Origin: a virus
Taxonomy: Duplodnaviria > Caudoviricetes
Direction: 5' to 3' (one strand)
Virus record (IMG/VR): IMGVR_UViG_3300029448_000030
Span: 1 to 61,195 of that record
DNA length: 61,195 nt
In this document: positions 1 to 61,195 of the stretch, in pieces
How the letters are laid out: the number at the start of each line of letters is the position of its first letter
How positions within the stretch are numbered: the stretch's first letter is position 1
Notes under the pieces: generated by a model
Database searches by the model: none
Told to the model about the DNA's origin: nothing
The model's input: only the letters and a program-made list of their open reading frames with translations
Translations under genes and position numbers: made by a program

Positions 1-426
1 GTGTTTTAAGAAATATCTGTGATTTTTAAATACATCATCTCTGGATCTTTCTTTTTCAGTATGAAATACATATTCAAAACCTTTAATAGCTGAATTAGGA
101 GCCGTCATAGCAACGTTAGATTCAGTCCCATCATAGTATTGTTTACCCTTTATTTCATAATCAAATCTTGCAATCTTACGAATACCAAATCCATAGCGGT
201 AATCATGATTATAATAATCAGTTCCATCCACTACAACAGGTACATCGTATAAACTTCCATTTGGATTTGTTCTTACAAAATAACTTGGTGCATTTTCTTT
301 TGAGTTCTTAAGATCTCCAGATACGTAAAGAGTACTGTACTTAAAAAAATCTTTAAATAACTTTTTCTTTTCTTGTGCTTGAAAAGATAGTGTCATTAAT
401 AAAACAAGCGCTAGTAATTTTTTCAT
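1..426 (-). CDS. Secreted or outer-membrane protein, runs off the window start
   Basis: ATG at 426; manual translation MKKLLALVLLMTLSFQAQEKKK... gives a signal peptide followed by Tyr/Phe-rich strands; no stop before position 1; absent from the ORF track. Confidence 0.7.
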   Translation of the reverse strand, partial: MKKLLALVLLMTLSFQAQEKKKLFKDFFKYSTLYVSGDLKNSKENAPSYFVRTNPNGSLYDVPVVVDGTDYYNHDYRYGFGIRKIARFDYEIKGKQYYDGTESNVAMTAPNSAIKGFEYVFHTEKERSRDDVFKNHRYFLKH

Positions 427-433
427 TAATTAT

Positions 434-700
434 TTATTTTTTTTTATTCATATTAACAGGTTTAGGACCCATATTAAGCTTTCTACCTTTTCTTTTTTTA
501 CCGGCTAACGCAGCTGGAATATCATCTATTTGATTTCCTACTTGTTTTATTGCGTTGCCTACATCAGCTAGTTCTTTAGCTGTAAGTTTATATCTTTTTT
601 GTATTTCTTCTAAAGTTGATATTACTTTTTCATCAATATCAGTTTTACTCCACATGTAATTCCACATGTCTTTCCAGTATTGTTTTGTTAATTTCCACAT
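434..700 (-). CDS. Hypothetical protein (amphipathic N-terminus, coiled coil, basic tail)
   Basis: 88-aa ORF tightly packed in the late operon. Confidence 0.65.
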   Translation of the reverse strand: MWKLTKQYWKDMWNYMWSKTDIDEKVISTLEEIQKRYKLTAKELADVGNAIKQVGNQIDDIPAALAGKKRKGRKLNMGPKPVNMNKKK

Positions 701-705
701 AATTT

Positions 706-3700
706 TTAAAATTTTATTTTTGGTTTTAAATCTAAATCTTTATCAAAATCTATATTAGGGCCAAAATCTAATTCATTAGATCTGCCTCTTCTTGTATTGT
801 TTTGTTCAAGGCCTAAGTTCCAAGTACTATAACCCATTAAAAACATAAGTCTTAATAATATTCTATAATCACTACTCATAGCATTACTTACATTTTCCAT
901 TTTTCTATGAATTCTTCCTAACGGAGCGTTTGTAAATCCTTCAATCATTTGAAGAGCCGCAGCAAGTTGATACTTATTTTTTAAACTAAAACGACCATGT
1001 TGTTGTATCAACCACTCACTCTCCTTTTTGTTCCAAACTAAAGTTTGATAAGCACTAAATATTTTTCTTAATTTTATATTTAAAGGAATCAAACCATCAG
1101 TTAAAGCTAAAACAACTTCTTGTCCTTTGTATGGTGCTTTAGGATCATTATATGTATTATACATACCAAGCGCAGCGTTCTTAGCCCATGCAACATATGC
1201 TAGTTTCAATCCTCCACCTCTTAAATAGTTATCTAACCATCCATTCCAGAATCTTTGTTGTTGTTTGTCATATTTACCAGTTGGCCATCTTTCTTCATCG
1301 TCATCAAACCATTTCATAAATAAAGCATTTTGTAAAAAAGAGAAAATAGCATATTGAATTCCACCATAATATGTTATTTTAGTTAACTTATTCCAAGTAC
1401 CGGTATCCCATTTATCAGTGTTTTTTAGTTTTTTACCTCTACCGTTTATAATATCTACTATATCCCTTTTCATAACTCTACTATATTGTAAAGGAGTATT
1501 TTGAAAAGCTAACATCCATCTCCCCATCATACCAGCTTGGTTCATAGATATTTTTGAAGGATCTCCAGATTGTTGAGTTTCTTCTGTTATTAAAAACCAA
1601 TCATAATAAGCTTTTTGTTCTGCTTCCTTTTCATTAAAACCATCTTTTATATAAGTATTAATTCTGTTTCTATAAAATGAAGCTCCACCAAACGCAATTG
1701 CAATACTATCAAAAATTCTAGTTAAGAAAAATCCTTTTTTAAGCGCCCAATTAGTAGCTTGATGAAGAATATCAACAGGATTTTTAGAATCATTGTTAAA
1801 AATAATAGCTTGAATTTCTTGTTCTTGCAGATCATTTAACATTCCTGTTCTTCTATCTTGTAAATAATCAGAATTCCATAAGTACGAAACATCTTTTCTT
1901 AGTTGAGGTAAATTAGCCATAGCTGTACCAAAAGATAATGGATTATTATCACTTGTATTTATATAGTTTAATGTAGAGACAAGCTGTAACAAACCTGATC
2001 TAGAGTTAAAGAACATTGTAACACCTACAGAACCTCTTATCCAATGCATAAAACCTTTTGTAGCATTATCCAATTGCATGTCTTTGTTTGTAGTAGCCAT
2101 TGTTTCAGTTCTATAAAGCATATCTTCTAAAGCCTCTCTATATACTTTTCCATATACAGCCTCTATTTTATTTAAATTATCTGCATTAAAAGCCATTTCA
2201 ACTGCATAAAGATAATCTTTTAACCATTTTTTTCTTTGTTGTATTTTTAATTTATCAGCAACATCCATTTGTATAGTGCTGATAAACCAATCTCCTTGTG
2301 GTTCAATATATCCATTAGGTTGCTTAGTTAGTATTGATAGCTCTTCAGCAAAAGATCGTAGCTCTGGATCTTTTCTTACAAAGTTTGATAGTTCAAACAT
2401 GTTTTTCTTATCTATATAACCAGGTTGACCTTTACTAGGCATTTGAAATTTACCTTTATTCCATAAATAAACCCTTATAGCTTGATCAATTGTAAAACTT
2501 CCAAATCCAGGAACTTCTTTTTTTAACCTATCTTTTATAGCTGGATATTTATTCATCAAGTTAACAAAGTCTTTGTTAGTTTTGTTTCTTGCAGTAGCTA
2601 TATTTAAATGACCTTGTGTGTAAGGTGCTAATATATTGTCATATAACCAATCTAATTGTTGATCAGCTTTTTTACCTTTTGTTCTAACTAGTTGCCATAA
2701 TAATCCTTTTAAATCCTGATCACCTGGCCCTAACCACCAACTATTATTATATTTTCCAAACTTTTTACCCCGGTTCCTTGCTTCAATATTATCAAATACT
2801 TTTTTAGGATCTATACCTTCACCTTCAGCTATAATTTGATTTATTGCTTGACTTATATCTGTACTATATTCGTCAAAATTAAAATCACTATTAAACTTAA
2901 CATCTCCTTCTTCTAATAATTTATTTGTAAGTTTACCTTTAGAGTTTTCTATATTTCTAAATTCAAAATTATTATAACCTTTAGAAAATTTATCTATTAA
3001 ATAAAACGCTATTACTTCGTCTTTCATGTTACCTAAATTAGGAACAGAAAACTTTATAGAATTTTTAAGTTCATGATTTTTAGATTTTATCTGCACGTTT
3101 AGCTGAGCATCCTGCATAACACTACCCATTAGAAATTGTTGTAGTACAGTTCTTCCTTTAAAGAAAGGGCTAAGCTCATTATTTAAACTAAATTTAACAA
3201 CAGATGATTTTCCACTAGCCATATCATTTAAAACATCAGCTATTATATTGTCATTTTTTAATTGATTATATAAGTTAGTATTTTTTTCACCTATTTGATT
3301 TAAAAAAGATTGACTTCTTAATGATTTTCTAGCTTGTTGTAAAACAAAAACATTACTTAATAATTCCATTAAAGCCGTTCTTCTATCATAAACTCCTGTT
3401 AGACCTATTTCTCTACCAGTTTTAGGACTTATTTCTGTAGAAACTAATTGCTTTAATTCTTTTGCTGGTGTTTTACTATATTTTTTTATTATTTCAGTAG
3501 CTTTATTTTTACCATAATATGTTTGTAAAAATAATGCTCTTGTTACTTTTTTTCTTTTAATTCTTCTACCCTCTTCATTAAACTCTTTTAAAGATTCCGG
3601 CATCATTTTAGCAGCATACGTAGCTTGTCCTGTTACAGGATCAAACGGGTTATTAATAACGTCTAATAATAATTTCCAATGAGTATACATAAACTCATCT

Positions 3701-6700
3701 AAAAAAGGACCTTTTTGAAATGTAACTTTTCTTAATAAAGGATATATGATTTTTTGAAGCTTATTTTGAAAATTATAAAATTGAAGTGTTTCTACATTTG
3801 GTGCTCTTAATATTTGATTTTCAACCTCTTTTACAAGCATGTCAACAGGTTTTTGAGGTACGCTAAGTGCTTTAAACGTTTTCAAGACTCCTCTAGAACC
3901 TAAATCATAGACTTCAAAATCTTTTAATTTTTTTAATTCATCGTTTTCAGCTTTAGTTCTACCTTTTATAGCTTCTAATTCTAAACCTCTTTTTAAATCT
4001 CTTTTTTGTTGCTCTAATTCTTTTTTAATTTTAGGATCTTCTTCAGCTGCTATTCTTCTATTTATAGTTACATCAACATCGTCTATTGTTTCTAAAGTAA
4101 TTGCTCTATCACCTAATGGTAGTGTTTCTATAATAATAGGATCTCCATTTACATCTACAAAACCAAAAATAGGATCACTTAATAGTTCAACTAGTTTTTC
4201 TTGATCTTCTTCAAACTTCATTTTTTGCTCACCAACTTTAGACTCTTCGTCTATTTCACCTAAAGTTCTTTCATCTATTTCACTTGTAAATTTTTCAGTA
4301 GTAATTCCTGGTCTTTTTAAAGCTTGTTTTATTTTGTTATTAAGTTGAGAGTTTATCCATGCATTTAAATCATTGTTCTCAGTTATTAACTCACCTTTTG
4401 AATTTTTATAACCTTTATCGTCTTGAGCCTCAACTCTTTTAGTTATTTCAGCCTTACTCAAACCTTTAGCAGCTAGTTGATCTTTAAATTTATCTCTTAA
4501 TTTTAAAAACTCTTTATTAAAATTTCTAATATGTTTTATTAATTCAAAATTAGTTTCAAACAATAAATCTTCTTTTGCAATATTAGGTAATGAACTATAT
4601 CTAGATTCTATTCTATATTCAATAACTGTTTCGTACTCTTGCATTATATCATAAAGAACACTATCAATACCAGTTTTTGTAGAAAAAACATCGCGATCAT
4701 AATAGTTGTTTATGTTTTCTTTAAAATTTTCTGGAGTTAATTTTTTATCTACTCTTAAAGAAAACTTATCATTAATTTTATTAGCTAAATCACTTTCTTC
4801 TTCATCAATGTTAGCAGCGGCGACAGCTGTTGTTATAGCTTTTTTCTTTGCTGCTTTTCTTTTCTTTCTTGTATCCGCAATTTCAGCTGCTAATTCTATA
4901 GTGGCTAAGTCTTTTTTTATCTGTTTAGCTTGCTTTTCTTTTTGTCTATCTAATTTCTTTTTTAATTTAGGTATAGTTTTTTCGTCAAGTTCTTTTTCTT
5001 CTTCTTTTAATTTCTTTTTTTCTTCTTCTGTTAAACCTTGTTTTTCTCCTAATTTTTTAAATGCCCTGTTGTATTTTAGCATTCCTGATTTAACACTTTT
5101 ATTATAATCCTGTAACATGTTAAAAACAGCTTTACCACTTCCTAAATCTATATCTCTAGCTCCTACAAACTGTAATGCTCTTCTCCAAGAGTTTCTAATT
5201 TGTTCTATAGCTGAAGCATCATATTTTAAATTTACATCAGGATCTCCAATTGCTTCTGAGTATAAGTTCATAGCCTCTTCCCATGTATCACTATATTTTT
5301 GTTCTAAAATTTGATCAGCTTTTTGTTTACTAATAATTTTGTTTTTTACTTGTCTATTTACTTTATCTTTAATAGTTTCAAAACGAGTTAAATATCCTTT
5401 TAATCTTCTTTTGAAATCAGATGGCATAACACTTTGATCTAAATCATCTTCTAATTGTAAATCAAGTTTACCTAGTTCATTAAACAATGCTTTACCTAAT
5501 AATCTACCTGCTTCAGCATCATTTGAAACTACTTCATTTATTAAAGCGTGAAAAAATTCATGCTGAGCTGTTTGAGTCATACGTTTACCACCTTTACTTT
5601 TTGCAGCATTGTATTTAAATTCAAGAGCATATTTAGTACCATCTTGAGTAAACATAGCTCCAAAAGAATTACCTTTAAAGAATCTATTTTTTAAATACCT
5701 TTCAAATTCTTGGTTTGTTCTATCTCTACCTTTTTCTTTATCAAACTTGCTAATAGTATTTTTTAAATATTCTAAAGCTTCTTCTTCAGAGTTAAAGTCT
5801 TTATATATAGTTTTACCTGCAACACCAGCTCTGGCTGCTGCCATTATACCTTTTCGTTGAGCTTTAGTTAACTCGTCATAATAAGTATTATTTATTCTAT
5901 CTTTTAATTGTTGAATTTCATCATCAAAACCTGTAAAACCTTTTGGTGCTTTTTTCTTATCGTTTTCAAGTTTGTTTAACTGCTGTATATCTTCTAGTAT
6001 TGTAGAAGCAGCATTTGCTGACATATTAGGCGGTACATGATTTATTGTATTTCTATATTGATCAACTTCTCCAAGTAAATTATCAGCTTCTTCTTGAGTA
6101 TAAAGACCTTGATCAATTTGACTTGCTAATAATTTTTTTAAATCAGACTCATGGTAAGCCATATAAGCCAATGAGTTAAATCTATCAACAGCATCCCAAC
6201 CCATAAACTCTCTTATTTGTTGGTTTGAAGAATTTACAATCTTTCCAGCCCCTGGCATAAAAGCGCCAGCTGTAAAAGACAATGCAGAAGTGTGTATAAA
6301 ATCTTCTAAAGTATAATTTGATTTAAGTAATTGTTGACCAGCTTGTCTATTTATATCAGCTCCTATTGCTAGAGTTTCACCAGCTTGCTGTATATTTTCT
6401 TGAAAAAGTTCTTTCCAACCTTCTCTCTGAATCATATCACCTGTTCTAAGAATACCTTTTCCAGTTTCTTTTAAACCTTCTCTAGTTCCAAATCTTTGAC
6501 CTTGTGTTTTCCAAAACTCATTCCACCCTTTCCAACCTTGTTTCATATAAGTTTGAACAGCTACGTCAATATTCTCTTTAACAGGTTTTCCAAATAATAA
6601 ATTTTGAGCTTTAGTTTGAGGACTAATAGGCGCTGTAATAGCATACCAAAAACCTGTTTGAACAGAAGCGTTTGCAGCTAATTCTCTTGATTCATCATCT

Positions 6701-8661
6701 GGTAAACCAGCAGATCTAGCAGCTAATAAAGTATCTTCATAACCTCTTACAAAACCAATTGTTCCTTGAGCTATAATAGCATCAGCAACCTGACTTTTAA
6801 CAGGCAGTGATTTTAAAAAGTTTTTAGTTGGACCTAAAACTCCTAACCCTCTAGTAAATTTACCAAGAGCAGCTTTTGTTTTACCTATACCTCTAGTTAA
6901 AGCTATTTGACCAAATAAATCCCCAATAACTCTAGATGATTCAAAGGCTAAACCAGAACTAGAAAATGAACTACCTGTTCTACCCTCTTTTCTTGTTCTT
7001 TCAACTATCTTATTTCTTTGTTGTGGTGTTAAAAAAGATGTAGCTTCTACTTTGTTTCCATCATCAAATATTCTTCCATCATCACTAACTAAATATGTTG
7101 TTCCATATTCTGGGAATTCTAATATTTTACCTCTTTTATATGCGTATCTTAATTGGTCTCCTCTTTCAAAGTTATTAATTAAAGTATTACGTCTCCAGTT
7201 TTCTGCAATTTCATCAGTGTATTCACCGGGTAAAACATCCATTGCGTATGTAGCAAGTGGAGTAGTAAAATCATGCCAAAAACCCACCCAAGCATTTGAA
7301 CTTATTTTATTTAAAAATTCACCTGTTCCAACATTACCTCCTGAACTTAAAACGTTTTGATATTCTTTTTCTAATCTTAATTGGTTTTGTTCCAAATGAT
7401 TATAAACATAAGGTGTTTCTGTTTTCATCCAATTTTTTATAAAATCTGGATTGAAATTTTTAGGTGACATGTAAAACTGTATTCCCTCTGTATCAGCATC
7501 CTTAGTAGGATTAGCTTTTTCCCACATTAGTTTTTGCTGTAATAAATCTCTATTTATTTGTTCGTTTAAATATAAATTTAAACCTTGTAGTTTTAAAAGT
7601 TCTCTAGCTTTTAAAGCATTATCACTATTATCGTTTTCTATTTTAGCTAGTTGTTCTTGTAAATAATTTTTGTGACCTCTGTTTGCTAGAAAACCATTAA
7701 AATCTTTTATATTAAAATCGGGATCTTGAGATAAAGCGTCGGTGCTAAAAAAACCTTCTATAAACCCATCATCTTCAGCAAACTCTTCATATATATACGG
7801 TTGGTTTAGTTTTTGTAAATCAATAATAGATTCTATTTGACCAGGTGTTTTTAATACAAATCTATTAACTTTTTTTCTTGACTCTCTTTTTAATCTTTCT
7901 ACATCTGTATTAAACGGCATATCTGTTTGCCACATTATTTCATAAACCTCAGCATTAGATAATTCATATCCTTCAGGTGTTGTAATACCTGACATGCCAG
8001 ATATTTCTTTACTAGCATTTTTTGGCCATGCAGTATAACCAGGATACATACCGTTTTGTAAATCACCAACTGTAATCATACCTTCTTCCAAAGCTAACTT
8101 AATACTAGGTTGATTAATAAAGGTTTGTCTATCAATCTTACCATACACAGCGCTATCTCTATCTTCTTGGCTATAACTATCAATACCGCTAGCTAATTCT
8201 CCCTCTAATCCAGGAATTCTTTCATCAAATTCACCAAAAATATTTTTTTGTAAATCAATATAATTTTTAATAACTGCATCTTTAACATCTTCTCTTTCAA
8301 GATCTTCTAAAGATAGATTAAGTTTAGTATCAAATTTTTCGTCTGAATCAAACCCACCCATTTTTCTATCATATTTCTCAATGTCTCTACTAAAAAGTTG
8401 ATTTGTCAATTCAGTTAAATCAAAATCTTGATAACCTTGAGGCAAGGATGGGCCATACATGTCCGGTCCTATTTCTGACTCTGGTGTTATACCTCCTGGA
8501 ATACCAAAAATACTAGTATCTAAAGCTATCTCATTACCCTTAGGTTCTACTGCTTCTGCTTCGGAATTTTCTGCTAACCAAATAAACTTATAGTCATCAG
8601 GCCAATTAGTTATGTCAACCCTTTGTCCATCAGGTAATTGATAGATCTCTAGTTCTTCCAT
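706..8661 (-). CDS. Giant internal virion/ejection protein, polyvalent-protein-like, with HExxH motif and sigma region-2-like segment
   Basis: 2651 aa, last of three ejection-type genes; QHEFFH at 5548-5562; EDLLFETNFELIKHIRNF...LNAWINSQLNNKIKQAL; several KFS motifs. Confidence 0.7.
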   Translation of the reverse strand: MEELEIYQLPDGQRVDITNWPDDYKFIWLAENSEAEAVEPKGNEIALDTSIFGIPGGITPESEIGPDMYGPSLPQGYQDFDLTELTNQLFSRDIEKYDRKMGGFDSDEKFDTKLNLSLEDLEREDVKDAVIKNYIDLQKNIFGEFDERIPGLEGELASGIDSYSQEDRDSAVYGKIDRQTFINQPSIKLALEEGMITVGDLQNGMYPGYTAWPKNASKEISGMSGITTPEGYELSNAEVYEIMWQTDMPFNTDVERLKRESRKKVNRFVLKTPGQIESIIDLQKLNQPYIYEEFAEDDGFIEGFFSTDALSQDPDFNIKDFNGFLANRGHKNYLQEQLAKIENDNSDNALKARELLKLQGLNLYLNEQINRDLLQQKLMWEKANPTKDADTEGIQFYMSPKNFNPDFIKNWMKTETPYVYNHLEQNQLRLEKEYQNVLSSGGNVGTGEFLNKISSNAWVGFWHDFTTPLATYAMDVLPGEYTDEIAENWRRNTLINNFERGDQLRYAYKRGKILEFPEYGTTYLVSDDGRIFDDGNKVEATSFLTPQQRNKIVERTRKEGRTGSSFSSSGLAFESSRVIGDLFGQIALTRGIGKTKAALGKFTRGLGVLGPTKNFLKSLPVKSQVADAIIAQGTIGFVRGYEDTLLAARSAGLPDDESRELAANASVQTGFWYAITAPISPQTKAQNLLFGKPVKENIDVAVQTYMKQGWKGWNEFWKTQGQRFGTREGLKETGKGILRTGDMIQREGWKELFQENIQQAGETLAIGADINRQAGQQLLKSNYTLEDFIHTSALSFTAGAFMPGAGKIVNSSNQQIREFMGWDAVDRFNSLAYMAYHESDLKKLLASQIDQGLYTQEEADNLLGEVDQYRNTINHVPPNMSANAASTILEDIQQLNKLENDKKKAPKGFTGFDDEIQQLKDRINNTYYDELTKAQRKGIMAAARAGVAGKTIYKDFNSEEEALEYLKNTISKFDKEKGRDRTNQEFERYLKNRFFKGNSFGAMFTQDGTKYALEFKYNAAKSKGGKRMTQTAQHEFFHALINEVVSNDAEAGRLLGKALFNELGKLDLQLEDDLDQSVMPSDFKRRLKGYLTRFETIKDKVNRQVKNKIISKQKADQILEQKYSDTWEEAMNLYSEAIGDPDVNLKYDASAIEQIRNSWRRALQFVGARDIDLGSGKAVFNMLQDYNKSVKSGMLKYNRAFKKLGEKQGLTEEEKKKLKEEEKELDEKTIPKLKKKLDRQKEKQAKQIKKDLATIELAAEIADTRKKRKAAKKKAITTAVAAANIDEEESDLANKINDKFSLRVDKKLTPENFKENINNYYDRDVFSTKTGIDSVLYDIMQEYETVIEYRIESRYSSLPNIAKEDLLFETNFELIKHIRNFNKEFLKLRDKFKDQLAAKGLSKAEITKRVEAQDDKGYKNSKGELITENNDLNAWINSQLNNKIKQALKRPGITTEKFTSEIDERTLGEIDEESKVGEQKMKFEEDQEKLVELLSDPIFGFVDVNGDPIIIETLPLGDRAITLETIDDVDVTINRRIAAEEDPKIKKELEQQKRDLKRGLELEAIKGRTKAENDELKKLKDFEVYDLGSRGVLKTFKALSVPQKPVDMLVKEVENQILRAPNVETLQFYNFQNKLQKIIYPLLRKVTFQKGPFLDEFMYTHWKLLLDVINNPFDPVTGQATYAAKMMPESLKEFNEEGRRIKRKKVTRALFLQTYYGKNKATEIIKKYSKTPAKELKQLVSTEISPKTGREIGLTGVYDRRTALMELLSNVFVLQQARKSLRSQSFLNQIGEKNTNLYNQLKNDNIIADVLNDMASGKSSVVKFSLNNELSPFFKGRTVLQQFLMGSVMQDAQLNVQIKSKNHELKNSIKFSVPNLGNMKDEVIAFYLIDKFSKGYNNFEFRNIENSKGKLTNKLLEEGDVKFNSDFNFDEYSTDISQAINQIIAEGEGIDPKKVFDNIEARNRGKKFGKYNNSWWLGPGDQDLKGLLWQLVRTKGKKADQQLDWLYDNILAPYTQGHLNIATARNKTNKDFVNLMNKYPAIKDRLKKEVPGFGSFTIDQAIRVYLWNKGKFQMPSKGQPGYIDKKNMFELSNFVRKDPELRSFAEELSILTKQPNGYIEPQGDWFISTIQMDVADKLKIQQRKKWLKDYLYAVEMAFNADNLNKIEAVYGKVYREALEDMLYRTETMATTNKDMQLDNATKGFMHWIRGSVGVTMFFNSRSGLLQLVSTLNYINTSDNNPLSFGTAMANLPQLRKDVSYLWNSDYLQDRRTGMLNDLQEQEIQAIIFNNDSKNPVDILHQATNWALKKGFFLTRIFDSIAIAFGGASFYRNRINTYIKDGFNEKEAEQKAYYDWFLITEETQQSGDPSKISMNQAGMMGRWMLAFQNTPLQYSRVMKRDIVDIINGRGKKLKNTDKWDTGTWNKLTKITYYGGIQYAIFSFLQNALFMKWFDDDEERWPTGKYDKQQQRFWNGWLDNYLRGGGLKLAYVAWAKNAALGMYNTYNDPKAPYKGQEVVLALTDGLIPLNIKLRKIFSAYQTLVWNKKESEWLIQQHGRFSLKNKYQLAAALQMIEGFTNAPLGRIHRKMENVSNAMSSDYRILLRLMFLMGYSTWNLGLEQNNTRRGRSNELDFGPNIDFDKDLDLKPKIKF

Positions 8662-8664
8662 ATT

Positions 8665-10455
8665 TTAATAATTCTTTTTGAATTGTTCTTTGTAGGCTTT
8701 TTTCATTCTATCTACATATGCGGTTAAAGTTTCGTCTTTATTTTTTTTATTACTAGCTTTCCAATCTGTAGCCCAAGCTAATTTTCTTAATTTACTCTTA
8801 TCATTTATAAGTGATCTTTCACCCGATGTTAAGGAGTTTAATATATAATTAAGCCTCTCTTCCGCGCTATCAAAGTTATAATCACCTACAGAAGAAACTC
8901 TACCGCCTTTAACTTCAAATAAATTACCATTTTTTACTTGTTGATTAAACGTTGTTCTTGCATCAGGTGTATCTTCTAAGTTATAATGATCTCTATTTGT
9001 AGGCGCGCTGCTTTTTAAATCTTCTGCTGGAGCAGCATTTAACCAAATATCATATATTTCGTCAGCTGTATAAATATCTTTGTTAGCCATTTTCTTGATA
9101 ACTGACTTTGTTGCATCTAATGGGCTTGATCCTCCTAACAAAATAGCTCCTTGTATTGTATCAACTCTATAGCTATCTGGAGTTTTTGTTGGAGTACGTG
9201 GACTTGGTTTGTTAATAGATTTATTACTTTCCATAAATATATTACCATTTTCATCTTGAGTTATACCGTCATAACTAGTTAAACTCTCAATTACATTATC
9301 AAACAATGCTGTTTCCATAGCTAAGCTATCTGGTAACATTTCTTGATAAGAATTTTGAAATCCTTCATTTAACTTTTTTAAATCTATATTCCAAAAATTA
9401 GCTATTTGCTGTGGTCCCGTAGAAACAACACCCCCTATTTTCTGTTTTAAAAGACCAGCCATATCTTTTCTTAACAAATCTAAATTCAATTGTTTTCTTA
9501 TAGCAGCTGTTGTATAACCTTTATTTAAATTTCCAGTTACAATTTCTTCACCTATCCAGTATTTGTCAGATATAACCCCTTTATCATTTAGTATACCTAA
9601 ACCATCTCCTTCAGGAGTTTTTATTTTAGGATATAACTTTTTAATTGTTTCATTAACAATTTGAGGAACGTTTGAAACAAAACCAAAATCTTTTCCTTCA
9701 CCAGTTCTAGCATTAAATGCTCTAGCGCTCATTATTTTTTCTCTATAATCTCCTTGAACCATTTTACCATCTACTAAATCATGTTCATGACCAGAAACCT
9801 TTATCATTATATCATTATTTTCTTGATCGAAAACCATTTGGAACTGAGCATCGTCATAAATACCTCCTAAAGCATTAACGAAATATTGATTATTAGCCAT
9901 TTCTTCTTCATCATTACCTATAATAGTAATAGCACTTCCAATAGTTGGAGCTTTTTCTTTCCAATAAGAACCTAATGCTGTGAAATTAGTTACTGTATTT
10001 TTAGTAAGAGCTAACAAATCATAATAATCATTAATAGCTTTTTGAGCAGACTTTCTTTTCCCTTTATCTCCAAATTGAGTCTTTAAATAAACTTGAGCTT
10101 GTGTAGCCATATCTATCCTACCTTGTAAAGTATCTTGTAATTGATCTTGAATAGCAGAGGTTTGAGGAATAGTTTGTAGATTACTCATCTGCTCTAGATT
10201 CCAGAGATCAGCATTGGTTTGAACTCTTTGCATATTTTCTATAATAGCTTTCTGTTCTTTTTCTTTTCTAGCTTCTTCTGCTTTTCTTGCGGCTTCTTGG
10301 TCTTGACGTAATTTGTCCCCTGCTTGTAAAACGTTTACCATAGCAGCTGCTGGAGGTAGTGATCTCCCTCTTTTTGGATTAGAATATTGATTATAATTTA
10401 CACTAGGTAAACTAACTCCTGGTAAAGGATAACTTGATGATTGTTTTGTTGCCAT
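8665..10455 (-). CDS. Putative internal virion/ejection protein
   Basis: 596 aa with N-terminal coiled coil; lies between a pilot-like gene and the giant protein, as in podovirus ejectosome gene order. Confidence 0.55.
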   Translation of the reverse strand: MATKQSSSYPLPGVSLPSVNYNQYSNPKRGRSLPPAAAMVNVLQAGDKLRQDQEAARKAEEARKEKEQKAIIENMQRVQTNADLWNLEQMSNLQTIPQTSAIQDQLQDTLQGRIDMATQAQVYLKTQFGDKGKRKSAQKAINDYYDLLALTKNTVTNFTALGSYWKEKAPTIGSAITIIGNDEEEMANNQYFVNALGGIYDDAQFQMVFDQENNDIMIKVSGHEHDLVDGKMVQGDYREKIMSARAFNARTGEGKDFGFVSNVPQIVNETIKKLYPKIKTPEGDGLGILNDKGVISDKYWIGEEIVTGNLNKGYTTAAIRKQLNLDLLRKDMAGLLKQKIGGVVSTGPQQIANFWNIDLKKLNEGFQNSYQEMLPDSLAMETALFDNVIESLTSYDGITQDENGNIFMESNKSINKPSPRTPTKTPDSYRVDTIQGAILLGGSSPLDATKSVIKKMANKDIYTADEIYDIWLNAAPAEDLKSSAPTNRDHYNLEDTPDARTTFNQQVKNGNLFEVKGGRVSSVGDYNFDSAEERLNYILNSLTSGERSLINDKSKLRKLAWATDWKASNKKNKDETLTAYVDRMKKAYKEQFKKNY

Positions 10456-10465
10456 AATTTTATTT

Positions 10466-11137
10466 TTAACCTCCTATTAAACCTCCTATACCACCAACTA
10501 CGTTACTTAATGAACTGTACATTTGTGCTTCTGCACCTGCTTCAGCGGTTCTAGCATCTCTTAAGTCTTGATTTGCATTGTCTAACATACCTGCGGTTCT
10601 ATTAAGTTCAGCTACTTCTCTTTGTTCTTTTGCACCAAACATAAATTGTTTACCCATAACATCAGCTGATTGTAACCTTTGTTCTTCTTGCATTTTAGCT
10701 TGGTTTAATCTTTCTTCACCTTGAGCATATAGTTTTTGATTTTGAGCTTCTTGTAATTGTATACTAGCAGATACTTGTTTTTTACTTTGTAATGCTGCTT
10801 GGGCTAAAGCTGTAGCACCACCTGCGCTAGCTCCAGTTGCTCTTAATGTATCTAGGGTATTAGCTAAAGAAATATCAGCTTGTTCCGCTTGAAATTTAGC
10901 AGCTTCTGTCGCTACACCTAAATTAGCATACGTGTTTGATAGTTCACCGCTAGTATCTGTTACGTCTTCGTACGGATTTATAATAGGTTGTCTTGTATTT
11001 TCTAGCGTGTTCAACTCACCTTTAAGACGGTCAGTTTCTTGTTGAGCCCTTCTTCTATCGTCTGCGGCTCTTCGCTGCGCGGCTCCTGCTCCAAGTAAGC
11101 CAACTGCCCCGCTGATTACTCCTGATGCTGCTCCCAT
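10466..11137 (-). CDS. Putative DNA ejection/pilot protein
   Basis: Gly/Ala-rich hydrophobic ends (MGAASGVISGAVGLLGAG; GGIGGLIGG) around an Ala/Gln coiled coil. Confidence 0.6.
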   Translation of the reverse strand: MGAASGVISGAVGLLGAGAAQRRAADDRRRAQQETDRLKGELNTLENTRQPIINPYEDVTDTSGELSNTYANLGVATEAAKFQAEQADISLANTLDTLRATGASAGGATALAQAALQSKKQVSASIQLQEAQNQKLYAQGEERLNQAKMQEEQRLQSADVMGKQFMFGAKEQREVAELNRTAGMLDNANQDLRDARTAEAGAEAQMYSSLSNVVGGIGGLIGG

Positions 11138-11139
11138 AT

Positions 11140-11529
11140 TTATGAATATTTATATATTATGTTGTGTTTTTTATCTAATACTTTGTAGTTTAATTTCTTA
11201 ACCTTGTCTACTATACTTGTATTAGCTGTCGTAGCCCATACAAATTTACAACCTTTATTTAAAGCTTTTTGAACCATGTGATCAATTAGCGTTGTTATTA
11301 AAGTGTTTCTATCTTTTTCTCTATATTTTATATTAGAAATAACAAAATCAACATAAGCTATTTTAGCATTGGTATAATATAAATAACCAGCTGCTACTTT
11401 AATGTTTTTGTTAGTAATAACATAACCTTTTTTAGGTAGACATTCTTGATCAGGAATTTTTAAACCCCAATCTTTCCACCAATTAATGATTTCATTATCA
11501 CTATTGGTTTTAAATTTTTTTATTATCAT
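11140..11529 (-). CDS. GNAT-fold acetyltransferase-like protein
   Basis: VAAGYLY..AKIAYVDFVISN..R..LI..LI...A.NKGCKFVW pattern; occupies the usual slot between muzzle and ejection genes. Confidence 0.6.
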   Translation of the reverse strand: MIIKKFKTNSDNEIINWWKDWGLKIPDQECLPKKGYVITNKNIKVAAGYLYYTNAKIAYVDFVISNIKYREKDRNTLITTLIDHMVQKALNKGCKFVWATTANTSIVDKVKKLNYKVLDKKHNIIYKYS

Positions 11530-11534
11530 TTAAT

Positions 11535-12872
11535 TTAATATGATGATTGCACGTATTCTGTAGATACTGCAAATAATTCGTTTGTTTGACTTGCGCCAGC
11601 TTCATTAGTAGCACTAAACGTAGCTATACCATAAAATCCTTTTACTCCAGATATATCAGCTCCATAAATAACTTCTCCTTGATTCACTGGACTAGTGTTT
11701 AATAAATTAGCAAAATATTTATTTTCTTTTGCTTTAAAAGTATTTTGTAGCAATGCACTTTCCATGTTTGCTAAAGTAGTAGGAACTGTATAAACATCTA
11801 TAGAATGAGCTGTATCTGACGTATTAGTTAAGTATGTTACAAAAGAACTTAAAGACCAATTACCATCACCTTCATAATTAACCGTTTTAAATGTTTTACT
11901 CATAGATGGTTGAGCATTAAATATTGTTGTAACAGTGGATATATTTTTTGATCCATAAAAAGCAGCTCTATCTATATTCTCTGAATAATGTTGATATAAA
12001 TCACCGGTTAAATCAAAACTATAAAACCTATTATCTACACTAAAAGTGTAAGCTGGAATATAACTATAGAAGCTAGTCCAACCTCTAGTTTTTTCATCAA
12101 AAGAAAGAGTAACAGCTCTTGCACCACTATCTTTCCCTACAGATGGTTGAATTGATAATACATATTGTTTACTATGTATATCCCAACCACCTACTAACCT
12201 ACCTATTTCACCCAGGTTACTTAAACTTAGGTTATCTCTAAAATAATCATACATTCCATAGCTAGATATCTCTGTTAAACCATCTTGAGATAATCTCATT
12301 ACTGCACTTTTATTAGCATCAGTAAAATATTTTCTATAACCATATACTGCAAATGATTCTGGATTTGTAGCTATACCATATTCCCCTGCATAAGATTGTA
12401 CTTGACCTATAACTAAATTACTACTTGTAGTTAAAGGTTGACCTTCAGCTGTGTAAATAGCATCTTTATCTATTAAAGCTCTATTAACTTTATATTCTTG
12501 GAATATTATCAAGTTAGTATCTTCAGCATATAGTAATTGTATAGTTCCTTTAGAAGGATCTACAGTTCTTGTAATCTCATTAGCAACTGAAAATTGATTT
12601 GTTTCATTAACATCTGTTCTAGAATTAAAAATTCCAGAATATATAATACTATTACCAAATGATTCTTGATATTTATTCTCTGTAGCTAAATAAGCTCTAG
12701 GAGCAATACCAGAAAACTTACCATTGAAATCACCTTTTATTCTTGATTCTTCAACATACCAATCATATTGAGCGTTTGTTCTATCCATATTACCAGTAGA
12801 AGCATTCCATGTTTGGTTTATCTTCTTTAAAATATAGGTATTATAGTATTTTATCTGTAGTGTCGTTGCCAT
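11535..12872 (-). CDS. Tail muzzle/stabilisation protein, C-terminal part
   Basis: Beta-propeller-like motifs YGIATNPESFAVYGYRKYFTD..SAVMRLSQDGLTEIS and TLSFDEKTRGWTSFYSYIP. Confidence 0.65.
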   Translation of the reverse strand: MATTLQIKYYNTYILKKINQTWNASTGNMDRTNAQYDWYVEESRIKGDFNGKFSGIAPRAYLATENKYQESFGNSIIYSGIFNSRTDVNETNQFSVANEITRTVDPSKGTIQLLYAEDTNLIIFQEYKVNRALIDKDAIYTAEGQPLTTSSNLVIGQVQSYAGEYGIATNPESFAVYGYRKYFTDANKSAVMRLSQDGLTEISSYGMYDYFRDNLSLSNLGEIGRLVGGWDIHSKQYVLSIQPSVGKDSGARAVTLSFDEKTRGWTSFYSYIPAYTFSVDNRFYSFDLTGDLYQHYSENIDRAAFYGSKNISTVTTIFNAQPSMSKTFKTVNYEGDGNWSLSSFVTYLTNTSDTAHSIDVYTVPTTLANMESALLQNTFKAKENKYFANLLNTSPVNQGEVIYGADISGVKGFYGIATFSATNEAGASQTNELFAVSTEYVQSSY

Positions 12873-12876
12873 CTAT

Positions 12877-12905
12877 TATAATCACTTATTTATTTAATAT
12901 TTTAC
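12877..12905 (-). promoter_or_regulatory. Class II (late) promoter-like motif
   Basis: GTAAA-N15-GTGATTATA, 4 nt before the ATG at 12872. Confidence 0.7.
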
Positions 12906-15900
12906 TATGCTCCTGGCCAGCCACTTGTTTTATACCAAACACTAGTGTGAAATGGTGGAACACCTGAAGCTGCTGTTACATTTTGTGGACTAACCGGTGC
13001 TGGATTTCCTACTAAATCATAAACCAAAGTTACTTTAGCACCAGCTGAACAATCTGTGAAATTTGTCCATTCAAGTTTACAGTTTATCCACGCAGAATCT
13101 TTAAAGTTTTGACTAGCTCCAAAAGCAGCAGATGCATTATCTCCTGGTACTACGCCAGCGTTTGTAGCAGCTGCGGTTGGAGTAAACGCTTCTAAAGAAC
13201 CTACTAAAGAATAAACTATTCCTGTAGTATCATAAGCCACTGTAGCTGGTCCGTTTGTAGGAGAACTTCCAGAGGGATCTAAACCATTTGTTCCATCTCC
13301 ATAAGCTGGAGCTTTCATTGCTGAAGTGGTATCTGTATTGTACCCTCCAAAACTTGCTTGTAATGCAAATGCTGGAGTAGGTAAAGCCGTACTATATACT
13401 TTCATGTATATATATATTTTATTAGATGTCCAGTTTTGTATACCTCCTACCCATATTGGTAATGTTGGTGATGCATAAGCTGATGAACAACCTGGTTGCA
13501 TACCACTTCCTGTTGGCGTACTTAACCAGTGTTGTGCTGGAACTATATAATTTGGATCACTTGGAGTTGTAGATGCTGTATAATAATTAGCAACTACTCC
13601 TGTATATGTTACTGCTGAAGGCGTGAATTGAATAGCTAATGTTTCAGAAGCACTAGTTCCATTTGTGTCGCTTAATTGAATAACAACTTCATGCAATGTA
13701 GATGAAAAGAAATCACCTTGTAAAGTTCCTATACTACCACTTACATCTGCTTTTCTTTCCAACCATATACCATAAAAATTCTCTGGACTACCTCCACTAC
13801 ACGTAGCCGCATTTTGTTCTGATTGTGCTTTTATGTAAAAATACGTAGCAATATCTGTAGAAGCTAAAGGAGCGGCGGTATTAGTACCTGTTATTTCACT
13901 ATACCAATTACCTGTTACAACACTTTTCCATCTACAACTTTGTATTGTCCAAACTAAATCTTTAGACTTATCACATGCATCACAACTACCATTAAATCCT
14001 TCTACTTTTCCTATTCCATTAAAAGCAGTTCCTGTCCATTTTAAAATAGTAGTATCAGTTGCCTCAGGTTGTGGACTATTTACTAGATTTATAATAGGCA
14101 CATCATTTGCTAAAGTCCTAGTAAAACTTTGATTAGAAGTAGTACCATCAGCTTGAGTAAACTGTATGTTAAATTGATATTTTTGTAACCATTCAAAATC
14201 TGTTAAACAAGCGTTTGTAGCTGTATTTTGCAACTTCCATGCACCACCACCGGCAGCCGCTATCTGAAATTCATTATTTCTATTAACACTTGTATCTAGA
14301 TTTTGAGATACAGGGTCATAAGAATAAACAGATGATAATATAGCTGTAGTGCTTACATCGTTACCTTGAGGTGTTTGTGCGAAAAAAGCTGTTGTTATAT
14401 CAGATCCTGCGCAATCTCCTTCGTTATATTGCCAAACAAAACTACTTAATCCTGTTATAGCTGTTCCTGATCCTACCACTGCTTCGTTTATGTCTGAGAT
14501 TAAACCCGTTGTAGAACTCTCCCAAAATAAATCAAGATTAGAAACTGTTGGTGAAGTTTCATAAACAGATAAAGACATAACATCAGGATATTCAGCACTA
14601 CCAGTGGTTGTATTAAAATCTCCTTGAGGAACTCCCATAGCTTTTTGTACACTAATTTTTGCTACAAATGGTTTTTGGTCTAAATCAAAAATAGAATTAG
14701 AATTTATATAAGGAGGTGTACCTGCGGCTCCCGCAGTAAAGTCTATTTCTGGAAATACATCTCTAATACCACCTATTAATTCAACTGAATCAGGAGTTGT
14801 ATTTGGAAAAAACTGCGTATTATTTCCAGCCCCTGCAACTGTATTGTTAGTTACTCTACCAAACCACGTAAGATCACTATTAAATTGAACGTCTTGATTA
14901 CTAATTTCTGTTAATTGTCTCGGTACTTTATTTATATTATCATGTACTAAAACACAAAAAGCTGTACTACCTATTTCAGTAGTGTTACCCTGTATTGGAT
15001 AACCGCTTATAATTCCAGGTAGATAAACATTATAAAATTCTTGTTGCTGTTGCTTTACTACTACTCTATATGAATAGAAACCATTTACATTTATATTATA
15101 AGTAAAATTACTTACTTGTTTATCTGTTTTTGGTTCTGTCCTAGTAGTTGGATTACTAGCGGGGTCAGTGTCTCCTTGAAACATATAGTTATCTGAAATT
15201 TCATCATCAGTATATATATTAAAAACATCAGTTGTTCCAACTTGTGCAAATGTTTTTACCTCTGTATAATCTACATATTTACCTCTTAAACTTCTACCTA
15301 CTCCAAATAAAGCTGTTGTATTAGCTATACTAGCAGTAGTATCAGCATCCAACTTTAAATAATCTAATTGATACCTATATTTACCTGCTTCATTAGTAGT
15401 TCCTTCAAATAAATATACTAATTTAATTTTTAAACCACTAACAGATAAACTAGCACCGCTATTAAAACAAGTTTGCAATTGACCGCTACCGTTGGTAGAT
15501 GCTGTAAATGGTAAAGTGACTTCTACCCATCCAGATCCATCGTTTGTATAAAGCTTTAAAGTGTTGCCTGAAGCAACAGTACCTACTAACATATTTGTCC
15601 AGGCATAACAAACTTGACTTGCTACAGTATTCTGTTCTTGCACGCTATAATTTAAAAATCCAGCCCATGGAGAAGCATATGTTGGAGCTGATGAGCTACC
15701 AATTGTATACATACTTGGTTGTGCATATAAAGCACTATTATCACCATTTATATTTATTACGCTGTCAAATGTTAAATTTAAGTTTTCACCTGTCCAAGAC
15801 TTTGTTAATTCTGCGTTTTCAGCATATCTGTAAGTTGTAAAATAATTAGATCCTTCAACTGGTTCACCACCAGCAACTAATACATTATCTTTTGAAGATA

Positions 15901-17737
15901 GCACTACATCTGTTTGTCTACCCCATTTATCAGCTAATATTATACCAACTTGATAGTTTCGGTTTTGTTTAACTGAATGTTGAGGATATTCTTCAGCGCC
16001 TTGAGCTGTTCTATCTCCAGATGCAACAGCATAATCTAATCCTAAAGGAGCGTTGTATCCTTGTATAAAATTACCATACATTACTCTATTACCTGCAACT
16101 TCTTGAGTTAAAGCTCTTACTGGAACTTTATCATATACTCTAGTAGTTTCGTCTGTAGGTAGGGTTTTAAAAGGAATAGTTGACTGATATGTGTACTGAT
16201 ATATATTAGTGTTATTTAGATTGGTTATAAATTGAGGAGTTACCTCTATACTTTGTAGTATTTTATAAGCAAGAGAATCTGATTCTTTATATATAATATC
16301 TATATCACTAACTTGATAATCACTTACAATATCTAAGGAAGGTAATTGTATATTTAAAACAATATTATTAATACTATTTTGCATAAATTTAATAATAGTT
16401 GATCTCATTGCATCATCTTCATCATCATTTAAAAACCAACCTTCTTGTTGTGGTATAAAACACTCTTGTGTGAAAGGAGCAATGATTGAATACTCTCCAT
16501 CTGCAAATTTAAATCTATAACTAAATCTAACAAATTTATCTTTTATAAATTCTGGGTCACCTTGCCATCCTTTAAATCCAGCGTTTTGAGTTACTCTTAC
16601 AGCGTAACCTTGTTTTGTGCCTGAATTAGTAACAATAGTTGGCGCGTTAGCATTATCTTCAATTAGAAAATACTTGTTAGCATCAGCTATCCAATATCTA
16701 GCTTCAGTTGTCAAATTAGCAAAATCATCGTTAGCAGCAGTAGCTTTTCTCTGACCTGAAGGAGTTCCATCAAAACCTTTAGTGTTATTAGAAGCACTAG
16801 ACGTACTTGTCCATAAATCTGTAGATTTTATATTACCTGGAGTTCCTGTTGCTGTGTCTGATTTAAGATTAGTAAACATAGCTTCTGTAGCTAACGTATA
16901 ACCATAAGGAGCTAAATTTCTAGAATCTGTTACAGCATGTCTATTATAGAGTTTTTGATAAACAACACCATTACTTAATTGATTATCATAATAACACCAA
17001 CAACCTGTTGAAGCGGTATCATAATTAACCCAATCTGTATAAGATTCAGCTTGTGGTATTAAATCACCATTTCTATATCTAGTTACATCTAAGTTGTCTG
17101 TAGCCCATGTATATGAACCTATAGCTATAACAGGTAGATTTTCAGCATCAGACATTGTACTAGGTTTTAAATCACTAATACTTCTAAGATCTATTAGATC
17201 AGGCGCTAAATAAGGCGCAAACTTACATACTGTTACGCTAGTCTCACTATCATAATAAGAACTGTTTAAAGATGCTGTTACTACATTTATAACTCTAGGT
17301 TGGTTTCTATTATCAGTCCAAAATAATAAATTCTCTAATAAGTTAATCCCAGTAACTCTACTAGTTGTTGAAAAGTTTAAGAAAACACCTGACACTAAAG
17401 TTTGAGGCGTAGAAGTATTTGAACTTGGTTGCCATCTTAATATTTTACATTTTTTAGTAGAAGTAGATAAAAGAGTGGCAGATGCAGTGTTATCTGTCAT
17501 GAAGTAATATATGTACCCACTAGCGTCATCAATATGTGTTCCAATACATTGAGTACCATCTGAGCTATCTATAACTTTTTCATTACCTAAAACAGCTTCT
17601 AGCGCACCAACATCTTGGTCTTCAGATCTAGAGACTGCTATGTTTTGAGCGTCTCTGTATTCATTATTTGGTACTAGTCTATCGTCTAAGTCTTTATTCA
17701 TCTTAGACTTGATAAAGCTATTTTTATTTTCTGCCAT
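12905..17737 (-). CDS. Tail muzzle/stabilisation protein, N-terminal part, with inserted Fib_succ_major (FISUMP)-like domain and long C-terminal extension
   Basis: N-terminus MNKDLDDRLVPNNEYRDAQNI, LLFWTDNRNQPRVIN, DKFVRFSYRFKF; insert IGSYTWATDNL..WCYYDN..LYN..GYAVR. Confidence 0.7.
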   Translation of the reverse strand: MAENKNSFIKSKMNKDLDDRLVPNNEYRDAQNIAVSRSEDQDVGALEAVLGNEKVIDSSDGTQCIGTHIDDASGYIYYFMTDNTASATLLSTSTKKCKILRWQPSSNTSTPQTLVSGVFLNFSTTSRVTGINLLENLLFWTDNRNQPRVINVVTASLNSSYYDSETSVTVCKFAPYLAPDLIDLRSISDLKPSTMSDAENLPVIAIGSYTWATDNLDVTRYRNGDLIPQAESYTDWVNYDTASTGCWCYYDNQLSNGVVYQKLYNRHAVTDSRNLAPYGYTLATEAMFTNLKSDTATGTPGNIKSTDLWTSTSSASNNTKGFDGTPSGQRKATAANDDFANLTTEARYWIADANKYFLIEDNANAPTIVTNSGTKQGYAVRVTQNAGFKGWQGDPEFIKDKFVRFSYRFKFADGEYSIIAPFTQECFIPQQEGWFLNDDEDDAMRSTIIKFMQNSINNIVLNIQLPSLDIVSDYQVSDIDIIYKESDSLAYKILQSIEVTPQFITNLNNTNIYQYTYQSTIPFKTLPTDETTRVYDKVPVRALTQEVAGNRVMYGNFIQGYNAPLGLDYAVASGDRTAQGAEEYPQHSVKQNRNYQVGIILADKWGRQTDVVLSSKDNVLVAGGEPVEGSNYFTTYRYAENAELTKSWTGENLNLTFDSVININGDNSALYAQPSMYTIGSSSAPTYASPWAGFLNYSVQEQNTVASQVCYAWTNMLVGTVASGNTLKLYTNDGSGWVEVTLPFTASTNGSGQLQTCFNSGASLSVSGLKIKLVYLFEGTTNEAGKYRYQLDYLKLDADTTASIANTTALFGVGRSLRGKYVDYTEVKTFAQVGTTDVFNIYTDDEISDNYMFQGDTDPASNPTTRTEPKTDKQVSNFTYNINVNGFYSYRVVVKQQQQEFYNVYLPGIISGYPIQGNTTEIGSTAFCVLVHDNINKVPRQLTEISNQDVQFNSDLTWFGRVTNNTVAGAGNNTQFFPNTTPDSVELIGGIRDVFPEIDFTAGAAGTPPYINSNSIFDLDQKPFVAKISVQKAMGVPQGDFNTTTGSAEYPDVMSLSVYETSPTVSNLDLFWESSTTGLISDINEAVVGSGTAITGLSSFVWQYNEGDCAGSDITTAFFAQTPQGNDVSTTAILSSVYSYDPVSQNLDTSVNRNNEFQIAAAGGGAWKLQNTATNACLTDFEWLQKYQFNIQFTQADGTTSNQSFTRTLANDVPIINLVNSPQPEATDTTILKWTGTAFNGIGKVEGFNGSCDACDKSKDLVWTIQSCRWKSVVTGNWYSEITGTNTAAPLASTDIATYFYIKAQSEQNAATCSGGSPENFYGIWLERKADVSGSIGTLQGDFFSSTLHEVVIQLSDTNGTSASETLAIQFTPSAVTYTGVVANYYTASTTPSDPNYIVPAQHWLSTPTGSGMQPGCSSAYASPTLPIWVGGIQNWTSNKIYIYMKVYSTALPTPAFALQASFGGYNTDTTSAMKAPAYGDGTNGLDPSGSSPTNGPATVAYDTTGIVYSLVGSLEAFTPTAAATNAGVVPGDNASAAFGASQNFKDSAWINCKLEWTNFTDCSAGAKVTLVYDLVGNPAPVSPQNVTAASGVPPFHTSVWYKTSGWPGA

Positions 17738-17739
17738 AT

Positions 17740-19014
17740 TTAATTTTTAATCCACTTAGATTTGTTGCGCATAACTTGTACTATCTCATCTAGTTTGATA
17801 TTAGATAATCTAATTTTAGCATTTCTTAATTTAGCTGCTTTTTCTTTTTTAAGTCTTAAAACAACATATTCAGGTTGATTAATTCTACTAGCTATAATAG
17901 AGTATATTATATAAGAATACATAGCGTCTTCAGCAAGTTTAGGAACTTTACTATCTAAATCATAAGCTAATCCATCTGAAACATATTCAAAAACCATTAG
18001 ATTTCCTGCTAAATTACTAGAAAAAGATAATTTATTTTCTCTTTCATTTATATTAAACCAACCATTCATTTGAGAAGCCGAAGGTTCTAAACCATATCTT
18101 TGACCCCAGCCGTATCCAGTTCCAAGTCCCCAACCATATCCATACCCATACCAATCTGGGTCCATACCGTTACTTATCTCAGCATCAGTTAAATTATTAT
18201 TTATTAAAGTTGTGTTTGCATCATGCCATCTTTCTTGTGTTAGTGATGTACCTTCTGTATCATTACCGAAATTATCTTGAGTAGGTACTCCTTGATCATC
18301 TTGTAATTGCGTGTAATATGGACTAATAGTTATATTGTTAGTAGGGTATATAATATGTTTAACACCTAAATCATCTATCCATGAACATCTAACATAATTT
18401 ACATAGTCTTGAGGTAATATTAATGTTAAATTAGAAGGAATTGTTAGCTCTGCAGATTTTATACTTTTTAGTGTATCATAACTAAACTCTTGCATTGCTC
18501 GTTTAGCATGGAAAATTACATCTGTTCTTTTAACATCTGGGATTAATTTATCTTTTCCTACATATCCAACTAAGAAGTTGTTTACAACATCATTTAGTTT
18601 TATGTATTGATAACTACCGTAGTTGTCCTCTACAGCTTGACCATAAGCTTTATCTGCTTGAGTGTTACCATATTTACCGCCGGATAAACTTTTTAATTGA
18701 ACAACGATAAAAACATTAGCACCTGGATTTCCAGTTATAGTAATAACATTATTAGCTAGCGTGTAAGCTGCTGTGTATTCTGTCCAAGTTCCTGGGGTTC
18801 CTAATACACTAGTGTATATTTTAAAATTATTTAAAGCATAATCAGTTGTAGTAGGATCATAATTACCTAAATACAAATCAGTATCAAAGGTTGTTTCTAG
18901 TTTTTGCGCAGCGGTGTTACCGGCGTCACCTTTAAAGTTTTGAGATCCTGAATAGTATTGTTGTGCTGTTTCGCTTATCATACCATTGTTAGGTGGTTTT
19001 ATTATACTTGCCAT
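17740..19014 (-). CDS. Tail ring/tubular protein
   Basis: Position downstream of the capsid; DVIFHAKRAMQEFSYD, LPQDYVNYVR, EYVSDGL motifs. Confidence 0.55.
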   Translation of the reverse strand: MASIIKPPNNGMISETAQQYYSGSQNFKGDAGNTAAQKLETTFDTDLYLGNYDPTTTDYALNNFKIYTSVLGTPGTWTEYTAAYTLANNVITITGNPGANVFIVVQLKSLSGGKYGNTQADKAYGQAVEDNYGSYQYIKLNDVVNNFLVGYVGKDKLIPDVKRTDVIFHAKRAMQEFSYDTLKSIKSAELTIPSNLTLILPQDYVNYVRCSWIDDLGVKHIIYPTNNITISPYYTQLQDDQGVPTQDNFGNDTEGTSLTQERWHDANTTLINNNLTDAEISNGMDPDWYGYGYGWGLGTGYGWGQRYGLEPSASQMNGWFNINERENKLSFSSNLAGNLMVFEYVSDGLAYDLDSKVPKLAEDAMYSYIIYSIIASRINQPEYVVLRLKKEKAAKLRNAKIRLSNIKLDEIVQVMRNKSKWIKN

Positions 19015-19020
19015 AACTTA

Positions 19021-19938
19021 TTATTGTTTTTCATTTATTTCATTAGCAGCTAATTCTTGTGAAGCTGCTTGAACTATCATTGGATCTTTAATTGTGATAC
19101 CAGCATATTTTAATATTTCTAAAATAACTGTAGTTTGTTCAGATATATCTAATTCAAAATCTACTGAAGTGGTAGGATTCCAAACGTAATAACCAGTAGT
19201 AGATGTAAAATTCCACGTCACATCACCAGGTTTTCTTATATAGCTTACTGAAACGTCAGATGTTATTGTTTGTGGATATATTATTATATAATTATTTTCA
19301 TAAACATATACTGGAAAATATTCAGAAGGTTTAGTGATAGTAGACATGTTCATTTGAGCTATTTCATTTCTTTGAACACATTGAACTTCTTTATTGTCTT
19401 TGTAAAATACAGTTCCAAGTTTATAAAAATCTTGTGGATATAACGTAATTAATAAAGTAGAACCTGCAGCAATAGCACCGGCTGTTAAATTAAATACACC
19501 ACCAGTAATATTATAATTAGTATAAGCAACACCATCTAAAGTGACTACTACGTTACTATCTTCTACTTGAGCTTGTGTTATTGTTGTTAATGTATAAGCA
19601 GTTTGTGTATTAACTGTGGGGAAAGTTTGCGTTCCGCTAGCCACTCCTGAAGAATTTGGGTGGGTAAAATAATTAGGTGTTGCGACAACATAAGAAGCGT
19701 CGCCTAATACTTTAAATATATCAAGTTTTTCTTGAACCGTTTTATATCTGTTACCGTACTCACTTTCATTTTGTGGTACACGTATTTGTTGATTTAACGT
19801 TTCAAAATAGCTTTCAAATATTTCTAATTGAACTTGAGTAGCAATTTTATTAAACTCATCTGGAGTTAAATAACCTCTTTGTTCTTTATTTATTATTAAT
19901 AAGACTGTTTTGTAAACTTTATCTACGTTTATAGCCAT
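19021..19938 (-). CDS. Tail ring/adaptor protein
   Basis: INKEQRGYLTPDEFN..QLEIF N-terminus, YIRKP and ILKYAG motifs; position. Confidence 0.55.
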   Translation of the reverse strand: MAINVDKVYKTVLLIINKEQRGYLTPDEFNKIATQVQLEIFESYFETLNQQIRVPQNESEYGNRYKTVQEKLDIFKVLGDASYVVATPNYFTHPNSSGVASGTQTFPTVNTQTAYTLTTITQAQVEDSNVVVTLDGVAYTNYNITGGVFNLTAGAIAAGSTLLITLYPQDFYKLGTVFYKDNKEVQCVQRNEIAQMNMSTITKPSEYFPVYVYENNYIIIYPQTITSDVSVSYIRKPGDVTWNFTSTTGYYVWNPTTSVDFELDISEQTTVILEILKYAGITIKDPMIVQAASQELAANEINEKQ

Positions 19939-19956
19939 TTATATTTCTTTTAATTA

Positions 19957-19987
19957 TATAGTTCAGGGCCCGAAGACCCTGACTATA
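19957..19987 (-). other. Stem-loop with cUUCGg tetraloop (5' leader hairpin or terminator)
   Basis: Minus strand TATAGTCAGGGTC-TTCG-GGCCCTGAACTATA, starting 4 nt after the class II motif at 19992. Confidence 0.65.
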
Positions 19988-19991
19988 TTGT

Positions 19992-20020
19992 TATAATTAC
20001 AGGTATTTATAGTTTTTTAT
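19992..20020 (-). promoter_or_regulatory. Class II promoter-like motif (variant)
   Basis: ATAAA-N15-GTAATTATA. Confidence 0.55.
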
Positions 20021-20780
20021 CTATAGACTTGTAAATTTCTACCCCTTCATCTGTCTTGAAAAAGGCAGCCATTGCTGAATAAGGATTTTCATCAAAAGGA
20101 ACATTCATTAGTTTTCTATTATTAGAAGCCCATGAAAATGATCTTTGATCTTGAGATAGTTTTATAATTCCTGCTTCAGTTGCTCTAACTGCAACATTTC
20201 TAAGCTGAACATTCTCATCTCGCGCTAACTCTATAAACAACATAGGTCTACTTCTTGCAAAAATCAATAAGTCTCTTTTTAATTCTTTTGAAGACATTTC
20301 ATTTACTTTTGATCCTATTTCAACTCTTAATATTGCTTCAGCTAGATTAATATCTATTTCTCTAGCTAAATTAAGAGCATCAACTTGTAGACCTAACAAC
20401 TCTAATTCATCAGTTGCTTCTTCTACTGCATCAAACTCACTATAAATTTTACTTCTTAATGGATGGTATTGTGATAATAGTCTCTGTAGATTTTGTTTTT
20501 CTTTAGGAACTGATAGCACCCCATCTCTAAAAGTTATATGACCTAATGTTGCTTCACCTTTTTGTTCATCTACAAATGGTGAATCTTGATTAGTTGCATA
20601 TCTTAATTCTCTTTGTTTACCTGACTCTGTATCAAAATAAAGTAATGAGTGTTTTCTTGTATGTTTAGAAGGTATTGTATAAGTCAAAGGTTCTTTCTTA
20701 TCATTTAAAAAATATCTTCTATCTTTTATCTCCCATTTAGGAGCTTGAGGTTTTTTAACCTCTTTTTCTTTTGTTGCCAT
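20007..20780 (-). CDS. Conserved-looking virion-associated protein downstream of the capsid gene
   Basis: 257-aa ORF; position only. Confidence 0.5.
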   Translation of the reverse strand: MATKEKEVKKPQAPKWEIKDRRYFLNDKKEPLTYTIPSKHTRKHSLLYFDTESGKQRELRYATNQDSPFVDEQKGEATLGHITFRDGVLSVPKEKQNLQRLLSQYHPLRSKIYSEFDAVEEATDELELLGLQVDALNLAREIDINLAEAILRVEIGSKVNEMSSKELKRDLLIFARSRPMLFIELARDENVQLRNVAVRATEAGIIKLSQDQRSFSWASNNRKLMNVPFDENPYSAMAAFFKTDEGVEIYKSIDKKL

Positions 20781-20803
20781 AATATAATATAATTAAATAG
20801 TTA

Positions 20804-20835
20804 AAGGTATATGGGCGCCGAAGCGCCCTTACCTT
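20804..20835 (-). terminator. Hairpin after the major capsid gene (terminator or 3' stabiliser)
   Basis: AAGGTAAGGGCGC-TTCG-GCGCCCATATACCTT about 10 nt after the stop codon; U-tract weak. Confidence 0.6.
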
Positions 20836-20844
20836 ATAAATCAA

Positions 20845-22290
20845 CTACACACCTTTGAATAATACAAAGTTGTTAGCTGCTTGAGTGACTAGACATCTTT
20901 CTGATAAGAAGTTAACTTCCATAGCATCAAGAGTAGAAGTATAAGCACCGCCAACAGAACCTGTTAACCATGATTTCATTCTTCTATCATCAGCTTGAGA
21001 AGCTCTATATCTTACATGTAAGAAAGGTCTTCTAATGTTAGTACCAAGAATTTGGTCATAAACAGTAGATGTTCCAGCAGGTATTAATACACCTTCAATA
21101 GAACTTACACCGTCCATAGCACCTCTTGTAGAAGCATCATTTAAATATTTCCAGTCAGTTTTGTAGAAGTCATAAGAACCTCTTCTGAAACCAGAGAAAC
21201 CTAAATTTAATGCCATTTCCTCAGAGTTTTCAAATAAACCAAATGCAGTACCACCAGCATAACCACCTGAGATTTGCGCAAGCATATCATCAAAGTCAAG
21301 AGCTGTTTGTCTTTGTAAGAAAAGCATGTTTTCTTCAATTGCACCTTGTGTATCTAAATTCTTAAGAATAGCATCGAATGAATCAATACCAGCAGAAGCA
21401 GTGAATCCAACGTTTACATTACCTCTATCTTCGATAGCAGCAAATAAACCTTGTGTACCAGCAGTAAGCGCTTTAATAGCAGCACCACCGTTTTTAGATA
21501 ATTCACCTTCAACCATAGACATTTCTAGGTAATCTTCAAATCTAAGTCTTGTTTCAGACTCAGCTTTAAGATACCATAAATATCCACTTGTTCCATCTTC
21601 AGTAGCAACTTCTACCCAACCGATTTGTGCAGTATCAGAACCAGATACAACGTATTTGCTTCTAATAATGATTGGTGAGTTAGAATATTGTTGGAAAGAA
21701 GGATCAACGCTAATGTATTGATCGCCATTTACAAGACCCGCAGTGTCAGAAGCATTGCTTACAGACTGACCTTTTTGTACGTCAGAACCGTAAACAAAGA
21801 TCTTACCAGTTGCAGCAAATCCTTGTAAATCAGCAGCTGTGTAAGGAAGAACGTTTAATACACCTGTAGCAGTATTACTATCAGATACATAAGCTTTAAT
21901 TTCTTTACCAGCATCATCCATTATAACTATAGTACTCTTAGGAGATACTACGTTTTTTACTGTAGCAGTTACAGTAATTGTAACAGTATTTACACCTACA
22001 CCGTTTCCGATAGCAATACCATCATATGCAATGTGTAATCTGTTTTGCTCAGACCAAATAACCTGATCAGACGTCATAGGCATTTCTGCACCTACCATTC
22101 TCAAGAATCCAGATAAAGTTCTATTACCGTATCTTTCAACTTCTTGTTCATAAACTTCTGGCAAATATTGTTGCGCGAAGTCTGCGAATGTTGCAGCTGT
22201 ACCTGAATCAGTCCACTGTAAATAGTTACTGTTAAGTAACTCTTGTTTTTGTGATGGGACAATAGACCCAAATTGTGGAGTTAAACTCAT
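20845..22290 (-). CDS. Major capsid protein
   Basis: 481 aa after portal and scaffold; FAQQYLPEVYEQEVERYG motif; followed by a strong hairpin. Confidence 0.8.
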   Translation of the reverse strand: MSLTPQFGSIVPSQKQELLNSNYLQWTDSGTAATFADFAQQYLPEVYEQEVERYGNRTLSGFLRMVGAEMPMTSDQVIWSEQNRLHIAYDGIAIGNGVGVNTVTITVTATVKNVVSPKSTIVIMDDAGKEIKAYVSDSNTATGVLNVLPYTAADLQGFAATGKIFVYGSDVQKGQSVSNASDTAGLVNGDQYISVDPSFQQYSNSPIIIRSKYVVSGSDTAQIGWVEVATEDGTSGYLWYLKAESETRLRFEDYLEMSMVEGELSKNGGAAIKALTAGTQGLFAAIEDRGNVNVGFTASAGIDSFDAILKNLDTQGAIEENMLFLQRQTALDFDDMLAQISGGYAGGTAFGLFENSEEMALNLGFSGFRRGSYDFYKTDWKYLNDASTRGAMDGVSSIEGVLIPAGTSTVYDQILGTNIRRPFLHVRYRASQADDRRMKSWLTGSVGGAYTSTLDAMEVNFLSERCLVTQAANNFVLFKGV

Positions 22291-22301
22291 TTTAAATTGT
22301 T

Positions 22302-23501
22302 TTAATTGTTAAATTTCCGTTTTTTTATTCTAAGTTTTGAAGCATCAGCACCACTTATTGCTTTAATTTTAATACCTCCAACAAAAACATCTCCAGAAGC
22401 TTCTTTTCTAGGTTCAGTACTTAAGTTTTTAGTTTTTGCAACTAATTCTTTTGTAGCATCAGCCTTTCCTTGCTCGTAAAAATGTTTTGCGATTGTATCA
22501 GAATTTCTAGCAGCGTACATGGCCTTATGGTATCCCTGTGGATCCACTAGCATTCCCTTATCATCTAAGAACGTCTCGACAAAAGGAGAAATATCTGTTT
22601 GTTTTTCCACTATTTCGTTAGGATTTTTTACTCCGTACCTAAATTTTTTATCACCTACTTTAAAATCAAAACCTTTGAATTCATCAGTAAAAGTATCTTT
22701 AGTTACTTTTTGAAAAACCTCTCTCTGTTGAGATAGTGTTTTCTGATCTTCGTTGTATCGGTTGAAAAAATTTATAGCTTTTTCTTGGTCTGCATTTACA
22801 TTAGATCTCAACTTGATTTCATCATAGTATTTGCTTTTCAAATCATTTAAATAGCTTTTAGCTTTTCCAACTTCTTCTTTGTACGCAAGGTTTTTCTTTC
22901 TAACCTCGCGTTCTTCGTCTACTTCTTCATCTACTTTAAAATTATCTTCTAATAAAAAGTTAACTTCATCGTAAGTTAGATGTGGACGAGTATTTTTATA
23001 ATATTCTCGTAATAACGCCTCATTATCTATAGTTTCGTAATCAGCGTTTAATCTTACATAATCTTCTACCGTTCCCCCAGTTTCTTCCATAAATGAAACT
23101 AGCTTTTCAACATTTTCAGGTAATTGCTTTACAGGTTGTTCTACTGGTTTAGTTTCTTCAACCTTTTGCTCTACCTCTTTTTTCTTATCTTCTTCTGTTA
23201 CTGGTATTTCTTCAATAACATTTTCAGTGGTCCCTTCGTGTGCTTGTCCCACTTCTTGCAATCCCATCTCGGATCCTTCTTTGCGTAACACGCTCTCCTC
23301 TGTTTTTTGTTCTTGAACGGCATCTTTGTTTTCTGTTTTAGTTAAATCAACTTTGATTGGTTCATCAGCTTTTTTTACCGCTGCTAAATCAATTTTAACT
23401 GTTTCTTCTGGAACCGTTAATTTTTTAGGTACTCTTTTCTTTTTAAGTTTAAAGTCACCTTCCTGTTTAACTGGTTCAGTTGTTTTTGTTTCTTTTGACA
23501 T
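22302..23501 (-). CDS. Putative scaffolding protein
   Basis: Glu/Lys-rich low-complexity N-terminus, helical; between portal and capsid. Confidence 0.6.
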   Translation of the reverse strand: MSKETKTTEPVKQEGDFKLKKKRVPKKLTVPEETVKIDLAAVKKADEPIKVDLTKTENKDAVQEQKTEESVLRKEGSEMGLQEVGQAHEGTTENVIEEIPVTEEDKKKEVEQKVEETKPVEQPVKQLPENVEKLVSFMEETGGTVEDYVRLNADYETIDNEALLREYYKNTRPHLTYDEVNFLLEDNFKVDEEVDEEREVRKKNLAYKEEVGKAKSYLNDLKSKYYDEIKLRSNVNADQEKAINFFNRYNEDQKTLSQQREVFQKVTKDTFTDEFKGFDFKVGDKKFRYGVKNPNEIVEKQTDISPFVETFLDDKGMLVDPQGYHKAMYAARNSDTIAKHFYEQGKADATKELVAKTKNLSTEPRKEASGDVFVGGIKIKAISGADASKLRIKKRKFNN

Positions 23502-23533
23502 AATATAATATAATTAAATAATTAGTAAATAAT

Positions 23534-25948
23534 TTATCTAGGTTCAAACTGTTCTAATCCAAACCCACCTAACGAATCAAAACCGGCAGATTCAAAATCA
23601 GTAGGCAAAGCATTATTTTGTCTTTGCTGTATTAATTGAGATTCTTGTGTGCCCTGCATTTTAATTCTGTTATCTTTTCTATTTTCAATTTCTTTTTCTT
23701 TCATACCTTCTGCATCAGCTTTAATTCTAGCTAACTGCATGTTGTAACCAAACTCTTCAGCCATTAATTCTTTTTTAATTGTAGCTTCTGTTTGCATTCT
23801 TTGAATTTCAAATTGAGATTTAGCTTGTTCTATTTGAACTTCTGTTTCTGCTAAAGCTTGTTGTTTTTGCATTTCTGCCAACGTTGCTTGTTCAGCTGCT
23901 TGAGCATTTGCAGCAGCTTGAGCCTGTATATTAGCTTGTTGTGCCGCTTGATCTTTTTCTAATTTCTTTTTACGTTTTTGCTTTAATAATTGATTAGCTA
24001 GTTTTAAATTTTTAACTTGTCTAATATCTATAGCATCATCTAAATCTATACCACCTGAAGCTAAAGCTACTTGTATATTTTGTTCAAGTTGTGCTTTTTG
24101 TTCTTCATCTGGTTCTAATTCTAAAAATATACCAAAGTCTTGTAAACTTTTTTCTTGTAATTCCTCTAATGTACCTGTATTATAAGCAGATATAGAATCA
24201 ATTAAAGCAGCTCTAGTTAATGGAAATTGTAAAACATCTGCTATTCTTAAAGCTACATTTTCACAAATTCTCAAAGTTAAATATAAACTAGATTTCATTA
24301 AATGTCTTAATGCTGTGTTGGAGTTAGCAGCTGCTATTTTTTGCAATCCAACTAAAGCTTTAACATCTGGAGTACTAGCATCAGTGGCTTCATTTAATCC
24401 GGTCACATCTCTTATCATTTGTAAATAGTATTGATATGTTTGAATTAAACTTGCTATTTTTTGACCACCTGCTGATGTTTGTAATTCTTGAATAGGAACT
24501 TTTCCTCTATTTATATCTCCTTCTTGAGTCATAGATCTACCTACTATACTACCAGTTTGGAAATACATGTTTAATGCTTCTGCGGGATTATAATTTGTTC
24601 CATTACCTAAATCAACCTCTGCTAAACCATCAACATCTACAAATACTCCATCTGGAACCATTCTTGATAATACTTGTTGAAGCTTTAAATGTGTCAACTG
24701 AATCATGTCTGCAAAACCAGTGATACGACTAACAGTAGATTCTATCATACCTTTATAAAGTTTAGGTGCACAAATACAGTAGTTCATGTTTACTCTACTA
24801 ACGTTAGATGTAGGTCTTGTCATATTCTCAGACATTTTCCAATCTAACATCATTTCGTGACCTAATATTTTAGCTCCAGTATATAAAACCTCTATAGATC
24901 TTCCTACTCTTTCAAAATTATCATTTGAAGGTGGATCAAAGGTATCAGGTTTTTCTAATGCTTTTTCTAAACCTTGTTCTGTTTGTTTTATTTTAAATAC
25001 TTGATTACTATATGTTTTGTATTCAAAATATAATACTTGAACTTGATTGTAAGAATCTTGTTGAGCATAAAAATTCCTAGTATAATTAGCATCACCTGGG
25101 AATTTTTGTATTTTTTCTAATTCTTGGTCAGATAACCATGGAAACTGTTTTTTAACTTCTACTAAACTCAGAGATTTTACTTCTCCAACATAGTATATAT
25201 CTTCAAAGTTTGGATCATCAGTATAAGAATAAACTAAATTAGCAGGATCTACATATTCTATATCAATACCATTAGCTAAATTAAAGTTAGTTTTCACTGC
25301 TCCAATTCCAATAACTGTTAAATCTTCAGTGATTCTTCTTTTTACTAATTCATATTTATTAGCTTGTAAAACACTATCAATAGCTTCTTCTTCTGCAATT
25401 TCTATAGATTGCTTATAACTTAATTGCATGTGAAGATCTAAATCTTCTTGAGTTTCAGGTATATTATTTGGATCAGCTGAATTAAAAAAGTCCATTCCTG
25501 TAGCTTCTTTCGTTGCTTGTATCAACTCTTTAGCATACATGTCACGCATTATAGCGTCAGCATATTTTGTTCTTTGTTTTAAAGATTCAGGATCTTGCGC
25601 ATAAGCTTTTATATCAAAAACTCTCTGAGACATTCCATTTACTATTATATCTACAAATTTAGGAATAATAGGAACTGGTTTCCAGTCTAAATTTAAATAA
25701 GATAAATCACCATTTACAGCTAATTCATCTTTGTATTTTTGCACAGGTTGTTCTCCTCTAGCATATAATCTTAATCTATGGAAATTTAACCAACTGTTTT
25801 GGTATCTATTTCCCATGCCTCCTCTGTCTCCAGAGAACCATTCACCTTCTATGGCTCTACCAACAGCATAACCATATTCCATTGTTTGCTTTTCCGCGTC
25901 TGGTACTACCTGACTAGGAAACGAGCCTGCGTAATTATATGTTATCAT
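23534..25948 (-). CDS. Portal protein
   Basis: 804 aa directly after the terminase; PIIPKFVDIIVNG, IRDVTGLNEA; Gln/Ala coiled-coil C-terminus. Confidence 0.8.
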   Translation of the reverse strand: MITYNYAGSFPSQVVPDAEKQTMEYGYAVGRAIEGEWFSGDRGGMGNRYQNSWLNFHRLRLYARGEQPVQKYKDELAVNGDLSYLNLDWKPVPIIPKFVDIIVNGMSQRVFDIKAYAQDPESLKQRTKYADAIMRDMYAKELIQATKEATGMDFFNSADPNNIPETQEDLDLHMQLSYKQSIEIAEEEAIDSVLQANKYELVKRRITEDLTVIGIGAVKTNFNLANGIDIEYVDPANLVYSYTDDPNFEDIYYVGEVKSLSLVEVKKQFPWLSDQELEKIQKFPGDANYTRNFYAQQDSYNQVQVLYFEYKTYSNQVFKIKQTEQGLEKALEKPDTFDPPSNDNFERVGRSIEVLYTGAKILGHEMMLDWKMSENMTRPTSNVSRVNMNYCICAPKLYKGMIESTVSRITGFADMIQLTHLKLQQVLSRMVPDGVFVDVDGLAEVDLGNGTNYNPAEALNMYFQTGSIVGRSMTQEGDINRGKVPIQELQTSAGGQKIASLIQTYQYYLQMIRDVTGLNEATDASTPDVKALVGLQKIAAANSNTALRHLMKSSLYLTLRICENVALRIADVLQFPLTRAALIDSISAYNTGTLEELQEKSLQDFGIFLELEPDEEQKAQLEQNIQVALASGGIDLDDAIDIRQVKNLKLANQLLKQKRKKKLEKDQAAQQANIQAQAAANAQAAEQATLAEMQKQQALAETEVQIEQAKSQFEIQRMQTEATIKKELMAEEFGYNMQLARIKADAEGMKEKEIENRKDNRIKMQGTQESQLIQQRQNNALPTDFESAGFDSLGGFGLEQFEPR

Positions 25949-28159
25949 TTATTTTATTATTTTTGATAATGTTCCTTTATTACTATATTTTTTAAAACCT
26001 AAAGGCTTTGGCGTTAAAGTTCTAGTAAATATGGGTTTATACATGTTTCTATTACAACCCATTATTGCTAAACCACTACTAATAGAAGCATCGTGCTTTG
26101 TTCTATTATTAATATCGAATTTAGCCCAATCTTCTAATGTTTTTTGAAAATACATATCACCATATTTTGAACCTAAATTACCAATGTAGGTTTCTATGTA
26201 TGATTCTATAGCAGCGGCATGCGCTTGTTTTATATCTTCACTTGAGTTAGGTATTCCACCTATTTCTCTTTCTGTTACTGAAAGTTTCATTAAGAGTTTA
26301 TCAGGTCTATTCATACTAAAACCTCTATAACCTCTTCTTTTAAAATGATACAACAATCTTGGTTTATTATTCTCCGCAAGTATTGGCATACCGTAAAAAA
26401 CACAAGCCATTAAAACATCTTCAAAAAATATCTCCGCTGTTTGTGGTCTTGATATATATTCTAGAAAAAACATATTTGGTGGTATGGTTTCCATAGAAAA
26501 TTTTGTAAGTCCGTGTAGTGAACCATTTGAACCTCTTGAATCTACAGTACCAGATATATCGTATGGGTCACAACCAAAACATCCTGTATGATCATTACCC
26601 GGGTATCTTACACCGTTTTTCATTATTACATTATTTTGTAAATGAATTGGTGGAACCCATGATATATTAAATCTACCGTTTTCATTAGGCATAAAAATCA
26701 CCTTAGTATCTTTAACTCCGTGTTCCCATTGAAAAGAACCTTTTGTTACTGTTTTATAACTTTGACAATCTTCGTTGAAATCTATTTGCTCATATATCCT
26801 TACTAGATTAAATAAAGATGCTTTAGATTCATCTCTAAAAGCATGTTGAGTTGTTCGTGGAAATTGTCTATAAAATTCGTTTAATCCGTTTTGATCTTGC
26901 TTTAATCCTTCAACTTCGTTTTCCCAGTACTTAATAACCCCAAGCTCAATTTTGTCTCCTTTGGGTCCGATAACCGGTCGACTAGGTGTGTCGAACACAG
27001 GTAATCCATAAGAATCAATGTATCCTTCGTAGTTCCATTCCATAGGAATGAACAAAGAATAGAGTCCCGAACGAGTCTGTCCGTTGGCGTTTCGTTGCGT
27101 AACATTTGAGTCATCGTATAGTTTTTTAAAGTTATCACCTCCTTTATCTAAAGCGTTTGATGTTGATCCCATCATACACTTACCAATAATTCTGCTTCCT
27201 AATCTTAATGTAGTTTTTGTAACTCTCCAGTTATTTAAAATATTATTAGGTCTTTCCCATTTACCTGATTCATCATGTACTAATAGTTTTAATTTTTCAC
27301 CATCATAACTATTATCACCTGTGTTTTTCCAGTCAATAGTTGTGTCAAGACCTTTTAATTCTTCAAGAGTTTCGTTGTTATCTAATTTACGTCTAGTAAA
27401 TTTAGAGGCTGGCACTCTATATGCTAATTCTGTTTTAGGTCGATCCATACCATCTTGAATCGGTTTAAAAAAGAAAGGATAATTAACTGATATTGGTACA
27501 ACCTTATCAGTAAACATTTTTTTTGCATCAGGTCCAGATTTTGATAATATACCATATCTTGAATCACTTGATATTGTTGCTAAGTTTACAACTTCTCCGG
27601 ACGCCATGAAAGAGAATCCAGAACGACGGTTTTTGAGGTAGCACATTCCGTAACATCTTGTATCTGCTTTGCAAGCTTCCCAGAATATGAAGAATAATCT
27701 ATTGGCTTCTCTAAAGTCTGGTGCCCCAACGTCAATCTTACTCCACTGCAAGTACATATAATGAGTGCCAGTAAGATAAGTAGGAACATCTTTGTTATAA
27801 AACCAAAAACCTTCTTCTCTACGTGTAAACTCTTTATCAATGTAATCATACCATTTTTCTTTAAAATCTTCAGGATATTGTCTCCAATCAAAAACAGTTT
27901 TTATTTTAGATAGAATCTTAGGGTAATCTGTTTTACTCCATTTATTGTTATCAAAAGTATGTGTATCTTTTTCCTTAGGTAAAGCAATTTTTAAATCTTG
28001 TATTTCATAAATATCACCTATTTCTCCAGTTTTACTTATGACTATAACATCATGCTCTTTATTATAACCATATTCCCACTTTTTCTTTTTATTGTTTTTC
28101 TTTACAATATGTGGTTTAATATAGTTTTTTAATATTTTATATAAACTTTGCTGATACAT
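25949..28159 (-). CDS. terL: Terminase large subunit
   Basis: Walker A-like LKNRRSGFS, Walker B LLVHDESGKW, MMGST, nuclease FGCDPYD and C-terminal HDASISSG. Confidence 0.9.
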   Translation of the reverse strand: MYQQSLYKILKNYIKPHIVKKNNKKKKWEYGYNKEHDVIVISKTGEIGDIYEIQDLKIALPKEKDTHTFDNNKWSKTDYPKILSKIKTVFDWRQYPEDFKEKWYDYIDKEFTRREEGFWFYNKDVPTYLTGTHYMYLQWSKIDVGAPDFREANRLFFIFWEACKADTRCYGMCYLKNRRSGFSFMASGEVVNLATISSDSRYGILSKSGPDAKKMFTDKVVPISVNYPFFFKPIQDGMDRPKTELAYRVPASKFTRRKLDNNETLEELKGLDTTIDWKNTGDNSYDGEKLKLLVHDESGKWERPNNILNNWRVTKTTLRLGSRIIGKCMMGSTSNALDKGGDNFKKLYDDSNVTQRNANGQTRSGLYSLFIPMEWNYEGYIDSYGLPVFDTPSRPVIGPKGDKIELGVIKYWENEVEGLKQDQNGLNEFYRQFPRTTQHAFRDESKASLFNLVRIYEQIDFNEDCQSYKTVTKGSFQWEHGVKDTKVIFMPNENGRFNISWVPPIHLQNNVIMKNGVRYPGNDHTGCFGCDPYDISGTVDSRGSNGSLHGLTKFSMETIPPNMFFLEYISRPQTAEIFFEDVLMACVFYGMPILAENNKPRLLYHFKRRGYRGFSMNRPDKLLMKLSVTEREIGGIPNSSEDIKQAHAAAIESYIETYIGNLGSKYGDMYFQKTLEDWAKFDINNRTKHDASISSGLAIMGCNRNMYKPIFTRTLTPKPLGFKKYSNKGTLSKIIK

Positions 28160-28437
28160 TACTTTGATCTACCTTCTGCAAAACCTCTAAAGGTTTTTTC
28201 TTTTTTAACTTCTTCTTTTGGCTTATCTTCTAACATATTTTTTTCTTCTTCAATTCTATTAAGTATTTCAAAAGCATCAAATATAGCTAGTTTTTTTGTA
28301 GCCGCAGCATTCTTTAATCTATCCGCTGATATATCATCGTCTGAATCAACAATTGGTTCTTTAGCTACTTTGATTAGCTCGTCTACCGCTACTTGCCCAG
28401 CTTGGATTATATTCTTCTTGGTTTCTTTTATTTTCAT
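28159..28437 (-). CDS. Putative terminase small subunit
   Basis: 92-aa helical ORF overlapping the terL start. Confidence 0.45.
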   Translation of the reverse strand: MKIKETKKNIIQAGQVAVDELIKVAKEPIVDSDDDISADRLKNAAATKKLAIFDAFEILNRIEEEKNMLEDKPKEEVKKEKTFRGFAEGRSK

Positions 28438-28987
28438 ACTTAATTACAATATCATTTGATTTCATACAATAAAGACGCTCACCATCTATAATAAACTCCC
28501 ATTCTCCATATGGAGTATAACCCACTGTGTCTTCTGGGTATATTCCCTTGTCTTCTAAGGAACTATTACTATATTTTAGTATACCTATAAGCTTTTGTTC
28601 TTTTTCACTGCTTAGAGATGAATTGTTCTTTAGTGGTTTTATGAAACATCTATCATTAAAAGTATTCCAAATATCATTTTGTTTATATAAATATATTTGA
28701 TCTGGTTGACAAAAATATAAATCATCTTTAAACCATGATCTACTTTTTTTTCTTTTACCTTTAGTATCATAAAAAACTCTAAAAACATTTTGATGAACTA
28801 TAATAATATCTCCTACATTTATAGGAGTATAATAAGCTAATGGACATGTTTTAACTATCGCGTACCTGTTAACAAACTTAAAGCTTTCAATTTTAGAATT
28901 TAAAATTAAACTCTTATCTTCTATTTGAATCTCATTATTATATGTTTCACCCAGAGGTTCTACGATAAAATCATATAAACTTTTCAT
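28361..28987 (-). CDS. GroES-fold-like protein, possibly two tandem domains
   Basis: FIVEP...AIVK...INVGDIIIV, then FIKP...GILKY...DTVGY...IDGERLYCMKSNDIV. Confidence 0.5.
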   Translation of the reverse strand: MKSLYDFIVEPLGETYNNEIQIEDKSLILNSKIESFKFVNRYAIVKTCPLAYYTPINVGDIIIVHQNVFRVFYDTKGKRKKSRSWFKDDLYFCQPDQIYLYKQNDIWNTFNDRCFIKPLKNNSSLSSEKEQKLIGILKYSNSSLEDKGIYPEDTVGYTPYGEWEFIIDGERLYCMKSNDIVIKYENKRNQEEYNPSWASSGRRANQSS

Positions 28988-29214
28988 TAATACTCTAAGT
29001 CATATTCAACGGATATAGCCATGTTAGAGTTAAACTTTTTCCATGGCAATACCTCGTTGTTTTTCTTTATATAAATATTATAAGAATTATCTTGTGGTTC
29101 TAAAATAATATGAGATATAACATGGCCACCGTATACTTGTTGTCCTACGGCATAATGCATAGCGTCATTTTTATAATCAGAACCAATACTGATTTTTCTT
29201 ATATTATTTTCCAT
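28987..29214 (-). CDS. Hypothetical protein
   Basis: 75-aa ORF translationally coupled to its neighbours. Confidence 0.65.
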   Translation of the reverse strand: MENNIRKISIGSDYKNDAMHYAVGQQVYGGHVISHIILEPQDNSYNIYIKKNNEVLPWKKFNSNMAISVEYDLEY

Positions 29215-29461
29215 CTTTAGCTACAACCTCTTCTGTTTCACTAATAGTTCCATCTTGTAAATCAATAGAAATATTACCATATTTTTCCATTAATTCTTTT
29301 TTAGATTCCTCTATTAAAACATTGTTTTCTTTAAACTGTTCTCTTAATAAACTTTTTTGAACATCTAAAGAACCTAATTGCATAGCTATTTGATTAGCTT
29401 TATTAGTTAATTCTGTAACTTTTGCTAATTCTTCTTTACTTAGTTTTTTTACTTTTGCCAT
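29204..29461 (-). CDS. Small coiled-coil protein (possible fibre chaperone)
   Basis: Heptad pattern ending KYGNISIDLQDGTI; AAATT-repeat leader. Confidence 0.55.
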   Translation of the reverse strand: MAKVKKLSKEELAKVTELTNKANQIAMQLGSLDVQKSLLREQFKENNVLIEESKKELMEKYGNISIDLQDGTISETEEVVAKDGK

Positions 29462-29494
29462 AATTTAATTTAATTTAATTGTTAATAATTGTTT

Positions 29495-30085
29495 TTATTG
29501 TAGTAACACCACATCCCCTGCGGTAGTACTTGTACTATTAAGTGATTTGTATGATAAAGGAACCGCTCCTTGACCAGCTGACACCTTTATTGTTGATTCA
29601 TCTTCATCTGACGCTAATACGCCTACTATATTTCCAGCTGTTCCTCCTACATATATAGAAACACATTCATTGTTCCAATATTTTGTAGAAATAGGAAAAT
29701 CAAGCTGTGCTGCTTGTAAAGTAACCGTAACTACACCAGCTATTGGGTTAGCCCCATCACCTCCTAAAGGAGCTAATGCCGCTGCGTTAAATATAAAGGT
29801 TTCACCCACTAAAGCTTTATTATAAGCTTTTGGTCCTACATAAGTAGCTTTAACTTGGTTAACAGCAGCATTAGGAACACTGCTATTAGTAGTTAATGTG
29901 AATATGTAATCTGTAGATTTTGCCCATGCTGTTCCACTTGAAGGAACACATATAGCTGTTTGTGAAGCTGCTAAATTCGCACTTGTATTTGCGCTTAAAT
30001 TTAAAGCAGTGTCTTCTTTTACTGTACTAGCAACAAAAGGTATTGCTTTAGTTGCGAAATCACTTTGGTTTGCTGTATAACCCAT
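29495..30085 (-). CDS. Putative virion structural protein
   Basis: Ala/Thr/Ser-rich beta protein with IYVGGTAGNI motif. Confidence 0.5.
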   Translation of the reverse strand: MGYTANQSDFATKAIPFVASTVKEDTALNLSANTSANLAASQTAICVPSSGTAWAKSTDYIFTLTTNSSVPNAAVNQVKATYVGPKAYNKALVGETFIFNAAALAPLGGDGANPIAGVVTVTLQAAQLDFPISTKYWNNECVSIYVGGTAGNIVGVLASDEDESTIKVSAGQGAVPLSYKSLNSTSTTAGDVVLLQ

Positions 30086-30094
30086 TTTTAATTT

Positions 30095-30553
30095 TTATTT
30101 TTTGTTAAATATATTACTTGCCTTTTCTGTCGTACGTCCGCCGAAATAGGCTAAAACGACGGCCATCATGACCTTCTCGAAAGTATCATTCCATAATTCA
30201 TTAATATGAAAAGGTATAGTTTCAACGCTGTCTAAAATACCAGCTAATGAAAATATACATATACACCATACTAATACTAATGGACGTACGTTTTTTGACA
30301 TCCATGAATCACTCATGGAGTCTGCTTGCCATCTTGATGTGATAGCTTCAATTTCTTTTGTTTGTTGTTCGTATATTATTTGTTGTAATTTTACTTTATC
30401 CTCAGCAGGAGCATCTGCTTTAGTAATAGCTTCAATAGCTTCTTTTGGTGAAGTTACGCCTTGTAATACATTTCCTAAAGTAGGATTTATTACAGAAGCA
30501 GCACCAAACAACAATTGTCCAACAGTAGTGTCTTTAAACTTCTTTTTACTCAT
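30095..30553 (-). CDS. Holin (3TM, GTA-holin-like)
   Basis: SRWQADSMSDSWMSKNVRPLVL, hydrophobic helices, AYFGGRT.EK. Confidence 0.75.
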   Translation of the reverse strand: MSKKKFKDTTVGQLLFGAASVINPTLGNVLQGVTSPKEAIEAITKADAPAEDKVKLQQIIYEQQTKEIEAITSRWQADSMSDSWMSKNVRPLVLVWCICIFSLAGILDSVETIPFHINELWNDTFEKVMMAVVLAYFGGRTTEKASNIFNKK

Positions 30554-30557
30554 ATTT

Positions 30558-30586
30558 TATAATTACTTGATTCTCAGTGTTTTTAC
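30558..30586 (-). promoter_or_regulatory. Class II promoter-like motif
   Basis: GTAAA-N15-GTAATTATA, 4 nt before the holin ATG. Confidence 0.7.
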
Positions 30587-31983
30587 TAATATTTAGGATT
30601 TCTTCTTCTACCACCACCTCGGCCACCTTTATATTTAAAACTAGGACCACTTTTGCTTCTTCTTTTCCCCTTTGTTCTTGCTCCTTTATATCGTGCTGGT
30701 CTAAATAAGTTTAAATCATCTACAACATCTCCAATTTTACTTATAATCCCAGGACCTTTCTTTTTCTTAGGTTTTTTATCTTCAATCATTGCTGGAGTTA
30801 CAATTTCAGTTAGATAATCTAAAGGATTTATTTCATTTCCTACATCAGTAACAATCCCATGTTCATTTAACCATGATTCATTACGGCTATCTCCATGTTT
30901 AATTCGATCATAAACTTGATTTATCTTATCATGAACTAGTTGTGAATATTCAAGTTCGTCATCTGTGGGTCCATCCCATTGGTTTGTGCGTTGAGGGTCT
31001 AGTGCTGTTCCTTGGTTAGATCCTTTAGGATAAAACACTTTATTTGGATCAAGTACTGATAAAAGGTCAGCTATATAAGATCTTCCAGTTCTTGGATCTA
31101 TTAAATTCGCATCAGTCCCTTCTGTAATACCTACATAATCATTATTGTAATTACCTCTACCACGACTCCTATTTTTGTTTAATTTATTAAAAAGTATATT
31201 AATAACATCGCCTTCAGGACCTAAATGTTGAGCTATAGCTTGATTTGCACCTGCACCTCGTTCTGACCCAATATAATTTCCAGCTTGATCATGACTCCTA
31301 TACGGATGTGCTTCATCTCCTCCTGGTAAATAAGGAGTAAAAGTATTCCAATTACCTCCTCTACTCCACTCTTTAGGATTTCTAGAATCAATCCCGCCTG
31401 TATAAAACTGACCCATGTGTTGAGGATTTTGTAATATATCTTGGAACTCTTGGAATCCATCTGGATTTTTTAAGTCTGCTGGAACACCACCATCAGCACC
31501 TCCTAATAAGGAATATAGAGTTCGTCTTCCTGATGTATTATATTGAGGAAAATTAGCTTTTTCTTCATCAGAAAGTTTAAGATATTGTTGAACATCTATA
31601 GGCACGTCTTTAGCGTAAGGAGTAGTTTCATTATCAGCCCATGTAGTTCCTTGATAATTTGAAGGATTATAACTTTTAGTACGAAATCTAATATTTGTAT
31701 TAGGATTTCTTGCTTTTCTTTTAAAATAATGGCCTGATGGTATGTCAAAATTTCCAAAACCTGATTCACCTAAATCTGAAGGTGTGTAATGTTTTGTGAG
31801 CATTTGTAATTGCTCAGGTGTTATATTGTAATCACTAGCAATAGATAGGCGCCCATCATTATAAGGATTATCAGGATTTCTTTGTTTAACCGGAGAATTG
31901 TTTATAACTCTACCATCACGATTTAATGTTCTATCACTACTTGCAGTGATGTTGTTTCTAAAAGGATTTTTGATTTTTATCAT
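30586..31983 (-). CDS. Hypothetical protein with SPVKQ motif and very basic C-terminus
   Basis: 465-aa ORF. Confidence 0.7.
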   Translation of the reverse strand: MIKIKNPFRNNITASSDRTLNRDGRVINNSPVKQRNPDNPYNDGRLSIASDYNITPEQLQMLTKHYTPSDLGESGFGNFDIPSGHYFKRKARNPNTNIRFRTKSYNPSNYQGTTWADNETTPYAKDVPIDVQQYLKLSDEEKANFPQYNTSGRRTLYSLLGGADGGVPADLKNPDGFQEFQDILQNPQHMGQFYTGGIDSRNPKEWSRGGNWNTFTPYLPGGDEAHPYRSHDQAGNYIGSERGAGANQAIAQHLGPEGDVINILFNKLNKNRSRGRGNYNNDYVGITEGTDANLIDPRTGRSYIADLLSVLDPNKVFYPKGSNQGTALDPQRTNQWDGPTDDELEYSQLVHDKINQVYDRIKHGDSRNESWLNEHGIVTDVGNEINPLDYLTEIVTPAMIEDKKPKKKKGPGIISKIGDVVDDLNLFRPARYKGARTKGKRRSKSGPSFKYKGGRGGGRRRNPKY

Positions 31984-31992
31984 AATAGTTTT

Positions 31993-33525
31993 TTAAGCAT
32001 ACATTGAAGAGTTATCTTCTTCTATATCATTTAAAATATCTTTTCCACTTAACATGTCAAATTTAACAGAACCTGGTGATTTACCTTCTCTACTTGCTAT
32101 TGTATTTAAAGCTTCTATTATAGAGTCTTCTGTAAAAACATTATTAAACGAATTAAATATGGCGTCACGTGGGTTTTCTGAATTTTTGATATATTCCTTT
32201 AATTTTTTTGAATCAAATTGCTCGCCAGGTTTCATTCCTAATGCTTTTCTATATTTGTGAAATTTAGCATATAACTCATCAGGCGCTTGCATATACTCAG
32301 GCATTGTAAAGTCACTGTGATCTATTCTAGAAACCAATGTGTTTCTAAGCGCTGGATCCATAGCTGCCGCAATGTTAGAAGCATGCATAAATTCTTCGCC
32401 TGCAACTGGACCTAAAGGATAAGCAGGGCCATGAAGATTTCCGTGCTTATCTGGTGTTTTTAAATTAACATCGTTAAAGTTTTGAAATTTAATATCATTT
32501 TCACTTATACCTGCGGCATCCCAGCTCTCATATTCGCCACCCTCACCACTTGGTAATCCAATGATTTCAGACATCTTTTTAAAATAATTTAAAGGCTCTG
32601 TATTTCTATTTCTATGAAGTTCATATGATCCCAATTGATCTCCTGGCATTCTATCTTTAAAAGTAACATTAGACTTAGCCAATGTTGTTAGCATATTATC
32701 TAAATCATAGTCTGACATTAGATTAGGTTGGTCTAGTATATTTATATCTTTAAATCTTTGAGTATTTCCATACTCATCTTTCCCATATAAGTGGTCTAAC
32801 GTGTAATCTGATCCAGCAAACTGAGCTTGTTTTTTCCATCTCTCTCTAGTTATAGGATTATTAAACCACTCAACATCTTTTATTTTAGCTTTGTTTAATA
32901 TATCGTTCCATTCTGGATTTCTTGCATCATAATTTGGAAATAAAGTTTTTAAATGCTCTGTTTTTTCTTCATTAGTCATTCCATACATAGAATTCTCTGG
33001 TTTATTTCCTCTAGCCACTAAAAAGTTTGGATCATATCCAGAAAAACTCCAGTTAGGATTTGATTTATATAAGATATTTCTAGGCATAATAGGTGGTGTA
33101 TCAGCACCTCCTCTTTCACCTAGTGGAACATCACCCTCACGATCTATTCTCATATCTCCATAATCCTTTGAAGGATAACCTTGACCTCTTACTCCTTGTG
33201 TGTTGTACTGAGTTTTTTCACCCGATATTATTTTTCCTCTATTAGGATTAAGAGCGTATTCTTTTAATTCTGCTTCAGAAGCATTTGGGTGCATTTGTTT
33301 TAATTCCGCTAATGTTGTTGCGTCAATAGTATTTTGTAATTGATCTTTTTTTGCTTGATGGTCTTTTTTAGGATCAAATTTTTCTTTACCAAATTCAAAA
33401 AAGTTTTGAATCTTATCATTAGTTAGTAATTTACTAAGTAACGAGGTTGGAAAACTAGATGGACCAGGGTTTGGGCCCATTTGTTTTAGTGGTGTGTTTA
33501 TAGGGTTTTTTATTTTAAATGCCAT
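31993..33525 (-). CDS. Hypothetical protein with TPLKQ motif and degenerate zincin-like C-terminal region
   Basis: MAFKIKNPINTPLKQ; GEEFMH...YMQAPDELYAK resembles HExxH...Y...E with the first His replaced. Confidence 0.6.
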   Translation of the reverse strand: MAFKIKNPINTPLKQMGPNPGPSSFPTSLLSKLLTNDKIQNFFEFGKEKFDPKKDHQAKKDQLQNTIDATTLAELKQMHPNASEAELKEYALNPNRGKIISGEKTQYNTQGVRGQGYPSKDYGDMRIDREGDVPLGERGGADTPPIMPRNILYKSNPNWSFSGYDPNFLVARGNKPENSMYGMTNEEKTEHLKTLFPNYDARNPEWNDILNKAKIKDVEWFNNPITRERWKKQAQFAGSDYTLDHLYGKDEYGNTQRFKDINILDQPNLMSDYDLDNMLTTLAKSNVTFKDRMPGDQLGSYELHRNRNTEPLNYFKKMSEIIGLPSGEGGEYESWDAAGISENDIKFQNFNDVNLKTPDKHGNLHGPAYPLGPVAGEEFMHASNIAAAMDPALRNTLVSRIDHSDFTMPEYMQAPDELYAKFHKYRKALGMKPGEQFDSKKLKEYIKNSENPRDAIFNSFNNVFTEDSIIEALNTIASREGKSPGSVKFDMLSGKDILNDIEEDNSSMYA

Positions 33526-33884
33526 TATGAATTATATGCTTCTTTTTCCCATTTAAATCCTGGCCAACCCTCTATTCTCCATTTACCTTCATAGTATATC
33601 TTACCGTCTTTTCGTGGATATTTTACTCCATCAAATACTAGATAATCATCTTCATAATCTAAGCCTTTTTGACCACCAGTTTTATGAAATTCTTTTACTT
33701 GTTGATAGTGTACTTCTTCATGATTTTTAACTTCTTCTTCCTGATCTGGAGAAAGTTTATCGTTAATTAAAATGCTTCCGTTTTTAGTAGCCATACCATT
33801 CGTATTATCTTCCATGTCTATATGATAAACTGGAGTATTTAACGTACCTCTACAATAAGGTGCACCTTTCATTTTAAAAGCCAT
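33525..33884 (-). CDS. Small HExxH metallopeptidase-like protein
   Basis: G.ILIN..LS.....V..HEEVHYQQ ... WEKEAY. Confidence 0.65.
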   Translation of the reverse strand: MAFKMKGAPYCRGTLNTPVYHIDMEDNTNGMATKNGSILINDKLSPDQEEEVKNHEEVHYQQVKEFHKTGGQKGLDYEDDYLVFDGVKYPRKDGKIYYEGKWRIEGWPGFKWEKEAYNS

Positions 33885-33885
33885 A

Positions 33886-34086
33886 CTATATACGTTCTTC
33901 TACAACGTAACGTGCCCCGGGAAACGTATAATCGTAACCGGGGTACATCACTTTTGTATATCCTCTGTGATCAGTACCTTTTACTTTAAAATCAACTCCT
34001 TTCATAGTGATTTTATTTCCAGGTATAATGTTTTGAGGTTTATTAATATCTGGACTATTTCTTAAATAACCCTTTTGTGAAAACAT
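33886..34086 (-). CDS. Hypothetical protein
   Basis: 66 aa; ITMKGVDF...MYPGYDYTFPG. Confidence 0.6.
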   Translation of the reverse strand: MFSQKGYLRNSPDINKPQNIIPGNKITMKGVDFKVKGTDHRGYTKVMYPGYDYTFPGARYVVEERI

Positions 34087-34088
34087 TT

Positions 34089-34499
34089 TTATTTATGTAT
34101 TCCCTTGTTGTGTCTAGAACCCCACTTTCCGTAAGACTCATTTCTACGTGACATCCAACTTTGATGACTATTTTTATGTCCTACTCGTGCTCCAATAGAT
34201 TCATCTTCTCTGTCATCATAACCTTGATTGTGGTTTTTAGCCGGTTCTTCCATACCAGCAACTTTTCCTAAATGACCTTCTGGTCCACCAGCATAAACTG
34301 GATTTTCTAAGTTCATGTCATCACTTAATACCGGATCTTTTAAATCTGCACTCATCTTAGCTGGATGATGAGTTTCATCATTCTCTAAATAATGTAGTCT
34401 TGCAGAAGCGGATAAGTCTTTATCGTGTGCCATCTTAGCATCATAATGCTCTTCTTGTCTTTTTGAAAAACGTGGATGGTTTCCTGAATATTCTCCCAT
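34089..34499 (-). CDS. His/Asp-rich hypothetical protein with PAK motifs
   Basis: 136-aa ORF containing HPAKM and EPAKN. Confidence 0.6.
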   Translation of the reverse strand: MGEYSGNHPRFSKRQEEHYDAKMAHDKDLSASARLHYLENDETHHPAKMSADLKDPVLSDDMNLENPVYAGGPEGHLGKVAGMEEPAKNHNQGYDDREDESIGARVGHKNSHQSWMSRRNESYGKWGSRHNKGIHK

Positions 34500-34562
34500 T
34501 TTTGTTAGTTTTAATAAAACCCTGCTAGAAAACTAACAGGGAATTATGATTAATAATTTGTG

Positions 34563-34868
34563 TTACGAACCTGAAATTCCAGATATTTTCACACCTGTAC
34601 TGTTTTGTACAATTGACATAACCCCTCCTGGATTAGCTGTTACTGCTGAGATCACTTGGTTAGCCCAATCTAGACCTTTTCCAGTAACTGTAAATGTCCA
34701 ACTAGATGCACCTTCAGCACCTTCAGTTACAACGCTAAAAGTATCCGCACTACCAGTACCATTTGCTGCTCCTTGAGCAACATATATAATTTTACCGATT
34801 AGTATGTCAGAACCATTAGTTGTGCCTCCATCTATGTCTGCCGCTTTAATTTTAATGTAATTTGCCAT
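34563..34868 (-). CDS. Small putative structural/decoration protein
   Basis: 101 aa, Gly/Ala/Thr-rich, preceded by an (AACATT)7 leader. Confidence 0.6.
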   Translation of the reverse strand: MANYIKIKAADIDGGTTNGSDILIGKIIYVAQGAANGTGSADTFSVVTEGAEGASSWTFTVTGKGLDWANQVISAVTANPGGVMSIVQNSTGVKISGISGS

Positions 34869-34910
34869 AATGTTAATGTTAATGTTAATGTTAATGTTAA
34901 TGTTAATGTT
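34869..34910 (-). repeat. Hexanucleotide tandem repeat (AACATT)7
   Basis: Seven perfect units abutting the ATG at 34868. Confidence 0.95.
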
Positions 34911-34934
34911 GAGTTTTACACAGTTCTCTTACTG

Positions 34935-35081
34935 TTATTTCATACGAGCTTTTTGAGCAGCAGTAGGTCCAGAACCAGCGCCTTTTAATTTAGCGTTAGC
35001 TATAGATCCAGCTATTTTCATTGCTGAAGTTCTTGACTTACCTTCTCTCATAAGTTTATCTACTAGACTTTCAAAACTCAT
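34935..35081 (-). CDS. Small basic protein, 48 aa
   Basis: Manual translation MSFESLVDKLMREGKSRTSAMKIAGSIANAKLKGAGSGPTAAQKARMK; fills an operon gap. Confidence 0.65.
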   Translation of the reverse strand: MSFESLVDKLMREGKSRTSAMKIAGSIANAKLKGAGSGPTAAQKARMK

Positions 35082-35084
35082 AAC

Positions 35085-35297
35085 TTATCCTTTTGCAATT
35101 GTAGTAATAGGTCCGGCCTTATACATAGAAGGAGCTTTTAAAACTTCCATTCCTTTTATACCTGAACTAGAACCTTTACCATGAGGTCTACCAACTTGGT
35201 CTAGAGGCCCATCCCATATATGAGATTCTCCAACTATACCAACTTTAGTTCCTGGTTTTAATCTTTCCATTGCTGGATCATATTTTTTATGATTCAT
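35085..35297 (-). CDS. Hypothetical protein
   Basis: 70-aa ORF in operon. Confidence 0.6.
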   Translation of the reverse strand: MNHKKYDPAMERLKPGTKVGIVGESHIWDGPLDQVGRPHGKGSSSGIKGMEVLKAPSMYKAGPITTIAKG

Positions 35298-35307
35298 AAT
35301 TTTTGTG

Positions 35308-35796
35308 TTAAACTGGTTTATATAATTCTTCTAATTTATTTTGTGGACTTGCCGCTACTTCATTGCCACCTACTTTGTTCATTACTTCGTTTACTACTTC
35401 GTTTTTAAATTCTGATTTATCAGAAGGATCTATTTCTGATGAAAAAGTATTAACAGATTCTTTAGCATTTGATGCAACATCTTCCACCATAGGTTTACCT
35501 GCATTTATAGCGTTTTGTCTTGCTAGTCCTTTTACTTTATTTGCTGCACCACCAAAATTAAAAGGTGTTAACGTAGTTTCGTTTTGAGCGCCTTGATTCC
35601 AATGTCTTTGATTAGCTATATAAGTGGGCTGAAAACCACCGGGTGCAGTACCCATTGAAGCAGTTCTATCCATATGTCCAGCTAAAAAACTTTCTGGAGT
35701 TGCAAATTGTTGATAATTTGTATTGTTTAAAAAACTTTCATGAGGAAGCATTTTTACTGGAGGTACTTTGTACGATATTTTTCTTCTTCTTGCCAT
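35308..35796 (-). CDS. Hypothetical protein with PPVKM motif
   Basis: 162-aa ORF coupled to the upstream gene. Confidence 0.6.
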   Translation of the reverse strand: MARRRKISYKVPPVKMLPHESFLNNTNYQQFATPESFLAGHMDRTASMGTAPGGFQPTYIANQRHWNQGAQNETTLTPFNFGGAANKVKGLARQNAINAGKPMVEDVASNAKESVNTFSSEIDPSDKSEFKNEVVNEVMNKVGGNEVAASPQNKLEELYKPV

Positions 35797-36371
35797 TATA
35801 AGATATTTTTAGGATTAATTTTATCTAAGAAATCTCCACTTGCTCTTGCTTCTTGATTGTTAGTAAAGTTTTTTAATTTCTTCTCTAATCTAGCTTTTTT
35901 AGCTAATTTACCATCAGCTTCAGCTTGTTTAATTCTTGCATCTAAAGAAGTTTTATTTCTTTTATGAAAACCAAATTTATTTCTATTTGGATCTTGTTCT
36001 TTAGATTGTGGCCCTTCATTCATATCTTCCATAAAACTATAATTTAAAGAACTACTATTAGAATTAGCTCCTGAATCTGTTGTAGAAGATGGATTCGCAT
36101 AACTACCTGAAGAAAAATTAGCATTTTGATTTGGTACTCCAGGTAAAGCAACTGATGCTCCCATGCTACGTGATCCTTGAGGCATATTGCCATGATAAGC
36201 TGAGCTTGTAGGATTTAAACTAGATTTTAATTGGTTAACGGCATCCATAGCGTTATAACCAGCATTAGCAGCTGTTAAACCTATTTGCTTTAATGGGTGA
36301 TCCATTTCTCTTTCATGTTCTTCACCAAACATTATTTTAGCAGCGTTTTTTGTTTTATTATTAAAACTCAT
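35796..36371 (-). CDS. Hypothetical low-complexity protein with HPLKQ motif
   Basis: 191-aa ORF. Confidence 0.6.
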   Translation of the reverse strand: MSFNNKTKNAAKIMFGEEHEREMDHPLKQIGLTAANAGYNAMDAVNQLKSSLNPTSSAYHGNMPQGSRSMGASVALPGVPNQNANFSSGSYANPSSTTDSGANSNSSSLNYSFMEDMNEGPQSKEQDPNRNKFGFHKRNKTSLDARIKQAEADGKLAKKARLEKKLKNFTNNQEARASGDFLDKINPKNIL

Positions 36372-36372
36372 T

Positions 36373-36819
36373 TTATCTATTTTTATCTGTATTTACACTA
36401 TATATAGAAGTTCTTAAAACCTTATTACTATATGTATTTTTTCTCATTATAATATTTCTTCTTTCACTTGTTGGTATATCTTCATATCCTAACATTATTT
36501 TATAAATTTTATTTATAAGTTGTTTAGCTTTAAAAGAAATTTTATATATATTATACTTTTGAGTAGTTCTATTTCTATGTCTCCATACTACTATCCAGTC
36601 ATTTTTTATTAATTTATTCCATCTTTTTTTATTCCAACTATAACTATATGTTCCTAGTTTAAAATCTTTTATCGTGAATAAATCTATACAATCTAGGTAT
36701 ATTAATAATTCTACTTCAGCACCAGTTATATCGTTGTTTTTGGAAGCCCATCTTCGTATTATACGGTAATGTTTAAGCAGGTTAAGATCTTTTAAATCTC
36801 CTGCGTCTAGCCTTTTCAT
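36373..36819 (-). CDS. Putative winged-helix DNA-binding protein
   Basis: ITGAEVELLIYL...F...WNKLIKNDWIVV...YKISFKAKQLI resembles MarR-type wHTH. Confidence 0.45.
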   Translation of the reverse strand: MKRLDAGDLKDLNLLKHYRIIRRWASKNNDITGAEVELLIYLDCIDLFTIKDFKLGTYSYSWNKKRWNKLIKNDWIVVWRHRNRTTQKYNIYKISFKAKQLINKIYKIMLGYEDIPTSERRNIIMRKNTYSNKVLRTSIYSVNTDKNR

Positions 36820-37079
36820 AAAACAACGACCACATCTTGTGATTTTATAACATGGTAAGTATTATCTTCTACCTCAATTTTATGTCCAGCGTGACGATCA
36901 AAATAAATAACATCATTTTTGTTTAATCCATTTATCTCATCACCTACAGATAAAACCTTAGCTTTTGTATACCTAATGTCTTCTTTATGTTTTTCAGCAA
37001 GTAACAAACCACCTTTAGTTTTCGTAGTTCCTTGTTTAGCTTTTTCTATTATTAAATTTCTACCTATTGCTTTCATCAA
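36816..37079 (-). CDS. groES: Co-chaperonin GroES
   Basis: TKTKGGLLL mobile loop, KVLSVG, DVIYF; adjacent to groEL. Confidence 0.85.
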   Translation of the reverse strand: MMKAIGRNLIIEKAKQGTTKTKGGLLLAEKHKEDIRYTKAKVLSVGDEINGLNKNDVIYFDRHAGHKIEVEDNTYHVIKSQDVVVVL

Positions 37080-38616
37080 CTCTTAAATTATTAATTACAC
37101 AATCTGTAGATAAAATAGTAGTAGCTACGGAAGCTGCATTTTTTAAAGCGCTTTTAGTTACTAATAAAGGATCTATAATTCCTGCTTTAACCATATTAAC
37201 AACTTCGCCAGTTAAAACATTTACTCCATGTCCATCTTCAGCTGGAATTGTTATTTGTTCTGAACCCGCATTTAATAAAATAGTTTTATACGGTGACAAT
37301 ATAGAAGCAGTTAATACTCTTTCTCCTTTATTTTTTTCATCTACTTTCATTGCTGCATTTAATAAAGCAACTCCCCCACCGGGAACTATACCTTCTTTTA
37401 TTGCAGCTTTAGTTGCACAAATAGCGTCTTCTGCTCTGTCGAGTTTTTCTTTTAACTCTACTTCAGAATTAGCACCTATTTTAACAACAGCTATTTTAGC
37501 AGCTAATCTTGCTAATCTTTTTTCTAAACTTATAATTTGGTCTGGAATCTTACAAGTTTTTAATTCTTTTTTTAACTCTTTAATTATAGAGAGTGTTTCA
37601 GGTTTAGTTTCCTGAATTTGTATTATGGTTTCATCTTGATTTGTAACACTTTTAGAACAAGTGCCTAAGAAATCAATATTTATAACATCCATATCATCTC
37701 CTAAATCTTCGTTTATTACTACTGCATTAGTTAGTAAAGCAATATCATCTAAGATTTGTTTTCTATTTATTCCTAATACAGGCGCCTCAATTACATTGAC
37801 TTTTATATTGCCTTTAGTTTTATTCATTGCTAACGCTGTTAAAACATCAGGTTCTAAGTCACCTATAATTAAAAGAGATTTTTTGTTTTTAATAACATAC
37901 TCTAATATTCCTTGTATCTGTCTAATATTAGATACTTCAGAATCAATAATAAGAACAACTGGATTATCTAGTTCAGCAGTCTTTTTTTCTTTATTTGTTA
38001 TAAAATGAGGACTAACAATACCTTTTGGATACTGAGCTCCATCTATTATTTCTACTTTAGTTTCTCCTGAAACTGAAACCTCCATCATAACAACTCCTGT
38101 TTTATCTACTTCTCTAAAAGCATCAGCTATTAGTTTTCCTAAAACTTTATCATTGTTTGTAGATATAGTAGCTACATTATCTAGCATTTTATCTTCTACA
38201 GGTATAGATATACTATCTAAATATTTTAATACTTCTTCAACAGCTGTATTTATACCTTCTTTTATTTCTCTTACATTTTTCTTATCTAATATACCATAAG
38301 CTTGCTCTAACATTGCATGAGCTAATACTGTAGCAGTTGTGGTACCATCTCCAGCTTCTTGTACAGTTTTTTTAGCAGCTTGTTTTAATAAGGTAGCACC
38401 CATGTTTTCCACTGGATCTCTTAATATTATATTTTCAGCTACTGTTACACCGTCTTTTGTAATAATAGGATTACCTCCTCCATCTTCAAGTATCACACAC
38501 TTACCGCTAGCTCCAAGTGTGGAGCTAACAGCTTTAGTGAGTTTTTCAATACCTTCAAATATTTTTGTCCTAGCTTCGTCACCGAAGTTAAGATTTTTAA
38601 CTATCATATTTGACAT
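37060..38616 (-). CDS. groEL: Chaperonin GroEL
   Basis: ITKDGVTVA, AGDGTTTATVLA, EGIVPGGGVALL, GIIDP. Confidence 0.95.
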   Translation of the reverse strand: MSNMIVKNLNFGDEARTKIFEGIEKLTKAVSSTLGASGKCVILEDGGGNPIITKDGVTVAENIILRDPVENMGATLLKQAAKKTVQEAGDGTTTATVLAHAMLEQAYGILDKKNVREIKEGINTAVEEVLKYLDSISIPVEDKMLDNVATISTNNDKVLGKLIADAFREVDKTGVVMMEVSVSGETKVEIIDGAQYPKGIVSPHFITNKEKKTAELDNPVVLIIDSEVSNIRQIQGILEYVIKNKKSLLIIGDLEPDVLTALAMNKTKGNIKVNVIEAPVLGINRKQILDDIALLTNAVVINEDLGDDMDVINIDFLGTCSKSVTNQDETIIQIQETKPETLSIIKELKKELKTCKIPDQIISLEKRLARLAAKIAVVKIGANSEVELKEKLDRAEDAICATKAAIKEGIVPGGGVALLNAAMKVDEKNKGERVLTASILSPYKTILLNAGSEQITIPAEDGHGVNVLTGEVVNMVKAGIIDPLLVTKSALKNAASVATTILSTDCVINNLRVDESNR

Positions 38617-38641
38617 AATTTAATTTAATTTAATTTAATTG

Positions 38642-38929
38642 TTATTTAAAGGTTTTTACGACTTTAGGACCTTTTAAGAAATCTACTTTTTTAGCATAAT
38701 GCTCTACTGATCCATCAATAGCGCTCTCTGCTCCTTCAATAGTTTCACGTCTTGTAACGTCGTGCCAAGTATCATCATTTGGATCTTGGTATTCAGTTTG
38801 ATAAAAACCGTTAGGTAATTGGGTTATTCTCCAGTTCTTTTTATCTGAGAGATGTTTCCAAAGGTTAATGGTTTCTTCTGAAATTTGTGGTTGACTATTC
38901 CACGTTCTAGTCTGATAATAAAACGTCAT
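38642..38929 (-). CDS. Hypothetical protein
   Basis: 95-aa ORF with its own class II motif upstream. Confidence 0.7.
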   Translation of the reverse strand: MTFYYQTRTWNSQPQISEETINLWKHLSDKKNWRITQLPNGFYQTEYQDPNDDTWHDVTRRETIEGAESAIDGSVEHYAKKVDFLKGPKVVKTFK

Positions 38930-38986
38930 AATTTTGGTTTTAATTTAATATTTGGTTTATGTCCTAACCCGGACCGGGTATATGTT

Positions 38987-39015
38987 TATTATTACTGGTT
39001 TTTGTTATTTTTTAC
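38987..39015 (-). promoter_or_regulatory. Class II promoter-like motif
   Basis: GTAAA-N15-GTAATAATA, followed by hairpin ACCCG-GTC-CGGGT (38967-38979). Confidence 0.7.
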
Positions 39016-39732
39016 TTAAACGCCTATGACATTCTCTATGTCTGCAGATGATACAGTAAGTACTGAATCTATATTTGATGATGAAACACCTAACACATCG
39101 TTACCGTACCCAGTTGGAGTTGCAGTAAAACTTAAATAAGGCACTGTGCTAAAATTAGCATAAGCTCTTATGTTAGTACCAGCTACTGTTGGTGCTGTAT
39201 CTGGATAATCATATAGATACTCCATTATACATATCTTAAGATATCCAGTGCTTGTTATAGCGCTAATAGCTGTTGAATTTAAATCAACTGATTGTAAAGT
39301 AGATAAATCTCTCCATGTATTAGCCATAGATCCATCGTTAGCCGCATAGTCTACGGTATCATCAAAATTATTAATATCACTAGTTGTTAAATCTGCATTA
39401 GCATTTCCTTGAGCTGTTGATTTTACTAGTGCCATTTTTGCACCCGCACCACTACTTCCTGCTGTACTAGTAGTAGGTAAGTAATATAGTTTTAAATTTG
39501 TTATAGTATAACCAGTTTGATAAGTTGTAGCATTAAACGCTAAAAACATTCTTTTTACATACCATTCACTTCCTTTACCTCCTGATGTATATTTTGCAGA
39601 AAACTGCATGTTGTTTGAACTTGTTGATTGATTCGTAATATTATTTCCTGTAGTAGCATTACGAGCCGTCGTCCAACCTAATTCACTGGATGCATCTACC
39701 GCACCATATTTTCCCGCTGTTATTGTTGCCAT
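39016..39732 (-). CDS. Fibre-associated beta-sandwich protein
   Basis: Thr/Ser-rich; C-terminal repeat VLGVSSSNIDSVLTVSSADIENVIGV. Confidence 0.55.
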   Translation of the reverse strand: MATITAGKYGAVDASSELGWTTARNATTGNNITNQSTSSNNMQFSAKYTSGGKGSEWYVKRMFLAFNATTYQTGYTITNLKLYYLPTTSTAGSSGAGAKMALVKSTAQGNANADLTTSDINNFDDTVDYAANDGSMANTWRDLSTLQSVDLNSTAISAITSTGYLKICIMEYLYDYPDTAPTVAGTNIRAYANFSTVPYLSFTATPTGYGNDVLGVSSSNIDSVLTVSSADIENVIGV

Positions 39733-39735
39733 AAT

Positions 39736-41805
39736 TTAATCAATTTTTACCCATGTATTATCTGGGGAGAAATATATACGATTAGAATCTATTGCATACC
39801 CTAATACTCTTACGTAATCTCCACTTCCACTTGGAGCTGTATTTGTCATTAACATAGGTGTTGTTGATAAATAAATAGGTTCACCAACTGTTAATCCATG
39901 AGATGCTTTATGATAAATACCATTTAATAACATACCATCAACATCAGCATCAGTTCCTAAAGATAGCGCTAGCATGTTCTCAGTAGAAGATGAATCTGCA
40001 TCTGCTCCGTACCAGTATAAATTACCCATTGAATTACCTGCATAATAAATATTTCCTGCTACTAACGCAGACATGTGTGATCCAATTTTTATTATAGTAC
40101 CTGAACTTTGCGTGGAAGAAACTGAAGTATCTAGTACTATATTAGTATTGTCTAAAACTATATCAGTTTTTGCTGTAATTTCATCTGATTTTACTAATAA
40201 ACTAGTATTACCCCCTCCTGAAAATGCTATAATATCTGTTCCACCACTGTACATACCAGTATCTCTATCGCTATCAAAACTATATGATGGTGCGCCTTTA
40301 CTACCGTCTCCTACACGAACTTGACTAGTAGTTGTTAAATGCTCAGCTGCGGCATATGTTAATCCAGCATTTGAAGTTAATGTATCACTATCTGACCAAT
40401 ATGCTAGTCTAGTTGCAGCACCACTACCATCTATTGTAGCAGGGGCTGTATTAGTAATTGTATAAACTCCAGAAGAATCTGATACACTTATACCCGTGCC
40501 AGCATCTACAGCCGCAGCACCTACTGTAGTACCTGTTGCATTACTTATACTTATATCAGGAGTAGTACCTCCAGAACTTGCTATCGGAGTAGTACCTCCT
40601 ACACTTGTTACCGTACCTTGTGGATTACTAAATGAAGTAGTTAAAGTACCACCATCTTGTTGAGTTAATGTTAAAGTAATAGTTGATGAACCTGAATCAC
40701 TAAAACCCGTTATCATATTATCGTATGCAGAGTTAGACTCTGATGAACCACCACCACTCCAAGTTACTGTACCTGCAAAAGTTGCATTTTGTGAACTATC
40801 TAAATCTAAAGCCGCTGTGCCACCTGTTACAAATCTAAGAGCATTAGCACTTGGTCGTAACATTCCTGTATCTTGGTCATCATAAAACCCATAGTCAGGT
40901 TCTGCGTTACTAGCTCCACTATATACTGAAAACCTACCGTTAGTTGAAGGACCTCCAGCAACTACAACAAAATCGGTTTCAGTACTTGTTAAATGCATAG
41001 AAGCTCCACCACCTTGTGATGCTCCATCTGAGTGATAAAATGTTAAATATCCTTTTTGAGCTTGTGTTGTTGCTTGGTCACTAAATTCAATTCCTGCACC
41101 TCCACCATTTGTATCATTCCATAATGTGATAAATGGAGTTGAATAATCAGCTAAAGAATCAGTTATAATTATTGGTGATATAAAATTTACATCAGTACCA
41201 TCATCAGTAATACTTGAATCAGTAACTGTATCTGAGTCTGACCATTTAGTAATTTTGTTAGCTGTACCGCTCCCATCTACCGTACCACTTCCTGTACCTG
41301 CACCTATAAAAGATAATACCTCTGCACCAGTTGCGAACGCTATTGTACCATTGTTAGACATCAAGAACTTATCAGTATCAGTACCAACTGCAGCAATAGT
41401 AGATAATTTTACTGCTCCGTTATTACTAACTTCTATATATGCATTTCCAGTTGTAGCAGCAGCAGTATCTAAAGATGCTCCCGCAACTCTACCTAACATC
41501 CACGTATCAGCATCTTGATATTGAGTACCTGTATACCAAGTAGAGTCATCACCTTCATTAAACATAAATATCCCTTGACCTCTAGCCTCTGGAGTATCTC
41601 CAGTTCCACTTTTAATTACAATAGAACCTTGTGTATGACTACTACCTGAACCAGTAATAGTAAGACCTTGCCATCCAGTAGATGATGGAGGAGTTATTGA
41701 TATTGGTCCTGCAAAAGTTGAGGTTGATGTTCCATTAATATCTAAAACATCTGATACAGTCAATGTACCCGTAATGTTAGAATTATTTATTAAATTTATA
41801 GACAT
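39736..41805 (-). CDS. Tail fibre/spike protein
   Basis: Mosaic of fibre modules: GSGTANKITKW, GTVTSV, APSYSFDSDRDTGMY, C-terminal VRVLGYA..IYFSPD. Confidence 0.75.
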   Translation of the reverse strand: MSINLINNSNITGTLTVSDVLDINGTSTSTFAGPISITPPSSTGWQGLTITGSGSSHTQGSIVIKSGTGDTPEARGQGIFMFNEGDDSTWYTGTQYQDADTWMLGRVAGASLDTAAATTGNAYIEVSNNGAVKLSTIAAVGTDTDKFLMSNNGTIAFATGAEVLSFIGAGTGSGTVDGSGTANKITKWSDSDTVTDSSITDDGTDVNFISPIIITDSLADYSTPFITLWNDTNGGGAGIEFSDQATTQAQKGYLTFYHSDGASQGGGASMHLTSTETDFVVVAGGPSTNGRFSVYSGASNAEPDYGFYDDQDTGMLRPSANALRFVTGGTAALDLDSSQNATFAGTVTWSGGGSSESNSAYDNMITGFSDSGSSTITLTLTQQDGGTLTTSFSNPQGTVTSVGGTTPIASSGGTTPDISISNATGTTVGAAAVDAGTGISVSDSSGVYTITNTAPATIDGSGAATRLAYWSDSDTLTSNAGLTYAAAEHLTTTSQVRVGDGSKGAPSYSFDSDRDTGMYSGGTDIIAFSGGGNTSLLVKSDEITAKTDIVLDNTNIVLDTSVSSTQSSGTIIKIGSHMSALVAGNIYYAGNSMGNLYWYGADADSSSTENMLALSLGTDADVDGMLLNGIYHKASHGLTVGEPIYLSTTPMLMTNTAPSGSGDYVRVLGYAIDSNRIYFSPDNTWVKID

Positions 41806-41831
41806 TTAATTTAATTTATTTAACTGCTTTA

Positions 41832-44618
41832 TTATTGTACTCTATTTATAATAGCCGCGTATGTACCTTGAGTTATACTACTTCCAACAAAATTAACTGT
41901 TATATTAGCACTTGATCTGCTAACATCAGCATATACTGTTCTACCATCAGAAACTCTTTGAACTTCACAACTAACATATATAGCGTCTGAAGCACCAGTT
42001 ATTGTATCTGTTGCTATTACCCAACCTTCTGTTCCACTTGGTGGAGAACCTTGTTGAGTTACGCCTGTTGTACTTGTATTTAAAGTAATATAAGCACCAC
42101 TAGCAGCTGATTGCATTAAGTTTCCTACAGATACTTTTTTGTTAGTATCAGCAGTTTTATCCCAAATTACTATCTCATCATCTGATGCTGGAGCTGCAGA
42201 TAAATCAGTTTGCCCATTAATATCTAAACCAACTACAACAGCGCCCGTCGTTGGACTAACATGTATACCTTTTTTATCACCAGTTGTTGATGCTGCTACC
42301 GAAGTTACTGCACCAGTTGTATCTGTCCATGGGACATTAACTACTAATTGGTCACTTGAATTTTTAGTAACACCATAAGTTCTACTAGCGGTTACTGATT
42401 GTGCGTTAGCCGCAGGTGTAGAACCTAGAGCATATCTAATTTTACCTAAACCTAATAATGATGTAGTCATTGCTGAATACGTGGTATTATCATTAGGTAA
42501 TGTTATTGCCATTATGTATGGATCACTTGTAGTACCTGAACCAGTTACATTTGTTCCAGCTGTTCCAGTTGATGCAGTGAATTGAACAAATTTATTATTA
42601 CTAACACTTTTATCATCATCGTCATCATCTCTTAAAGTCCAAGTAGTAGCCTCTGTTGTATCACTCCATGGTACGTTAACAACTAGTTGATCAGATGAAT
42701 TCATTTGTATACCATAAGTTCTACTAGCAGTAGTCGTTACCGAGTTAGCTGCTGTAGTTTGTTCTGTGTCATCTTCTAATTTCACACCACCTAAAACACT
42801 ACTTGTAGCAGTTGGTAAAGTATATGATGATGTATATGATGGAACATCCCACGTATTGTCTTTACTTAAGAATCTTGTACCTGTATTTGAAGTTCCGTCA
42901 ACAGCACTTAAATCAGCGTCAAGTTCTACAGCACCAGTTGTTGCAGTTGTTGGCGTCATTGTTAAGTATGTTGAGCTAGCACTATCAGCTTTAAAACTAT
43001 TTACAACCACACCTTGAGAAACAACAATCCAATCAGTTTTTGCTGAATTACCTGCAGTCGCTGCAGTTTTACATATTACTGAATCACCATCATCTAGTGG
43101 TATTGCTGAATCACCATAGAAATCACCAGCAGTTGTACATACATACATATCTCCTATTGCGATTGCTACTCTTGAACCACCTGATGTAAGATTACCACCT
43201 CCATCAATTGAACCATCACTAGCGTTAAATCCATCTTTAAATGTTACACCGCCAGCAGCTAAAGCATCAACATAACCTTTAGTTGTTAATGTACCAGAAA
43301 CATCTCCTGATACTGTTGCAGCGGTTTGTGCTTTACCTGAAGCAATATTTAAAGCAGCATCTCCAGAACCTGAAATTGTTAAAGAAGTTGCTAATGTTAC
43401 AGCTGCAGGTAAACCAATTGTAATATCACCACCATCTCCAGTTGCAGGAGTTGTAATTTCAACTTCATTAGTAGTACCTGAGAATTTAGCAGTAGTGTTA
43501 CTACCACCTCCGGAACCAGTTAATGTTAATGTAGATTCATTTGATGATACTGCGCCTACACTTAAAGCGTAAGTATAGTTGTCATTATTATCAGTCCATG
43601 GTACATTTACTACAAGTTGATCACTACCATTTTCAGTAATACCGTATGTTCTGCTAGCTGTAGTAGTTTGAGATTCTGCAGCTGGAGTACTTCCTTGAGA
43701 ATATCTTAATTTACCTAAACCTAACGTAGAAGTTGTCATTGCGGAATAAGTAGTATTTGTATCACTCCAAGGAACGTTTACTACTAATTGATCACTACTA
43801 TTAGCTTGTACACCATATGTCCTAGAAGCTGTAGCACTTACACTATTTGCGGCTACGTCTTGCTGTGTATCAGAAAATAACTTACCAAGACCTAAAGCAG
43901 ATGATGTCATCATACTATATGTAGTGTTACTATCAGTCCAAGGGACATTAACTAACATTTGATCACTAGAATTTAATTGTACCTTATATGATCTACTAGC
44001 TGTTGTTGTTACAGTCTCACCCGCTGTTGTTTGTGTAGAATCACTACCTAGTTTTACTAAACCAAGTGCAGAGGATGTAGCTGTGCTATAAGTTGTATTA
44101 GTGTCTGTCCAAGGAACATTAACCACTGCTTGGTCACTACTATTTAATTGTATGCCGTATGTTCTACTTGCGGTTGAGGTTACTGCGTTTGCCGCTGTAC
44201 CTTGTTCAGTATTATCTTCTAATTTTATCAATCCAAGACCAGTAGCTGTTGCAACACTATAAGTTGTATTTGGAGAAGTTATAGTCATTACAAAAGGATC
44301 ACCAGTAGAACCAGCACCTGAAACGTTTGTTCCTGCGGTTCCTGTAGCAGACACAAACTTGACATATAAGCCATTTGATACTGTTACGTCATCACCATCA
44401 TCGTCTCTTAAATACCAGTTAGTCATTGTTCCAGCAGAACCATCCATTGATCTCCATGCTGATCCATTCCAGAAGTACATTGTTTTATCACCACCATCGC
44501 TATCAAAATACATTTGACCTTCTACAGGTGTTCCTGGAGCAGCTGTTAATGATTCTATTGCCGGTGCGATTATTTGATTTTGATTAAAATCTACCGAATT
44601 TAAAAATTCTATTGCCAT
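41832..44618 (-). CDS. Fibre protein with six ~57-aa repeats
   Basis: Repeat TY..T...LG..KL.......TASRTYG...NSSDQLVVNVPW[TS]D, six copies. Confidence 0.75.
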   Translation of the reverse strand: MAIEFLNSVDFNQNQIIAPAIESLTAAPGTPVEGQMYFDSDGGDKTMYFWNGSAWRSMDGSAGTMTNWYLRDDDGDDVTVSNGLYVKFVSATGTAGTNVSGAGSTGDPFVMTITSPNTTYSVATATGLGLIKLEDNTEQGTAANAVTSTASRTYGIQLNSSDQAVVNVPWTDTNTTYSTATSSALGLVKLGSDSTQTTAGETVTTTASRSYKVQLNSSDQMLVNVPWTDSNTTYSMMTSSALGLGKLFSDTQQDVAANSVSATASRTYGVQANSSDQLVVNVPWSDTNTTYSAMTTSTLGLGKLRYSQGSTPAAESQTTTASRTYGITENGSDQLVVNVPWTDNNDNYTYALSVGAVSSNESTLTLTGSGGGSNTTAKFSGTTNEVEITTPATGDGGDITIGLPAAVTLATSLTISGSGDAALNIASGKAQTAATVSGDVSGTLTTKGYVDALAAGGVTFKDGFNASDGSIDGGGNLTSGGSRVAIAIGDMYVCTTAGDFYGDSAIPLDDGDSVICKTAATAGNSAKTDWIVVSQGVVVNSFKADSASSTYLTMTPTTATTGAVELDADLSAVDGTSNTGTRFLSKDNTWDVPSYTSSYTLPTATSSVLGGVKLEDDTEQTTAANSVTTTASRTYGIQMNSSDQLVVNVPWSDTTEATTWTLRDDDDDDKSVSNNKFVQFTASTGTAGTNVTGSGTTSDPYIMAITLPNDNTTYSAMTTSLLGLGKIRYALGSTPAANAQSVTASRTYGVTKNSSDQLVVNVPWTDTTGAVTSVAASTTGDKKGIHVSPTTGAVVVGLDINGQTDLSAAPASDDEIVIWDKTADTNKKVSVGNLMQSAASGAYITLNTSTTGVTQQGSPPSGTEGWVIATDTITGASDAIYVSCEVQRVSDGRTVYADVSRSSANITVNFVGSSITQGTYAAIINRVQ

Positions 44619-44626
44619 TTTTTGTG

Positions 44627-45325
44627 TTAGTTTAAGTATGCTTTTCCGGCAAATCCACCAGAAAACGTTATTGTTAGTTGATTAGCGCTATCATAAGTTA
44701 CCGCGCCAAACCCTGATGTATCAGCAGTATCTACTACTGAAACTGAGGGGAATTTATTTAAGTTGTGTGTTATTACCCAAGATGCTGAAGGTACACCTTG
44801 CGTAAACACAAAAGTTTTATCTTCAGAGTCACTAATATCAAAATGAATTAGTGTATATTGTTGTTCGTCTACTATAGTACCATTTCCACCTATATATGTT
44901 AAACCACCTTTATAATAAAGAGGGTTCGTGTCAACAGCGTAAGTATTTAATGTGTAGTGACCAAATTGACTTATTTGATTTCCTTGTCCTATTAAAATAT
45001 TTTTTGTTTTTATATAATCTAAAAATGCTACTACATTCTGTCCATTAAGCTCGGTTACAGATAAAAAAATATTACTTAAAGTATTAAAACCTGCACCTGC
45101 TCCACCACTACCTTCTTTAGAAATAGTACCTGGTCCTCCTTTTTCAGTATCAGACCATTTAAATGACATTTGACCACCAATATTTACTTTAGCATTTATA
45201 TTTAAATACTCAGCAACTGCCTTAGCAGTATATTGTTTAGTCCTCCTGTTCGATGCTTCTGTTCCTATCCAAGCATCGTTGTCTTTAACAACTGCATCGT
45301 ACGGATATGAATTGATTCTTGCCAT
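44627..45325 (-). CDS. Putative structural/fibre protein
   Basis: C-terminal module F.Q..PSASWVITHNLNKFPSVSVVD...FAGKAYLN. Confidence 0.6.
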   Translation of the reverse strand: MARINSYPYDAVVKDNDAWIGTEASNRRTKQYTAKAVAEYLNINAKVNIGGQMSFKWSDTEKGGPGTISKEGSGGAGAGFNTLSNIFLSVTELNGQNVVAFLDYIKTKNILIGQGNQISQFGHYTLNTYAVDTNPLYYKGGLTYIGGNGTIVDEQQYTLIHFDISDSEDKTFVFTQGVPSASWVITHNLNKFPSVSVVDTADTSGFGAVTYDSANQLTITFSGGFAGKAYLN

Positions 45326-45335
45326 TTTTTATTTT

Positions 45336-45794
45336 TTATGAGTATATTCTAACCTCTAAAGAACCTCCAGTTATTTTTGCATCAGCACTAGCTGTCAATG
45401 TTATTACACTTGTACTAGTTCTAGCCCATCTAATCACTGTACCGTCGTTATTACCACCATTCAAAAACACTTGTACTTTGTCAGCTGTAAAAGGCGTACC
45501 AGAATTAGTTACAGTATATACACCAGAACCTGTTCTTGCCCATGTCATGGTTCCTGCAATTGTATTTTGTAGCTGAGTAGCAACCGGAGCGTTGGTTCCA
45601 GTCTGTGTTAATAACGCGGAATACAGTGTGTAACCTAAAGTTCCTACAGATTTAGCTATATCTGCAACTTGTTGTATTGTAAAGTTCCTTGTTTTATTAG
45701 TATCTCCTTCAACATTAGGATCAGCGACTTCAGTACCTAATAATAGATCACTTGCCTCTGCTGTCCCCAGCGGATATGTGCTTATATCTGACAT
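45336..45794 (-). CDS. Putative structural/fibre protein
   Basis: YSALLTQTGTNAP...WARTGSGVY...LEVRIY; N-terminus similar to that of 44627-45325. Confidence 0.6.
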   Translation of the reverse strand: MSDISTYPLGTAEASDLLLGTEVADPNVEGDTNKTRNFTIQQVADIAKSVGTLGYTLYSALLTQTGTNAPVATQLQNTIAGTMTWARTGSGVYTVTNSGTPFTADKVQVFLNGGNNDGTVIRWARTSTSVITLTASADAKITGGSLEVRIYS

Positions 45795-45810
45795 TATTTA
45801 GTTTTTTTAA

Positions 45811-46053
45811 TTATTTTTTCTTTGGTTTGGTACCTTTTCCGTAATTTCCTCTATTTTGAGATACTTTTACAAATCTTTTTTTAGTATGATCGTAATCTTT
45901 GTCCAATAACCAGTTTATACCACGTTTTTTAGCAGCATCACGTCTTTTTCGCTGATTTTCAGCCTTTTTTTTCCTTCTATCTGGGGTTTTGGCTGCGGCA
46001 AGGTCTCTTTTTGCTTTAGCTTTTCTAGCTTTAGGACTTAGTTTTTGTGGCAT
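45811..46053 (-). CDS. Small very basic protein with degenerate HNH-like C-terminus
   Basis: Lys/Arg-rich; KDYDH......NRG. Confidence 0.5.
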   Translation of the reverse strand: MPQKLSPKARKAKAKRDLAAAKTPDRRKKKAENQRKRRDAAKKRGINWLLDKDYDHTKKRFVKVSQNRGNYGKGTKPKKK

Positions 46054-46054
46054 T

Positions 46055-46369
46055 CTACAAATCTTTCAAGTGTTCTGGATTATAACCAGCTCCTCTTGCA
46101 ACAAATTTCATGAAATTCTTAACTTTTTCCTTAAACGTAGGATTTGGGTTAGTACCTTTTGGTAATACTGGAGGTTTTACTCCTTTTACCAAAGTTGAAT
46201 CATTAAAACTTGGATTATATCTAGGTTTCGAAGCATCATATTTATCTCTTACTTTTTTATCTGCTAAAGCGTCTTGCTTTGGTTTTACGTTTTTTGCATA
46301 CCATTTCTCATATGCTGCATTTGCTAACGAATCTACGTTGACTTCTTTTTGTTTTAATGGATGTTTCAT
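46055..46369 (-). CDS. Hypothetical protein with N-terminal HPLKQ
   Basis: 104-aa ORF. Confidence 0.65.
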   Translation of the reverse strand: MKHPLKQKEVNVDSLANAAYEKWYAKNVKPKQDALADKKVRDKYDASKPRYNPSFNDSTLVKGVKPPVLPKGTNPNPTFKEKVKNFMKFVARGAGYNPEHLKDL

Positions 46370-46674
46370 TTTTTCATGTTTTTTATAATTGGACCAAAAT
46401 CTTTAGAATAGTTTAAGAGATAGTCAATAGTTTCTTTACTTGGCCCCATTTTTTTCTTAGATAGTAATTGCTTAGTTGTGTTAAAAAACGTCCCACCCAA
46501 TTTACTAATTAATTTAACTCCTCTGCCAATAGGTAAAAGCGAAGCTGCAAACCCAGCTGCTTTAGCTTGAGATTTTCTAAAAGTCTTTTTTTCTGATGAA
46601 GTTAAATTCTGTATGTTTTTATCGTATAACGTAGTATTGAATTTAGCATCTTGTTTAAGAGGAGATTTTTTCAT
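46366..46674 (-). CDS. Hypothetical protein with N-terminal SPLKQ
   Basis: 102 aa; first gene after the class II motif at 46701. Confidence 0.65.
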   Translation of the reverse strand: MKKSPLKQDAKFNTTLYDKNIQNLTSSEKKTFRKSQAKAAGFAASLLPIGRGVKLISKLGGTFFNTTKQLLSKKKMGPSKETIDYLLNYSKDFGPIIKNMKK

Positions 46675-46700
46675 AACTTATCTTGTTTTGTACCTATATA

Positions 46701-46729
46701 TATCCTTACAGATTAATCGAGAAATTTAC
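46701..46729 (-). promoter_or_regulatory. Class II promoter-like motif at the head of the late region
   Basis: GTAAA-N15-GTAAGGATA. Confidence 0.65.
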
Positions 46730-46974
46730 ATATTGTGACACAGCTAGTTACTAATTATACTATATATAGATATTATACCTAGTATAATATCATAAGGGAG
46801 GTTACTTATAGAGGGATATGGGGTTACTACCTATTTTTTGACTTAGCTTTTTTTTAGGAAAGTCGTTTTGTTTTTGCCGGGTTGCCCTTGTTTTAAGAGA
46901 TTTGCAATCACGCTTTTAGCTTGACCTTGTAATACCGTACAGGTTTTTAGCTTTTTTTGTAGTGCTATGCAAGT

Positions 46975-47006
46975 CACGGACTTACGAGTAATATGATATG
47001 ATGGAA
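46975..47006 (+). promoter_or_regulatory. Class I motif with degenerate downstream box
   Basis: CACGGACTT-N16-GATGGAA. Confidence 0.45.
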
Positions 47007-47010
47007 TCGT

Positions 47011-47042
47011 CACGGAGTTATGTCTATATTATATAGATACTA
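47011..47042 (+). promoter_or_regulatory. Class I (early) promoter-like motif
   Basis: CACGGAGTT-N16-GATACTA. Confidence 0.7.
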
Positions 47043-47068
47043 TATATGAATTTAAAAAATAATATAAT

Positions 47069-47314
47069 ATGAAAAACACAAAAGTAAATGTATTACAAAC
47101 AAAAAGATTTGTGATACGTAAAAGTCTAATCGGCAAGAATACTGTAATCGTATTCACTAATCACAAGAATGAAGAATGTAAGTACAATCACGATGTAGTT
47201 TACAATCAATTGAAAGATAAGTTCGAGTCAATGAATTGCTTTCAGAAGTATTCAAGTTATACTAATAGTAAGAATCTACCGAAGTTTGTTAGAGAATTAA
47301 AGTCAATTGTATAA
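47069..47314 (+). CDS. Early protein, paralog A
   Basis: 81 aa; about 58/81 identical to paralog B by manual alignment. Confidence 0.85.
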   Translation: MKNTKVNVLQTKRFVIRKSLIGKNTVIVFTNHKNEECKYNHDVVYNQLKDKFESMNCFQKYSSYTNSKNLPKFVRELKSIV

Positions 47315-47322
47315 TGATAATC

Positions 47323-47352
47323 AAAGAGTCAGTTTCGACTGGCTCTTTTTTT
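47323..47352 (+). terminator. Rho-independent terminator
   Basis: AAAGAGTCAGT-TTCG-ACTGGCTC-TTTTTTT right after the paralog A stop. Confidence 0.85.
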
Positions 47353-47372
47353 ATACCCTTTTAACCGCGAGT

Positions 47373-47382
47373 CACGGACTTA
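47373..47382 (+). promoter_or_regulatory. Isolated class I upstream half-site
   Basis: CACGGACTTA with no GATA box at N16. Confidence 0.45.
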
Positions 47383-47419
47383 CATCTTTTATTTTTTTTT
47401 AACCATTTTTATTGACCTT

Positions 47420-47451
47420 CACGGACTTACGTTATTTTAATGTGGATACTA
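47420..47451 (+). promoter_or_regulatory. Class I promoter-like motif
   Basis: CACGGACTT-N16-GATACTA. Confidence 0.8.
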
Positions 47452-47475
47452 TATTCGAATTTTAAAAATATAAAA

Positions 47476-47718
47476 ATGAAAAACACACAAGTAAAATTAG
47501 TAACAAAGAGATTTGTCATTAGAAAGTCTCTAATTGGTAAAAACACAGTAATAACTTTTACTAATAAAAACAATGAGAAATGCACTTATAATCATGACAT
47601 AGTGTATAATCAACTAAAAGAGAAGTTTGACAATATGCCTTGCTTCAATAAATATGGTAATTATACTAACACTAATAACTTACCAAAGTTTGTTAGAGAT
47701 TTGAAGAAATTAGTATAA
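47476..47718 (+). CDS. Early protein, paralog B
   Basis: Start moved from 47440 to ATG 47476 by alignment with paralog A. Confidence 0.85.
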   Translation: MKNTQVKLVTKRFVIRKSLIGKNTVITFTNKNNEKCTYNHDIVYNQLKEKFDNMPCFNKYGNYTNTNNLPKFVRDLKKLV

Positions 47719-47726
47719 TCAACTAG

Positions 47727-47770
47727 TGACATTAGGCTATTACTATTATATTATTAATAGCCTTTTGTCA
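47727..47770. repeat. Nested inverted repeat (terminator or protein-binding site)
   Basis: TGACA-tt-AGGCTATTA-N12-TAATAGCCT-tt-TGTCA. Confidence 0.7.
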
Positions 47771-47796
47771 TTTTTATATCCTCAGGTCCTCACTAT

Positions 47797-47828
47797 CACG
47801 GACTTACATTATAATTCCTTCGATAATA
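47797..47828 (+). promoter_or_regulatory. Class I promoter-like motif
   Basis: CACGGACTT-N16-GATAATA, followed by a leader hairpin at 47836-47868. Confidence 0.8.
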
Positions 47829-47911
47829 TATATACAGGTTGCACAACTAGAGTTAGTGCATCAGACCTTTTAACCAATTTTAATAACTAAACAAAATAAC
47901 ACCTTTTAACT

Positions 47912-48079
47912 ATGACTAAAAAAATCAATACTAAACACTTTATAACTCAAGAAGATAAAGAGTATATAAAGCACTTATTAATAAATCACATATACGAGCA
48001 ACAACTAGATGGCTCATATTATGAGAGTGAAATACAAAGAACTAGAGAAATGTTAACTAGATTAAAATTAGAATTATGA
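47912..48079 (+). CDS. Small hypothetical early protein, 55 aa
   Basis: Manual ORF MTKKINTKHF...RLKLEL; ATGA overlap with the next gene. Confidence 0.65.
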   Translation: MTKKINTKHFITQEDKEYIKHLLINHIYEQQLDGSYYESEIQRTREMLTRLKLEL

Positions 48080-48315
48080 ACTATGATAAACTAAGTTATT
48101 TACTAGACCAACATACTGAGATACACTATGTGTCTGACTGTGATGTTTTCTTTAATGATAATAACTTAAATATACAAGACTATGAGAATTATAAATTCAT
48201 ACTATTTGAATATACTTCTGATATGGTTGAACTAATTAACTCACTTAAATCTAATAAAATACAATATACTAAAGAGACTGATGAGTGGGGACTAGATTAT
48301 ATATTAATTAAATAA
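48076..48315 (+). CDS. Acidic hypothetical early protein
   Basis: 79-aa ORF. Confidence 0.65.
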   Translation: MNYDKLSYLLDQHTEIHYVSDCDVFFNDNNLNIQDYENYKFILFEYTSDMVELINSLKSNKIQYTKETDEWGLDYILIK

Positions 48316-48325
48316 CACTTAAAAA

Positions 48326-48478
48326 ATGATAAAAGAAATAACATTTAAAATAGATGAAGATAATGATTTATATGAAATCACTATCAATAATGTAAATTAT
48401 ACACTAGATAATGTATATGATTCTCCTTATGGTGAATTATTTGATGAACTAAATATATTAATAGATAAAACACAATAA
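48326..48478 (+). CDS. Small acidic early protein, 50 aa
   Basis: Manual ORF MIKEITFKIDEDNDLYE...IDKTQ. Confidence 0.6.
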   Translation: MIKEITFKIDEDNDLYEITINNVNYTLDNVYDSPYGELFDELNILIDKTQ

Positions 48479-48479
48479 C

Positions 48480-48725
48480 ATGAAAACAACTTTTAGAATT
48501 AAAAATAAAACTACAATGTTTGTTACTACAACTAACGAGCACGACAAAACTACAAGAATAGAATATAAAGGTTATGTAGTTGGTGACTTACCAAACTCAT
48601 TTGGATTCAAAGAAAAATATCTTGGTCAAGACGAAGAAGGCAATGACCAATATAAATATGGTAAATACCAATGGTTTAAATTCAAAGGTTTAACTTGGTT
48701 AGTTGCGCCACCAAAAACGAATTAA
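48480..48725 (+). CDS. Hypothetical early protein
   Basis: 81-aa ORF. Confidence 0.65.
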   Translation: MKTTFRIKNKTTMFVTTTNEHDKTTRIEYKGYVVGDLPNSFGFKEKYLGQDEEGNDQYKYGKYQWFKFKGLTWLVAPPKTN

Positions 48726-48729
48726 TCTA

Positions 48730-48761
48730 CACGGACTTATAAATAAAAACTATAGATAATA
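48730..48761 (+). promoter_or_regulatory. Class I promoter-like motif
   Basis: CACGGACTT-N16-GATAATA, 5 nt before ATG 48767. Confidence 0.8.
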
Positions 48762-48766
48762 TTAAT

Positions 48767-49012
48767 ATGGAAAATTTATATAATAAACTTAAGCCAAATG
48801 TGAAGTTTAAACTTAAGCAGAACAAGGTTAAGTATAAAAACTCAGTAAATTATATTATAGCGAAGTTACACGTCTACACTCGTTATAATGAAATGACAAT
48901 AGACGATATAAGAACTTTAGCCTGTTTTTCAGAAGTAGATATTCATGATTGGACAAGTTACGACTGGAAATGGGGTGAAAAATTAATTGAAGCAGATGAA
49001 AAAGAATCATAA
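48767..49012 (+). CDS. Hypothetical early protein
   Basis: 81-aa ORF. Confidence 0.7.
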   Translation: MENLYNKLKPNVKFKLKQNKVKYKNSVNYIIAKLHVYTRYNEMTIDDIRTLACFSEVDIHDWTSYDWKWGEKLIEADEKES

Positions 49013-49157
49013 AACAATAGTGAAAGTAACAGATTTAATACTCAAAGCGTGGGTATATAGTCTAATGGGATTAACTATTATTGGTATGCTTACATTAATC
49101 TTCGGATTAATTACTGGTGAAGCACAAATACCTAATAGTTTCGGTATATACGGGTAG
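48996..49157 (+). CDS. Small membrane protein, 53 aa
   Basis: Manual ORF with a hydrophobic stretch (AWVYSLMGLTIIGMLTLIFGLI). Confidence 0.6.
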   Translation: MKKNHKTIVKVTDLILKAWVYSLMGLTIIGMLTLIFGLITGEAQIPNSFGIYG

Positions 49158-49295
49158 TAATAATAACAGTATCAACCAGGGAATCCCATGGTGATGAAGC
49201 AATATTACACCTTAGACGTGGATGCGAGTGTGGCATTGTTACTCGACCTAAAAACGTACGAGCACGTCTAAAATATAAGGCCTCTAGAGGCAACA

Positions 49296-49345
49296 GAGCA
49301 TACTACGGTACTAAAGTGCGGGTTCGAATCCCGCTATGCTCTCTA
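49296..49345 (+). ncRNA. Anticodon-less tRNA-like element 1 (50 nt)
   Basis: GAGCATA / CTACGGTACTAAAGT / GCGGG-TTCGAAT-CCCGC / TATGCTC / T-CTA. Confidence 0.7.
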
Positions 49346-49362
49346 ACTTTAAATTAATAACT

Positions 49363-49725
49363 ATGAGCTGGAAAACAGAACAGTATCATCTAGAAAATGC
49401 ATATGCTTTGGCTATGCTTCACGAAGATGGTATCGTAGAAACTACTACGAAAAGACAATGGCGCAATGGTACGCGTCAATTTAAACTACCAACAGGTCAA
49501 ACACTAGCAACCTATAAATCAGGTTATGTACGTAGATGTGACAGTAGCGATAGAATATGGCAACTAAATCACAAGTATAAAAGAAAAGTTAGATGGACTA
49601 TGTTAGATGGTATGAATCTAGTTACAAGAGAATATGATATGTGGGATAGAGCTAAGATCTTTTCAGGTCTAGCTAGATTAAATTTCTTACATAAATACGC
49701 AAAGAAAAATTACTTAAATAAATAA
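49363..49725 (+). CDS. Hypothetical early protein
   Basis: ATG 49363 preferred because the track start at 49336 lies inside the tRNA-like element. Confidence 0.7.
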   Translation: MSWKTEQYHLENAYALAMLHEDGIVETTTKRQWRNGTRQFKLPTGQTLATYKSGYVRRCDSSDRIWQLNHKYKRKVRWTMLDGMNLVTREYDMWDRAKIFSGLARLNFLHKYAKKNYLNK

Positions 49726-49728
49726 ATT

Positions 49729-49956
49729 ATGAAACTAAATGGATTTGAAAACTATATAATTACTGAAGCAGTAAATTATTATAAAGACAAGGCTGAAAAA
49801 GAAGTAGCAAAATTAGAAAAAGCTAAGGGTAAAGATGGTAAAACCTGTTTAATAGCTCCTGGTTATTATACTATGGTATGTAAAGATTTACTATATAAAA
49901 TAGATAGATTAACTTTAGCATCTTATATTAAAGAAAGAAATAATGAAAACAAATAA
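49729..49956 (+). CDS. Hypothetical protein
   Basis: 75-aa ORF. Confidence 0.6.
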   Translation: MKLNGFENYIITEAVNYYKDKAEKEVAKLEKAKGKDGKTCLIAPGYYTMVCKDLLYKIDRLTLASYIKERNNENK

Positions 49957-50146
49957 AGCATTAGATTTAATTAGTAAACTATTAATGTTTGCAGTAGTTT
50001 ATTTTGTAGGTGTATTTACTGCAATGTATTTCTGCTACAAACAACCACTTGATGAGCATTTACTAATACAAAATAGAGAAATTAATTTTCCTGAACAAGA
50101 ATGTTACACTCGTTCAGATATAGAATTGATAGTTTATGGTGAATAA
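49943..50146 (+). CDS. Small membrane-anchored protein
   Basis: N-terminal transmembrane helix. Confidence 0.6.
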   Translation: MKTNKALDLISKLLMFAVVYFVGVFTAMYFCYKQPLDEHLLIQNREINFPEQECYTRSDIELIVYGE

Positions 50147-50152
50147 TATCTA

Positions 50153-50184
50153 CACGGACTTAATAAATTATACTACAGATAATA
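50153..50184 (+). promoter_or_regulatory. Class I promoter-like motif
   Basis: CACGGACTT-N16-GATAATA. Confidence 0.8.
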
Positions 50185-50204
50185 TAAATGTAAAATAAAT
50201 AACT

Positions 50205-50417
50205 ATGGCAAAAATGAAAGAATTAGATCGAGTTGCACAAGTTTGTGCTGAAAATATGTTAGAACAATTATATGAGAATATACATTGGTCTATGCCTGCT
50301 GATGAAAATCTTGAAGGCGATGAATATATGGAAATGCATGACTATATTATGTCAAGAGCATTACATTATATGTCTAAAAAAGTAAGAAAAGAATTAAAAT
50401 TATCAAAAAAGAAATAA
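50205..50417 (+). CDS. Hypothetical protein
   Basis: 70-aa ORF. Confidence 0.65.
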   Translation: MAKMKELDRVAQVCAENMLEQLYENIHWSMPADENLEGDEYMEMHDYIMSRALHYMSKKVRKELKLSKKK

Positions 50418-50419
50418 TT

Positions 50420-50542
50420 ATGGAATGGTACGATTATATGAATCCTCATGACCAACCAGAGTATGAGTGTGTGGTTTGTGAAAGACCAATACATGAAGAA
50501 GGGGTTTGTAGTAGTGATTGTTGGTACGCTAGCATGCGATAG
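50420..50542 (+). CDS. Small Cys4 zinc-finger-like protein, 40 aa
   Basis: Manual ORF ...ECVVCERPIHEEGVCSSDCW... Confidence 0.65.
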   Translation: MEWYDYMNPHDQPEYECVVCERPIHEEGVCSSDCWYASMR

Positions 50543-50722
50543 TGTTTTTCATAGTTATAGTAAAGCATGTTAGTAGCTAGACGAGTAGGTTAATAGGATA
50601 TGTAAGACTCAGCGGGAGTATTCCTTAGAGCATTATCACGTAACTGAATTGCTAGTGCAACCGGAAGCGCACCGCTAACTACCTACTATGGTATTAAAGT
50701 TATGAGCGACTCGAGGTTGGAT

Positions 50723-50814
50723 AACTAGGTCTGGAATTAGTAAGGACGGGTAAAACCTCAGAAAGACTAAGACTATCGACGGATAAAGAGGTTCAATCCC
50801 TCTTCTAGTTACTA
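50723..50814 (+). ncRNA. tRNA-like element 2 (no canonical anticodon arm)
   Basis: AACTAGG...TCTAGTT acceptor stem, AGAGG-TTCAATC-CCTCT T-arm, A-CTA end, D-arm-like CTGGAATTAGTAAGGACGG. Confidence 0.55.
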
Positions 50815-50832
50815 AATTTTAAATAGATAAAT

Positions 50833-50964
50833 ATGGAATTTTTAGAAAAAAATAGATTTAGAGGTATTACTTTCTTAGGTAACGGTAAAGTCCACAACGG
50901 TTACATTGATAAAGAACAACCTTATGATGAATATTTAAAGTGGGCAGCAAAAAATATATACTAA
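50833..50964 (+). CDS. Small hypothetical protein, 43 aa
   Basis: Manual ORF MEFLEKNRFRG...; TAATG overlap with the next gene. Confidence 0.6.
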   Translation: MEFLEKNRFRGITFLGNGKVHNGYIDKEQPYDEYLKWAAKNIY

Positions 50965-51311
50965 TGGGTAAATTAAAAAACACAAGTGGTAATGGTACTT
51001 GGTTTCATGATGTAACTTTTGTAGCTACTCCTAATGAAATGAAAGCTATAGCAGAAAATAATAACTGTGAATACTGGGATAACTATGGTGCTATAAATGA
51101 TAAGTCACAATTTGATTTTAACTTTGAAACTGAAGAAGAAGTAGTGTTTACAGTTTATGACTGGAAAGAATATAGACACTATGAATTAGATGAGATGTTA
51201 TTCTGGCATATTGGTGGTTATACTAAAGCTGATACAGAAACAGGTTTAAAAGAATTAGAAGAAAATTTAAAAGATGTAAGAAGAGATCAAGCATATACTA
51301 CACGGACTTAA
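50964..51311 (+). CDS. Phage hypothetical protein with TVYDWK...WHIGG motif
   Basis: ATG 50964 coupled to the upstream stop. Confidence 0.7.
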   Translation: MGKLKNTSGNGTWFHDVTFVATPNEMKAIAENNNCEYWDNYGAINDKSQFDFNFETEEEVVFTVYDWKEYRHYELDEMLFWHIGGYTKADTETGLKELEENLKDVRRDQAYTTRT

Positions 51312-51332
51312 ACAAATAAACTATAGATAATA
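51301..51332 (+). promoter_or_regulatory. Class I promoter-like motif
   Basis: CACGGACTT-N16-GATAATA. Confidence 0.8.
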
Positions 51333-51347
51333 TATTAAATAATAAAT

Positions 51348-51608
51348 ATGGATTCAAAGAAAAAATACGAGGAGATGGTAGAAGATGGAGAAATAATATC
51401 TAACACTGCTAGAGAATTATATCAGCTATCTAAATTACCTCCACCAATGCCAAGACCTAAAGGTGTTATGATGGTACCAGATGAGGCTATGGCTAGAGAA
51501 TTATGGGAACAATACTTTAAAGCTAATAGTCCAGGTATATATGGATGGGAAGATTTTGAAATAGCTTACTCATTCATAATATGGTGCTATGCAAAAAGAA
51601 TAAAATGA
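51348..51608 (+). CDS. Hypothetical protein
   Basis: 86-aa ORF. Confidence 0.65.
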   Translation: MDSKKKYEEMVEDGEIISNTARELYQLSKLPPPMPRPKGVMMVPDEAMARELWEQYFKANSPGIYGWEDFEIAYSFIIWCYAKRIK

Positions 51609-51823
51609 AAAATATAATAAGTAATATGAGAAAATTTAATAGATATAAAGAAAACTTGAGACGAGTAGGCAACGATATATGGTCTTACTCTACTCATGTA
51701 GCAACAGTAGAATATCCTGGTAAACTAATACAACATGGTTGGTGGAGTGTAACAACACAGAAACATATTAACTATGTAGCAAGGGAATTAGGTTTAACTA
51801 TTGAAAAAGATTATACAGATTAA
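51605..51823 (+). CDS. Phage hypothetical protein with SY.THVA...S.TT.KH motif
   Basis: ATGA coupling supports a start at 51605. Confidence 0.65.
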   Translation: MKNIISNMRKFNRYKENLRRVGNDIWSYSTHVATVEYPGKLIQHGWWSVTTQKHINYVARELGLTIEKDYTD

Positions 51824-51827
51824 TCTT

Positions 51828-51935
51828 AGACATGATATGGTATTAAAGAGATAACACTAATGTGTAGCTGGAACATAAGAAACACGCTAACGAATAAGAA
51901 CTCTTACGAAGGTTCAACTCCTTCCATGTCTACTA
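51828..51935 (+). ncRNA. tRNA-like element 3, resembling the tmRNA tRNA-like domain
   Basis: AGACATG/CATGTCT acceptor stem, ATATGGTATTA loop, AAGAG/CTCTT stem, GAAGG-TTCAACT-CCTTC T-arm, A-CTA. Confidence 0.7.
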
Positions 51936-51952
51936 ACTTTAAATTTAAAACA

Positions 51953-52414
51953 ATGGCAGAATTATTAACTGATGAAATCATCAAAGAAAAATTAGAACAA
52001 GATGGCTTTATGGAAGAGCCTGATGGACCGTGGCTACTTGAGTATATTCAAGAAGAACATGGCGGTAAACTAGATAACACAAGCGACTTTGTAGATGACA
52101 AATGGACTTTAAAAATATACAGTGAATCAACTTATGATTCTTATGATATATTTTGGTGTACTCATGATGAAAGACCTTATGTATCACAAGATGGTTTTTA
52201 CTATGAAGATTATAATGAATGGTCAGAAAGAGCATTAAATGAACTATCTAGCGGCTCTGATGTATGGATAGATCCTAACTTGTGGTCAGATATGGAATAT
52301 GAATTTAATTATGCACTGGAAGAATGGTGGCAAGATGTATATGAAGAATTATTTCAAGAGAAAAAAGATGAACTATTAGATTCAGGAGATTATGAAGAGA
52401 ATGATAAAGAATAA
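51953..52414 (+). CDS. Highly acidic protein, DNA-mimic candidate
   Basis: Start at ATG 51953; about 46 D/E versus 10 K/R in 153 aa by manual count. Confidence 0.7.
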   Translation: MAELLTDEIIKEKLEQDGFMEEPDGPWLLEYIQEEHGGKLDNTSDFVDDKWTLKIYSESTYDSYDIFWCTHDERPYVSQDGFYYEDYNEWSERALNELSSGSDVWIDPNLWSDMEYEFNYALEEWWQDVYEELFQEKKDELLDSGDYEENDKE

Positions 52415-52476
52415 TATAGAAGGAATATGTGTTATAGTATTTGTTGTAGCTTATACTATAATAGTAAATAAATTAT

Positions 52477-53001
52477 ATGAATAATAGATTAGGAGAAATA
52501 TTTAAAAATAACTACGGAGATGTCTTTGCTGTTATATATAATAAAACAAAGAATAAACATTTGGCACACGAAATAGTTCAAAGAACTTTCTTTAAATTAT
52601 TAAATAGTAAATCTAAACCTAAAGATACTAAGCTACTGTCATATGTGATAGTAGCTGCAGGTACTACATTGTTAGACCATTATAGATCGCTTAAAACTAG
52701 AAGAAAAAATCTAGATGAAAATAGATATGACGAAAATATTTTAGACATGTTGGATAATAACCTATCAATTGAAGACGTTATAATACTGAATGATAATAAT
52801 AAATTAATTAAGAAATTAATTGATTCTTTATTACAAGAACAAAAAGATATTATAATATATAGGTATTATAAACATATGACGTTTAAGCAGATAGCTAAGA
52901 AAACAAATGTAAGTATTAATACAGCTTTAGGTAGACATAGATATGCTATTAATAATTTAAAGAAATTAGCACACGGACTTGATATAAATAACTTTAGATA
53001 A
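52477..53001 (+). CDS. ECF-type sigma factor
   Basis: Region 2 LAHEIVQRTFFKL...LLDHYR; region 4 L..EQKDII..RYY..MTFKQIA..TNVSINTALGRHRYAINNLKK. Confidence 0.85.
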   Translation: MNNRLGEIFKNNYGDVFAVIYNKTKNKHLAHEIVQRTFFKLLNSKSKPKDTKLLSYVIVAAGTTLLDHYRSLKTRRKNLDENRYDENILDMLDNNLSIEDVIILNDNNKLIKKLIDSLLQEQKDIIIYRYYKHMTFKQIAKKTNVSINTALGRHRYAINNLKKLAHGLDINNFR

Positions 53002-53003
53002 TA
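52972..53003 (+). promoter_or_regulatory. Class I promoter-like motif
   Basis: CACGGACTT-N16-GATAATA in the 3' end of the ECF gene, 5 nt before ATG 53009. Confidence 0.8.
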
Positions 53004-53008
53004 AATAC

Positions 53009-53506
53009 ATGAATATATTTTATTTACATTCCGACCCAGTTAAAGCTGCACAAGTACAATACAATAAACATGTAGTAAAAATGATACTTGAATCAGCTCA
53101 AATGCTTTGTACAGCTCACCATCATTATGGTGCTGGAGATAATGTTCCTTATAAAAAAGCACATTACAATCACCCATCAACAATATGGTGTAGAGAAAAT
53201 AATAAACAATATAGATGGTTATTTAATCACATGTTAGCTTTAGGTTCAGAGTATACTAAAAGGTATGGTAGAAAGCATGTGTCAATAGATAAATGTTTTG
53301 GTCCACTATCTTTCTTACCACCTAATATACCCACAGATAAAGAATTTAAAGAACCTCCGCAGTGTATGCCTGATAAATATAAAGTTCCTGGTTGTAGTAT
53401 TACAGCGTATTGGAATTATTATGAAGGTGAAAAATATTTAATAGCATCATCAACAGAACAATTAATAACTAGACACAAACTATATGGCACAGAGAAAATT
53501 ATATAA
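53009..53506 (+). CDS. Pyrimidine-dimer DNA glycosylase/endonuclease V family protein
   Basis: MNIFYL...KHVVKMILESAQML...HYNHPSTIW...EYTKRYG.KH. Confidence 0.75.
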   Translation: MNIFYLHSDPVKAAQVQYNKHVVKMILESAQMLCTAHHHYGAGDNVPYKKAHYNHPSTIWCRENNKQYRWLFNHMLALGSEYTKRYGRKHVSIDKCFGPLSFLPPNIPTDKEFKEPPQCMPDKYKVPGCSITAYWNYYEGEKYLIASSTEQLITRHKLYGTEKII

Positions 53507-53571
53507 TCATTTTATTTATACTGATGTATTTGGTATTAGAACTAAAATAAAACAATTTAAAAAGAAAAGCA

Positions 53572-53850
53572 ATGACAGAAAAAGAACTAAATAGATTAGC
53601 TGATTTAATAGTAGAAAAATTAGTAGGAGCTCAACAACAAAATGATGCTGAATTTAAACAAGAGTTAGCTGAGATGCAAGCTCTTAATCCTAATTTAGAA
53701 ATAGGTACTATTACACAAGAAGAATTAATTAAACAAGAGATACAAGGATTAGAAGAGTTAATGGCAAATCAAATCGCTGATGAATTATATAAAGAAGCTC
53801 AACAAACTCATGATAAAGTTGAAGAACTTAAAAAGAAATATAAATTGTAG
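53572..53850 (+). CDS. Hypothetical helical protein (UVR-like C-terminus)
   Basis: 92 aa; LEELM..I..E.Y.EA pattern. Confidence 0.55.
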   Translation: MTEKELNRLADLIVEKLVGAQQQNDAEFKQELAEMQALNPNLEIGTITQEELIKQEIQGLEELMANQIADELYKEAQQTHDKVEELKKKYKL

Positions 53851-53885
53851 TATGCATGGCAATGTGTATAGCATAATGAAGCATT

Positions 53886-54497
53886 ATGAATAATCGCAAT
53901 ATAGATTGGTTGGTTAAACATCGAATTGTATTTAAACGAGATCCTATAACAGATATACCTACAATTGAAACCCATCAATACAAGTATTATGAGAATGGGA
54001 CATATGAGTGTTATCATCTATTTAATAGTAAGGCTAAAATTACTACATATAAATCGTTAAAGTGGCACTTCTTTGTATTATATTATCTTAATATGGATAA
54101 TATAATAAACTCTGACTTTGTTACTTTATCTAGATTTATAGCTAATAAAGATAATGGATTTGTTACGTTTTTTATTAAAAACAAACTATTAGAAGATATT
54201 ATTAGAGATGTATTACAACAAGGTGGAGAGCCTCCAAAAAATAAACTAAGGAAGATAATATTTAAGATGTCTACAGGGTTATCTACTAGGGAAAAGTTAT
54301 CAATTGTAGGTAAATTAATTGGTAGAAGCAAAGTATCTCAAGAAGATATTTATAACACTATGATATGTATGTCTGATTCAGAAAAGATAACAATAAGTAA
54401 ACTAGCTAAGACATTAAAATGTTCTACTAGAACTATACATAGACGCATGAGTAATGATTTAAAATTAGAAAAAGAAAGATTAAATGAAGAAATATAA
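53886..54497 (+). CDS. HTH DNA-binding protein
   Basis: C-terminal ITISKLAKTLKCSTRTIHRRM; coupled to the sigma gene. Confidence 0.6.
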   Translation: MNNRNIDWLVKHRIVFKRDPITDIPTIETHQYKYYENGTYECYHLFNSKAKITTYKSLKWHFFVLYYLNMDNIINSDFVTLSRFIANKDNGFVTFFIKNKLLEDIIRDVLQQGGEPPKNKLRKIIFKMSTGLSTREKLSIVGKLIGRSKVSQEDIYNTMICMSDSEKITISKLAKTLKCSTRTIHRRMSNDLKLEKERLNEEI

Positions 54498-55233
54498 TAT
54501 TTCTAATTACGTTAGGTATAAAGAAGATCTAAAAAGATCTATGCCTAAAGATAAGTTCTATGATTATTATACACGAGATGAACTTATTATAAAGTTTTTA
54601 CCTTTAGTTGAGGCAATGGCTAGAAAATTCTCTACAGATAGTAGAGCGTGTGGAGTATTAACAATAATGGATTTAATACAAGAAGGAAGTATTGGATTAG
54701 TTAAAGCTGTTGATAAACTTGATTGGTTGTTATTAAGTGATTCAGAAGATATAGAAAAAACATTAAAATCTTTTTTCTCTAAAAGAATAAAAGGAGCAAT
54801 AAGAAGAAGAATAGATATGTTAAGAGGTACAATGCGTATTCCTGAACATAAGATGAATGAAATGCGTAGTAACCCTAAAGATAAAAAAATGGTAGCTATG
54901 TTTTTTAATAGTATATTTTTATCAATAGATAACAATAGCAATGTAGATGAGAATATGATGTATGAAATTCCAGATAAATCTGAACCATATAATATACAGT
55001 TAATGAATGTGTATTTAAAAAGTTTAATGGTAAAACATTTAAATGAAAATGAATATGAAGTATTAAGATTAAGTTATGGTTTAGACTGTGATAAATACTC
55101 AGCTAAAGAAATAGCTGAAGAATTAAAAATAGTAGGACCGAGTGCTTATGTTAGAGTTTCAGAGCTAAAAAAGCAAGCGGTACAAAAACTTATAGATAAT
55201 GTAGATCACTCGCAAGTGCTTGATTATCTGTAG
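54484..55233 (+). CDS. Sigma-70 family sigma factor (regions 2-4)
   Basis: LPLVEAMARKF...MDLIQEGSIGLVKAVDK...RIPEH; LNENEYEVLRLSYGL....SAKEIAEEL. Confidence 0.85.
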   Translation: MKKYNISNYVRYKEDLKRSMPKDKFYDYYTRDELIIKFLPLVEAMARKFSTDSRACGVLTIMDLIQEGSIGLVKAVDKLDWLLLSDSEDIEKTLKSFFSKRIKGAIRRRIDMLRGTMRIPEHKMNEMRSNPKDKKMVAMFFNSIFLSIDNNSNVDENMMYEIPDKSEPYNIQLMNVYLKSLMVKHLNENEYEVLRLSYGLDCDKYSAKEIAEELKIVGPSAYVRVSELKKQAVQKLIDNVDHSQVLDYL

Positions 55234-55242
55234 GTTAGGTAT

Positions 55243-55271
55243 GTAAATACCAAATAAAACATGTAATTATA
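55243..55271 (+). promoter_or_regulatory. Class II promoter-like motif heading the recombination/replication genes
   Basis: GTAAA-N15-GTAATTATA. Confidence 0.7.
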
Positions 55272-55296
55272 ATAATAACGCTTAACACAAACACGA

Positions 55297-55806
55297 ATGA
55301 CAATAAACGAAAAATTAGCGACAATTCAAACAAGGTTTAAATCGAAGAAAAGTAGATTTAACTCTTTCGGCAAATATTACTTTCGCTCTGCCGAAGATAT
55401 TCTCGAAGCAATTAAACCCTTTATTAAGGAGCTTGGTGTAACAGTAGTAATAAATGAAGAATTAGTAGATTCTGCAGTTATTAAAACTACAGCCACTGTA
55501 ACTGATGGAAAAGAAACAATTAATGCTACGGCAGTAGTTGGAGTAGATCTAGATCAGAAAGGTATGCAAATGCCTCAACGATTTGGTAGCGCATCTAGTT
55601 ATGGAAAGAAATATGCATTAGGAAATTTATTTCTTATTGACGATACCCAAGATAGTGACGCGACTAACACTCATGATAAAACAAAAATAACAGGTAGACA
55701 GTTAGCTCAAGCTAAAGACTACATTAAATCAGGTGGAAAAATCGATGCTATTAAAAAGAAATACCAACTAACGTCTGATCAAGAGAAGACATTAAATACT
55801 CTATAA
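55297..55806 (+). CDS. ERF-family ssDNA annealing protein
   Basis: NSFGKY..RSAEDIL.AIKP, Q..GSASSYGKKYALGNLFLIDD..DSD. Confidence 0.85.
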   Translation: MTINEKLATIQTRFKSKKSRFNSFGKYYFRSAEDILEAIKPFIKELGVTVVINEELVDSAVIKTTATVTDGKETINATAVVGVDLDQKGMQMPQRFGSASSYGKKYALGNLFLIDDTQDSDATNTHDKTKITGRQLAQAKDYIKSGGKIDAIKKKYQLTSDQEKTLNTL

Positions 55807-55807
55807 T

Positions 55808-56233
55808 ATGAAATATAAAACAAAGACGATAATATATATTGTACTAGTTGCGTTATTTATATGTGACGCAGCAGCTCAGAACTTTGAGGGTTCTTATGAT
55901 GCAAAAAATAGTGCTTATTCTTTATTAATAAAAAAAGATTCATTACAAGGTTATAAATTTATTAGTTATAATTTTGTAAGTAACTTAGATGAAGACGGTT
56001 ATATATACTATGAAAGACAACCCTCCCCAGGAGTTGAAAATTTTGTAAAAGAAGAAAATGGTAGATTAACAAGTAATTATGAAATTAAAAAGCAAGATTA
56101 CTTTGTTACAGTAACTTATGGTTTTTTTGACGAAAATGAAGATTATTTAATTGCAAGCTTTGAAGGTACTTATAAAGGAAAACCTTATTTTAACCAAATA
56201 GAATATTATAAATTAGAAAGAATTGAAAAATAA
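55808..56233 (+). CDS. Secreted/periplasmic hypothetical protein
   Basis: Signal peptide ...IIYIVLVALFICDAAA-QNFEGSY; beta-rich. Confidence 0.65.
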   Translation: MKYKTKTIIYIVLVALFICDAAAQNFEGSYDAKNSAYSLLIKKDSLQGYKFISYNFVSNLDEDGYIYYERQPSPGVENFVKEENGRLTSNYEIKKQDYFVTVTYGFFDENEDYLIASFEGTYKGKPYFNQIEYYKLERIEK

Positions 56234-56954
56234 AGAAATAATAGAAAAACTTAGAGAAGACGAACATTATTATGGAGAGTTTGGTAAACAATACTTAAGT
56301 AATAGTGATATTAAAACTTTATTAACTAACCCATTAGCTTTAGGACAGGAATCTGTACAGAGACCTGCATTCCTAGTCGGCGGATACTTTCATACCGCTA
56401 TACTTGAACCTAATAAGTTGAAGAAGTACCGAATAATACCTTCGTCAACTAGGAATACTAAAGTTTATAGAGAAATGTCAGGTGGTGAGATGTGCTTACT
56501 TCAACACGAAGTAGATTCATTAGAGTTAATGATAGATAAAGTTTTAAAAAATAAAATTTGTAAAGATTTAATTAGAAGTAAGAATGTAGATTATGAGAAA
56601 CCAGGTGTAAAAGAGATATGTGGTAAAATGTGGAAAGGAAAGGCTGATATAATAAATCATGATGAGAAATTAATTATAGATTTAAAAACAACTAATGATA
56701 TTCAAAAATTTTCTAAATCAGCTTGGTTATATAATTATGACTCACAAGCTTATATATATAGTTCATTGTTTGAGTATGAATTTGTATTTATAGTTGTAGA
56801 TAAAAACACGCATCAAATAGGGTTATTCGACTGTTCACCCGAATTTTTAGAGCGTGGTAAAGATAAAGTAGAAAGAGCAGTTGAACAATACAGTCTGTTT
56901 TTTGAAACCAAAGGGTTTGAACCAGATCAGTATTTTATTAATAAAACATTATAA
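56223..56954 (+). CDS. RecE/exonuclease VIII-like PD-(D/E)XK nuclease
   Basis: LSNSDIK, G..FHTAILEP, KGKAD, IIDLKTT, Y.YDSQAYIY; TTG start. Confidence 0.8.
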   Translation: MKNKEIIEKLREDEHYYGEFGKQYLSNSDIKTLLTNPLALGQESVQRPAFLVGGYFHTAILEPNKLKKYRIIPSSTRNTKVYREMSGGEMCLLQHEVDSLELMIDKVLKNKICKDLIRSKNVDYEKPGVKEICGKMWKGKADIINHDEKLIIDLKTTNDIQKFSKSAWLYNYDSQAYIYSSLFEYEFVFIVVDKNTHQIGLFDCSPEFLERGKDKVERAVEQYSLFFETKGFEPDQYFINKTL

Positions 56955-56955
56955 T

Positions 56956-57270
56956 ATGGCATCAATAATTAGAGCTAGTATTAATCTTAACAACGTTGAT
57001 AAAACTAAAATAATCACCGGTAAAAAAGGTAAATACTTACCTATTGTAGTTACTTTAAATGACGAAGTAGACCAGTTTGGAAACAATGGTCCTATTACAA
57101 TAGCACAAAGCAAAGAAGAACGTGAAGCTAAAGAAGCTAAAACTTATTTAGGAAATGTTCAAATAGTGTGGACAAATGGAAATAACGTAGATGTTACTCC
57201 AAGAGATAACACTCAACAACCAGTTAAACCACAAGTTAAGAAAGAAGTAGAAGACGATTTACCATTTTAA
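56956..57270 (+). CDS. Putative ssDNA-binding protein
   Basis: Start at ATG 56956; C-terminal EDDLPF tail. Confidence 0.7.
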   Translation: MASIIRASINLNNVDKTKIITGKKGKYLPIVVTLNDEVDQFGNNGPITIAQSKEEREAKEAKTYLGNVQIVWTNGNNVDVTPRDNTQQPVKPQVKKEVEDDLPF

Positions 57271-57273
57271 TAT

Positions 57274-58986
57274 ATGATAGAAAACCAAGAGATCAATGGA
57301 TTCTTGATTGACACGTTCAATCAATATAACCTAGAAGTGGGTAAGAAACAAGGGATTTGTCCTTTATGTTCTCACACTAGAAAACCCAAAAATCAGAAAG
57401 CTAAATGTTGCTCTTATGATTGGGAACGGGGTCTCGGTACTTGTCATAATTGTAATACTACTTTACAACTACATACTTATCAACGCAAAGGAGCATCAGA
57501 TAAAGATTATGTAAGACCAGAAATAACTAAATATCTTTGTGTAAAAGATAAAGTTACTGAATGGTTTGAAAGTAGAGGTATATCTCAACAAACCTTAGAC
57601 GAACTTAAAGTTGGTCAAGGTTCTGAGTATATGCCACAAACTGGGAAGTCTGAGAACACTATACAATTTAATTATATAATTGGCGATCAACTTATTAATA
57701 TTAAATATAGAGATGGTCGTAAGAATTTTAAACTATATAAAGGAGCAGAGAAAATATTTTATAATATTAATAGTGTTATAGGATATGACAGTTGCATTAT
57801 AACTGAAGGTGAAATGGACGTGTTAGCGTTACATGAAGCTGGAATTAAAAATGTTATATCAGTTCCAAATGGAGCAACACTAACTCATAATAATTTAGAT
57901 TACTTAGATAATTGTATAGATTATTTTGAAGGTAAAACTAAAATAATATTAGCAGTAGATACAGATGAACCTGGATTGGCTTTAAGATCAGAATTAGTTA
58001 GACGATTAGGAGCTGAAGTTTGTTTTTTAGTAGACTTTAAAGAATGTAAAGACGCTAATGAATATTTAATAAAACATGGCAAAGAAAAATTACAAGAGTG
58101 TATTACAAAAGCGAGGGCCTATCCCCTCGAAAATGTCACAACGTTCAAAGACATTGAGGGAGACGTTACAGATTTTGTCAAGAACGGATTCAAGCCTGGA
58201 TTCCAGGTCGGTTTACCAAACTTTGATAGAATTTTTTCAACGTATACCGGTCAGTTTATTACTGTTACTGGGATACCTAGTAGCGGTAAGTCTGATTTTG
58301 TTGACCAAATGGTTGTAGGTTATAATGCAAATTATAACTGGAAAACAGCTTTTGCTTCACCAGAAAATGCACCTAACTATTTACATGCTCATAAGTTGAT
58401 GAGAAAAGTCTGGGGTGATATGCCTAGACGAGACGATATTGGCGGAGCTAAATGGAATGAAGTTGCTGACCACGTAAATGATAATTTCTTTTTTATTGAT
58501 ATGGAAAGATATACTCTTGAATCTGTATTACGTAAAGGAGCAGAGCTAGTTAAACGTAAAGGTATTAAATGTTTAGTTATTGACCCGTTTAATAAAGTTA
58601 GAGATAAAAATGCTACATCTATAGATGTTAATATATATACTATGGAGTATCTTACTAAAATAGAAAATTTTGCTAAGAAATATGATGTGTTAGTTTTTAT
58701 TGTAGCTCATCCAACTAAAATGTATAAAGATAAAGACGGTAAGATTGAAGAACCTACTATGTATAATATTAAAGGTGGTGGTGAATGGTATGATGCTAGT
58801 TATCACGGCTTGTTAGTACATAGAGATTATGAACTTAAAAATACTAAAGTTAAAGTTCTTAAAGTTAAATTCCAAAATCTTGGAGATAATGGAGCTGAAG
58901 CTTTCTTTACGTGGGAACCTAATTCAGGTAGTTTTATACCACAAGTAACTGATGTTATAAATAATGAGCCAATGCCTTGGGAATAA
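57274..58986 (+). CDS. Primase-helicase (T7 gp4/Twinkle-like)
   Basis: CPLC...CHNC zinc finger, TOPRIM ITEGEMD/DTD, Walker A GIPSSGKS, LVIDP, VAHP. Confidence 0.9.
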   Translation: MIENQEINGFLIDTFNQYNLEVGKKQGICPLCSHTRKPKNQKAKCCSYDWERGLGTCHNCNTTLQLHTYQRKGASDKDYVRPEITKYLCVKDKVTEWFESRGISQQTLDELKVGQGSEYMPQTGKSENTIQFNYIIGDQLINIKYRDGRKNFKLYKGAEKIFYNINSVIGYDSCIITEGEMDVLALHEAGIKNVISVPNGATLTHNNLDYLDNCIDYFEGKTKIILAVDTDEPGLALRSELVRRLGAEVCFLVDFKECKDANEYLIKHGKEKLQECITKARAYPLENVTTFKDIEGDVTDFVKNGFKPGFQVGLPNFDRIFSTYTGQFITVTGIPSSGKSDFVDQMVVGYNANYNWKTAFASPENAPNYLHAHKLMRKVWGDMPRRDDIGGAKWNEVADHVNDNFFFIDMERYTLESVLRKGAELVKRKGIKCLVIDPFNKVRDKNATSIDVNIYTMEYLTKIENFAKKYDVLVFIVAHPTKMYKDKDGKIEEPTMYNIKGGGEWYDASYHGLLVHRDYELKNTKVKVLKVKFQNLGDNGAEAFFTWEPNSGSFIPQVTDVINNEPMPWE

Positions 58987-59238
58987 ATGCCAAGAATAAA
59001 GAAAAACAAAATGGGTCAGTATATGCCAACTACTGATGAGTATAAAGCTTATCATTGGTGTATAAACAATATGATATATATATCACCTTTCGCAAGTGGT
59101 GAAGGAACATGGTATATTGACATACAAATAAATAATAAAAAACATAGATCTCCAGAGACATACGGTTCTGTAACTATATGGATTAAGATTTATGAATATT
59201 ATAAATACTATTATATTAAATATGCGAACAAAGTTTAG
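58987..59238 (+). CDS. Hypothetical protein
   Basis: 83-aa ORF. Confidence 0.6.
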   Translation: MPRIKKNKMGQYMPTTDEYKAYHWCINNMIYISPFASGEGTWYIDIQINNKKHRSPETYGSVTIWIKIYEYYKYYYIKYANKV

Positions 59239-59875
59239 AAATGCAGAAGAAGCTTACAACTATTTTCTTGATAAAATTATAGTTGATGGTATACCTCAGG
59301 GAGATACTAAAGCTTTATTCAATATAGGATTTACCATGAATAAACCTATGGAAAATTATATAGTAAACGAAGAACGTAATTGGAAATTAAGATATGCAGA
59401 AGCTGAATGGGAATGGTATTTATCAGGTGATTCTAATATTAAAAAATTAGGAGATATATATGGTAAAGTACCAGCGATATGGGAACGTATGGCTGACAGT
59501 GAAGGATATGTTAACTCAAATTACGGATGGCAATGGCAAAGACAAGACCAAATAGATTATGTCGTTGCTAAATTAAGAAACCAAATAAAAACCAATAAAC
59601 CAACAAGACATGCAGCGATTTCAATTTACGACGCTAAGGAGTGGCGTCAATATAGTAAAGATACTCCTTGTACTTACGCAGTACAGTTTTATATATTACA
59701 TAATGCATTAAACATGTGCGTTGTGATGCGTTCTAATGATCTCTGGTACGGCTTCTGTAATGATCAGTATCAGTTTTCATCATTACAAAAAATGATTGCA
59801 GATATGTTGTCTATTGATGTAGGAACATATTATCATTTTGCTCACAACTTACACTTATATAATAATAAACTCTAA
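59222..59875 (+). CDS. Thymidylate-synthase-fold enzyme, dCMP hydroxymethylase-like
   Basis: VNSNYGW, DTPCT, MRSNDLWYGFCND, H.AHNLHLY; start likely 59222. Confidence 0.75.
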   Translation: MRTKFRNAEEAYNYFLDKIIVDGIPQGDTKALFNIGFTMNKPMENYIVNEERNWKLRYAEAEWEWYLSGDSNIKKLGDIYGKVPAIWERMADSEGYVNSNYGWQWQRQDQIDYVVAKLRNQIKTNKPTRHAAISIYDAKEWRQYSKDTPCTYAVQFYILHNALNMCVVMRSNDLWYGFCNDQYQFSSLQKMIADMLSIDVGTYYHFAHNLHLYNNKL

Positions 59876-60666
59876 TGTATTACATATATCATATACCAGG
59901 AAAAAAAATAGGTGTTACTCGTAATTTAAAAAACCGTGTTACATTAATGCAAGGTTATAAAAAAGGAGAATACGAGGTATTAGAAACACATGAAGATATA
60001 GATTATGTATCTAAAAGAGAATTAGAGTTACAAAATGATTATGGTTATAGAATAGATAATAAATCATATAAAGAATTAGTTAATAATAATAATAAAAAAA
60101 TGAATGTAAACATCACAGAGCAAACTACTACATTTCCATGTCCAGTTAATAAGCTTAAAGGACAGTTGATGGATAATTTAGATATGAGCTGGAAAACACA
60201 ACACGGTATATTTACGCTAGATAAATATATGGTTACATGGATAATGGATAACGCTAGAGTATCTATGTATAATAATGACAGAAGCTATGTATATAATAAA
60301 GCATTAGCTGAGTGGTTTAATGAACGAAATAGTTTAGAATCTTTAATTGATTATGGTGATAATATAGAAAGGATAGAGATATTTAATAAAATAAGATATT
60401 GGGCTAAGACTAGAGGATTGTTTGATGAAGGAGATACTAAAACTCAATATATTAAATTACAAGAAGAGGCAGGTGAATTAGCTAAAGCATTATTAAAACA
60501 TGATGAATTAGAAGTAATAGATGCTATTGGTGATATGGTAGTAGTATTAACTAATCTAGCTCATATACAAGGAGTGAGCATAGAAAGGTGTATAGCATGT
60601 GCTTATGATGTAATCAATAAGCGCACAGGTAAAATGATTAACGGAACATTTGTAAAAGATGAATAA
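59875..60666 (+). CDS. GIY-YIG-like N-terminus fused to a MazG-like NTP pyrophosphohydrolase
   Basis: YIYHIPGKKIGVT..LK.R; KLQEEAGEL...DAIGD. Confidence 0.7.
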   Translation: MYYIYHIPGKKIGVTRNLKNRVTLMQGYKKGEYEVLETHEDIDYVSKRELELQNDYGYRIDNKSYKELVNNNNKKMNVNITEQTTTFPCPVNKLKGQLMDNLDMSWKTQHGIFTLDKYMVTWIMDNARVSMYNNDRSYVYNKALAEWFNERNSLESLIDYGDNIERIEIFNKIRYWAKTRGLFDEGDTKTQYIKLQEEAGELAKALLKHDELEVIDAIGDMVVVLTNLAHIQGVSIERCIACAYDVINKRTGKMINGTFVKDE

Positions 60667-60970
60667 TTATAACGTAAAGACTGAAGATAAAATCGTACAA
60701 CAAGTTATCGAAAAGATAGATCAACGTAGTCTGGTTGGTCAAGCTAAGTACGGTGCAATGATGATGGAAGAAGTTGAAGGCAAAGATAAAGACTTAAACG
60801 ACTTTCTAATCGATGTACAAGAAGAAATAATGGATGCATTGTTATACATACAAGCAGCAAGAGCTTGCTTACGTGATGAAATTGAAGAAGCAATGCTCAA
60901 CCGTATGAACATTATTGGTCAAAACGGTAATGACGGATTACATTATGAAGAAGAAGAGAACGAATTATAA
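60659..60970 (+). CDS. All-alpha NTP pyrophosphatase-like protein
   Basis: RS.VG.AKYG...QEEIMDALLY. Confidence 0.5.
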   Translation: MNNYNVKTEDKIVQQVIEKIDQRSLVGQAKYGAMMMEEVEGKDKDLNDFLIDVQEEIMDALLYIQAARACLRDEIEEAMLNRMNIIGQNGNDGLHYEEEENEL

Positions 60971-61195
60971 AAGAAAACGCGGACCTGTACAAGCAAAGAA
61001 GGTAACGTACGACGGTATCAAATTTGCTTCAGGTCTTGAGCGTTATATGTATCAAGCTCTTAAAAAAGCTAAGATCAAAGCTAAATACGAAGGTAAAACT
61101 TATGAAATAGTTTCTGGTTTTGACTTTATACATCCATCGTTTGAAAGAACTGCTAATGGTAAAGGAGAGTTTAAACAACGTGGTGGTAAAAAAAT
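60945..61195 (+). CDS. Endonuclease (DUF1064/T7 endo I-like), truncated by the window end
   Basis: Manual ORF KKVTYDGIKFASGLERYMY..LK......YE. Confidence 0.6.
   Translation, partial: MKKKRTNYKRKRGPVQAKKVTYDGIKFASGLERYMYQALKKAKIKAKYEGKTYEIVSGFDFIHPSFERTANGKGEFKQRGGKK

Follow-up and report, generated by a model that had tools for sequence, protein, structure and literature searches.

We analysed a window of 61,195 nucleotides, the whole stretch held in IMG/VR record IMGVR_UViG_3300029448_000030 (Caudoviricetes), in which the virion block is closed by a giant ORF as its last large gene. This ORF, P0001 (706..8661, minus strand; from the ORF list and its translation), encodes 2651 aa, among them a sigma-2-like module, an HExxH motif and a C-terminal region, the last two conserved. 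It lies downstream of an ORF with the crassvirus muzzle C-terminal domain (11535..12872, minus strand; PF25729, E 6.2e-12; phrog_14478, virion structural protein), which marks the tail tip, and the ORF order places three further minus-strand ORFs between the two (11140-11529, 10466-11137 and 8665-10455). The cargo and virion-RNAP genes of crass-like phages occupy the same position in the virion block. In PhiCrAss001, according to PMC10172136, the muzzle gp44 is followed by the cargo proteins gp45/46 and the RNAP-associated gp47/49/50, all detected in virions by mass spectrometry. The syntenic giant of Flavobacterium phage elemoA is annotated as a 'structural protein'. From synteny we infer that P0001 is packed in the virion and ejected. 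ARAGORN found no tRNA.

P0001 matched no Pfam family at E <= 1, and a PHROGs scan returned only two weak families of unknown function, both outside the sigma-2-like module. Megablast and tblastn with P0001 found no match in 50,697 phage records, and neither did tblastn with the insert-less form of the module described below; no cultured phage with the module was found. Among the matches listed there were 83 metagenomic homologues of P0001, 1.6-3.7 kaa in length, and a second search listed 40 metagenomic proteins, three of them common to both searches. The module itself is widespread, being present on 59 IMG/VR contigs. It is missing from the syntenic giants of the cultured relatives elemoA and MW202828, in which the module HMM reached best i-E values of 0.84 and 0.25, respectively, with all domain scores negative. 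BLASTP of P0001 against the 3859-aa MW202828 giant gave nothing significant (best E 0.33).

The HExxH motif of P0001 is HEFFH at aa 1034-1038 (5548..5562, minus strand). Both His residues and the Glu hardly vary within the family, and the motif occurs likewise in the elemoA and MW202828 giants; judged by this motif, P0001 may also carry a zincin-like module. Two KFS(L) motifs were found further along the protein. The first (aa 1299-1301; 4759..4767, minus strand) is immediately N-terminal to the sigma-2-like module, reads KFSL or xFS throughout the family and is a possible processing site. The second (aa 1823-1825; 3187..3195, minus strand), VKFSL in the family consensus, closes a ~525-aa module that the sigma-2-like domain opens. 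The remainder of the inter-KFS segment (aa ~1455-1850; 3112..4299, minus strand) is conserved and mixed alpha/beta (model pLDDT 76) and gave no confident known fold; VIA for residues 173-552 returned weak unrelated matches only.

The first-pass annotation had proposed an injected sigma-like factor in place of a virion RNA polymerase. In agreement with this, no RNA polymerase family was listed in the Pfam and PHROGs scans of P0001 and 40 other ORFs, and P0001 had no Pfam, PHROG or PDB-sequence match to an RNA polymerase, with structure models covering aa 1299-1850. Nothing was found in support of P0001 as a crass-type RNA polymerase in a protein of which only a third was folded.

A sigma-2-like module in the giant ORF

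Residues just after the first KFS motif (aa 1299) had been quoted as resembling sigma region 2, and they are present as written. The motifs YETVIEYRIE...NNKIKQAL span aa 1343-1448 of P0001, that is nt 4318-4635 on the minus strand, so that the range of 4318..4660 assigned to them was right at its lower bound and eight residues too far at its upper bound. The segment that superposes on the sigma-2 domain of solved sigma factors is aa ~1309-1454 (4300..4737, minus strand; model residues 11-156), perhaps including a region-1.2-like lead-in.

By the model and by hhalign, three elements of this segment correspond to the conserved helices of sigma region 2. A long helix at aa 1329-1355 (GIDSVLYDIMQEYETVIEYRIESRYSS; 4597..4677, minus strand; DSSP helix 31-57 of the model) corresponds to region 2.1. 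The helix at aa 1363-1379, together with the NFN that extends to aa 1382 (KEDLLFETNFELIKHIRNFN; 4516..4575, minus strand; model helix 65-81), corresponds to region 2.2 and was aligned by hhalign to D-L-x-Q-E...F of sigma; in both clades of the family R-N-F-N is invariant here, and D1365, L1374, H1377 and I1378 are nearly so. Regions 2.3/2.4 are represented by the helix at aa 1432-1448 with its lead-in (NNDLNAWINSQLNNKIKQAL; 4318..4377, minus strand; model helix 134-150), in which N1429, L1432 and N1437 are invariant; W1435 (W or Y), I, S, Q, L, N1442 and K1443 are nearly so in both clades. In the family alignment the position of the region-2.2 Gln of sigma is variable and the next Glu is E, G or D. 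Because this pair is not conserved, the canonical contact with beta-prime is not assured.

The loop between the 2.2- and 2.3-like elements carries a clade-specific insertion of ~46-49 aa (aa 1383-1428/1431; 4378..4515, minus strand). An insert of ~45 aa had been described at this place; the insert is there, and 49 aa separate HIRNFN from LNAWINSQL. In the model the insertion forms two helices (85-100 and 105-118) and a small hairpin (119-128), and inside its own clade it is conserved, with D1414, G1417 and Y1418 invariant. Its conservation and predicted helices led us to reject the idea that this piece is an unstructured linker. The insertion is missing from the second clade, and in this insert-less sister clade the module has the canonical spacing of sigma factors.

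Profile comparisons with sigma factors

Searches with the window's own protein did not reach significance. BLASTP of P0001 against both sigma factors encoded in the window (see below) gave E values of at least 0.47. Hmmscan found no Sigma70 match at E <= 1 in the whole of P0001 or in aa 1234-1518, neither of which reached the gathering score of Pfam Sigma70_r2 (PF04542; cut-off 24 bits), and a six-frame PF04542 scan of the window detected the two true sigma genes only and left P0001 unmatched. Phmmer and hmmsearch of the protein against the PDB gave 0 matches, and hmmsearch --max with a custom sigma profile gave a best i-E of 0.47, at aa 1351-1385. An hhalign comparison with a profile of the phage's own sigma family yielded a Prob of 0.4%, a profile that was too narrow. 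A search of genome contigs with the sigma-alignment profile returned nine phage-like contigs inside MAGs, not diverse sigmas, and sigma ORFs were then drawn from three of those MAG genomes.

Family profiles gave a different picture. When the family segment was aligned by hhalign with 30 diverse bacterial sigmas, the score was 30.3 (P 1.2e-4, Prob 54%), and the register was exactly that of the earlier alignment by eye. The signal was confined to one place in 2473 profile columns: among 29 sliding windows over the giant family, the two that contain the module scored 28.6-30.1 and the other 27 scored 8.3-17.0. As controls, the reversed profile scored 14.5 and 40 column shuffles scored at most 17.5. 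Three subclades scored separately gave 24.3, 30.1 and 20.5. The insert-less clade alone reached P 1.2e-4 and Prob 54% over 94 contiguous columns, and both clades combined reached P 7.7e-6 to 7.9e-7 and Prob 84-92% over 87-94 columns, so that P improved with added family diversity from 1.2e-4 to 7.9e-7. For scale, the phage's true sigma scored 39.0 against the ECF profile and the module scored 37.6-40.9 against the region-2 profile.

Furthermore, in 6 of 14 near-complete genomes of related viruses PF04542 matched the giant ORF at the module (E <= 1e-3), one of these matches being at 24.3 bits, just at the cut-off of 24, and the rest at 15.4-20.3 bits. Of the 12 insert-less giants, 6 gave hmmscan matches to Sigma70_r2 of 13.3-17.8 bits at the corresponding site; of the 7 insert-bearing giants, 0 did.

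The first-pass annotation had failed to identify a region 4, and our comparisons gave the same result. None of 40 windows over the giant family scored above 15.4 against the region-4 profile (control, 72.7), and the 375-380 aa downstream of the module in both clades gave a Prob of at most 0.4% against region-4, ECF and group-3 profiles.

Predicted structure of the module

The AlphaFold2 model of the domain had a pLDDT of 88.4 and a pTM of 0.78. When it was compared by VIA-align with 48,161 PDB chains, ranks 1-21 were all sigma-2 domains, with Z values of 6.2-7.9; the best matches were SigB (Z 7.9, rmsd 2.8 A over 89 aa), T4 gp55 (7.8), SigC (7.5) and SigR (7.4). An independent 552-aa model (aa 1299-1850) placed sigma factors at all of ranks 1-26 (Z 6.0-8.1, gp55 at 8.1). 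The sigma-2 matches of both models had rmsd values of 2.8-4.7 A, and Z values of up to 8.1 are middling for helical models by the tool's own scale.

In Foldseek, which had been suggested as a check of the sigma fold, ~27 of the best 50 PDB matches of the domain model were sigma factors, none significant singly (E of at least 1.5), and the 552-aa model retrieved nothing (best E 0.24). In BFVD there was no match at E <= 0.001, and 13 of the best 50 were named phage sigmas or gp55.

By predicted fold and profiles, aa ~1309-1454 is a genuine sigma-2 domain of the sigma-70 family (regions 2.1-2.4), and we are highly confident that the domain is real. The alignment by eye, with its insertion in the 2.2-2.3 loop, is borne out by the hhalign register, by Pfam in the relatives and by the models. 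The architecture is that of a gp55-like minimal sigma module fused into a modular protein of ~2650 aa.

Free-standing sigma factors and a promoter-like motif

On the plus strand the window encodes two free-standing sigma factors with regions 2 and 4. One is an ECF-like sigma of 174 aa (52477..53001; Pfam Sigma70_r2, r4 and r4_2, and a six-frame match to PF04542). The other, of 249 aa (54484..55233; Pfam), matched 57 PDB sigma chains at E <= 0.01 and was used as the positive control; its hhalign Prob was 98% for the region-2 profile and 97.8% for that of region 4. Free-standing sigma ORFs were present in 10 of 14 module-bearing genomes and in 0 of 6 complete module-less relatives, counts that are not phylogenetically independent.

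Promoters had been proposed upstream of both sigma genes, and a bipartite phage-specific motif is indeed found there. CACGGASTT-N16-GATAMT occurs seven times within 47011..53002 (starts at 47011, 47420, 47797, 48730, 50153, 51301 and 52972), always on the plus strand and ahead of early ORFs and both sigma genes, and was found 0 times in 100 shuffles. Reading the -35-like half of this motif is beyond the module on its own, for it has neither region 3 nor region 4. Among relatives, the motif was found in G031 (7 copies), G034 (5) and G032 (2), and in neither G039 nor G042. The latter two belong to the insert-less clade, whose module hardly differs from that of the other clade in its DNA-facing helix, and yet they lack the motif; a crude search for repeated 10-mers in two insert-less genomes gave no shared promoter motif. 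The strict Bacteroidetes sigma-A consensus TTTG-N17-21-TAnnTTTG was found twice, with 3.25 expected, and not in the early region, a result that is neutral on the use of host promoters.

A possible role in early transcription

We favour, with a probability of roughly 40%, the explanation that a packaged and ejected sigma-2 module docks on the host core RNAP for the first transcripts. P0001 would be packed in the capsid and ejected before or with the DNA, as is the crass-like cargo or virion RNAP encoded at the same gene position, and the inter-KFS module would possibly be freed by processing. The sigma-2 module would dock on the beta-prime clamp helices of host core RNA polymerase, and once docked it would recruit or prime the polymerase on the incoming genome. 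The first transcripts, the free-sigma mRNAs included, would then precede any phage protein synthesis. Transcription from the bipartite CACGGACTT-N16-GATAAT promoters would afterwards pass to the free sigmas, which have both region 2 and region 4. The interpretation offered by the first-pass annotation is, as a whole, partly supported. Its 'injected sigma' is plausible, at odds that we put below even. The more specific proposal, that an uncultured Flavobacteriia-type podophage lineage carries in its virion a minimal sigma which is ejected along with the DNA and redirects host core RNAP to the first transcripts, we regard as doubtful.

The module could also descend from sigma-2 and have been exapted, with no role at RNAP, as a helical scaffold, as a DNA-binding or DNA-end component of the machinery for ejection or packaging, or in partnership with another protein of the virion or the host. 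Such an origin would fit a domain that lies deep inside a 2651-aa protein, next to further conserved modules, that does not conserve the sigma-typical Gln/Glu positions of region 2.2 and lacks region 4, and whose best-conserved residues (RNFN, D..GY in the insert, and N..L..W.N) differ from the sigma consensus; the clade-specific promoters also do not track the invariant helix. Exaptation explains less well why the whole 2.1-2.4 architecture and its spacing were kept in two deeply diverged clades, why aromatic, Asn and basic residues were kept on the 2.3/2.4-like helix, and why the module is found together with a phage transcription programme built on sigmas. We consider it unlikely, if far from negligible. 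The motif's absence from two insert-less-clade genomes with the same DNA-facing helix, and the unconserved Gln/Glu positions of region 2.2, are observations that run against the full ejected-sigma reading as well, as does the -35-like half of the motif, which is out of reach for a lone sigma-2 domain.

Somewhat less likely again is a factor for takeover or tethering of RNAP without promoter specificity. Phages are known to inject modifiers of host RNAP (T4 Alt) and to couple genome entry to transcription (T7), and with these precedents in mind a sigma-2 mimic on the beta-prime clamp helices might displace host sigma, and so bring about shut-off, or might anchor the polymerase at the genome end, with transcription pulling the DNA in. 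A sigma-2-only fold with no regions 3 or 4, encoded at the gene position of ejected cargo, would suit such a factor, and the phage's own complete sigmas could read the bipartite promoters. However, the helix equivalent to the DNA-contacting regions 2.3/2.4 is the most conserved part of the module and would be superfluous in a pure beta-prime decoy, and the region-2.2-like face is the less sigma-like one.

That there is no homology at all, and that a common four-helix arrangement and chance motif matches were reinforced by sigma patterns learned by AlphaFold, is very improbable: the window's protein indeed has no significant single-sequence or Pfam match, its Foldseek E values are at least 1.5 and its Z values of up to 8.1 are often reached by helical models, but the top 21 and top 26 of the 48,161 chains are exclusively sigma-2, the hhalign signal grows with family diversity (1.2e-4 to 7.9e-7) and is found at one place in the 2473 profile columns, PF04542 attains its threshold score in one relative and matches further relatives at that position too, and the insert-less clade has canonical spacing.

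If the ejected sigma-2 module does act on the host core RNAP, it would be a third solution to early transcription beside host-sigma promoters and virion RNA polymerases, and it would bootstrap the cascade run by the two free-standing sigmas of the phage. Binding of the module to host polymerase would mean that phages without a virion RNAP could control the very first transcription, and it would account for the firing of phage-specific promoters that precede the sigma genes of the phage itself.

Comparison with known systems

The module shares with the sigma-2 domain of PF04542 (ECF SigR and SigC, sigma-E) the 2.1, 2.2 and 2.3/2.4 helices in identical order and at identical spacing, the motif positions D-(L/M)-x-x-E-T...L...F and (L/F)-x-x-(W/Y)-(I/L)...N...(K/R), and the predicted fold (Z 6-8, rmsd ~3 A over 78-101 residues). 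It differs from these domains in that it lies inside a 2651-aa protein, has no regions 3/4, does not conserve the region-2.2 Gln, scores below the Pfam threshold in the window and carries the 49-aa insertion in the 2.2-2.3 loop. To our knowledge, no sigma factor has an insertion in this loop. The module offers a testable unit of ~150 aa in which the sigma-2 fold has a new site of insertion.

T4 gp55, which is small and free-standing and is synthesised in the course of infection, reads only a -10-like element and needs gp33 and the sliding clamp. Like the module, it has a sigma-2-like domain alone, and it ranked first or second among the structural matches (chain 7d7d_F at Z 7.8 and 8.1 with 94 aligned residues, and 7d7c_F in Foldseek). 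The likeness is structural, and whereas gp55 is free-standing, the module is embedded in a 2651-aa, presumably pre-made virion protein. Sigma factors in general are known as free, newly synthesised proteins, and in the open-access literature searched no sigma domain was found described as part of a virion or ejection protein.

With the virion RNAPs of crass-like and N4-like phages P0001 shares its giant size, its place in the distal virion block downstream of a muzzle-type tail-tip gene, and the proposed role of giving first transcripts without new protein synthesis. It differs from them in that no polymerase domain was detected and that the module would serve the host polymerase as a sigma-like adaptor instead of being an enzyme itself.

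Injected proteins that act on host RNAP, with mention of T4 Alt, are treated by Iyer et al. 2017 (PMC5512222), a paper in which the word 'sigma' occurs 0 times; P0001 would fit this concept. The Pfam-listed polyvalent domains of that paper are unmatched in P0001. Polyvalent giant virion proteins and T4 Alt nevertheless resemble P0001 in being multi-module giants with a zincin-like HExxH and effector modules that vary among relatives. Even if it was exapted, the sigma-2 module gives a first functional handle on giants that standard annotation leaves blank.

Genome organisation and the giant protein

The 61,195-bp IMG/VR record has an estimated completeness of 95%. Its late, virion block occupies the minus strand between ~46.7 and 0.4 kb and includes the genes for the large terminase (25949-28159) and the P22-like portal (23534-25948), those for several PHROG 'virion structural' proteins and a 1610-aa fibre-like protein, and an ORF with a crassvirus muzzle C-terminal domain (11535-12872; PF25729, E 6e-12), which is followed by three smaller ORFs and then by a giant ORF of 2651 aa (706-8661, minus strand). 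A full-length GroEL-type chaperonin (37060-38616; PF00118, E 3e-58) and a co-chaperonin-like protein (28361-28987; phrog_13932) are also encoded by the phage on this strand. The early, replication and recombination genes occupy the plus strand from 47 kb onward, together with two bona fide sigma factors, an ECF-like one of 174 aa (52477-53001) and another of 249 aa (54484-55233). Relatives of the portal are found in Flavobacteriia podophages at 25-51% identity (Flavobacterium elemo phages, Cellulophaga phi38:1 and phi13:2, Tenacibaculum Gundel_1 and Maribacter Panino). Close homologues of the 249-aa sigma (62-80%) occur on short contigs that binning had assigned to MAGs with the labels Clostridium, Aliivibrio, Arcobacter, Woesearchaeota and Bacteroidetes (loci L006-L014); these are most likely mis-binned phage contigs, and their labels are therefore uninformative on the host.

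The giant gene has the position at which, according to the account of PhiCrAss001 in PMC10172136, that phage encodes its cargo and RNAP-associated proteins after the muzzle gene; those proteins were detected in virions by mass spectrometry. The syntenic gene of Flavobacterium phage elemoA (3694 aa) is annotated as 'structural protein'. Four KFS motifs are present in the giant ORF, at aa 1299 (4759-4767), 1823 (3187-3195), 1870 (3046-3054) and 1891 (2983-2991), all on the minus strand. The first two (KFSL) are conserved family-wide and flank a ~525-aa module that opens with a sigma region 2-like domain (sigma-2). The KFS motifs are possible sites of proteolytic maturation; no gene for a protease was identified. 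Upstream, an HExxH motif (HEFFH, aa 1034; 5548-5562, minus), followed by a conserved Glu, is nearly invariant in both clades of the family and recurs in the otherwise unrelated-looking giants of elemoA and MW202828. It seems to mark a zincin-like peptidase module common to these proteins, although Pfam gave no match to this region. The C-terminal ~700 aa (2500-706, minus) are the best conserved part across the two clades, rich in invariant residues (FYRNR, SQQS.D.SKIS.NQ and FQNTPLQY among others), and may be a packaging or ejection anchor common to giants with differing middle modules. The sigma-2 module itself is absent from the elemoA and MW202828 (3859 aa) giants and was found in no GenBank phage. 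These proteins look modular, HExxH being common and the other modules differing.

Sequence similarity to sigma region 2

The stretch that the first-pass annotation had compared by eye with sigma-70 regions 2.1-2.4 is present right after the first KFS motif (aa 1343-1448, nt 4318-4635), and the insert, put there at ~45 aa, measures 49 aa from HIRNFN to LNAWINSQL. In metagenomes, 83 homologues of this region were found, in proteins of 1.6-3.7 kaa; an exhaustive phmmer search of 1.84 billion representatives yielded no more than 20, each either a protein of this type or a fragment. RNFN, D..GY and N..L..N are invariant in the family alignment, in which the 49-aa 'insert' is conserved and not a linker. 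A second clade (at least 40 giant proteins among the matches listed) came to light through two weak phmmer matches, and at least 27 of its 38 scanned giants carry the module without the 49-aa piece (...GAD.AI..LY....L..LI.SKI....PPGFS.EDFV..T..ELIPHIRNFNPE.N.SLSGWINSQL.NKIGNVFKKG). The insertion is thus confined to the clade of the window.

The initial tests all came out negative. BLASTP of the giant protein against both window sigmas gave only E >= 0.47, and hhalign against a narrow profile of the 249-aa sigma's close relatives gave Prob 0.4%. Likewise, hmmscan of the giant protein yielded no Sigma70 match at E <= 1, a six-frame PF04542 scan of the window matched the two true sigma genes only, and PDB sequence searches with the segment and the family profile returned nothing, while the 249-aa sigma matched 57 sigma chains. 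A different picture came from region-2, ECF full-length and region-4 profiles built from 30 diverse sigma ORFs (sigma-70-like, RpoS/FliA-like and many ECF), picked by PF04542 matches in three MAG genomes. The window-clade segment aligned with region 2 over 71 columns (score 30.3, P 1.2e-4, Prob 54%) in the same register as the alignment by eye, and a longer query skipped the insertion and paired LNAWINSQL.NK with regions 2.3/2.4. When 29 windows were slid along the 2473 profile columns of the giant family, the two that contained the region scored 28.6-30.1 and the remaining 27 scored 8.3-17.0; the reversed profile reached 14.5 and 40 column shuffles at most 17.5. Three subclades scored 24.3, 30.1 and 20.5 separately, and the phage's true sigma 82.9 against region 2 and 39.0 against ECF. 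The insert-less clade alone gave Prob 54.8% (P 1.2e-4, 94 contiguous columns), both clades merged 84% (P 7.7e-6), and the merged clades with the insertion as an insert state 92% (P 7.9e-7), so that the signal grows with added diversity, as homology predicts.

Among 14 near-complete module-bearing viral genomes, the PF04542 six-frame scan matched the giant ORF at the module in six (24.3, 20.3, 18.5, 18.1, 16.1 and 15.4 bits), the best being at the curated cut-off of 24 bits and the 16.1-bit match belonging to a window-clade member. In hmmscan of 19 giants, Sigma70_r2 matched 6 of the 12 without the insert at the equivalent site (13.3-17.8 bits, E 0.003-0.075) and none of the 7 with it; no other family recurred. 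The similarity to regions 2.1-2.4 stands in the profile comparisons (84-92% with the clades merged), but not in Pfam, BLASTP or PDB sequence searches with the window's protein.

Predicted structure of the domain

An AlphaFold2 model of aa 1299-1470 (50 alignment rows from both clades; pLDDT 88.4, pTM 0.78) comprises a long helix (model residues 31-57), a second helix ending in RNFN (65-81), two insert helices with a hairpin (85-128) and a final helix (134-150). In an unbiased VIA-align search of 48,161 PDB representatives, ranks 1-21 were exclusively sigma-2 domains, led by SigB (8x6g_H, Z 7.9, rmsd 2.8 A, 89 aa) and T4 gp55 (7d7d_F, Z 7.8) and including SigC, SigR, sigma-28, ShbA, sigma-32, sigma-S, pro-sigma-K, CnrH, SigK, sigma-E region 2 and SigA domain 2; a protein other than a sigma factor first appeared at rank 22. 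For a separate 552-aa model (aa 1299-1850, different alignment; pLDDT 76.4), ranks 1-26 were likewise all sigma-2 domains, gp55 reaching Z 8.1. By the tool's own caveat, a Z under 8 is middling and a helical model may reach a high value by chance; what counts here is that the match list is uniform, not how large Z is. Foldseek found nothing significant for the domain model (best E 1.5), but ~27 of the best 50 matches listed were sigma factors. We consider it highly probable that the sigma-2 domain is real; that the resemblance is chance or a model artefact is very improbable, given the uniform list and the controls.

Promoter-like motif and free-standing sigma factors

The motif CACGGASTT-N16-GATAMT occurs seven times, always on the plus strand (47011-53002), and in none of 100 shuffles. 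Copies stand upstream of the first early ORFs and, as the first-pass annotation had stated, of both sigma genes: at 51301, ahead of the operon ending with the 174-aa sigma, and at 52972, ahead of that containing the 249-aa sigma. It is kept in three related window-clade genomes (G031, 7 copies; G034, 5; G032, 2) and absent from two insert-less genomes. The -35/-10-like arrangement suits a sigma with two domains, which makes the free phage sigmas the natural readers of the motif; probably it represents the promoter class of one or the other. A strict host sigma-A consensus was not enriched in the window, which proves little.

Free-standing sigma ORFs (176-268 aa) were found in the window and in 10 of the 14 module-bearing genomes, versus none of six complete module-less relatives (elemoA, MW202828, phi38:1, phi13:2, Gundel_1 and Panino). 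This difference (11/15 vs 0/6; Fisher P ~0.004, calculated by hand) is an association of lineages and not of independent events, because the genomes are related.

Possible role of the module

The failure to find a region 4 by eye was borne out by hhalign, in which 0 of 40 windows of the giant family exceeded 15.4 (control 72.7). Nothing like region 3 or 4 follows the module in either clade, and for the remainder of the inter-KFS module (aa ~1455-1850) VIA-align gave no confident match to a known fold. Where sigma factors have the conserved region-2.2 Gln, the family is variable, and at the Glu position that follows it has E, G or D.

As the most likely mechanism, tentatively inferred end to end (probability about 0.4), the giant protein would be delivered along with the virion, and its module would engage host core RNAP via the clamp helices, act as a gp55-like minimal sigma or recruiter and so bootstrap the phage sigma cascade. 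The gene's position, the gp55 match and the co-occurring sigmas are consistent with such a role. Exaptation of the sigma-2 domain for a non-RNAP role is rather unlikely; the variable region-2.2 positions would be compatible with it, and the association with free-standing sigmas speaks against it. An RNAP-binding decoy or tether without specificity, which would accommodate both the retained fold and the missing region 4, is unlikely too, and somewhat more doubtful.

Repeats in the early region

The first early gene is tandemly duplicated: a 224-nt direct repeat of 71% identity (47092-47315 and 47496-47719, plus strand) covers two short early ORFs of 81 and 92 aa, both of which have the promoter motif in front of them. 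ARAGORN found no tRNA across the whole window. Two 45-nt copies, 73% alike (49321-49365 and 51911-51955, plus strand), run into an ORF start and open with GGTTCGAATCC-like sequence, reminiscent of a tRNA T-arm/3' end.
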